Origin: Amphiscolops sp. MND2022
Lineage: Eukaryota
Length of the DNA stretch: 64,000 bases
Reading direction: 5' to 3'
Assembly (NCBI GenBank): GCA_964187785.1
Contig: OZ076418.1
Span: forward strand, 3,906,001 to 3,970,000
Below, piece by piece: positions 1-64,000 of this stretch. How positions within the stretch are numbered: position 1 is the stretch's first letter; every line of letters starts with the position of its first letter. Made by a program: the position numbers and the translations under genes. The notes beneath the pieces were generated by a model that saw only the letters and a program-made list of their open reading frames with translations, was not told the DNA's origin and made no database searches.

Positions 1-13200: not shown

Positions 13201-13959
13201 TTTCCAGATACATGAACAACTATAACCACTAACTTAAACAACCACCTTTGCTCAAATATTGAAAGAATATACCTCCTTCAATCGAACTCCCAATCATTAC
13301 CCTCTCTCAACTCTTTCGAATTCTTTATTTAGCATATATTATTCTGTTATACAATTTTTTTATATACATACGTCCGATGGCATACCCATCTTTCACCTCA
13401 TAATGTTACCTTTCCCTATCACCCATATGTTCGTCTAGAATCCAGTGTACTTGTCTCGCATATTATGGTATCTTAATTTGTATTCATAACGTAATTTACT
13501 TTTTAAAAAATTGTGAAGCACTTTTGATTTAGACTCCCTTCTTCAGAAGGAACAATAATCTTCTTACACAGTTGCTCTTTAGATAAGACCCAATACTGAT
13601 GCTGCAGCTCTGTTAGGGTCTTTGGTAAGTTACTTAATCGACGCCATCCATCTCGATATAAAAGAACATTACTTTCTAAGATGAATATGATAAACAAAAC
13701 AGGTACTTCAGTTTTTTGATGTTCCTTGTGAGCAAAAAACCCTTTTGAGACAACTTATGCCTTTCCAGACTTGTTTATTTTTCCTAAAATTCCAGAACTT
13801 TGCGATACTTTCAGTCAAAAAAGCCTTTTTTGTGTCCTAAAGGTTTGACTTTGAAAATTTTGAGGCAGTGTGAGATTCCTCATTTCACAATTTGAATAAT
13901 ACAAACAAAACTGGAGAGAGCAGGAACCGTTCAAAAAATTACAGAAAAGATGTTCTTAC

Positions 13960-14252
13960 CTGATTGGTTTTGAGATGGGGCAGACAAGGAGTTCGCAGCT
14001 GAGTCTGAATTCGGGTCCATTGTACTCGAGCAGCTTCAGATAATCCAGGGGTTGGATGGAGAGCGGGAAAGACAACAAGGAATCCTCGCTTTCTGAAGGA
14101 CATTGCGATAAAGATGGACTTATAACAAGCGAAGTTAGTAATAGTAGCGAAAATTGGTGACGAAAAGTATTGGACAGGGATAATATCCCACGTAACGACG
14201 GGCCATAACTCATTGCAGTATTGGTCATTATTGTAAGTAATAAATACGAATA
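13960..14252 (-). CDS. Possible isolated host exon, product unknown
   Basis: Bounded by gtgtgtttctag| acceptor and CAG|gtaag donor; two frames are open across it; no recognisable domain. Confidence 0.3.
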
Positions 14253-15199
14253 CTAGAAACACACGTCTGAGTACAAAAACAAAAAATCAGGATTTTTGTG
14301 GCCTCAAGAAATGCATTCAAGCGTAGCAGTAAAAATAATGAAGAATTGAAGCTCGTTTAATAAAGTGTGCTATATAATTAATAATTGATCTGATGGATAA
14401 TCAATTGGCCGCAGTTTTCAAAAGCGGCGAAAGTTGAACAAATTTATTTTGAAAAATCAACCCAGTGTGATTCAATTTGTGTGCTACTTTACTCTTATAA
14501 TAATTTCAGACTCAGATTTGTCACTTCAGGATTTCAAAGTTTCACTTTGTGATAGAAAGAGGACAGTGGCGAACCCTTGATTTCAACAACGGTGTAAAAC
14601 TAAGAATCCACCTTCAGATCGACCCTACAAAAGTTTCCTATTCTCAAACTTGGCGAAACTAGAAATAATGAGTGATTAAATTAGCAAACCGCGTCTCTAC
14701 CTAAACCAACAACTGCAGACGCTGGTAGGCGCTAGGGCTCGAATATTTGGGGTTTTTGGGCTAATCGGGAGGTTTGAACCTTAACTTAAACAAAGATCAG
14801 AATCAGAGATAAGTGACGGATACTTTTGAGGACGCTTCGAAATGTTACAAATTTAACAATTGGTTTGAGGCTCTCCTTCGTCAGATGTCTTCCTTTTAAT
14901 ATCTTTCAACATCTCATTTGGAGATATTGAATGGGCGTCAAAACATCAGTTGACTGTGATGTTGAGTTGGAATCAGCAACTTGTAAACTCGAGTTAGGTT
15001 AGCAGATCGTTTTGAACAGTATTTGCGCTACAAATACATTCAGTTTACACATCTGGTCGAGAAGTGGGACAGTTTAGCCTTGCCCTCCGAAGAAACAGGA
15101 CACGATAAAAACTAGTAACACTAAGCTAGTTTTGTAAGTGTTGTATCTTGTGAAATAAGATAAGAACAAGAGTAGTGCTGAAGAATCTATTCCAATCGG

Positions 15200-17200
15200 T
15201 AAGCGTATTTTAAAGGTTAATGAATAGGTCAGCACAGTATCGAGCAGTACCATCTTTGACAGGTACTAAAATGTCATTGCTACTGTTTATAGTATACATG
15301 TACATTACTGCATGAAGTGACGTCATGCCACATTCCCCCCTCTTTAGGAGATAACTACATGTATAAACGTAAATGAACAATGCAATATTAAACTCAAACT
15401 TCAAACGGTAATGATAGCTCCGAATGGTCCAAATGTTTATGAATGTTTTTATACGGTTTGTTCCGTATAATCTTCTTCTTCTTTCCTTTCCGAATTTTCT
15501 TTCTTTAAATCTTCCGGTCGTTTCGTCGTGACTCTTTTACTGGTTATCCTCTGCGCTCCATTTGTTAACGGTGTTACCTGTGATAGTCAGAACGTGATTG
15601 GATTACCGTATTTCTTCATTGGACTTGTTGATCTTAGTCTAGTTGACTTTCGTATATTTTGTTCGTTTCGGTTTTCGATTTCTTCTATGTTTTCAGTTTT
15701 TATTAAATCATCATTACCGTTTTGGTCCACTACTGTAATCACGTTCAGGTCGTCTTCTGTGGTTGGTGTTGCATTTATTTCCATTCGTGGTGTTGGGGTT
15801 GCATTTGCTTTTCTGTCTCTTATCAATTTTCTTAGGCCTCTGCCGTACACTGGGCTAATTGTTGTATTTTCTATTTTAAGTGTTTTGTCCAGTACGTTTT
15901 CCTCTAGTACTGGTGTACTACATCTTTCTGAGTGTTCTGCCGTTACGTCTAGGTCCTCTGTGTCTTCTTCCAGTTGTCCTTGTTGTAAGAATCTTCCATC
16001 TTTTCCCCGTCGTGAAAATGGGTTCTGAAATATTGGGTTCAATGGTTTGCTTATTCGTTTTCTATGAATTATTTTGTTTTTATCGGTGATTATTGTGTGT
16101 TTTGTTCCTGCCACCGCGGTTTGTGGTTTATTTTCGTATGCACTTTCAACTTTTTCTTTGTTCTGTTTTTTCTCAAGAAATAAGTATGGGATTTTGTTAC
16201 TCACGTCCTTTAGTTTTCTTGCGGCTTTCATTACCAATTGGTCGTAAGCTCCGTTCCCATTGGTAAATGTGTGACGTGTAGTGTCTCCGGTCTCGCTGAA
16301 ACAATGTAATGTTTATTTGGTGACAAAATTAAATAGTTATGAATTTCCGTTCGTGTGTTTCTGCCATAATGGCGTTCAAATGGTGTTTCGTTTATGCTAG
16401 ATTAGACGGTTGTACTTATTACGTTTAGTGAACGGCTTAGTGCTTCGTTTTTGTTGTAGCCTTATTCTAGATTCGTTCTGAGATATTCTTTTAGCGTTCT
16501 AATACCTTTTTCTACCAATCCGGATGGTATGTGTATATATGGTGTTCCATATATTAGCTTTATCTTCAGAGATTTTTAAATTTCTCTAAATTATTTCCAG
16601 TAAAGGCGGGGCCTTTATCTGTTCTGATGGTTTGTGGTAAACTATTTAGTGTAATATATTGTTCCAGGAAGTTTTTTGCTGTTTTTCCAGTCGGGGCTTC
16701 ACAAATGCACGCGGCCGGCCATCTGCTGTACCGGTCTATATAAATTAATATGTAAAATCTCCGGTGCTCAAATCTTATTGGTCCAATGAAATCCAATTCG
16801 ATTTCTTGATTTGGTTTCTCTACCGGTGGTAAGTAATTAATCTCAGTCATTGGTAATTGTGGTTTAATGTTCTTACCTGCCATTTTGCACGGAATACATT
16901 CGTCACATTTTTGTTGTACTTCCCGTGTTTTTCGTAGCCACCAGAATGGTTTTGCCGCTGTCGTCATTTTGTTATATTGTTTTGAAATTTCCGACCCCGT
17001 GGTATCGGAACCCAAGAACAATTTGGCTCGGGAAGGAGACACTTATGGGGATTTTCCCTAATACTGATGGTTTGTCTTTGTTAAAAGTATACGTTGACAG
17101 GTATCGTCTAGAATTGCAAAAATTGGTGGGCCAAAATTGAAATAAGCTCTCTGACGTTCGGACATCAGAAAGCGACGAAGAGCCGAAAAAATCCAAAACT
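15200..17200 (-). mobile_element. Gypsy fragment: integrase, C-terminal tail, PPT and start of the 3' LTR
   Basis: FWWL..CDECIPC, ELDFIGP, YIDRYSRW, RTDKGPAF in 16566..17042; tail ending STRLRST in 15587..16237; PPT followed by TGTGGCATGAC. Confidence 0.85.
15333..15345 (-). promoter_or_regulatory. Polypurine tract
   Basis: Minus strand AAAGAGGGGGGAA immediately before TG (15332-15331), downstream of the integrase ORF. Confidence 0.75.
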
Positions 17201-19199
17201 GCAAGACTGACGGTGCTTTATACCCAACGGGCACAGCTAATTCGAGACTAAATCATTTGCTACACCTAGTGTAACAACGCGTTGGCCCTATTTTACCTGC
17301 AGTATCGTTACTTGGAGTGACTCATAATCAATTTGCAAAAAAGTCGTGAAAACACCGTTTTTTTTTTCAAAAATAGTATAAGTACCAGATCGGAACCGCA
17401 AGTAAGCCTGCGCGCTTCTATCGGACCTTAGCAACAGCATTGTGGGGGTTTGCTGGCAGTAAACACCAAGCTTGCTGTCGATTGGTACTGTATTCGTTGA
17501 GAAATTGTTGAAAAGCTACCGCACAAAAAGGTGCGCAAAAGTCGGTTTTTTCAAAGTTTTTTGGAAGAGCCGGGGTACCTCAGCCGAAAAGTGGCGTCAA
17601 AATGCTGCACATCATTGTAACTAGTGTTGATTGTTGTAACTAGTTGCCGAAAATGGCCAGCTTGCTAGCTCTTCGCAGTGGACCGGGAACTTGGATTAGA
17701 TGTGAAAAACAGTGCAAATTGGAACACAGTGATACCGGACATCAGTAATTTGCTGATGTTTCACCTAGTCACCCTGGCCCAAATCAATGAATAATACCGT
17801 GTATCTCAGTTTACAAGTAAATGTGTGGGGGATTCTGAGTCCAATCCTGCGTTTCTAGCGAGAGCGCTAGACACTTTTGTTTTTTGAAGGAATCAGGAAA
17901 CCCAAAAAAATACGAAAGAAGTTCTGATTAGTAACTGGAGCCTAGTATCCCATTTCTGCACTCACTTTTCAAGTCGTGCCTTGTTCTCGAAATGATGTAA
18001 ACTTTTCAGCGCGCAACGACCCTTGGGACCATTTTCGACACTTCTCAGACATGCTGATTCAATGTTTCAGTTTAAGGTTTCACCGAGTCGCAAACTGGAA
18101 AATTGGTTAAATTCCAGCTCCACCTCTTGAAAACCTGTGGAACGCCCCTAGTGTGAATTGCTAGTCATTAATTCAATGCTTCACGTTTAAATTTTATTGT
18201 GATATCCTGTGAATGGTAACGAGTAATCATTTTTTGGATTGTCGGCGCACCTTGTTTAAAGTTATGGTTGCAATGCTGTGGACCATTATTGTTAGTGTCA
18301 GTTAGTGCGCTGTTGCCGAACAAGTAAACTTGCTAGCTCAGCACTGTGGAGGACCGTCTTGGATTGCTCGTGAAAAATCGTGTCTCCCAAGACATGGTGA
18401 TACGGAACGCCTGTGCCGCATCTGAAACTCATCGAATTGTCTGATCCCCAATTGGTGATTATTGCAGTGTGGCTGGCTATATGTCGGTTCTGAGTCCGAT
18501 CCTACGTTTCCAGTGTTTGATCGAGCCATTTGAATGTATTTCGAGAAAGTTGAAAAATTCCAGAATCGCTGAAAAATGGTCTAATCTTGTAGCTGGAGAT
18601 ATTCATCAGCTTCGGGAGGTCATATTTCGAACTTGTGTGACTGACAAAACTTGGCGAGGGGTTCCATGTCTGGTACAATTGATAAAACTGAAATTGACTG
18701 TTCTCGGACACGCATTTTGACAAAATCGCCAGTAAACCTATAGAAAAACGAATCTATAAAACCTTAAAACTTGCGCTGTACAGCAGGCAGAGACAAAAGG
18801 GCTTCCATTTCCAACCAAAGAGACCTGTTAGGTTTTCCTGGGTGCAAACGAGGCAAATCATATGGTTCAGAAGACTACCAATAAGGGTCATAAAATTTTG
18901 ACTCCACTAGAACTTTGGTAAATCTTGTTCCCGGTAAACACCAAATCGGAGGTTTTAAGTGCCTGCGATGCACTTCTGACTAACGTTTCCGATAATAAAA
19001 CCTCAAAAAAGTACGTTGTGAGCCCGAGCAGGGTTTGTGATATCCGATATCCAAGTTCAACCCTGAGGAATCCAGCTCAACCAAAATCGTGAGATTTTGG
19101 TAGAAGTAAAATCTATGCGACTAAAAAGTTGACCAAGTTGCCGAGTGTGAAACCTTTCTGGCAGCTCTGGTACCCTTAGTCGATGTTATTTTGCAGAGT

Positions 19200-21300
19200 C
19201 AAGTAATACAAGCACCGAATATCACGTCTGCTTTGCAGAGAACAATTTTGGCTAATTACAACACATCCACATTCCATGAGGTGATGGGTAATAGTAAAGA
19301 TGCTGGAAGCAATCTGAAGCTGAAATGAAACGCTCGAAGACTTTTGAAGGACTCCCTTGCTTTTCGAGGGGGGTGGGGGAACCAGTGCAGCACACCCGAC
19401 CGATAAACCAACTGGGGGAGACTGGCTTTTGGAGGATAGGTTCAAAGTTGTCTCCGATTTTATAGAGTCAATGCAATGTAACTCGCGAGTTACCGCATCG
19501 GAGAGGAATACAAGAGCATCGAGGTTCAGTTCATCATCGCCGAGAAGATTATTTTTGAAAGAGCAGTATGAGCGATTTGAGCAAAGGCTGAATTGCTGGC
19601 GATTAGTGCTGTTATGCCATTGCACCCTTGCCATAGCATGAAAGTGTCAAAACCAAACTACCGAACGAAACCAAGAAAGGACCGATGATAGCATCTACAA
19701 AAGATGGGCGTTGCATATGTTACCTTTTTTTTTATATTGGTGACTATGGATTGCTCGACAGCAACCTCTGCACAAGTGGTACGAAAAACGAACTGATAGT
19801 AAACTCACCCTCCACTTCATTAGCAAAAAAGGAAGAAGAGGTACCGTCAACTCCAGATTTTTAATCTGCAACAAATTGCGGACGAGCGTTCTTTTTGCCA
19901 ATGGTGTGTTGGAAGCTGAAACAGCATCAGCACCAAACCTCCTTGAAGCTATCGAGAACTTCAGCTATCGATAACTCCAATGTAATCGGTTTGCAATCCT
20001 TACTTCCAAGCAACAATGTCCCTGATATCAATTTTTTGTTGCTGCCGAAATAAAAGAAAATTTATTGAACCAGGTGCTGCTAAACGTTTTGTTTATTCCG
20101 ATGAACGCCAGTCTTCACGAGAGAATTGCCTGGTGGTTCATCTAAACTTCGACCAGCTTGACGTGGACGTGGTCGACAACCGCCCACTTCCTGTGAACAC
20201 TCGTGGCAAGAAGTGCTTCTTCGCCAGTATGATGGACGTCACCGTGGCCGTCCACAACCCTCACGCCTTCTACTACCATGGTCGCACCGACCAAAGAGAC
20301 ATAAGCGTTGTCCTCCGCCGAAGAATTATCCCAGACAGACTCAGTCTCCATTATCTTCTCCAGACTTTCTGATACTCGCTGCTTGATACGTTTTGGTACC
20401 AGGCGTTGCTACCGCATGGTGATACCCCTCTATTCCAAATCAAATCACTTTTTTTCATGGGGGAGTGGGTTGTCATCAACGCCCATTTTATTCACGTCGA
20501 TCTTTTGTTGGTCATTGCTATCTTCGTATTAGGAAGGCTGTCCAATTACTAAGGTCCGGGGAGGCAACTAGGGCACAGGAACCCTGGTTGAGGATAGTAA
20601 CACCCCCGTCAACCTCATTTCAAATGGACAACGCCCGGAGGGTATCACAACGTTTGGTGATGACACTTGCCAGTGTGACGCGCAATCAAACAGTTGTGTT
20701 TCAAAACGTTACTTGTAGTCAAAAAACGTCGTGAAAATTTTGTTTCTCTGCCTATTTGAGAAGCATGGTTCAGAGTATCTCTATAAATGTAACAACTTGA
20801 CAAAAAATGCGGACCGCGCGTGCTTCAAATATCTGAAATGGAAGATTTCAACTTTGCCTAGTTTACTCAAGTGCTTACTTTCACGAGCAGTTCGTAGTTT
20901 GCTTTTGATGCGATCCTTATCAGATACTACTGAACTCTATAAATGTGTGCAGCTGCACATCAGTGACTGTTGCCCAAACCAAGCTGAACTGTGAACAAAA
21001 AGTATCGAGAAACAGCTTGTCTTCTTTTTAAACAGTGGTTGTTCCGCTGAGAAGAAGTTTTAACAAAAACCACTTTTAACTTGGCTGCAAAATGAAAATT
21101 TACTGCCGTGGAAAAGAAGTTCTTGACGAGAACCGCGTGCACCGCGGAGCTCAAGAGCTAGGTAAAAGAAATTTCAATTTTCCAAAAACAAAATGCTAGC
21201 AAATTCAGATTCAAGTCTGATGCAGGCTCTGTGGATGGCAAGAAGCAAGACCTCAATGTTGCCCAATCAGTGAAAGATGACAGTGCTACTGCAACCTTGC
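19200..21300 (-). mobile_element. Highly decayed BEL/Pao-like pol remnant
   Basis: Scattered minus-strand motifs in BEL order: DVQLHTF (~20950; cf. VELHGFSDAS), HHTGEEALLATS..KWAV..VKLV (~20200; integrase zinc-binding region), CCRAIH (~19750; cf. TRAIHLE). Many stops. Boundaries approximate. Confidence 0.5.
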
Positions 21301-21376
21301 AACATCAGTTTGAACTCACAGCGTTGCACAGATGATATGGAGATCTTTTCAATGCCAGCATCTCCGCATGACAGCT

Positions 21377-21713
21377 CGAGGAATTACGTAATGGCACCCT
21401 CTGGTGCAGCAAAATCAGCCAATTTCGCAACTTTGACATGTTCAAAATCTTTGTCAAAAATCTAATGTGTGACGTGGCACTGAGCATGAGAATGCTCTTT
21501 TTGCTGTTTTCGACATTTTCAATGCAAAACGAAGTCGAGAGGAGAAGCCCGAGGAATGACGTAACGGTACTCTCTGATGCAGCAAAATCAGCCAATTTCG
21601 CAACTTTGACATGTTCACAAACTTTGTCAAAAATCTAATGTGTGACGTGGCACTGAGCATGAGATTGCTCTTTTTGCTGTTTTCGACATTTTCAATGCAA
21701 AACGAAGTCGAGA
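21377..21713. repeat. Direct tandem repeat, 173-bp period, two copies
   Basis: cgaggaat(t/g)acgtaa...gcagcaaaatcagccaatttcgcaactttgacatgttc...gaagtcgaga starts at 21377 and 21550. A related motif (gcgtgacgtggcattgag) occurs near 32440. Confidence 0.85.
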
Positions 21714-23670
21714 GCCGACCGAGCGAGAACACCGAGGTGGCGTGAGAGCCCATATAAACTGGGAAAACTAATAGAAAGACACTTTTCGTTGCAAATATCT
21801 TTTCGCCTAAAGATTTTTTGCTGTTGGAGTCCCTGCGCCCCAACTTGTAGCTGTGTGGTTTGCCAAATTTATGCGCGCTTTGATGTATTTTCAAAGTTTT
21901 TAGCTGTCTTTGCTAGCCCGAGAGCCAGGTTTTGGCAGTTTTAGATACTATTCCCAATTTTAGATATTGTTCCGATGTCACCCTGATACTGGAAATTTAC
22001 ATTATTCTTCGCCTTGTTCTCATGTGCTAGTTAAGCGGTGGTCTTCAGAGAGTCAGGAAGATGCCCGTTACTATTAGCAATCAAAGACTGGGACCGGTTG
22101 GACAGTATTCGTCGAAACACCCACGATCCTGGGACGTCTGGGACGTATTTCACCCCCGGAGGCAAAATGGATCTGTGGCGATTCACCCATTTCTGCAGGT
22201 TCCTTCAGCTCTGTTAAGGCGTTAAGCGACCGATAGCAGCTTGCCGTTCCATTACACTTTGGTGTGCTTCATTCACTTAGTTTTTCGGGATTCGTCGCCT
22301 CAATTTGAGCTCGACAATGTATTGAGTAAGACCATTTTTCCTACTTTGGTTTTTATGAATTCTTGAAACTACGTTTTCAACATAACTTTTGAGCCATAGT
22401 TTTTGTCTACTCTGACACTTGTATCATTTCGTTCCTCAGAATGTACAAATGAATCAATATTTCTCATTGCGACTTTAACTCGCATCCATATTTTATGTTT
22501 CAAGTCATGTTTTACAAGCAACTCAAAACACTTCGACTAAATGGCTAAGGATCATAATTCCTAAAAACTTCTGACCCAAAAGGTCATGTCAGCTCAAAGT
22601 GCCAAAATGGCAAGCTTTCCATTATTCAATTACGGGGATAAAGCAGGTAGTTTTGTTTGTCACATGTAACCAAAACAAAGTTATGTGGCCACCTGAAACT
22701 GAAAGTGCAATTGAAGGGCTAATTGTTCCTTGGAAGCTGATGACTTCGAATTTACACTCTTTCATAGTGAAAATCGGACATAAAAGAGATGTGTTAAATT
22801 TTTGAATCTGAGGTTTGGCAAAAATCTCAACTTTGGATTGCCGTACTTGCTGACATTAACAAACCAACATGAAGGCTCGTATAACGTGTAAGTCCAAGCG
22901 ATTGAACGTTTTGAACACTTTAGAAGCTTAGTTTTTGGTTACACTGAACTTTGATTGCATCAATCTCCGCTCTGTGTCATTCCGGAAAAAACATTTTTAA
23001 CAGTTCTGTAGCCAGTATATTTGGGCAAAGTCTAGCAAATTCAAAGTTGTTATCGTCCGTGTTCATTCCGTATTCCTTCCAGCGGGGGTGATGCAGTATT
23101 AATGCTGCTATGGGCATTCGTTGAGCAATAAGCGATAATGAGCAAAAAACTGATGATTTGGCATTTTTTGAGTTTCGACGTTTGTTGGTCTCGTTCTCAA
23201 ACATGACTCTCAATTATCGGTTTCTAATTTAGTCACACTAAGACATTCAGCAACAATTCTTATGTTGGCTTCTTCCAAATCTTTTCAGACATTTTCAGCG
23301 CTGACAGGAAACTTTAATCATAAGTTAACTTCAGAATTAGAGCGAAAACAACCATTTTTAATATCTTTTTCACAGCGTTCTCGGTTTTGGAAAATCAGAT
23401 TTCGAACTTTACACTCTCTTTCGGAAAAATTATCGAATGCCAGAAACAGGTTGTTGTGATGTTTTCATCTTCTCATTTGTGATTTAGTTAGAATTTAAAG
23501 ATGTCTCTCGGTCACGTTTCAGTGAGTTCATTCAATGCTCACTGCTAACAATTGTGTTTACCCATCGAACTAGTGTATCGACATGTATGTAATCTAGTCG
23601 TACTTATATCTGTAACAGTTACCGAGAAAATCCATGTCAAACTTCTTTCCAGTTCATAAGACATACACTA

Positions 23671-24845
23671 TAGTTCCAAAATGTTGAGTACGGCAAATAT
23701 GTTTTTAAGAAGCTACAAATCCAACAAAACCAAGATAAACTCAACAAAATAATAACAACTGTATTGAAGCAGCCTTCTCAGAATCGGGAAATAGGTCCAT
23801 TACTATCAACAACTGCTTTCAGACGGTCAGGAATGCTGTCATATAATTTTTGAATGGTCACTATATCAATCGAATTCCAAATTTCTTCAAAATTTTCATC
23901 TAAATTCTCCCACAAAATTGTTTGTTCTGCAAGCCTTCTCTTTACAATAGCCCGAAGTCTCTCAAGAATATTCAAATCGGGACTGTAAGGGGGCCAATCA
24001 AGGACTTCCCACTCGTTTTCAAGGAAAAAATTATAAGTGATGCCGTATGAACAGATGCGTTGTCTTGTTGGAACACCAAACCTGGAAAAGGCATTTTTTG
24101 TTATAACGGTTCAGAATATCGAGATAACTGATGCTGTTCAGCGTATTCGGACATCTGATCGAATTGCGCCCCCATGCTTGATAGAACGTCGGTCAGTTGA
24201 CGCATTCCTCATTTTTCTCATGATATCGAGTGTTTTTTCTGCGGAAAACTCGAACTATTCCGTCACTAGTGAGCTTTACACAAGTTTCGTCTGTAAATAC
24301 CACGGAATACTCGGCGCGTTTTTTTGTTCATTTGTTTGGACCATTTTTTCAAAAGTTTGCAGAGTTGTTTTTGATCGTGATCTTCTTGGCCGCAATTCTG
24401 CTAAAAACACCATGTTTCTTCATTATTCTTCTCACAATTGTTCTTGATAAAAAATCTTTAGTGGAAAGAGAATTGTATTTCACCCGAATTTTCTTAGGAC
24501 TTGTCTTGGGGTCTTTCAATACATCCCTCACCAATTTTTTCTCGGTTTTTTCCGATAATTTTGGTGGCCGACTAGTTGATTTTTTCGGCAAATAACTCTT
24601 GGTTCTGATATAACGTTTATAAACTGATTGAGCTGTCGATTTGGCTTTTAAACCTAGCTCATCATCTGTTTTTTGATGAGAAAGGCCTGCGTTTTTCAAT
24701 GTAACAATTTGACGAGCTAGAAAAGAATTCAACGGTGCTGGCATTTCCAATTTCTGATTATGTTTAAGGATTGAAACAATTGAAATGATTTCACGATCAT
24801 GAGATTTTGTTAGCAGTGAAAGCCGTACTCAACATTTTGGTACTG
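23671..24845 (-). mobile_element. Tc1/mariner (DD34E-type) DNA transposon, full length, transposase broken
   Basis: 24-bp TIRs (tagttccaaaatgttgagtacggc at 23671; gccgtactcaacattttggtactg ending at 24845), TA on both sides. Transposase motifs VVFTDET, FQQDNASVH, DWPPYSPDLNILE. Confidence 0.92.
23778..24750 (-). pseudogene. Tc1-like transposase
   Basis: N-terminal HTH-like region with RPPKLSE (24349..24750), catalytic motifs in shifted frames, C-terminus in 23778..23975. Confidence 0.9.
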
Positions 24846-27307
24846 TACTGTATATAGTTCTACATTAGTGATCTTTCTTAAACCAACAAAAGGCAAATTT
24901 CAAAATAGAATATCTCTAAAAAAGCAGCGATTTTTGAAAAATGATGAAAGTGAAAGTTTTTTAGATTTTTATTCAGTTTACAAATATGTTTATGTGAAGG
25001 TTATGCGATGAAAATTGTAGAAGTCTGATAGGCCATTTTTAACCAAATTCAGGTCAAAATTGAGGTTTTGCTCACTTTTAGTCAGTTTTTGCTTATAATT
25101 TTAAAGAAATTTTATGTGCAATCGACTCCCCTGATTTAACTGAAGCCCTTGGTATGATTTGATATAGAAATCATTCTACAATGGTGGAAAAAGCACGCTG
25201 TGAAATTACTTTTTCAAAAATACATGTATTAAAATATGATTCTAAACTTTATCATTTTAAAACATTGCTCATACTAATACAGTTTAAAAATATTCTCGAG
25301 AAAAAAATATAATGTCACATTCGAAATGTTTGGAAAATTTTTTCTGTCAAAATTATTTTGAATTCAAAAAATTGTAAGTGGGACAAAAATTCAAAAAACT
25401 AAAAAATGATGTTTTGGAAATTGCTCTCGACCAATGAAATGAGCGCGTGAGACCTTGATCAGCCAATGATATTTGCTCATTTTTTTCTTTCCGCGTGCTA
25501 TGTTGTTTCTTCAACAATCACTACTGTAGGTGGTGGCGGTGGTTTTACTGAGTTATGAAACATGAAGGCCGCTTTAAAGTAACTCAGGAACTAAGAAAGG
25601 GCTCTTTGGTTGTCAGGCCTGTTTGGTTGTCAAGGTTGTCAATCCGACTCGAGACAATAAGATTGACAATAAAAAAGGCGTCGCGGTTATTGAAGCACCC
25701 AAACATTTCGACTCATAAGATCTTATTCTTATTTGGCTGATGAACAAATCTCAATGAACATACATAAGGTGAGCGAAACACAAAAATCCTACATCAAGCT
25801 GGGGTTTATTTACTAGTTTAGATTTAACTTTTGGCAGTGATAGCAAGGATAAGAAATCCAAACTGCTTGGTAACGCGTTGAACTTGAGTTCTCGGAGTTT
25901 TAAATAAATCCAAACAGCACTCGATTTAGCACTAGAATACATACATCACCGAATTTAACAGGCTTCGTTCGCATAGTGTTTATTAGTGGATAGTTTGTGT
26001 CCTTCCGCTGGTCCGTTCGAGCATTGACCTTCGTTTTGGTTGCTGCATATGTTTCGATTGGCTAGTGGTTCTGTCATCTCACACTCAATCGCTTTTGCTT
26101 TCCGCTTCTTCGTGAATTTGGGTCATATCTAGCAAACGAGACTGCATTTCATTGATAAGGGGCTCAATGAGGGAAACAACCTTAGCAGGAACCTTATTAC
26201 TTGAACTGCCTTTGGTAATTTTATTTTTTTTTCAGTATTGCATAAATTTTTAGCACATACTGGATTAAGGCATTGAAACTGCAAGTTGTGCGCAATTGCA
26301 ATCTGCATATAGACTCTTCAATTCTCTTGGAACACTATCGGAGACACTAGTTTGCTGAGTAACTAGAGCTTGTTTACTAGAGGTTTCTTTTCTCCTGACT
26401 ACTTGGTGAACATCGAAATGATAATCATGGCTTAAAAACAGGACTAATGTAGAGTCTCTTATAAGTGCCTTTATTTTGAAACACAAGTTACTTTATTTTT
26501 GTTATGTGACGTTAGGTCAACGTCGACTTTAGTCAATCCAACCTGAAGGTGTTGTTTTTATCAACGAAACCTCGACAATAATTCGATGCTGATAACGTTG
26601 ATGTTGGATATAGAAACCATGGATTATTATTGTGTTGAAGTATTGTTCTTAGTTATAATGCACAATTGTTTACTAGACGAAAGAAAAGTCACCGTTTTGT
26701 TACTATTCAATGCCATTCAATGGGAATGAAGTTCATACTTTACGCTAAAATCATGAAATTGCGTATTTGATTACGTTTTAATTTTGTGAAATTCTCCTTT
26801 TTCAAGTGTATTTGTTGTTAAATGTTTAATTCTTTTGCTGGTGTAATTTTTCCTCTCCATCATCACCATGTCAAAGTTGCGAAAAACTTCTCCGCTGGGA
26901 ATTGTTTAAATGTTCACACTTACCGTGCCTTAGTTGTTGAGTTTCGAACGAACCTTAGTTTTACGGCCGTTTTGACGCAGTGTTGGGAAACATAGTCAGC
27001 TCAATAAAAATAATTAAAAGGTTTTCAACAAGTGTGACGCATGGTTGTGAACGAACGCACGTAGGAATCTTCATGCCTGATTTCAAGACTCCAGAATGAA
27101 CTAATATGATACAACAGGTGTTTTGTGTGAACAAGTCCGATTTTCCGATACCTACGAATTTTCGATAGAGGAACAAACTATGCTAGAAAAGGGTATAAAT
27201 GACTGTTTGTAAATATGAGCTGGGTTACGTTTGCTCTGTTTATCGAAATCATAACGATTTAGATGAAACATGCAATTGTCTTTCGAAACACTGTATTTTC
27301 CGCCAAA

Positions 27308-30300
27308 ATGACAACTCGAAATCAGAAAACAAAAGCTGTAGAGCAACTAGGTTATGCTGAGATTGAAACTTCTGTAGTTGAAAACAACACCATTGAAAAT
27401 GCAACTTCGAAGAAGACACTCAACGGCAAAGACACTCAACACAAAACACCGAAGACTCAGACTCTGTGACTGAAAACACATTCTTCTTGCCTACATCATA
27501 TCCCATAAGATCTAAAACGACTCTTCAAAACAACACTCTTTCAGTAAGTCGGAACATGGTGACATGAGACCTCAACGACTCCACAAATCTCGGAACGGAA
27601 AGCAGCGTTCACGAAGCCAATCCACAAAAGACGTTTAGCAAGCTCCAAACTACTGCTTGAACCACAACCACAAACATACGCACCACTAAATTTGTCGACA
27701 ATGCCAAAAGCACTTATAGCGTCCTTCCCAGTCTTCGAGGGCAAGTCGAAAAACTTGAGTTGTTTGAGAAACATTTAGGAACAAGAAAAAGTGCACCCAC
27801 ATTTCACAAAAATCCAAAACAGCATTTAATATTTTCGCTCATCACAACAACGTACTGGACTACAATCATACTGTGACGTAGGAGACACCAAGCTGAAGGA
27901 AATAATCACGGCGTACAAATGGCAATTCGGAGATTTCCAATCCTCTGCCAAACGTAGATGCGACTGGGATACAATCCGTTTTGACCCCGCAGAACAAATT
28001 CTGCACGAGTTTCTAGACGCGCTCCAAAAAAAACACCAGAAAAGCTTTCGTGCAGGAAGCGCAGCATTTTATTGACAACGCAATAGATGCCAAAATGCAT
28101 GACTATGTTGAAACGGTTCCTAGTAGCATATCTAGAAGACAAGCCTTTCGTTGACATTGCCCTTTACCTAGAAAAAAGTTATACTCAATGGCTTAAGTGC
28201 CCTGCTGAAACGACTTTAGTACTCCTCAACTCTGTCGAAGAATTCCCGTTACAACCAAAAAAGTCCAGAATCAAAGAGGATACTGTTTCGATTGTGGTAA
28301 ATACGCCCAAAAAGAAGCCCAAAGTTGCAAACTAAATTGAGAACGTTTCATGGAAACTAAGGCAAGAATGATGACGCCAACAATGTAGAAACCCAAAAGT
28401 GCAAGTGTGATACCTGTGGAGAAACGCAAAAGAAACGGAAAACTGTTGGGACAATGTCCACGCGGCAAACGACTGCAGAAGGACGAAACTGGAAATCATA
28501 ATCTCGACCAACAACATTAGCACCCGATGACAACACCTGAAACTACTCAAAAAGCTAAAATCGCAAAATGTATGTAGTTTCAAATTACTTTGAAGAGGAC
28601 TTGATAACAGAATATATTGAAGAACCTACACCGGACTGGCAAAGACGTTGGAACGTCGCGCGATCATCTCCAACAAAGCCCGTCATAAGGAGCAACATAA
28701 ATCACTTTCTTAACTGTTGGTGAATCACCAGACCCCTCTGTGACGTTGAAATGCCCTTTGCCAAAAACCAAGAGAGAAACAATCTACATCTACGATGCAG
28801 ATTACCAAATTGACATTTGAGAGGAACCAAAGATCTATGACACAGATTCCCTCTGATTCAAGTTTCACATCCTCACATCCGAAACCATCCACAAACAGAA
28901 AAATATCAAAATGCTGCAACCTCTCACTTTTCCATTCTTGAAAATGTCAAGCGATAGATTAGAACAAGTCCCGATTCGAATCACGGAGATGCCTGGACGA
29001 TGACCAACGGAAACAATCAGGAAACGCAGAACAAGAAACACGAAAGACCCAAACTTCTTCAACGAACAACACTCAAAAGACAATCACCTGATAAACACGA
29101 ACATAGAACCAGAAAACTCATCAATAGATTCAAGCTTCAATATAGAATTTCTCCAACACAGCAAAAAAGAAAACAACTACATCCCGCTGATGTCAGCAAA
29201 ACCTCTCAAGAATAATTGGAGAAGGTTTTCCCTCACTTGAGTTCAATAAAGTCAAAGTTTGACGCATCATTTGATTCGGGTGCGTACATAAATGTCATCA
29301 GCGAAACAGACGCAGGGAAAACAAGACTCGAAGCAACTCAAGGTATGCATCAAACAAGAAGTACCTTACCACTTTCAAAATCCAACAAGCAAACTCCACC
29401 ATGAGATTTAACATCGGCGACTATACGTTTGAGGAAAATTTCATATTATTGACCAAACCACCATATTCAATATTCGGTTTAGTATTCCTACAGAGACACT
29501 GTGTGATACTGGTCTCTGCAGAAGTAGCACTTGCTTCCCGAGAAAACAGATCAAAATGGCACTTACTGATAAAATGCAAAAATGTAATCCAAAGCCTATA
29601 TCGATCCGAACTAAAAGCAAACACACAAAACCAGCGCGCGCCACCCGTTTCATTGAAGCATCAATAGTTGCTAATAACGATAACCCAATTACCGTTCAAC
29701 TTTTGCCAAAATTTGACGACTGCGCGAAACTGATTGTCACTTCAGCAATCAATACAGTCCAAGTTAAAAGAGTAGCCTTTAAGTAGCCAATACAAAAAAG
29801 TTTCCACGTGAGATCGCGGACAGCGAAAAACTAGACCGTTAGGAAAGCGAAACTTCAAGGACTATATTTCTAGCATTGTTTAAATGGAAGGAGTCCCTAA
29901 TCAACGGCGAGGACCACGAATCAATTATCGTTGAGTTCGATGCCATCTTTGCACGACATCGACCAGACATTGGAGTGGACACTCAATTCAAGATCATTCT
30001 AACGTCCAAAACCGACAAACAAGTATTCACACAAGGCCTGCAAGTCCCGATCAACGACCAAACAGTAGAACTGCGCCTAATACATCACCGCGGCGTTAAA
30101 ATGACACTCTTTTCCACAAAATTTGCAAGTCCAGTCATTGCGCATGGTAAACTCAACAAAAAAGATAATATAAATGGACTTACGAAAGATCAACACAGTA
30201 ATTTCAAATGATTACGTTAATAACAATCATCTCATCAACACACTATCCGATGCAGTATAACATCTTGCAGCAAGAAACTATTCTGCAAACTTGATTGTTC

Positions 30301-32100
30301 CCACGCCTAGCATTGCTTCCAAATGTCAAACTAAAGATCAATATAACTTCTCGCTTTCAACTCTGCAAGTAGAACGTTCGACTATCGCAGACTAGCTAAA
30401 GGGGTCAGCAGAGCATTAACAATTAAAAAATGCAACTTAGGCACAATGAATATAGATATCACAGTCACAGAAAAATTTATCAACAACTTCAAGTCGATTA
30501 ATGCCAGCCTAGAAGAAGCCTGTGACAGTTTATAGTTGCATCGGATTATGCACTAATAATAGATCAAAGTGACGACGAAAAACCATTGTTAAAACTCGAG
30601 GTTTGCACCAGTAGCATTTGGATGACGGGGGTTCTCACAATCGCACATGAAAATGTCAAGATATTGCTATGCTTTCCTAGCACGCCTTTATATAATACAG
30701 CCACATTCTTTAGGAATCTACCCTCGTCACACTCGTACTAACCTACAATAGATCAGTAACAAGGTTTTTCCAAACAAAACACCACTCCACCCACTCAATG
30801 GAATACATGTGAAGAGGTGTTCAAGTTCACAGTTCACATCAGGCACGTAGCAAGATCACAAAAAACAGCAGCAGAAATCCAGTCTCGATTAGAACTAACA
30901 GATACGAAAACACAACGAATGATACAGCTAAAGTTACGGAATGATATACTAACGTCACCCATAAAAGTCAACGTAACAATCAACTGGTCTCGCGAACTGA
31001 GAGCAAAATTTTTTCCTTCCAAACAAAGGAGTCGAGTCGGAAGATGAAACATTTGCGAGAAATGAAAATAGCGAAAAACGAGCACCAGTAGGAAAAGATC
31101 AGTAGAACTTATCAACTAATAGTAACAGAATTATTGATATTACAACTCAACGCCACAATTTACGAGTTGGACGCAATCAAAGAGACTGCACGCATTAGAA
31201 ACGAGCGAGATGTTGGCCCTCCACTAAAGTCCCTGAGAATACGACTCCTACACAGAAAATACGACAAACACGCTCTTCGGAACCAGGAAGTAGACACCTG
31301 CTACGACACCAAGACCGAATCATAGTTAGGAAAAGCGTCATCATGTGACAAAATTATGGTGAAGACGGAACAGTTTAATGATCACCGAGTAATGATACCA
31401 AAATATCTAGTAACAGTACTACTACACACTCTTCATGGAAAATGGGAAAACACCGGGTAATAAGGAAAATATCTCCGGATTGTAGAACGAAATATTCCTA
31501 CCCAATAAGTGCACGAAAATCAGAGCCTGTGTAGTCAGCTGCCCCGACTGCATTTTGAACAAGAGGGATGGATACAAGACAAACACGACCGGAAATGCTC
31601 AGTACCACAAAGTTCACATTGGACCCAGAAGATTGTTTAGAAGGCATCTTACCAAATTTTCACTACCTAGTCACTTACTCCGGACAAGATATGACAACAA
31701 AGACAGTCGGACGATGCATTGTCGACGAAATGACAAGACATTGCTACTTATCAACAACCATATTGACAGACAAAAGCCCAAAATTCCGATCAAAAATGGG
31801 GACCCAAATAGCGCAAACACTCGAGCTACGGATTAGCGTCCGACAGGAAGACGTCACTCAATTAGGATGTCAGTGACAATCGCTGTATCACAACCCCGCC
31901 CCCTGTAGAAATCCCATCTCCCGTCAGTAGTAGTCGGCTTTAGCCCTGGGAAAAATGACAGATACAACTTAAGACTCAATCCAAAACCGAAAGCAGATCC
32001 TGAATTTCAAATATTCGACTCAATCACAACGACAGACTTACGCCACACTGAAGACTCAGCAAATAATGAGATTACCAAAACGAACCGGAATGGCGACGTT
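27308..32100 (+). mobile_element. Highly decayed Gypsy element 'D'
   Basis: MTTRNQK gag start; FDSGAYINVISE protease (~29270); IFARHRPDIGVDTQFKI RT lead-in (homologous to element B); TTKTVGRCIVDEMTRHCYLSTTILTDKSPKF integrase (homologous to element C). Confidence 0.85.
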
Positions 32101-32973
32101 ATTTTACTAAGTACAAATAAACACAACAAAAGCTGGATTCAACTAACTAAAGACAAACAAACTCAATGGAATCAAAAAACAACTCGACAAATACTACGAT
32201 GTAGCGTTTATCACTGTATCTTGTGATATACATCGGGGTCATCGCATCTACTGTGTTTCTGTTTCTTGCTCTAGACAGAACTAACAAATGTTTTCGAACT
32301 AGACGACGGTCCATCGGAACTAGTCTTTGCGGAAGCCGTTTAGGATTTTTTCTCTCTGTAACGAGAGATGCTAGAACTATTGCAACGGCACCCTTTAACG
32401 TCCAAATACAATGGATTAAAAACTCTAATTCGATGCGTGACGTGGCATTGAGAATGTGGTTGCGGTTTCCGCTGTTTTTACGAAATTGACAGTTACTTGG
32501 AAAAACCAACAGTTGAACGAGCGAAACACAAAAGAGAGCAAACGAGCACCCCAAGGGCACGCAAAGACTGTTAGAAAACCTGTGAAACGTTCTTTTACAG
32601 GTGCTAAACTTACGGTTTCTTTTGATTTCAGCATAATGGTGCCTTAAGTAGCAAAAACTACAAAAATTAGTCATTTTGTCTAGTTTACGAGCCTGTGCCT
32701 CTGGTGCCCCAGCTTACGAACTGAAAGTGAATGTTGCCAAATAATTTTTGTGGACGTGATCATTGTACTTTGTTGTAATTTTATGGCTTTTTTGGGTATT
32801 TTAGACGTTATTCCACAAGTCACATTGAATGACTGAAGTTTACATTATTTCTTCTTGGAACGCTTTTAAGAGTTGTGTAGACAGTGGTTTTGAAGAAAAA
32901 AGGCATAGTGGCCGCTACTGACACCGAAGCAGACCGTCCTCATGGCGGGACACGTTTTTCTTCCGGAGGAGGC

Positions 32974-33500
32974 TGTTACGACTCGCGTTCGGGTCGTCAT
33001 TTTGGATTGAATAGATTCTGACAGATTTTGTAGGATTATAGAAACACCTAGTTTCATTTTACGTTTCTTCTTCAGTGTTTTCTCTCATGCTTTCTCCTGT
33101 TTTCGGTTTTAGCAGTTTTAACATTTCCTTCCGGGATTCTCTGAGAAGACTCTTAGTTTCCGAGGTTATTTCCTCTTTCAAAGAAACCCTCAAACTCTCT
33201 ATGAGGCTAGTTTCAGTCTTGGGAGATTTTGGTATCGAGGGACCCGCAATGATTACGTCCTGTCCCGAGAAACAAGGATTTTCTACTACTATTGGTGAAA
33301 CTAGACCTTCACTTACACTTTCATTGCTCTGCTGTTGGTTATTCTTCCTTTTCTGGCTTCTTTCAGTCGATATTATGAATGAAAGATTGAATTTGAACTT
33401 TCAAGTTTGAACTGTATTTTCAAACAACGTTGAGAATTGAGCTGAGAAATGAGAAATCGGAACACAACTGATCTTTACAGATGAGAAAAGACTGAGTCCC
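32974..33500 (-). repeat. Probable LTR 3' part of another Gypsy family ('E') containing a gag-like N-terminal ORF
   Basis: Minus-strand frame IISTERSQKRK...NDDPNASRN (one internal stop) ends abruptly at ...GAGTCGTAACA and is followed by unrelated sequence. The upper boundary is arbitrary. Confidence 0.45.
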
Positions 33501-35476
33501 CCGTATATGGAGAATCATCGTGTTTATATCGTTTATATCCTTCTAGCATCATTTGCGCACGACTATATCCCTAATTTTCCTTGAACAATTAGTCATTTCC
33601 TGTTTTCTTGGTGAAAAAATCATCACAATCCCAAATTTGCGTCGACGTTTCGTCAAATTTTGGGACACGACATTTTTGCTCCAGTATTAGTCATCAGCCA
33701 TTATCATATCATTTCATTCCGGCGTCCTTTTGTTTCCTCCCAAGCAAGAAGTAGATATTACTTCAGTCTGTCAAACCAGAAATGATTGTTTGTTTTACCG
33801 CGTTGGTTCGTAGGAAAATTGACGCGGAAATTACGCTGACGTGAAAAACTAATACCTGATTTTGAATGTTTATTTGGACAAATGCTATGACTAAGTCTTG
33901 AGTTATGATTACTTGAACGATGCTAAGAAGATATTCTGAATAGACTATTCTGATATTCATGCAAAGACAGATATTGGATTAGGGAAATATAACATTTACA
34001 AACATCAACATATAACTCAACGCATCAGTAGTAGTTTTGGTCTGTCGCGACAATTGCGACAATTTTACAAATTAGAGAGCATCACATTCAATCAACCGCA
34101 CTTTTTGGTGATATCTTACAAAAAGTTTACGAGTTAAGTAACGACATGTTCGCGCAAATATAGTCAAAGTTAAGGTTATGAAGCATGCATTCAAAAGATT
34201 GGGTATAAAAGTACAAGCATATGAAAATTTGTCTCTAGTATAAAATACTTTTAGCTTGTTTCAACTTCATTAATAAACTGTGACTTTCACTCATATTCAA
34301 TGGAGATTTTCCTTTATAATATTTCTAGAACGCTTTTAGATTAATAACAACTTGTCTGACGGAAGGTTGACGCAATTTCCAAATTTCATTTATCTAGTTA
34401 GGTTGAGAGTACTTTAATTATTATCTCTGAACCAGATTCATCGGCAAAGTATTTATCTCATGATTTTACGTGGATTAGACCAGCTATTTTAATGGATTTG
34501 TGACGTAGTGTTGACAAGTTTTTGCAACTAGTATGGCAGATTTACTTACTTCATCTAATTTCATAAACTTGTCAACGTCATGTTGACGAGTTTTTTTTGG
34601 GAAAATTAGGTTCTTGACTAGTTTGACGCAATGCTCACGAGTATTTAGAACGAACTACTAGCTAGTTGGCAAGGCCGTGCCGTCACACTGGCGGATATTT
34701 GGAATGATTTCTAAGATGGCAGTTGGTTCAGTGATGTAGCACAGGTGGATGATCGGAATGATTTCTTGGTATGCAAAAACGGAGTTGTGACGTCACATTA
34801 TATATTTCCAAAACTTGTCTACGTCTTAGTGACGACAAATGTACATGTATGTTTATTCTTACTGCTGCTGCTCACACTAATTGCTGTTCCAACGTGTTTT
34901 TCAGAGTGGTTTTCATTTTAGATCTTGGTATGCTCTCTTTTTAAAGATAAGTTCGTATCTGTTTTTAATTTAGATTAGTCTATGCCTTCGAACCTAATAC
35001 GCAGTTTTGGTTTTTTTTCAGAAACCGGATGTTCTTATTTTGACGTGATAAACACGACATGCCGGAAATGGGTGAAATCATTTTGGTCCATCTTATTTCC
35101 AGTTTTCACTTCCGTTTAAGATTTTCCCAACATAGACGTATATTTTGTATTTTCAGTCACAGTTTAATTTAAATGCCAGTACTAATGTTTGGAGTTAAGA
35201 TCTAAAATACCATTTGGGGAATCGCAAGCTGCTGCAGTGTCCTTTTCCGATTCCGATGCGTTTGCAGTAACATCCCAGACCGGGAGCGGGCTGTGACAGG
35301 GCCACTCTTCTTGGAGGAACGCCTCTGCCGGTTTGTCAGGGCTGTAGCAACAGCTGTGGCACAAAATCACTGGTGGATGCAGATTCTTTATCTTTGCTTT
35401 CCGCCAGGTCATTCAGGGGGCTTATTGGTTGGAAACTTAGTCTTCTTGGTGTGCCAGGAGGGGTAACAAAATACGA

Positions 35477-35930
35477 TCAGGAGACTTCTTGTTGAAGTTG
35501 CTCTAGATATTCTATGACTCTACTGCTAGTCGCTGATTCTTCGTGGGCGGCATGTTCTACTATGAATATCTCTGAGCTTAGATTTTCGTCGGGGCTTTCG
35601 GGGCTATCTGCAGGTCCTTCTTCTCGCAAGTTTTCTAATGACAATTCCGTTACCGGAGTTTCTTCAGATTCAATAGATTTGTAGCTTAGATTTAATCTCT
35701 TTCTTTTGCAGTCATGTTCCAGAGACTTTAACGGCAAGTCGAAAAATGCATTCCCAACTGTGGCTTCAGTGGGAGAATGGGGAACTTCTAACACTACGCG
35801 GTAGTTCGGAATATCACATCTCGGGAGGGGGTGGAGGCTCTTTCTAGGATTCCCTCTTCGTCGCTCGATGAGATGTCGAGCAATTCGTTTGTTCCTCTGT
35901 AAATGCTCATCTTCATTTGCAGTTGCGGTT
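35477..35930 (-). pseudogene. Unidentified low-complexity S/E/P-rich ORF
   Basis: Open frame ..RKSLHPLPRCDIPNYRVVLEVPHSP..EQLQQEVS, continuing past a stop into YFVTPPGTPRRLSF. No domain recognised. Confidence 0.25.
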
Positions 35931-36573
35931 GTAAACAGTCACGTTGTTTGTATTGTTGATTGTTTCACAATGAGTTTAGGATTAGTTAGGATTGAGAAAA
36001 ATGTTGGAATAAATCAATCCATTCTGATTGATTATTCAATCAATTTAATTTTTTTAAATCCCAGGTGTTGGCGTTTTGCCAAAGTCGCGTTTTTAATGGC
36101 TCCGAATTGAATAGTTCGCTTAACCAACCTGGTCAACGTTATGTTGACGTCAAATTCGCTAGCTTTTAACTAGCTTCTAGTTTTCTCACCGTTTTTATGA
36201 CGTCATTGTAGATTATAGGGCAATGTTTTAACCCTGATAACTTTTTTGTCGACGCTATGCCGACGTCAATTTCGCTGATCTCTTTCATGTTTGCTGTGTC
36301 TTTCAGATTCGCTGTTATTTGTGATGGGCTTCCGTCCACCCAACTTTCCAGCGGTTGATCCTGGCGCTCAGAGCGAACACGAAACGCAGTTCTTGTTCTC
36401 GGAAGGAGATATGCGTGATAGTGACGCTGATTTTGTTTGTCAACCGTCCAGTACTTGGTAAGTTTTTTCATCCTCACATTCCATTAAACTTTTGTGAAAT
36501 ATACTTTCAACAGTTAGGCCTTTCCTATTGCAGTGATTTCCCAGCTGAGATTTTCTTAACCCGTCAAAACTAG

Positions 36574-39500
36574 GGAAGTGGTTTTTAGAGTCTGGACCAG
36601 TTTCTTCTTCTGATGTCGTCAATCCGAACGACCATGAGGTTATTTCCCTTCCGCCTGATCCTTTTGCCATTTCTGTGGAGCTGCTTTGTGCCCTTGCTCT
36701 GGCTCCCACAGTTACATCTGACGGTGCTTCTACTTCTGCTGATGTTGTTTCCCTGCTCCATTCGGGGGAAAATTTTCGTCTGTTACGCATGAAGGTGAGT
36801 TTGGAACGCCCTTGGCTGCCGCCGCAGGATCGTCTTCCATTGCAGTTGTTGATGATACTCACTTCCCCCCGCCTCCTTAACAGAGTGAAAGAGATGAGCT
36901 TGGACAATCGGTTAAGGTGGTTTGCAGTCAGACCTAGTCTTCTTTTCGCTTTAGTGGTTTCTCGCCCGGATTTGTCCAGTCTTTTGGAAGTCGAGCTACT
37001 TCTCCGATCGTTAAACGAGGTGGGTTGTGGGTTTTTGTTCTGTGTTATGGTTTTCCTTTCCAAAATTCTCTCTTTTTTGATATGGCCGGACTGTAAACGT
37101 ATGTATCGTGTTCGATAGTTCGTGTGGTCACTCCGACTGAACAAGAGCCAGGTGAGCAGGAGTCATTCAAGTCATCTACGTCATTCGACTTCTGAGGTGC
37201 CTGCGAAGTCTAGATCGTTCACGTTTGCCAGTATTGATAAGGAGGCCAACGCTGACCCTTCATCTGCGCGACAGTCTTCGCCGTCTGCTAAACTGAGGGA
37301 GGCGATTGGCTCTGAGTTCGAGAGTCGGTCTTTAGATCCTTTTGGTGCAAGTACGTTTTCCTTCTTTTCGAACTATACTAGTGATTGTTGCATTGATGGT
37401 GATTATTTGAGTTCAAAGTTGTAGCTTAGGGGCTGTCTGTTGTCACTGTCAGCTTTGTCATGTCGAATTACTTTTATGGGTGTTTTTGTTATAGGGTTCG
37501 CGGAGTTGATGAATCGAGTTGAGACTACTCTAGAGGGTGCTTCTCCTGGCCAAAAACGTGTGTATAGTTCGCGGAATCGACTCCGTCGTGATATAGTGGC
37601 CAACCATCCTGTTTTTGTGAGTGGCTCTAGTACTGGCACTGACAAACTGTTTACTTGAACTGTGCCGATGTGGTGGTAGCTACGTTCTTTTGCGCAGATT
37701 GTGGAGTTGCTTTCGAGCTACGTTGGGTCCCGACAGTCCGTTGTACAAATTGAATTGGAGCCGAGCTGAATCTTTAGTAAGTAATTTTCATGAATTGTCC
37801 TTTTGTGTTTGCATGGCACGTTGAGTTTCCTACTTAGGTATGCTTCGGAGTTAGCAATCATTCAATATGTTGGGTTTTGTTCTATTCATTGCTCTGTGGT
37901 ACCTTGTTTCCTCGTGTGTTGCGGTCTCTTTTCGTGCGGGTTGCCGCCTTTAAGCTTTGAGAAGTAAAGCATTTCTACGAAGAACGTGACGAGGGTCTGT
38001 ACTGCTTTGTGCGAACATGGGATGACGTGTACCTCCAAGACGTTTGCGTGCGAGTAGAAGCACTCGGTCAACTAGCTCCATATGCTGAGTTGTTCTGTAT
38101 TTCACGTATCGTGGATAGTCTTGCTTGCTGCCAATGACAACTTGCAATACAAGGTGGTAGCCCCAGCTTGCATCGAGTCCTGTGCCTCAATCGTGTTGAT
38201 GGACGTCGCTTTATCGTTTGCCGAGAATTCACTGAGAAGGTGTTTCTCCAGTGCTATCGCGAGGCTCATCAGGAAGTTTTTGAGATGTTGAAGAAGACTT
38301 CAATGGTCGATTTCTTCATGTTGCGCTTAAGCGTGCTCTTCAAGAACCGTGGATGGAGAATGTTGTGGATTTCCGACGCATTGTCATCGCGGGTCAGGTC
38401 CCTTTTCCCGATGTTTGTGGCGTTGTCACTGATTTGATTTCTGTGTGGGACTCAGTTCGTGAGTACGTGCGGAGTACAGGCCCTCCTCATACTCAGACCC
38501 AAGCTGAAAGGGTTTCATTCTTTTTCTTGATGTAAATATACAGGCAAAAGTGCGTTATAACATTGCTACGACGCTATAAAATTGTCGTTTGTGGTTTCTT
38601 TCTTTTCTTCCGAATTTGTGTTCCTTGTTATGGTTTTCGGAACGCTTTGTTTTGTAGATGCCTGGCGTCGATTGGCTTGTGTTATCGAAGAATACTAACC
38701 AGTTGAGCTTGGGGCTCTTCTTGCACGTGCTGGAATTGCGTTAGTATTCTTTTATTTATTCTATCCGCGGTCTCTAGTATGGGTGTTGTATGGTGCTGAT
38801 GTTCAGATGCATGTTCCTTCAAGAAGCAGCGCTCGAAACGCGTCGTTTACACCTTCCACTGTTACATGGAGTTAGGCCAATTTCTATATTGTCTCTTGAC
38901 CCAGAGTCGAAAAACGTCTTCTCTGCCTGATATAAACTCATGGGACGAATCCATGGACAGAGAGAAAGTAGCCAGTTTTGCGAAAGTTGGGGATGCTGAT
39001 TTCCTGCGTAGCTGCGAATTTGGGACTACTTTGCGTCGGAAGAATGGTAGTGAATTCAAAGATTTCCGGAGCCGCTGTGGTCGATTTATTGACTCTCTTG
39101 TTGATGCTGATTTGTCCCAGTTGCTGGTGTCTTCCGAGTTTCTTCAGGGTGTGTATTGTTTCTGTCCTGAGCTGCTTACGGAGGGGGACGACCACTGTGT
39201 GTTTAGCCTGTTCAGCAGATTGGTTCGGGTACTAGAGAGGAGTTGCGCTTTATCTTCCGTGGAGTCAAAACCTGCAGTGGAGGATCCTCTCTTGCTGTGG
39301 ACGTTCGTGCACGTCATATGGTCAGTGGTAGTAAAGCGGAAGAAATTGCTGATGTTATCGATTGTTTGTGGGCTGATAATGGATCCGTGGCACGGAACAA
39401 TTTGTGTAGAGTGTTCAAGTAGTGGTGCCTGATGATTCGGGGGCATTTGTCAAAGTAACCTCAAGTGGAAATTGATTTGGATGGGTGTAGAGTGCCTGTT

Positions 39501-40029
39501 GTTGCTGTGAAAGCCTGTATTTGAGGATTTCAAAGTTGTGTTTCAGCTCCTACTTACAAGCAGGGAGATTTTTTTTACAAAACATAGTATGGAGTTTGTC
39601 CGGTCCGCGATCGCTGGGTATGAAAACTTCATGCAGCAGGAGGACTTCAATCTCTGGAACAGATTATGTAGTGATGGCCATGCTGTTTTTATGGAGCCCT
39701 TTTGTGAGCTTTTCGAGGTTCATCTCTCTCGTCGGAAGGAGGGGGCTCATCAGCGGTTATATGAGGCAAACCGATCGGATCGTAAGCAGTGCGTCAAAAG
39801 TGGTGGTAAACCTTCTGCTGGAGGACGTTCTGAGAGTCCAACTTCGTCTGTTGTGTATGCGCCACCAGCCGGTGTTTCGAGCAGTTTCAGTTCATTTCGA
39901 CAGACAGAATGCTACACGATTCCATTCCGGTTAGTCATCTTTACTCGGACGAAAAAAGGCCATAAAGAAATGAACCTGTTGTTGTCAAGCAGAAGACGAC
40001 TAAACGAGGAACGAAGAATCTTACACTAG
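36574..40029 (+). pseudogene. Decayed antisense cargo gene of element C, homolog of the element B antisense gene
   Basis: FRRIVIAG..TDLISVWDSVREYVRSTGPPH aligns to MRRFIRIGG..VEVVEYWNDLGAYFGTHRPH of B. EKVFLQCY..SMVDFFMLRL aligns to RKLFLAEF..SVLDYLRVRL. DADFLRSCEFG..FCPELLTEG aligns to DDNLYELHFG..FDPVLVHSG. Start coordinate approximate. Confidence 0.75.
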
Positions 40030-40130
40030 CTGAATTCGGGTTGGAGGACAGTTTCACTCTGTTGAACTAATTTGTGTTTGGACTTGTAGTTTTGTTGCTG
40101 TTTTGTGTTTTTTGTATTCTTATGATTTGT

Positions 40131-40277
40131 AGTATGATGTCTCAAGTGATGTGGGACAATTGTATTCCTCATTTAGAAAAAGAAATCTGTAAAGTCCCTA
40201 GTCAGTATGATGTCTCAAGTGATGTGGGACAATTGTATTCCTCATTTAGAAAAAGAAATCTGTAAAGTCCCTAGTCA
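40131..40277. repeat. Perfect 73-bp tandem duplication
   Basis: agtatgatgtctcaagtgatgtgggac...aaagtccctagtc at 40131 and 40204. Confidence 0.95.
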
Positions 40278-40362
40278 AAATAAAGAAAAGAGGGCCATAG
40301 TATGTCTGAAATGAAATTGCCAAGTCGGTTCGATTTGGACTCCTGAAAGTTGTCTTTTTATT

Positions 40363-43140
40363 TTAGTGAGTCGTTGTCAAGGCGTCAAAACGTCTAAAGG
40401 CAGGATTATCATTAGGTTTGGAATTCGGTCGCAAGTTGTACTTTGCTGTTTTTCGCGGATTGTATCCAACTACTGTAGGCGTTGATTTTGGGGATATGTG
40501 GACTTTCAACGAGTGGGGGCGACGTATATATGGATTATCCGCCACGTCTGTACTAAGATTTGAAAAGTCCGGCGACGTCGGCGACGGCAGCGACGCGTCA
40601 TTCGTGACTTTAGTTTGATTGTCGCTTACTTTTCGCGTCGTCTTTTCGTCATTCATTTTTGTCACTTTTTGTTACTGTTTTTGTCACTTTTTTGTCACTT
40701 TTTGTGTTACTGTTTGTTCGTTAGTGCTTGCACTTTCAGACGTCTTGTGTTTGTCAATTTGTTTTCCGAAATCCATTTCCCATGCGATTGCGTACCACTC
40801 AATGTGCGACACCTTGACGTCTGTGTCTGGGAGATATTCGTGTGATCGTACTGTGACGCCCGGTATGCGTTGTTCTGACGAGTAGGGACGTATACGTATT
40901 CGATGTAGCGTTTGTGTATATCTGGTGCCAATTTTCCGTATCGTGTATTTGTTCTTCGATAGCACTTTTATCACTACATATAGTCCCATCCAGATGCACT
41001 CTTGAAATGCGAACTTCGTCGATTGGTTGTCGGCTTTCGGGTTAAGGATATAGCAGTAGTCGTTTATTTTGAGCGGGGCTGCAGAACCGTTGCGATTGTA
41101 AGGTTTTTTTTGTATTTGAGATGAGACAGCATTATTTTGTCTTTTGCTGTCGCGCGCACTTCGTCAATTTGTTTTTGCAGCTGATCAACTATATCTGAAT
41201 TAGGCGTAGTTTTCCATTTAGGTTTGATGCCCAATTTTAAATCAAGTACGTTGTAGGGTATTCGTCCATGGAATACTGTGGTTGGTTCGCAACCTAGGGT
41301 CTCATGATATGTCGTATTGTAGTTCATGACTGCAATTTGGACATACTTTTGCCACATTGAACGTCTCTCTCCTGTCAATATCTTCAAAGCTGTTTTGATA
41401 GAAGCATGAGTTCTTTCCAAAATTCCAATCGTTTGCGCATGCTTCGTAGACGCATGACTGATTTGGATTTCTAGTAACTGCGTTATTTCCGCGACGACTT
41501 CTGATCGAAACTGTGAACCTTTATCTGAGAGGACTATTGTTGACAAATATGCATGTCTTGTCATGACATTGACAATGCATCGTCCAATTGTTTTTGCTGT
41601 TACGTTCTGCGCTGGGTATGCGAAAAGGCAGCGGGAAATTACGTCAATCCTTGTTAAAATGTTTTGGTATCCAGTAGAAGTTGGTAGATTCGGTAATATG
41701 TCAATCTCTAGGAAGTCTTCCAGTCCCAAGATGTGTTCCGTTATGTTGATCATTTTTGGTCTGATTTGATTGTTGCTGATTCTTTTGTATTTAATGCAGT
41801 TCTCACATTTCAGTACCCCTTGTTTGGTTGTTTTGGCTAGTCCGGGATAGTATTGCTTTCATCTGCACTCCTGTATCACATTTTTGACTCCTGGGTGTTT
41901 TCCCATTTGTCCGTGAATTGCTCTTAGAGTTTCCGTTATGAGGTGTTCAGGATGTAATATTTGATGATTCGTGACTTGTCCGCATTACCCGTAGTATTTC
42001 CTCATCAGTTTGCCATGTTCGACTATTAGTCTGTTTTCGTGGACTAAGAGACGCTTTGCCGTCGGATCAGTTTGTAAGAGATGTTTGTAGTATTCTTCAC
42101 ATGTCAGTTTTCTTTTGATTGCTTTGAAGACTAGGTTTGAATCTTGTTCAACTCTGATATGTGTGTCTTCCTTTATGGCTCCAAAAGTGTACGATGCGCT
42201 GTTTATTGGGATGGGGGTTTTATTTCATAGCCAATTTTATTCTTGTCGTCTCTCCGTCGCGCGCGTTTTGTCTGGCTTGCTCTTTTTGCAAGAGGATCTC
42301 CTCTCCAGTTTCGATTGTTTCGTCTGGAAAGAAGAAAAGTTGTTTGCGACGTTTGTTGACTGTAGGTTTACTTGTATCGGTCAAATTGTGATATCGTCTG
42401 TGGTTATCCTCTCGACTCTTTTTTGGGGTTAAGGTCGATTCTTAAAAGGAAGTCAGCCGCAGTATTTTTGCGTCCCTGCTACGTGCATGATGTGAAAATT
42501 GAATTGTAGCACATAGTCACATGCATTCCATAGTGTGGGAGGGATCGCCTTTGTTTGGAAAAACTGTCTTACCGATCTATTGTCAGTCATTACAAGAGTT
42601 GGTAGTGTTGTTTTCCATAGAAAATGGCTGTATTCCAAAAACGCGTTGTAGATTGCCAAAAATTCTTTGCAGTAAATTGACATTTTTAACTGAGCTGTTT
42701 AACGAGTAGACCGAGGCGCGAAAGCTAGCGTCCACCGTTAGAACGTATTGGCGTCCTGTTATTGTTTGTTTGAGAGCCAATCCACATGCTTCCGCTAATA
42801 CTGCGTTGATCGCTTTTTAATTGTCGCGTAGTTCTTCTAGTACTTTGATCTGTTTGTCTACTGTCAACAGTTCGTAGAATCCAAGCAAGTTTTCTGACAA
42901 CCGCGGGATGTAGTTGCGGGAATAATTGACAAAACCGATGTATCTTTGTACTTGCTTTTTTGATTTTGGAAATCTGACATTTGCTAGGAATTTTTGAATT
43001 TTGGGGTCTTGGGGGGCGATTTCTTGTGGTGGGATTGTTCTCCCAAGAAATTAGACTTCAGTCACTCCGAAGTGACAATTTTCGATGGTTAGTTTAAGTC
43101 CTGCCTGTCTGATGCACTCGAAAACAGCGCGGATGTTTCG
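40363..43140 (-). mobile_element. Decayed Gypsy element 'C' pol (end of RT, RNase H, integrase)
   Basis: KLTIENCHFGVTEV, VLTVDAS, KEFLAIY..VMTDN, LEIDILPNLP..DVISR..SDKGSQF..GILER, KYNLRP. Confidence 0.92.
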
Positions 43141-46100
43141 TATCATTTGCGAATTGACAGCAATTCCAAAAAGTGCAAAAACTTCAAGCAATTGCAACAA
43201 GGGTGTTCGTGGCGGTCGTGATAAAAATCTGGCCAAACGTTTTACAAAGGGATTTACGAAAATGCTAGAACTTTATCATGGTCTCAAGGACTATCTCACT
43301 GGAATTGGTTTGACGAGCTCGAAAGTCAAATTGTTTTGAAATTGAGTTGGCCTACCGTTTGAGAAAGATTTTCGAAAGTGCTAATTTTCTTGTAACGACC
43401 GGCAGTCGGCGAACAAAAAATTCAAACTTTCTAAAGAATTTTGAGAACCTGCGATAGCAAATAGAATAAATGGCCGACCTGGCTGTCGGAACGTGGGCAG
43501 GTCTTATCAGACGCTGCATTTCGATCGTTCCCTTCTCCATGATTGGAGGATAACTTTTCCGTTAAAGCTAAGACTAAACCAGTAAGTTCGGTAATTTGCC
43601 TATTCATACTAGAGAAGCGTTGGTCAATGGACATGTGATCCGAACTTCGATCAGTTTGGATGAGATTGCCATCATCTAGTTCGTTAATTTGATCTCTCGA
43701 GAGGAGGTCGGGAATGCTACATTCGCTTTCTGTATCACTAATGTGATCATCTCTGCTAGCTTTGCTCATGAATACAGGGATGGAACTTCTAGCTTGAGAA
43801 CGAGTATTTACCATTTTTGAGAAGATAGTTGGAGTTTTAAGATTTTATTGTTTCTGAAGAAAGGTTGATAGTAAGAAGATGAAATGGAATTTTTTGAGTG
43901 AAATTCTGGAATGTGGTTAGCAACTAGTCGCAATGTACAAAATGCTCTAATGGCAGCACCAATTCACTTCGTGTTAAATATGGCGATGCTGGTCACGTGA
44001 CCACTCGACCAATCATATTGTGACGTTCATTCGCACCTTGGTAGGTAATTGCGCAATTTGCGTCTAAATTTGTTGAAATATGGAAATGGTGTGTAATTAT
44101 GTTACTATGGTTACATGACTCAATTTTGGTATGATCGTTACTATGATGATGGTAATATATGCACATCACAGTACTGTAGTAATATACTCACTATATATAT
44201 ATATATGCACTATGATGTTAATGATACTACATATGTAGTTAATTGGTTAAGTGACGATACTGATTATACTTTAGAATTCTAAAATGGATGAAGTAAACTT
44301 GATGATGGTATATCAACTGCATTGTTGGCTAAATGTTATAAAATCGGTGAAGTGAAATCAGATGAGTCAACTTGATGATGATGTATTGACTGCGTCGTTA
44401 GTTAAATGTTATGAATTTGGTAAAAGTGAATCTTGTTCAACTCTGGTATGTGTGTCTTCCTTTATGGCTCCAAAAGTGTACGATGCGCTGTTTATTGGGA
44501 TGGGGGTTTTATTTCATAGCCAATTTTATTCTTGTCGTCTCTCCGTCGCGCGCGTTTTGTCTGGCTTGCTCTTTTTGCAAGAGGATCTCCTCTCCAGTTT
44601 CGATTGTTTCGTCTGGAAAGAAGAAAAGTTGTTCCTCATCTGCGACGTTTGTTGACTGTAGGTTTACTTGTATCGGTCAAATTGTGATATCGTCTGTGGT
44701 TATCCTCTCGACTCTTTTTTGGGGTTAAGGTCGATTCTTAAAAGGAAGTCAGCCGCAGTATTTTTGCGTCCCTGCTACGTGCATGATGTGAAAATTGAAT
44801 TGTAGCACATAGTCACATGCATTCCATAGTGTGGGAGGGATCGCCTTTGTTTGGAAAAACTGTCTTACCGATCTATTGTCAGTCATTACAAGAGTTGGTA
44901 GTGTTGTTTTCCATAGAAAATGGCTGTATTCCAAAAACGCGTTGTAGATTGCCAAAAATTCTTTGCAGTAAATTGACATTTTTAACTGAGCTGTTTAACG
45001 AGTAGACCGAGGCGCGAAAGCTAGCGTCCACCGTTAGAACGTATTGGCGTCCTGTTATTGTTTGTTTGAGAGCCAATCCACATGCTTCCGCTAATACTGC
45101 GTTGATCGCTTTTTAATTGTCGCGTAGTTCTTTTAGTACTTTGATCTGTTTGTCTACTGTCAACAGTTCGTAGAATCCAAGCAAGTTTTCTGACAACCGC
45201 GGGATGTAGTTGCGGGAATAATTGACAAAACCGATGTATCTTTGTACTTGCTTTTTTGATTTTGGAAATCTGACATTTGCTAGGAATTTTTGAATTTTGG
45301 GGTCTTGGGGGGCGATTTCTTGTGGTGGGATTGTTCTCCCAAGAAATTAGACTTCAGTCACTCCGAAGTGACAATTTTCGATGGTTAGTTTAAGTCCTGC
45401 CTGTCTGATGCACTCGAAAACAGCGCGGATGTTTCGTATCATTTGCGAATTGACAGCAATTCCAAAAAGTGCAAAAACTTCAAGCAATTGCAACAAGGGT
45501 GTTCGTGGCGGTCGTGATAAAAATCTGGCCAAACGTTTTACAAAGGGATTTACGAAAATGCTAGAACTTTATCATGGTCTCAAGGACTATCTCACTGGAA
45601 TTGGTTTGACGAGCTCGAAAGTCAAATTGTTTTGAAATTGAGTTGGCCTACCGTTTGAGAAAGATTTTCGAAAGTGCTAATTTTCTTGTAACGACCGGCA
45701 GTCGGCGAACAAAAAATTCAAAATTTCTAAAGAATTTTGAGAACCTGCGATAGCAAATAGAATAAATGGCCGACGTGGCTGTCGTAACGTTGACAGGTCT
45801 TATCAGACGCTGCATTTCGATCGTTCCCTTCTCCATGATTGGAGGATAACTTTTCCGTTAAAGCTAAGACTAAACCAGTAAGTTCGGTAATTTGCCTATT
45901 CATACTAGAGAAGCGTTGGTCAATGGACATGTGATCCGAACTTCGATCAGTTTGGATGAGATTGCCATCATCTAGTTCGTTAATTTGATCTCTCGAGAGG
46001 AGGTCGGGAATGCTACATTCGCTTTCTGTATCACTAATGTGATCATCTCTGCTAGCTTTGCTCATGAATACAGGGATGGAACTTCTAGCTTGAGAACGAG

Positions 46101-46728
46101 TATTTACCATTTTTGAGAAGATAGTTGGAGTTTTAAGATTTTATTGTTTCTGAAGAAAGGTTGATAGTAAGAAGATGAAATGGAATTTTTTGAGTGAAAT
46201 TCTGGAATGTGGTTAGCAACTAGTCGCAATGTACAAAATGCTCTAATGGCAGCACCAATTCACTTCGTGTTAATTATGGCGATGCTGGTCACGTGACCAC
46301 ATCGACCAATCATATTGTGACGTTCATTCGCACCTTGGTAGGTAATTGCGCAATTTGCGTCTAAATTTGTTGAAATATGGAAATGGTGTGTAATTATGTT
46401 ACTATGGTTACATGACTCAATTTTGGTATGATCGTTACTATGATGATGGTAATATATGCACATCATAGTACTGTAGTAATATACTCACTATATATATATA
46501 TATATATATGCACTATGATGTTAATGATACTACATATGTAGTTAATTGGTTAAGTGACGATACTGATTATACTTTAGAATACTAAAATGGATGAAGTAAA
46601 CTTGATGATGGTATATCAACTGCATTGTTGGCTAAATGTTATAAAATCGGTGAAGTGAAATCAGATGAGTAAACTTGATGATGATGTAATGACTGCGTCG
46701 TTGGTTAAATGTTATGAATTTGGTAAAA
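42139..46728. repeat. Tandem duplication with ~2.29-kb unit spanning element C pol and part of the element B LTR
   Basis: 42139.. matches 44428.. (offset 2289, then 2296 after a 7-bp indel); identical short ORF sets recur 2296 bp apart. Confidence 0.95.
43484..44427 (-). repeat. Partial family-B LTR created by the tandem duplication
   Basis: Near-identical to 45780-46728. Confidence 0.9.
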
Positions 46729-47496
46729 TGAAATCAGATGAAGGTACACTAACAACATCATTGATTAAATGTTCATGAAAATGACTTTACAGATATATGT
46801 GGAAAAAGTCTGGTTATTGTTAATAAATGGTTGAGGTTTGTTCAGGACAAAATATTGTAGATGCAAACATTTGTTTAAGTTTATTCAGCCAGATGTAGTT
46901 CCCTCAACTACATCTTTTTTCAGTTTACTAGTATGATTTCGTCTCATAGTATTTCTTTTCTGGATGTAGTGTACTCAGGTTCATTCGAAGTATTCATGCG
47001 TCAGGCATGACACTCCGGGTCTTTTTTGAAAAGAGCATGTGGTCGGGATGGATTGTATTTACATCAGAGTGAGGGGAGCTGAGCTCTTGTGTGTGAATCA
47101 GCAGAGTTGATTTCGGTGTTGGTTATTCAATTAGAAGTGGTAGTGATGTTGTCATGGTAACCACATCGTCGGTATTGTATTCTCGTCGTGGTCGGAAGTA
47201 AACGGTTGGTTTAATACTTCTTCTCGGCAATGGGGGGAAGTGCTAGCAGTGCGTCGAGTATTCCTCTTCGGTAGAGAGTAAATATATAGTCAATGTGGCG
47301 ATGGTAGCCACGTCATCCATTCGTGCGCGTTGTTTAGAGTAAACTAGTGAGAGTAAGAGTGGAATGACCGGAAATTAATAACGTGGCAGCGTGATATAAT
47401 TACTCGGCTTATTCGGTAACTGTTCGGAAGTAAGGTGTAGAGGAATATCGTGCGCTTTTGTAAACCAATCCTCGTCGATGCCAAATACGAGAAACA
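45780..47496 (-). repeat. 3' LTR of element B (upper boundary uncertain)
   Basis: Matches 60101-61328 and 62504-64000; the latter confirms the repeat up to 47290. Candidate start TG at 47496 follows a weak PPT (GGAAAGAAA). Confidence 0.75.
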
Positions 47497-47863
47497 AATT
47501 TCTTTCCAGTTTATTCGTTCATGAATTGTTCAGCAGTTCAGTTCGACCGCGGATTACTGAGTGACTGTATCAATTGATCAAGTGGGCTATAAGAAGGGTA
47601 AGCCAGGGAGTCGTATTGCGATTTTGGAGGGTTTTTTCCGGGTAGGTTGGTGACCCTTTGAGAGGAATATTATTAGTTGAATTACGGGAGATTGTTATCC
47701 CTTTGAAATTTTCGGGTAGTAACTTGGCATAGATAAAGTGGGTGATCAGGCCACATGATTATTAGGAGTTACTCTGAATCTCAGTAAATCGCAAACGACT
47801 GTGTGCTTCCAGATTATTAGCCTTTATTTTATTCCCTTTTCAGACTTGTCTGTTATCTTCATT

Positions 47864-50800
47864 ATGGATACAACGCCTCAAGCAGAGACGCCTCAGGCGG
47901 AAACGGATGTGGCTGCTGTTGTGGTAGCTGCAGAAGGAGTATTAACTGAGTTTGCGCAGTTGAGCTTTTCCTCGGTGGGCAGCGAATTCACGGCTGCTGT
48001 CGAAGAGACCCTATCAGAAGAACGTCAAGGGAGTTGTTGTCGCTTCGCTCGCTGGGAAGGTGACTGCTACTAACAGCGAAGTAGCCAACACTTTACTAGA
48101 AATAACTCTGTCAAATGAATTCCGTGAGTACTTCCAATTTCCAATATTTCTTTGTTTCCGTCGTTGTATGTGCTCATCTGGCTGATTTTGGTTGGATGAT
48201 GGGGGGTACCGTTTTTCATTAGGTACTCACATGTAGACTGTTCCTCTTTGTTTTTACTGTATGAAGTAGTAACCATTGGAGGTTATCTTCCTTCAGAGCA
48301 TCCTGAATTTCGTAATACTAGTATGTCGTCTAGACGGTACTGGTATTGAGACTTCTGAACTTCCCGGGATCAAATGCTCTGGATAACTAATGTTGTAACT
48401 AAGTTAGCATTATTGTATTTAGAAGAATTGTCACTCGTCGAAATTGTGGGTTTGTTGCGTAAACTGTTGGCGTCAAAACGCGGTACTGCTGCCAGTGGTG
48501 TCCTTGCATCTGCTGCTTTGGGAGATCGTCTCAGCTCTGTGCTGACGGCTGAACGAGGTATGTAGTCGGTTGTCAAGCATTAGGTTGAATATATTTCGAA
48601 TCGGTTGCATTGTTATCGTTAGTGTTTTCCAGCATGTGGAGAGGTGTATAGCATATAGGTAGGGTTAAACTTGTGTTGTAGGGACTGTTACAGGCTTGCC
48701 TGTAACTATTGTGGATCTGGAGTCATCGTTACAACGGATGACTAAGGAACTGACTGAGACTGTGAAGGCCATCATCGAGTCCAAGTTGGGGAAGTTAGGG
48801 TCAGTCTGTGCCCTTTCTGTTGAAGAGTTCGTTGGTAAATTGAAGGCAGCTGTGGAGCAACTGGTCGGAACTGCTGTGCCTGTTGGATCTGGTGTCGACC
48901 ACACATTGACGAGTGTGGCATCAGCTCAATTGGAAACACCCAGGAGTCCTCTGGATGCTGGTAGTGTTCGATCTGCTAACTTGAGCCAGATTTCTGATGT
49001 TACCACTGCTGTTGCTGGTGTACGCTCCGTTGTTTTGAAGGAGGGAAGGGTCACCACATCAGCTGCTGCGAAACCTGGTAAGAATCTCATAAGATCATGG
49101 GAGGGGTTTTAGTATTAGTATCTAGGCTAAGGATTGCTATTTACAGGGTTTTTTTGGAGTTTGTTATGTTTCTTGTTGTAGGTCGCAATAAGAAGGTGAA
49201 AACGCTGAAGCCTTCTTATTTTGTTTCTGGGGTTGTGGGAACGTTCGTCGGCTTTCCACGCCATAAACGTGTGGTTGACGGATACGCCAGATGTCTACTG
49301 TGCAAGGTCGACCTCAGCATTGCCGGACATGGCTTGTCCTCTTTGTGGGAACACTGGCGAGGTGTAGAACACACCCGTGTCGAGCAGAAGTATCGGATCA
49401 TGATGCAGATGCCGTTACTTGACAAGGCCTGTCGGCCAGTGTCAGCCGAAGAAGACAGACGAATTCGCCGAGAACGGATGTCCGAACCGCCCGTGTTTCT
49501 AGAATCGGAGTTAAGTCTCAGCGTGGACGAACGAGTTGCCATTGAGGAGGCTGAAGCGGCTGCTGGCGGAAGACCTGCTCTGGGTGGAGAGAGCACTTCC
49601 TTCTTGTGGTTGTGCCAGTTTGTCAGTAGTTTCTGCAGCACCAGTACGTACGGAGACGTGATGCAGATGATGGAGTCGTGGCGAGGCTCCATGGACACTG
49701 AACTGAGGGTTGAGTGCAGAACTTTGACTTACACACGATGCCAGGTATGTATCTACATTAGTTTGTATTGGTTCTTGTTTGTGTGTGATGGTGTTGTTGA
49801 AGCGTTGTTATAGCATGTTAGTGTATGTATCGGTACAGTTATAGGTAAAATTATATTGAAAGAGGTTGTATTTTGTTCACAGAGCCTAGTTCACTACGGG
49901 TTATACCGGTTCGTGATAGAACAACTGAATGGACTCCTATCACGTGGCAAAAGTGCGAGTCTCAACATCAGACGTCACGAGGCGGATTGGCTATGTGAGT
50001 GCCATGTGGTGTGTGATTACTCTGTGAAGACAGTTGTTCTTGGCGTAGTGGTTGGCGGGACCGGCTGGGAGAATCGGATGGTTGACAATGTTGTGCCAGT
50101 GTTGTTGAGTCTACCTCATGCTTCTTCCGTGCGGCTATACGGCACCGAGTCAGAGACGCGGATTGGTTATGCATTGGCAGCTTCTGTCGGAATTGTTGAC
50201 CCTTTGGTTGTGGGACGTGTAACACAGTTGTGGTTGTTCGAGTTAGTCAGAAAACTCTTTCTTGCCGAGTTCTCTGGGCTGGATCCTCTCAGTGTCTTAG
50301 ACTATCTGCGTGTGCGGCTAGCTTCTGTGGTTCAGGAAAAGATGCTGGATCGTCTACCTCGTATGAGACGAGTGAGTATTTGACTTTACATTTGTGTAGT
50401 ATGTGGTATAACAAAGGACATTTGGTCTGAATATTGTTTTTTTTGTGTTGGGGGGAAAGGTTTTTGAGGTGTCTATCGATTTTCGTGTTCACATGTGTTT
50501 TTTGCTATTATAGTTCATCCGGATTGGAGGAAGTGATGTGGTCACTATGGCAGCTTTGTGCGTAGAAGTGGTTGAGTATTGGAATGACCTAGGAGCCTAT
50601 TTTGGAACCCATCGTCCTCATGCTACATCTGAACTACGCTTGGTGACTCCGCTCGAGGTGCAAGTCTTCGATGATGCCATGATGCGTCCTCGTTTTGCTG
50701 TCCTACGGTTCATATTGGATACACGTTAGTATGGTTCGGTTTTGTTTGTGTTAGTGTATTGGCGGTGATTTTTTTTTGTAGTAAATTTTCGACTAAGATA

Positions 50801-52414
50801 TCAGTGGTTGTGGTGATGTGANNNNNNNNNNNNNNNNNNNNNNNNNNNNNNNNNNNNNNNNNNNNNNNNNNNNNNNNNNNNNNNNNNNNNNNNNNNNNNN
50901 NNNNNNNNNNNNNNNNNNNNNNNNNNNNNNNNNNNNNNNNNNNNNNNNNNNNNNNNNNNNNNNNNNNNNNNNNNNNNNNNNNNNNNNNNNNNNNNNNNNN
51001 NNNNNTAGGACGTTCGAAAAATAGGTATGAGCGTAAGTAAACGTGTTTCGTTCTTTGTTTGCAGTGGCTGAAACTTGTCCTCGACTGTGTAGAGGCAGCA
51101 GAGACAGTAACGTGGTTGCCGAGCGTGAGCTGTCGCAGTTCATCAGGAAGCTCATGCGCTTAGTGTATCCTGAGTCAGTGATTCCCGCAGAGTACGAGGT
51201 AGATTTGCTATTGCGATCTGTAGACCGCGAGTTCTCCGTTATAGATGACAACTTATATGAGTTACATTTCGGCCAATACTTCCGGTACGACGTTCGTACG
51301 CAACTTTCCTTCTTTTATCGATCTGTGCAGAAACTGTTGGGATCTGTGTATAAAGAACTTGCAGGGACGTGGCAACGTGGGGCTATCGACCACTTCAGTT
51401 TGACCCCATTTGACCCGGTGCTAGTGCATAGTGGATCTGAAGACCCTTGCATTGACGCCTTAGTTGGAACCTGTGCTACTCTATCCCGCAAGAACTTAGT
51501 GGACGATACCATGGCGGCAGTTATCCTAAGGCAGTATCGTGAAGTAACGCAGTTTTTCAAAAATAAGTGGACTCTGATTGAAGGCACACCTGCCGTTGAT
51601 GACGTGATTACTTTGTGGTACTCCTATCCCTATTGGTCTCGGTGTCAAGAGTTGCTGTCAGTGTTGGACATCCTATTCGGGCTTGCCGTGTTCGGAACTT
51701 ACAGTCCTAACTTTAGTGACGAATTTAATACCGCAATGCCTGTCGATACGCAGCGTTCCAGTCTAGACCTAGTCAGAAGTTGGTTCTCGAAAATGTTTGC
51801 TGGGCACACTCGTCAAACGCTCACTGGGCTTTTACGCGTTTGTTCTACCAGTGACATGCAGGTGTCTCGATTGTCTGATGAAGCGCGTTGCAAGCCCTGG
51901 GACCGCCTAATCAAGTCGAGTTTGAACGAGTCACTTGCTCTGGAAAATGCCATTTTAACGAATGATGTAGCTACTTCTTCATCAGCACCCATAGATGATT
52001 ACCGGTCGACGTATTGGCTCAACTCGATCTCGTCGAGGTAATGAGTCCCCCACGGCTGGACGACGAAGCAGCCCCATCGTCAAGAGTAGCGTCCAGCCAA
52101 AGAAAGGTGCGCGAAAACAGACTGATGTTATCTTAGGAGTTGGCCCTTCAACTTCTCCTCAGCCGGCTCCTAAGAGGAAGAAATCTATAGCTAGACCTGT
52201 GAAGAGTGCGAGTCGCAGTGTTCCGTCAACCAGTCGTGGAAGTTCTCGAACAAGGCAGTCAGTAGGGCGCAGGACAGGCGGAGTTCCCCGTGGAAGGAAA
52301 AGTTTACAATTGGCGAATGTTGGATCTGACGACGATTCTGCTGACGACATAGTTGTGAGTGGGAAGAAACGTCAAAGTCGTTTCCATTTGGATACATCGG
52401 ACTCGGGAAACTAG
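47864..52414 (+). CDS. Antisense multi-exon gene: BED zinc finger and hAT-transposase-like protein of roughly 1100 aa, with two apparent frameshifts
   Basis: Exons 47864-48059, ~48334-48557, 48682-49077, 49182-49744, 49883-50371, 50514-50724, 51065-52414. GT-AG introns have matching phases (1,1,0,0,1) from exon 2 to exon 7. ARCLLCKVDLSIAGHGLSSLWEHWRGVEH is a BED-like CCHH finger. EYWNDLGAYF, FDP and LWYSYPYWSRCQELLSVLDILFGL are hAT-like motifs. Confidence 0.8.
50822..51005. other. Assembly gap (N run) within intron 6 of the antisense gene
   Basis: Run of N. Confidence 1.
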
Positions 52415-54011
52415 ACGTTCTTAAACTTGCCTCTTTTAAAACTTCCGCAAACTTTTCTTTTATTTGTATTCACTATTCTAAAATAGTACTGGAATTTGTG
52501 TTAGTTATTCTGATTCATCTTTGGCTAATGTAGTCTGGCTATTTTCCTCGATGCAGTATGGTTGAGTTGTGTTTTAGTTACATGATATGCTGATTGATGA
52601 TTTGTTATCCGATTTTCAAACATTACATTTAGCTGGTTAGTAGACTAGTTTTACATGGTTTTTCATGTGAATTTACATGGTTGACTGTGTTATCAAATCT
52701 TTTTTGCCTTTTTTGCACGTAAACTCAGTTGGCTGGTCTCAAAATGTTGGAGCGATAGGCTCAGCTTTGCAAGTCGTTCAAGTTCTAGTAGAGTAGTCGC
52801 CGAGGTAACTACCATTGAAAAGCTCTCACTCACCAAGTGCCATCCTCGTGTCAGCGTTATTCATGATAATGGCCTACATATGACAGAGGTGGAAGCTTGG
52901 TGGGTGGGTGGAGTCGCTCAACTCCTACAGATGATTTGAACATTTTAAGTGGCTGCTTTTATACTACTCTAGCCGGTTGTTTGACAGGTGTTTACTACCT
53001 TAAGTGTCGATCTAAGTTGTCAATCAATTTTCATGTAACGTGTTTCTTTATTGAAATAATCGTTAGTTCTGACGCCGTCATCGCTGATGTGTGTCATGAG
53101 ACGTCATCACTCGTGACGTGTGTCAAATGTTTACGTCAATTCAATGGGAAATGGGTCGCCCCATGTCCATTGCGCTTTTTGGCAAGCGATGGATGTTACC
53201 ATCCCTTGCATTAATTTTGATCATGTGGTGAACGTAACTACATGTGTTTAATTACCTTGTCCTTTCTGCCGCGCGAGAGGCGAAGCCTACGAACCACCAG
53301 TAAGAATGAAAGTGTCATGACCTGAATTCGATGTAGAGGTGACGACTGCATTTAACTGTCCTAGGAAAAGTTTTACATGTTGTTCATTGGATTGGGAAGG
53401 TTATTTGCCGTCGCAAAAACCCATACAAAACTAACACCGAATCCACTTGCTAAAGAGCAAGCTTCATCTGAATGTTTGTACAACCACACAGACGCGCATT
53501 TGACGACGCACCCACACAGCCGAACCACATCATGATTTATTCGGCGGAAGTGCGGGACTAGATTTCAGCGGCGTAACTTAACTAAGGCAGCTATCTCTTT
53601 TGCGTGTTCGGTTGTGTGCTATTACTTTTGCTAAAATGGTTTATTCCTGTTGTCATAAGGTTGGTAAGTACAGAATTGCGAAGCAATTCCTTTGAAAGCG
53701 TGTGGTTGGGATTTTCTTTGAATTGCATAATTTATTAGCTCGTGTGCATGTGTATTACATGTACTTGATAATTTCCGGTTAATGTGATGTGGTGTGTATG
53801 ACTGCATTGCATGTATTTACTTTCGCGCTCAGCTGTCTCGGTAGAGAGTAACAATATACTCTGCCGGGAAATTCAAGTGTGTCGGACAGTGAGTATCAGT
53901 CGTCACTGAATGGCATGAAGTAAATAGAATAATTCAACAGAATGATTGGTAGATGTGGTGATGTTGACTACATCCAATTAAATGTGAAATTGAAATTTTT
54001 GAAGAATTTAA

Positions 54012-56189
54012 CTAAAAACTTGTTGATTTGCGTTGCATGAATTTTACTAGTGCTGGTTTTGTATGTAGTTCATGAACGAGGAAGTCATTGTATGTTTTCG
54101 GCACTGGTGCTTTTCTAAGGCTATATCTAGTAATGTTGTTTCGTGTGATTGGTTCGGGCGTTTCAGGTGAGGATGTGGTTGGTTCCACCTCATCAGTAAT
54201 CGGTAAATCTAATTCTTCAGGCGGACTTTCAGATTCTGGTCGGTCAGTGTTATTTGTGTGAATGGTATCCCGTAATGGCTCAGGTAGAGGTGGAACCTCA
54301 TGCATTCGTTCGCGTTCGTAATAGATTGTCCCATGTTCTATGTTAATCTCTTCAGGTTCATTAACGTCTAATTCAGGTGTAATTTCAGCCGGAGTCAGTA
54401 TGTCGGGTGCAGGTAAATTTTCATTGAAAATGGTTCGATCGTCAGTTGCGTCTGGATCACTGTAATGCTTTTTCGCGTCATCATCTATGTCATCGATAGG
54501 GTCGTGTGGTACGAATGGGCGAAGCCGCATTCTATGTACACACTGTGTTCGGAATGTGCCGACTTTTCTGATGATGTAGTTTGAATGTGACAAGACTTTG
54601 ACTACTTTGTAGGGACCCTCCCATTTAAAGGAGTTGAAAGGAATTTTGTCGGACTGTGTTGCAATTTTAGGATTCAACAAAAAGGCAAAGTTGTTTACTT
54701 TCAGTGGTGATGCTTCTGCTTTTCGGTCATAGTATGCTTTATACTTGTGAAAGGCTTGGACGATATTGGTATGTGTTTCTTTAAATTTTGAGTTCAAGTT
54801 GTCGACTAACGTCCTTGTGTCAACAGCGTTTCGTGGTGGATTGAGAGGGTTGCTGAATTTCAGATCTAGTGCATTGTGAGGTACTCGGCCATGGAAGACT
54901 TCAGCTGGAGAACATTTTAAAGTCTGATGGTACGTCGTGTTGTGTGCCATTACGGCAAGGTTGACATATCGGTCCCACTGAGGACGGTCCGCAGAGACGT
55001 TTATTTTCAAAATCTGCTTTAAACGCTGGTGCGACCTTTCGACCATCCCAATAGTTTGGGCGTGTTTGATTGTTGCATGTGAGACCTTGATTCCAGCTTT
55101 GCTCATCAATTCGGTTATGACTTTTGAAGTGAAAGCAGAACCTTTGTCGGTAATGATATGTTTCGGTACATATGCATGCTTTGTGAAAATGTCTAGCAGT
55201 GCATCGACGACGGACTTCGTGTCAGGTTTGCGAATCGGGACAGCAAACAGGTAACGTGAAAAATAGTCACAAGCCGTCAGGATGTGTGAGTACCCATTAG
55301 ATCGCGGTAACTCACCAACGAGATCAATTTCAAGGATGTCTTCAGGACCGTTGCAGGGGTCATAGATCGGTTCAAGTGGAGGTACCAGAGTATTTTGTTT
55401 CACAGGTTTCGCTTTGATACATTCTTGACAATTGTTCACAAACTCTTGAACTTTTTCGGTTAGGTTTGGAATGTAGTAGCGTTTCCTTAGTTCACTTAGC
55501 ATTTTGGAAGCACCAGGGTGTCCCTGCATGGGATCGCCATGCATCGTCCTGATTATGGCTTCCGTAGGTTCTGGAGGAGCTACAATTTGTCGGTAAGCTA
55601 GGTGTCCTACATTGTCAAAAAACTGTCTGTACAAGACGTTGTTAACTACTTCAAGTCTTTTACGGTTCTTGAACAACTTTTGGAAGAAGGTACTTTCAAA
55701 GTTCACGTGGTTTGGAGGAGTCTCTTGGGCAGTAAGGATCCTAATTACACGTTGTACGTCATTACTTTCACCTTGAGCCTTAACAACTTCTGCAACCCCC
55801 GAAGGGCATACCTGATTTACCATGTGGACCTGGTCCCGTCGGTGAAATCGGGTGAAGAGAAGAGTTGGGTCAGAGGGCGTCACAAAGGGTTGTATCTGGG
55901 TCCTGATCCCTTCGACACGTCTGTTGTACTGGTCGTCACTTTCACGATGATGTTGTGGGAACATCATCATCAATGTTTGCGCTATCTTGTCCGATGACGT
56001 GGTGACATCTGGTACATCATGATCGTCAGGGATGTAATCCTCCTCGTCATCGTCTTGTTTGGGCGTCTTGGATGCTAGGTCCTTGAAAGACTGGTATCTC
56101 ATCATGTAGCTTGAGGTGGATCCTGTCTTCTGGGTTGATGTCAATCCTCGACAGGTAATCGGCAGCTGGGTTCTCGACGCCTGGGACAT
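54012..56189 (-). CDS. Integrase of element B (frameshifted from RT-RH)
   Basis: HGDPMQGH..YYIP..CQEC; LEIDLVG, CDYFSR, ITDKGSAF, GMVERSH; WEGPYKV; RYSLRK. Confidence 0.96.
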   Translation of the reverse strand: MSQASRTQLPITCRGLTSTQKTGSTSSYMMRYQSFKDLASKTPKQDDDEEDYIPDDHDVPDVTTSSDKIAQTLMMMFPQHHRESDDQYNRRVEGIRTQIQPFVTPSDPTLLFTRFHRRDQVHMVNQVCPSGVAEVVKAQGESNDVQRVIRILTAQETPPNHVNFESTFFQKLFKNRKRLEVVNNVLYRQFFDNVGHLAYRQIVAPPEPTEAIIRTMHGDPMQGHPGASKMLSELRKRYYIPNLTEKVQEFVNNCQECIKAKPVKQNTLVPPLEPIYDPCNGPEDILEIDLVGELPRSNGYSHILTACDYFSRYLFAVPIRKPDTKSVVDALLDIFTKHAYVPKHIITDKGSAFTSKVITELMSKAGIKVSHATIKHAQTIGMVERSHQRLKQILKINVSADRPQWDRYVNLAVMAHNTTYHQTLKCSPAEVFHGRVPHNALDLKFSNPLNPPRNAVDTRTLVDNLNSKFKETHTNIVQAFHKYKAYYDRKAEASPLKVNNFAFLLNPKIATQSDKIPFNSFKWEGPYKVVKVLSHSNYIIRKVGTFRTQCVHRMRLRPFVPHDPIDDIDDDAKKHYSDPDATDDRTIFNENLPAPDILTPAEITPELDVNEPEEINIEHGTIYYERERMHEVPPLPEPLRDTIHTNNTDRPESESPPEELDLPITDEVEPTTSSPETPEPITRNNITRYSLRKAPVPKTYNDFLVHELHTKPALVKFMQRKSTSF

Positions 56190-58251
56190 GGGCTAGGACG
56201 AAGTCGAATTGGAGTGCTTGGTCGCAGTAGTTCCACAACTTGGGTGGTATCCGCTTTGACTGGAAGAATCTTGTGAAGGCTTTGTTGTCTGTCATGACAA
56301 TAGTTGGTTTCTTCACGCCCCACAAGATATGAGCAAACTCGTCGAAGGCGAAGTGCATAGCCAGGAACTCTTTTGCATACATCGTGAGTGACATCTGGCC
56401 CTCAGTGAACCTTTGTGAACCAAAGGCTACTGGTGCGTACGACTTCGTCAGACCTTCACTGGTTTCTGTGTAATCTTCTATTAAGAGGACGTAACCAGCT
56501 GCGTGTTCGCTGGCATCACACATGATCACCAGTTGTTTGTCAGGAAGTGGTAACCTCAATGACATCTTAGCAGCGTTTGCCAAATTTTCGTTGATGTCGA
56601 ATATCGCGTCTTTGTGTACTTGTGTGAGTTGAAATTTTACGTCCTTTTGCAACAACTTGTACAGGGGCACTAACTTCTCGGCTAGTCTCGGTATGTGTTG
56701 CCGGTAGATTTGTACAAATCCAATGTATCGCTGAAGTGATTTCACTGACGTCGGCAGTTTAATGTTCTTCAGGAAGTCATCGATCTTCTTCTCGATAGGT
56801 CCGATGCCTTTGCTAGTAATGCTTCTACCGAGGAATTCGATCTCGGGATGACCAAAAGCACACTTCGACATCGAAAGTTTGAGACCTGCTTGTCTGACTT
56901 TGGTGAACACTGCCTCTATGTTGTCGACTAACGCTTCCACAGTGCTGGCTGCAATGCCGATGTCGTCGACGTACTGTGCACACTTGTCAGCTTTGACCAG
57001 GGGGTCCAAGTACTCTCGAACAGTACTGTTGAAAGCTGATAGAGATCGATTCAGTCCTTGGGCCAGTCTGAGGAAGGCAAACGTTCTGCTTCCAAAATTG
57101 AATGCAAGCAACTGAATGGATTGCTCATCTGCCATCTGCAAGCAGTGATATGCTTGTGAACAATCCAGTTTGCAGAAGTACCGCTTCCCAGCCATGTGTT
57201 GTGCTGCATCGGCCATTGTCGTCACTGGGTGGTTGTGTTGGTTGTAATCATTTTTTAACAAGTGATTGATCCTCCTAAGGTCCACGAGTATTCTCAGTTT
57301 TCCATTCGGTTTTCGCTGGGCGAAGATGGGTGATGAGTACTTGCTGTACGGCAATGTTGTGATTATTCCGTACTCTTGCATTAACGCCAGCTCAACTAGG
57401 AGGTCGTCTTTCAAGTTCGTCGGTGTAGGCAGACTTTGTGCATAGACTGGCTCGTCATGTTTAGGAGTCAACTTTATCTTGAACTCGGTGTTGATTCCAA
57501 TATCCAGTCTATGTCTGGCGAAGATGTCATGGTACTTGACCAATAGGGCCTCAACTTGCTGTTTTTCGTGCGGGCTCAGTATTGATTGTTCCCACTGGAA
57601 GTTTGCCAGAAATTCATGTCGTTGCTCTTCGCTCGTCGTCGGATCAAGTTTCTCCTGTTCCCTGAGTTTGACGATCTCCTCATAGATGCGTTTCTCAATC
57701 TTGTTTAGTTTTGATGGGTCGTCACACGTCTCAGGGGTATGGTACCATCGCCTGTCTGATTTGGCAGTAGGGTCCTGGAAAATCTGATTCAGGACAGCTT
57801 CAGCTTCGTCTGGGTACTGCGAGATCAGGTTCAGTTGATGGTCGGTCATCGGTTGTAGATTGGTGGCTTGTTTCGGTGTCAAAATCTTGAAGGATGCTAC
57901 AGCCGTGCCCACATTGATCGTCATCTGGTAATCTAGCGGATTGGTGATCTGGACATGTGTCCGGCCCCCCTGGGTTTCGTTGAGAGCTGGCGACACCAGT
58001 AGGTTTGTACGACGTTCAAATGCTGGTAATCCTTCAACTGTCCCAGTGATGTCGCCTAGATCACGTTCAATCACTACCGGAGCGAATACTTGCTGGTTTG
58101 GTTGGAGCACGATCTTCTGGGTGGTCTTCAATTCTAGTAGTTTATTTTTGAATTTGCCATTGACTGATCGCAATTGGAGTGTGATGTCCGGGAATTTGAC
58201 GATGTTGTTTGCGAGGTCTAGAGTGACTGAATATTTTTTAAAGAACGACAT
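56047..58251 (-). CDS. PR-RT spacer, reverse transcriptase and RNase H of element B
   Basis: YSSPIFAQRKPNGKLRILVDLR, KLDCSQAY, RLAQGL, QYVDDIG, MCDASEHAAG, KEFLA, MTDNK, NPAADYLSR. Confidence 0.97.
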   Translation of the reverse strand: MSFFKKYSVTLDLANNIVKFPDITLQLRSVNGKFKNKLLELKTTQKIVLQPNQQVFAPVVIERDLGDITGTVEGLPAFERRTNLLVSPALNETQGGRTHVQITNPLDYQMTINVGTAVASFKILTPKQATNLQPMTDHQLNLISQYPDEAEAVLNQIFQDPTAKSDRRWYHTPETCDDPSKLNKIEKRIYEEIVKLREQEKLDPTTSEEQRHEFLANFQWEQSILSPHEKQQVEALLVKYHDIFARHRLDIGINTEFKIKLTPKHDEPVYAQSLPTPTNLKDDLLVELALMQEYGIITTLPYSKYSSPIFAQRKPNGKLRILVDLRRINHLLKNDYNQHNHPVTTMADAAQHMAGKRYFCKLDCSQAYHCLQMADEQSIQLLAFNFGSRTFAFLRLAQGLNRSLSAFNSTVREYLDPLVKADKCAQYVDDIGIAASTVEALVDNIEAVFTKVRQAGLKLSMSKCAFGHPEIEFLGRSITSKGIGPIEKKIDDFLKNIKLPTSVKSLQRYIGFVQIYRQHIPRLAEKLVPLYKLLQKDVKFQLTQVHKDAIFDINENLANAAKMSLRLPLPDKQLVIMCDASEHAAGYVLLIEDYTETSEGLTKSYAPVAFGSQRFTEGQMSLTMYAKEFLAMHFAFDEFAHILWGVKKPTIVMTDNKAFTRFFQSKRIPPKLWNYCDQALQFDFVLAHVPGVENPAADYLSRIDINPEDRIHLKLHDEIPVFQGPSIQDAQTRR

Positions 58252-58253
58252 TC

Positions 58254-58913
58254 CTATGAGGATGTTCCCTTCGTCGGGAGGACCATGAATGTTTCCTCAA
58301 AGATTTTGCCGCCAATAAAAAATCGTAGGAGGACTTGTTTCCTCACGGGTACAATGTTGCCATTCGCGATTTGTACTTTGAACTCTGGGGCAGGGAGTTC
58401 TTCGAGGAGGGCTGCTGGGTGAGCCGTAAGGATTCGTCGGAGTTCAGCTTCTGAGAGGGCGCTCTGGATGGCGCCAGTGTCGAGAAGGCCAAAATTTTCA
58501 TATGCCCGGAATTGAAGTGGTACATATAACATCCTGTCTTTTTTGTTGAGTTGGAGTGTGGCACTCAACTGACGTATTTCGTACTTTGGTTTTCTTGCTG
58601 GTTTCGGTGGTTTATCTGATGTGGTTGGTGTACCAGCATCTAGTTGGTCGCGGGTTATGTTGTCAGGGGGAAGCTGGTTGAAGCTGTTGACTTCTGGTTT
58701 CTGATTCGTCATTTTCGGTTTAATGGTGTAATTGTCTGTTGAATGTCTGGTGATGACAAAGTTCGTAGTTTGTTTAGTGTAAGTCGTAGGACGGGACTGC
58801 CACCCCGTGTTGTGTCCAGTATGTAGTTGAGTCTGGGTCATAGTTTGTTGTCGTTGATTTAGTAGCGCAGTTTTGTATGTTCGTGGAGGATGACGTGGCT
58901 CTAGAAGTTTTTT
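58254..58913 (-). CDS. Pol N-terminus with aspartic protease of element B
   Basis: LLDTGAIQSAL; frame is open from the slippery site at the end of gag. Confidence 0.92.
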   Translation of the reverse strand, partial: KKLLEPRHPPRTYKTALLNQRQQTMTQTQLHTGHNTGWQSRPTTYTKQTTNFVITRHSTDNYTIKPKMTNQKPEVNSFNQLPPDNITRDQLDAGTPTTSDKPPKPARKPKYEIRQLSATLQLNKKDRMLYVPLQFRAYENFGLLDTGAIQSALSEAELRRILTAHPAALLEELPAPEFKVQIANGNIVPVRKQVLLRFFIGGKIFEETFMVLPTKGTSS

Positions 58914-60431
58914 GGGTCTTCTACGTCATCGTGTCTCTCCGTTTCCTCGACATGGTCAGTTTCGTCATTAGTGGCGTGGGACAGTTCGTTCGCGTTGTAG
59001 ACCCTGTTGTTGGTCTGTCTGAAGTCGCGGCGGAACTGTTTGTTTTCCTCGGTCGACTGTTTAGAATACGGGACGCTCCTATAGGCTGACGTCGTCGTAT
59101 TTCTGTAGTAGCACTCTCGGGCTGAGTGTCCCACTTTGCCACATATTTGGCATACCAGCTTCGGGTTGTATTTCGGTTTGACGTCTTGTGTGTTGGTGGG
59201 TTGGGCTGGTTGTTGTTGGTTGTTGGCATTTTTGTTTTGCGCTTCCTCCCTGAGGCGCTTTCGGCATTCGGCCCATTTGTGGCCGGTGATACCACAGGCA
59301 GTAGCGGAGGCATTGTCCGTCAAATTTTCGTTTCGTCTCCCGGTTTTGAGTTGGTTGGGAGTTCGATGACTGCTGTGTTGCCACATTGGGTTGTGGAGCG
59401 CTGATCTGATTGAATGGTTGTGGCGTTGCATTTGGTATGAGCTGAGCATATTGGCATCTTCGTTGGACAAACGTCCGGATTTCCTCCAAAGATGCGTCAT
59501 GTTTTCCGGCCATTGCCAATTCGTTCTGCATCTGCACGGGTAATTTGGCGAACAGGAAGGTTTCTGTTATGTCGCTGGATTTGTCACCAAATGCTTGCTT
59601 TGCGACCTTTTTGAATTTGTTCAAGAAATCATTGAACGTCTCAGCTGTCGGATCGTATCGCATTTGATCGAACTTATACTTCGCCACTTCTTTCAGGTCT
59701 TCCTTCGCGTATTCCTTCTTGAAGTAGCGGAGGACTTGTGCAAGCGTTGTCTGGCTTGTCATCTTTAGCGATTGCCAGAACTCGATGGCGTCATCTCGCA
59801 GTAAACTCTGGAAGTATGTGAGTTTCTGCTCTTCTGATAGCTTGTGTTGGTGCGGTCTGAGATGGTTGAGCAGTAAGTGCTCGAACTCGTTGTACTTCTC
59901 CCGGTTTCCTCGAAAAAGCGGGACTTGTGTGTGCAGTATTTTAGGATGCTGCACTGTGTCTGTCATCGTATCCCTCAAGTGGTGGATTTCACTGTCGATA
60001 TCGTGGAACTGGCTGGCGGGTGGCTGAGGGTGTCTGGAGGTTGATTGCTGAGTCGGGTGTGGATTCGCCAGGAAGTTGGTTGGAGGGGCTCCTCTCACCA
60101 TGTCGGAACGTGGACAGGTCTTATCAGACGCTGCATTTCGATCGTTCCCTTCTCCATGATTGGAGGATAACTTTTCCGTTAAAGCTAAGACTAAACCAGT
60201 AAGTTCGGTAATTTGCCTAATCATACTAGAGAAGCGTTGGTCAATGGACATTTGATCCGAACTTCGATCAGTTTGGATGAGATTGCCATCATCTAGTTCG
60301 TTAATTTGATCTCTCGAGAGGAGGTCGGGAATGCTACATTCGCTTTCTGTATCACTAATGTGATCATCTCTGCTAGCTTTGCTCATGAATACAGGGATAG
60401 AACTTCTAGCTTGAGAACGAGTATTTACCAT
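58901..60431 (-). CDS. Gag of element B (one frameshift near 59300)
   Basis: MVNTRSQ start; VPLFRGNREKYNEFE..LLRDDAIEFW capsid-like region; CGITGHKWAEC and CQICGKVGHSAREC knuckles. Confidence 0.93.
58907..58913 (-). promoter_or_regulatory. -1 ribosomal frameshift slippery heptamer A AAA AAC
   Basis: gag frame CCA AAA AAC TTC TAG; the -1 frame AAA CTT CTA GAG... runs open into the protease ORF. Confidence 0.8.
60089..60100 (-). promoter_or_regulatory. PBS-like site TGGTGAGAGGAG immediately after the LTR 3' end
   Basis: Follows the CA at which the other LTR copies end. No cognate tRNA recognised. Confidence 0.5.
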
Positions 60432-61328
60432 TTTTGAGAAGATAGTTGGAGTTTTAAGATTTTATTGTTTCTGAAGAAAGGTTGATAGTAAGAAGATGAA
60501 ATGGAATTTTTTGAGTGAAATTCTGGAATGTGGTTAGCAACTAGTCGCAATGTACAAAATGCTCTAATGGTAGCACCAATTCACTTCGTGTTAATTATGG
60601 CGATGCTGGTCACGTGACCACATCGGCCAATCATATTGTGACGTTCATTCGCACCTTGGTAGGTAATTGCGCATTTTGCGTCTAAATTTGTTGAAATATG
60701 GAAATGGTGTGTAATTATGTTACTATGGTTACATGACTCAATTTTGGTATGATCGTTACTATGATGATGGTAATATATGCACATCACAGTACTGTAGTAA
60801 TATACTCACTATATATATATATATGCACTATGATGTTAATGATACTACATATGTAGTTAATTGGTTAAGTGACGATACTGATTATACTTTAGAATACTAA
60901 AATGGATGAAGTAAACTTGATGATGGTATATCAACTGCATTGTTGGCTAAATGTTATAAAATCGGTGAAGTGAAATCAGATGAGTAAACTTGATGATGAT
61001 GTATTGACTGCGTCGTTGGTTAAATGTTATGAATTTGGTAAAATGAAATCAGATGAAGGTACACTAACAACATCATTGATTAAATGTTCATGAAAATGAC
61101 TTTACAGATATATGTGGAAAAAGTCTGGTTATTGTTAATAAATGGTTGAGGTTTGTTCAGGACAAAATATTGTAGATGCGTGCATTTGTTTAAGTTTATT
61201 CGGCCAGATGTAGTTCCCTCAACTACATCTTTTCTCAGTTTACTAGTATGATTTCGTCTCATAGTATTTCTTTCCTGGATGTAGTGTACTCAGGTCCATT
61301 CGAAGTATTCATGCGTCAGGCATGACAC
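60101..61328 (-). repeat. 5' LTR of element B, truncated at its outer end
   Basis: Near-identical to 45780-47008; diverges after catgacac at 61328. Confidence 0.88.
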
Positions 61329-61553
61329 GTGGACCTTAGAGTCAAATTGGACAAAAGCACTGAGTTTTAAACCGATTCCTGACCGCAAGCTATAAGGCAG
61401 TCGGATCAAGTACTATGGGCGACACTGATCTATTACGTTGTCTTTTATTTAGACGCTCTGCGCCTGAGGTCTAAACCTTGAATGTGTCGACACAAGCGCG
61501 GCACTACCCTCTGGGTACACGGGGTACTAAATTAGTGCCTTCATGATAAACAG

Positions 61554-61753
61554 NNNNNNNNNNNNNNNNNNNNNNNNNNNNNNNNNNNNNNNNNNNNNNN
61601 NNNNNNNNNNNNNNNNNNNNNNNNNNNNNNNNNNNNNNNNNNNNNNNNNNNNNNNNNNNNNNNNNNNNNNNNNNNNNNNNNNNNNNNNNNNNNNNNNNNN
61701 NNNNNNNNNNNNNNNNNNNNNNNNNNNNNNNNNNNNNNNNNNNNNNNNNNNNN
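61554..61753. other. Assembly gap (N run)
   Basis: Run of N. Confidence 1.
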
Positions 61754-62503
61754 TGAACTGAGACAGAAAAGTTCTTGCATCACCGAATCCACTAAGACAA
61801 GAGAATCCATGTAAGATTGGAACATAGAATGAACGCTTTAGACCGGCGATTAAACGCACTCTTGGACCGCATTAAAATTGCCGTTTAATTATTCGTGATC
61901 CCCAAACAGTAGGGAGGGAACGGAATTACTCAACCTCTACAAACGATCGGTACCCATTGCGACACTTGGCTTTCAAATGCTGAATTTTCTCCCAGCGATC
62001 GAAGACACGTGTAGCGACCGGCTAGCGACGCACATCTAGGCAGAGGGACAATGCCCAGGATGCTTAAACAGGAGACCGTTGTCTTACTACATCCCTAAAC
62101 ATTAGTTTTTGTTCCCAAATGGTCTCCAAGGGGACTTTTCTTTCGTCACAGGAGGCTCCTCTAGTTAGAGCTCCGAGGCGACGTGCCGGCACTCTCAAAG
62201 TCCGGACACGCCCCACAAGCCTGTAAAAACGAATCCTAAAGTTTCTAGCGATTGTATGCGATTCCTACATACTTCTCAGGTCCAAAAAGAGTATTTAACT
62301 GAAATACATTATATTACGGAAACAAGAGTTAAAATGAAGACCTAGTAGCCGCTGGCTGTGCGACGGTTTTTACCAAAAAGTTTTAATACTGCCTACTGAT
62401 TCGGCGGTATTCTTTATGAACAAGAGTTTGGCGAGGGGGGTATATTCCTCTTGTCTCGTTATTTACTTTCAAGCGGAGCAGCACGAATTGGGGTTTGGCG
62501 TAG

Positions 62504-64000
62504 TGTCGGAACGTGGACAGGTCTTATCAGACGCTGCATTTCGATCGTTCCCTTCTCCATGATTGGAGGATAACTTTTCCGTTAAAGCTAAGACTAAACC
62601 AGTAAGTTCGGTAATTTGCCTATTCATACTAGAGAAGCGTTGGTCAATGGACATTTGATCCGAACTTCGATCAGTTTGGATGAGATTGCCATCATCTAGT
62701 TCGTTAATTTGATCTCTCGAGAGGAGGTCGGGAATGCTACATTCGCTTTCTGTATCACTAATGTGATCATCTCTGCTAGCTTTGCTCATGAATACAGGGA
62801 TGGAACTTCTAGCTTGAGAACGAGTATTTACCATTTTTGAGAAGATAGTTGGAGTTTTAAGATTTTATTGTTTCTGAAGAAAGGTTGATAGTAAGAAGAT
62901 GAAATGGAATTTTTTGAGTGAAATTCTGGAATGTGGTTAGCAACTAGTCGCAATGTACAAAATGCTCTAATGGTAGCACCAATTCACTTCGTGTTAATTA
63001 TGGCGATGCTGGTCACGTGACCACATCGGCCAATCATATTGTGACGTTCATTCGCACCTTGGTAGGTAATTGCGCAATTTGCGTCTAAATTTGTTGAAAT
63101 ATGGAAATGGTGTGTAATTATGTTACTATGGTTACATGACTCAATTTTGGTATGATCGTTACTATGATGATGGTAATATATGCACATCACAGTACTGTAG
63201 TAATATACTCACTATATATATGCACTATGATGTTAATGATACTACATATGTAGTTAATTGGTTAAGTGACGATACTGATTATACTTTAGAATACTAAAAT
63301 GGATGAAGTAAACTTGATGATGGTATATCAACTGCATTGTTGGCTAAATGTTATAAAATCGGTGAAGTGAAATCAGATGAGTAAACTTGATGATGATGTA
63401 TTGACTGCGTCGTTGGTTAAATGTTATGAATTTGGTAAAATGAAATCAGATGAAGGTACACTAACAACATCATTGATTAAATGTTCATGAAAATGACTTT
63501 ACAGATATATGTGGAAAAAGTCTGGTTATTGTTAATAAATGGTTGAGGTTTGTTCAGGACAAAATATTGTAGATGCGTGCATTTGTTTAAGTTTATTCGG
63601 CCAGATGTAGTTCCCTCAACTACATCTTTTCTCAGTTTACTAGTATGATTTCGTCTCATAGTATTTCTTTCCTGGATGTAGTGTACTCAGGTTCATTCGA
63701 AGTATTCATGCGTCAGGCATGACACTCCGGGTCTTTTTTGAAAAGAGCATGTGGTCGGGATGGATTGTATTTACATCAGAGTGAGGGGAGCTGAGCTCTT
63801 GTGTGTGAATCAGCAGAGTTGATTTCGGTGTTGGTTATTCAATTAGAAGAGGTAGTGATGTTGTCATGGTAACCACATCGTCGGTATTGTATTCTCGTCG
63901 TGGTCGGAAGTAAACGGTTGGTTTAATACTTCTTCTCGGCAATGGGGGGAAGTGCTAGCAGCGCGTCGAGTATTCCTCTTCGGTAGAGAGTAAATATATA
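62504..64000 (-). repeat. Another family-B LTR (solo LTR or 3' LTR of a copy beyond the window)
   Basis: Starts at TGTCGGAACG with an unrelated flank and matches 45780-47290 up to the window end. Confidence 0.92.

Follow-up and report, generated by a model that had tools for sequence, protein, structure and literature searches.

Structure of the locus

The window (that is, the whole 64,000-nucleotide stretch of DNA analysed here) contains a 15.5-kb Ty3/Gypsy LTR retrotransposon on the minus strand and, in antisense orientation within it, a seven-exon gene that spans 47864–52414 on the plus strand (Table 1). The two LTRs are 1.23 kb long and 98.1% identical, have TG..CA-type ends and are flanked by GTGGC and GTGGA, which resemble a 5-bp target duplication with one mismatch. 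Pfam matches between 60431 and 54012 give the domain order gag–PR–RT/RNaseH–IN that characterizes Ty3/Gypsy elements (Metaviridae). The gag open reading frame (ORF) begins 330 nt inside the 5′ LTR, and the portion designated 'gag 1–110' recurs in every LTR copy. In the window copy, the pol frame is interrupted where PR meets RT and again where RT meets IN; relatives have a single open frame of 1,651–1,677 aa. The spacer that separates the two convergent stop codons has 87% identity to that of a relative (L032). The retrotransposon is itself nested within another Gypsy element at 40.9–43.5 kb. A search with hidden Markov models for exons 4 and 7 gave no match to either exon in the second Gypsy element at 36.5–40 kb.

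Table 1 Features of the retrotransposon and of its antisense gene (window coordinates)
Feature	Position	Strand	Remarks
3′ LTR	45780–47012	−	TGTCG...ATGACA on the plus strand; borders from alignment of three LTR copies
Conserved non-coding block	47268–47479	+	Upstream of the antisense gene; ~210 nt
Exon 1	47864–48123	+	Contains the ATG; frame break near 48045 in window copy
Exon 2	48423–48557	+	AG/GT borders, in frame; tblastn match in L033
Exon 3	48682–49077	+	Low complexity, weak conservation
Exon 4	49182–49744	+	Most conserved exon; zinc finger inside
Exon 5	49883–50371	+	Presumed N-terminal half of degenerate RNase-H-like core
Exon 6	50514–50724	+	Alignment A5, 77% column identity
Intron 6	50725–51064	+	Encloses assembly gap (N run) at 50822–51005
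Exon 7	51065–52414	+	Stop TAG at 52412–52414; alignments A1 and A3; frame break at ~52000–52040 in window copy
Spacer between two convergent stop codons	52415–54011		Non-coding; no ORF >105 aa
pol (protease region, RT, RNase H, integrase)	54012–58841	−	Pfam RVT_1, RT_RNaseH, Integrase_H2C2, rve
gag	58901–60431	−	CCHC knuckle; Pfam zf-CCHC, DUF1759 below cut-off
PBS-like site	60083–60100	−	TGGTGAGAGGAGC..., TGG start, directly after 5′ LTR; read at LTR border
5′ LTR	60101–61328	−	Alignment with 3′ LTR

The antisense gene lies between pol (with the IN stop at 54012) and the 3′ LTR (ending at 47012), that is, in the aORF-3R placement; its ATG is 850 nt from the LTR boundary at 47012/13, and the gene is contained entirely within the internal region. 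A first-pass annotation had proposed a seven-exon antisense gene with in-frame GT–AG joins at five junctions, and our own exon model bears this out and extends it: one open frame runs from exon 1 to exon 7 across all six junctions, and each intron is of the GT...AG type. The intron downstream of exon 3 (phase 1) is kept in a relative (L033), and the two introns that flank exon 5 are both phase 0 and both conserved. Intron 6 has both of its splice signals outside the assembly gap (the donor GTTAGT at 50725, 97 nt to the left, and the acceptor ...TTTGCAG, which ends at 51064, 59 nt to the right), and exons 6 and 7 are joined in frame, in phase 1. At the same position and in the same phase, six gap-free copies carry a single intron of 132–228 nt, without an extra exon. 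The N-terminal part encoded by exon 1 shows 37–68% conservation in five subfamilies, and the exon 7 product consists of an all-alpha domain of ~315 residues and, after it, a disordered basic tail in which the motif GRRTGG-K/V-P is conserved.

The first reading of the window copy needs two corrections: the frame changes once inside exon 1 and a second time close to the end of exon 7. In the relative L033, a single frame covers both halves of exon 1, and the contigs from four public runs differ from the window by an indel at 48045. The open frame of exon 7 comprises 334 aa here versus 454 aa in a neighbouring copy of 99.7% identity and 456–469 aa in most relatives; across most copies it is 450–470 aa long. 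The window copy is thus slightly broken, and the design is intact in other copies.

Linkage, conservation and selection

Whether the cargo travels with gag–pol was assessed through the coordinates of exon 7 and IN matches: among the 62 best IN matches in the genome, at least 42 lie 2–3.3 kb from an exon 7 match on the opposite strand, in convergent orientation. IN–RT–PR–gag is convergent in all five loci that cover the downstream side, and exons 4–7 stand behind an LTR piece in five of the seven loci that cover the upstream side (four of these also with part of exon 3); two loci (L031 and L035) are truncated or rearranged. The same layout is kept in relatives of 22% identity in a public assembly, and the exon order is kept in two further assemblies. 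The owner retrotransposon is present in hundreds of copies. As most copies and related families carry the gene, it is not a one-off transduction. Around the gene, the best flanking inverted pair measures 23 nt with 78% complementarity, and about three such pairs would be expected by chance in 7 kb (our own binomial estimate); inverted repeats are therefore at chance level only, in line with the earlier reading, which had noticed no terminal inverted repeats (TIRs) or 8-bp target-site duplication (TSD) around the gene.

Intron positions and phases are identical in six diverged copies or subfamilies, and nucleotide identity is 61–75% in exons and 50–59% in introns, with 53% for shuffled sequence. 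This conservation excludes a chance origin of the gene model. The dN/dS check that the first-pass annotation had called for gave 0.03–0.14 wherever dS was not saturated, which indicates strong purifying selection on the protein. A search of public runs turned up no RNA run that covers the stretch; the four runs that do cover it yield DNA-like contigs with the introns in place. As judged from these sequence comparisons, the gene is real, coding and selected, and linkage, constant layout and selection together uphold the view that it is an integral part of an LTR retrotransposon lineage.

Zinc finger and upstream conserved block

Exon 4, with a mean column identity of 85%, encodes a finger of the form C-x2-C-x16-H-x5-H (at about 49292–49372) in which C37, C40, H57 and H63 are invariant in six subfamilies. 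For the BED finger proposed originally, the backing is one of pattern: the invariant CCHH spacing may agree with the BED consensus. The family zf-BED (PF02892) gave no match at E ≤ 1; among the 147 relatives of exon 4 at E ≤ 0.01, the best 120 showed no Pfam domain.

The non-coding block upstream of the gene has a mean column identity of 80% across six subfamilies, in which introns are at the level of shuffled sequence. It contains the palindrome GTGGC-N7-GCCAC, ACGT-core motifs and a TATA-like TATAAT; no covariation in support of an RNA structure and no Rfam match were found for it. We regard the block as a candidate promoter, 5′ UTR or protein-binding site. Among the segments compared in this half of the element, the zinc-finger exon is the most conserved part of the protein and the block is the most conserved non-coding stretch, and it is tempting to speculate that the two form a protein–site pair.

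Likeness to hAT transposases

A derivation from a hAT transposase, as first proposed, finds tentative backing at the level of fold, but not in any significant sequence or profile match. No Pfam family was matched at E ≤ 1 by any exon or by 147 relatives of exon 7, with the hAT dimerisation family (PF05699) absent from the window's exon 7 and these relatives, and a sequence search of the PDB with profiles of exons 4 and 7 gave no match. When the exon 7 family was aligned by hhalign with 11 bona fide hAT C-termini from this genome, the result was not significant (E = 0.87), and the sole stretch aligned was the W...(Y/F)P motif of the hAT C-terminus. A feature search of the ESM Atlas with exons 7 and 5 gave no usable match.

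Structural modelling covers exon 7 only, and the RNase-H-like part is presumed. With a 10-sequence alignment, the AF2 model of exon 7 was unusable (pLDDT of 36); with a 147-sequence alignment, pLDDT rose to 71 overall and to 80–93 for residues 1–209. Exons 5, 6 and 7 folded as three chains without alignments gave pLDDT values of about 30. Foldseek matched the exon 7 model to AlphaFold clusters with E-values down to 9e-5, and 10 of 30 cluster rows carry names of the hAT type (HAT C-terminal dimerisation, ZNF862-like, ZMYM1-like or Ac-derived); the top AlphaFold-cluster and Atlas matches are unnamed proteins. The fold comparison that had been recommended gave a divided answer: Hermes, the hypothesis set beforehand, came first among 48,161 chains with twice the aligned residues of any neighbouring row, whereas Foldseek on PDB and Swiss-Prot models returned no hAT protein and the hhalign comparison fell short of significance. 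The domain order and lengths fit a hAT transposase, with Hermes as the point of reference. In alignment A4, no Asp is invariant within the first 130 residues of exon 5, and the catalytic Glu, aligned by eye at either plausible position, is replaced by Val/Ile or is variable. The protein thus seems to resemble a disabled hAT transposase whose catalytic residues appear to have been lost.

Proposed explanation and alternatives

We suggest that the locus is probably best explained as an antisense accessory gene of a Ty3/Gypsy lineage with a degenerate hAT-like DNA-binding product. Following the established logic for antisense cargo, the six introns would survive in the genomic RNA because the gene is antisense, would pass through it unspliced and would be copied at each retrotransposition. 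Transcription probably starts from an internal promoter of the gene's own, for which the block at 47268–47479 is a candidate, and the predicted product of ~1,100 residues would comprise a variable acidic N-terminus, the C2H2/BED-like finger, a degenerate hAT-like body and the basic tail. The likeliest role for such a product may be to bind DNA in the nucleus, sequence-specifically and without catalysis, in the service of the element, whose transcription it could activate or protect or whose integration it could guide. Insertion targeting, anti-silencing and binding of its own LTRs, as first proposed, would likewise be putative roles. A more far-reaching proposal, which we consider possible but would not presume, is that an animal Gypsy clade depends on a self-encoded, antisense, catalytically dead transposase-derived DNA-binder that recognises the conserved block or genomic targets and controls transcription, chromatin or the site of integration, and that this module is swapped between element lineages by recombination. 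In that case a class I element would have turned a class II transposase into a domesticated tool of its own.

Alternatively, a real gene with a true linkage to the element may have an origin other than a hAT transposase. Its product would then be a lineage-specific zinc-finger protein with an all-alpha domain, which would resemble the hAT insertion domain through a common helical arrangement. Such an origin would agree with the failure of sequence and profile searches to match hAT or BED significantly, with the Foldseek results on PDB and Swiss-Prot models and with the unnamed best matches in the AlphaFold clusters and the Atlas. It is rather unlikely, however, in view of the rank and alignment length of a protein (Hermes) that had been named in advance, the hAT-type names in a third of the top AlphaFold-cluster rows, the hAT-like order and lengths of finger, body and tail, and the fact that the one motif picked out by hhalign belongs to the hAT C-terminus.

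We think it distinctly improbable that the protein opposes retrotransposition, either as a repressor by which the element limits itself or as a weapon aimed at competing element lineages, and is retained because the host then bears a lower cost or because rivals are kept out. Repression by an antisense gene has a retroviral precedent in HBZ, which acts against Tax. Elements with an integrase 88–90% identical to that of the window carry exon 7 types that are either ~80% or ~50% identical to the window's, and this combination of nearly the same integrases with divergent cargo would also fit exchange or diversification of a specificity module under this scenario. Our results fit activation and repression alike, however, and subfamilies share the most conserved parts (finger exon and upstream block), unlike what lineage-specific exclusion would entail. 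Whatever the direction of its effect, the fact that integrase types and cargo types do not match suggests a modular exchange of accessory genes among retroelements, as in viruses.

An independent DNA transposon or host gene nested in one element (nesting being common in the window, where the present element itself lies inside another Gypsy element), or an antisense transcript that acts as RNA only, is close to refuted by the order LTR–gene–convergent pol, which is constant in every locus examined and recurs at no fewer than 42 of the 62 top IN matches, by TIRs that do not exceed chance and, for an RNA-only role, by the strong purifying selection on the protein.

Relation to known systems

Plant LTR retrotransposons have for 25 years been known to carry antisense accessory genes; to our knowledge, the origin of these genes has not been recognised. 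In plant Tat/Retand Gypsy elements (Grande gene23, RIRE2 and Retand) and in fungal Boty, most copies, in related families too, have an antisense ORF in the interval from pol to the 3′ LTR, and its function is still unknown; the Grande gene has its own promoter and a nuclear protein product (PMC7264820, PMC11963269). The gene described here shares with these ORFs its place, its orientation and its presence in most copies and related families. However, published descriptions of those genes show one ORF each and no conserved introns, whereas this gene has six conserved spliceosomal introns; the domain of the plant ORFs (TRP28/Transposase_28, PF04195) is confined to flowering plants, whereas no Pfam match was found here; and their hosts are plants and fungi, whereas here the host is an animal and the product has a predicted hAT-like fold and a C2H2/BED-like finger.

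With hAT transposases and their derivatives (Hermes, ZBED, DAYSLEEPER, ZNF862 and ZMYM1), the product shares an N-terminal CCHH finger and the length of the body; the best structural match of its modelled all-alpha domain is the Hermes insertion and C-terminal region, and, as in domesticated hAT copies, catalytic residues have apparently been lost. Unlike hAT elements, it has no PF05699 or PF02892 domain and no TIRs or TSD, and its owner is a retrotransposon rather than the host genome. HTLV-1 HBZ (which is spliced) and HIV-1 ASP are antisense protein-coding genes near the 3′ LTR with nuclear regulator products (PMC11963269, PMC7264820). Both resemble the present gene in coding for a protein antisense to the element close to its 3′ LTR, but they are short genes that begin within that LTR and have no relationship to transposases, whereas the coding part here is wholly internal and its transcription is predicted. 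VANC of VANDAL elements, an element-encoded, sequence-specific accessory DNA-binding protein proposed to act on the element's own copies, is comparable by analogy only: it comes from a DNA transposon, and its sequence is unrelated.

If the favoured explanation holds, it would provide a concrete origin for an antisense accessory gene, in which one class of mobile element recruited the DNA-binding machinery of another. It would also define a testable activity, that is, sequence-specific DNA binding mediated by the zinc finger, for which the 210-nt block is a ready candidate as the protein's binding site or, otherwise, as the gene's promoter. The conserved introns, for their part, show directly that antisense cargo escapes splicing in retrotransposition.

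An intron-bearing antisense gene under protein-level selection

Seven + strand exons separated by GT-AG introns lie in the interval from the 3′ LTR of a Ty3/Gypsy element to its integrase stop (54012), and one reading frame is kept across all six exon junctions; our own exon model confirmed the gene coordinates of the first-pass annotation. On comparative grounds, we regard this antisense gene as real. Subfamilies (that is, diverged copies of the family) in which synonymous sites are saturated share the positions and phases of their introns as well as the splice motifs, and nucleotide identity is 61–75% in exons and 50–59% in introns, versus 53% for shuffled sequence. Selection on the protein is seen in dN/dS values of 0.03–0.14 where dS was estimable, and exon 4 has a mean column identity of 85%. 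The four public sequencing runs that match the stretch gave DNA-type contigs with introns retained.

Features of the element and its antisense gene (window positions)
Feature	Position	Strand	Basis or remark
Ty3/Gypsy element		-	Pfam domains
gag ORF	60431-59079	-	Pfam
CCHC knuckle ORF	59500-58901	-	Pfam
Protease-region ORF	58841-58254	-	Pfam
RT/RNase H	58251-56047	-	Pfam
Integrase	56189-54012	-	Pfam; stop at 54012
LTRs	45780-47012; 60101-61328		98.1% mutual identity; ends TGTCG...ATGACA
LTR segments with the first 110 gag codons	60101-60431; 43485-43814; 45781-46110; 62505-62834
Conserved non-coding block	47268-47479		between LTR and ATG
Antisense gene, exons 1-7	47864-52414	+	own exon model
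N run	50822-51005		within intron 6

Intron 6 has its donor (GTTAGT) at 50725 and its acceptor (...TTTGCAG) ending at 51064, both outside the N run; exons 6 and 7 join in phase 1 and in frame, and in six other copies this intron is 132–228 nt long, matching in position and phase and holding no intervening exon. In one relative (L038), exon 6 is duplicated (6390–6596 and 7452–7658) within a 1.17-kb intron 5. Contigs of two of the public runs (X3 and X4) include a variant lacking exon 4, in which the exon-3 donor (49076) is joined to an AG at 49864, 18 nt upstream of exon 5 (GT..AG, 787 nt); its short side is only 27 letters, and it may reflect a chimeric contig or a DNA copy with a deletion.

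A pyrimidine tract and CAG immediately 5′ of the ATG hint at an upstream non-coding exon. The 210-nt conserved non-coding block is 80% identical over six subfamilies, above the coding exons at the nucleotide level, and contains the palindrome GTGGC-N7-GCCAC along with a TATA-like box and motifs with an ACGT core. It showed no covariation and no Rfam match, and we read it as a candidate promoter or 5′ leader of the antisense gene, or as a candidate protein-binding site.

Linkage of the gene to the element

Genomic context shows that the antisense gene is part of the Ty3/Gypsy element. Of 855 candidate matches to exon 7 in this eukaryotic genome of 1.07 Gb, at least 124 were scored, and these fall into classes about 81, 68, 64, 50 and 41% identical. 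Twelve 10-kb loci were surveyed, five covering the downstream and seven the upstream side: a convergent IN-RT-PR-gag order was found in all five of the former, and exons 4–7 in order (with part of exon 3 in four), with an LTR piece 2–3 kb upstream, in five of the latter. The other two lack the LTR piece; one (L031) is 5′-truncated, with exons 5–7 only, and the other (L035) holds two gene copies head to head (3031–6115 against 6344–9329). In two subfamilies the LTR limits put the gene start some 1 kb into the internal region. Judged by coordinates, an exon-7 match lies 2–3.3 kb away on the opposite strand for at least 42 of the 62 best integrase matches, a lower bound because only part of the exon-7 candidates was scored. 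Profile HMMs built on exons 4 and 7 found no match in the neighbouring Gypsy element (36574–40029) at E ≤ 10, so any kinship with its content would lie below what sequence comparison can detect.

The arrangement recurs in public data. In assembly ERZ26859043, exon-7 relatives of only 22% identity are convergent to IN-RT-PR-gag, and the exon order is likewise retained, with gaps of intron size, on contigs from two other assemblies. All 203 family matches among 1.8 billion representative proteins are unnamed ORF fragments, and the family is therefore unannotated.

Integrase type and cargo type (that is, the type of the antisense gene) are discordant among elements: integrases 88–90% identical to that of the window occur together with an exon 7 of the roughly 80% type or of the roughly 50% type, and those at about 80% accompany types of 81, 68 or 52%. 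This mismatch suggests that lineages have exchanged the cargo module.

Origin of the protein

The first-pass annotation derived the gene from a hAT transposase with a BED finger; some fold matches favour the hAT part of this reading, but Pfam, PDB sequence and hhalign comparisons do not. Pfam gave no family for any exon, for 147 relatives or for 120 exon-4 relatives, PDB sequences gave no match, and hhalign against genuine hAT C-termini from this genome was not significant, the sole aligned stretch being a W...(Y/F)P motif. An AF2 model of exon 7 (147-sequence alignment) is an all-alpha domain with pLDDT 80–93 for residues 1–209. Against 2.3 million AlphaFold clusters its best E was 9e-5, and 10 of 30 rows were named HAT C-terminal dimerisation, ZNF862-like, ZMYM1-like or Ac-derived; Foldseek on PDB and Swiss-Prot models returned no hAT protein, and the ESM Atlas gave two unnamed eukaryotic clusters (TM 0.58). 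Structural support for hAT is thus moderate, and we consider a hAT origin of the protein likely.

Exon 4 encodes an invariant finger, C-x2-C-x16-H-x5-H, which resembles the BED pattern. Exon 5 has no invariant Asp in its first 130 residues, and two plausible catalytic Glu positions, aligned by eye, are Val/Ile or variable, which makes an active transposase unlikely.

Proposed role and nearest known systems

We suggest that the antisense gene would be transcribed from an internal promoter and its transcript spliced, yielding a nuclear protein made up of a zinc finger, a dead hAT-like body and a basic tail. This protein may bind DNA to the benefit of the element, helping for instance with transcription, with protection of chromatin or with targeting; that it represses or competes instead is a live alternative.

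The closest known counterparts are antisense aORFs found in plant Tat/Retand elements, which have a TRP28 domain and unknown function, and of fungal Boty (PMC7264820, PMC11963269). The gene described here differs from these in host kingdom, in protein family and in its conserved introns, none being described for the aORFs.

The retroelement and frame breaks in the window's copy

A PBS-like site starting TGG lies 3′ of the 5′ LTR, and the sequences flanking the element (GTGGC / GTGGA) resemble a 5-bp duplication. The gag ORF begins 330 nt within the 5′ LTR, its frame running across the PBS-like site, and the first 110 gag codons are therefore present again in each LTR. These codons show 46–63% protein identity in the LTRs of diverged subfamilies (tblastn), suggesting that the LTR end is coding. 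A second whole-element copy (L002, G000:C10:3972279-3976223), 99.7% identical and in the same orientation, is found 16.7 kb rightward of the window's copy, just past the window edge, with its 3′ LTR beginning at 62504.

In the window's copy, exon 1 is frame-shifted near 48045, where contigs of the four public runs differ from it by an indel; both halves are contiguous in a single frame in one relative (L033). A frame shift near 52000–52040 leaves 334 aa of exon 7, versus 454 aa in L002 and 456–469 aa in most relatives. Its gag-pol carries frame shifts within gag (near 59300) and at the PR/RT (near 58252) and RT/IN (56047–56189) borders, whereas relatives have continuous frames, with a single pol frame of 1651–1677 aa. 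The window's copy is thus slightly decayed or contains assembly indels.

The palindrome GGTCACGTGACC, at about 46286–46300 in the 3′ LTR, is kept in the LTRs of all but one of the six subfamilies and is possibly a transcription-factor site. A 2.3-kb tandem duplication (42138–44430 versus 44427–46732, 98.8% identical) has as its unit the junction at which the host element, in the RT of another Gypsy element, meets the initial 950 nt of the 3′ LTR; either a rearrangement or an error of assembly could account for it.
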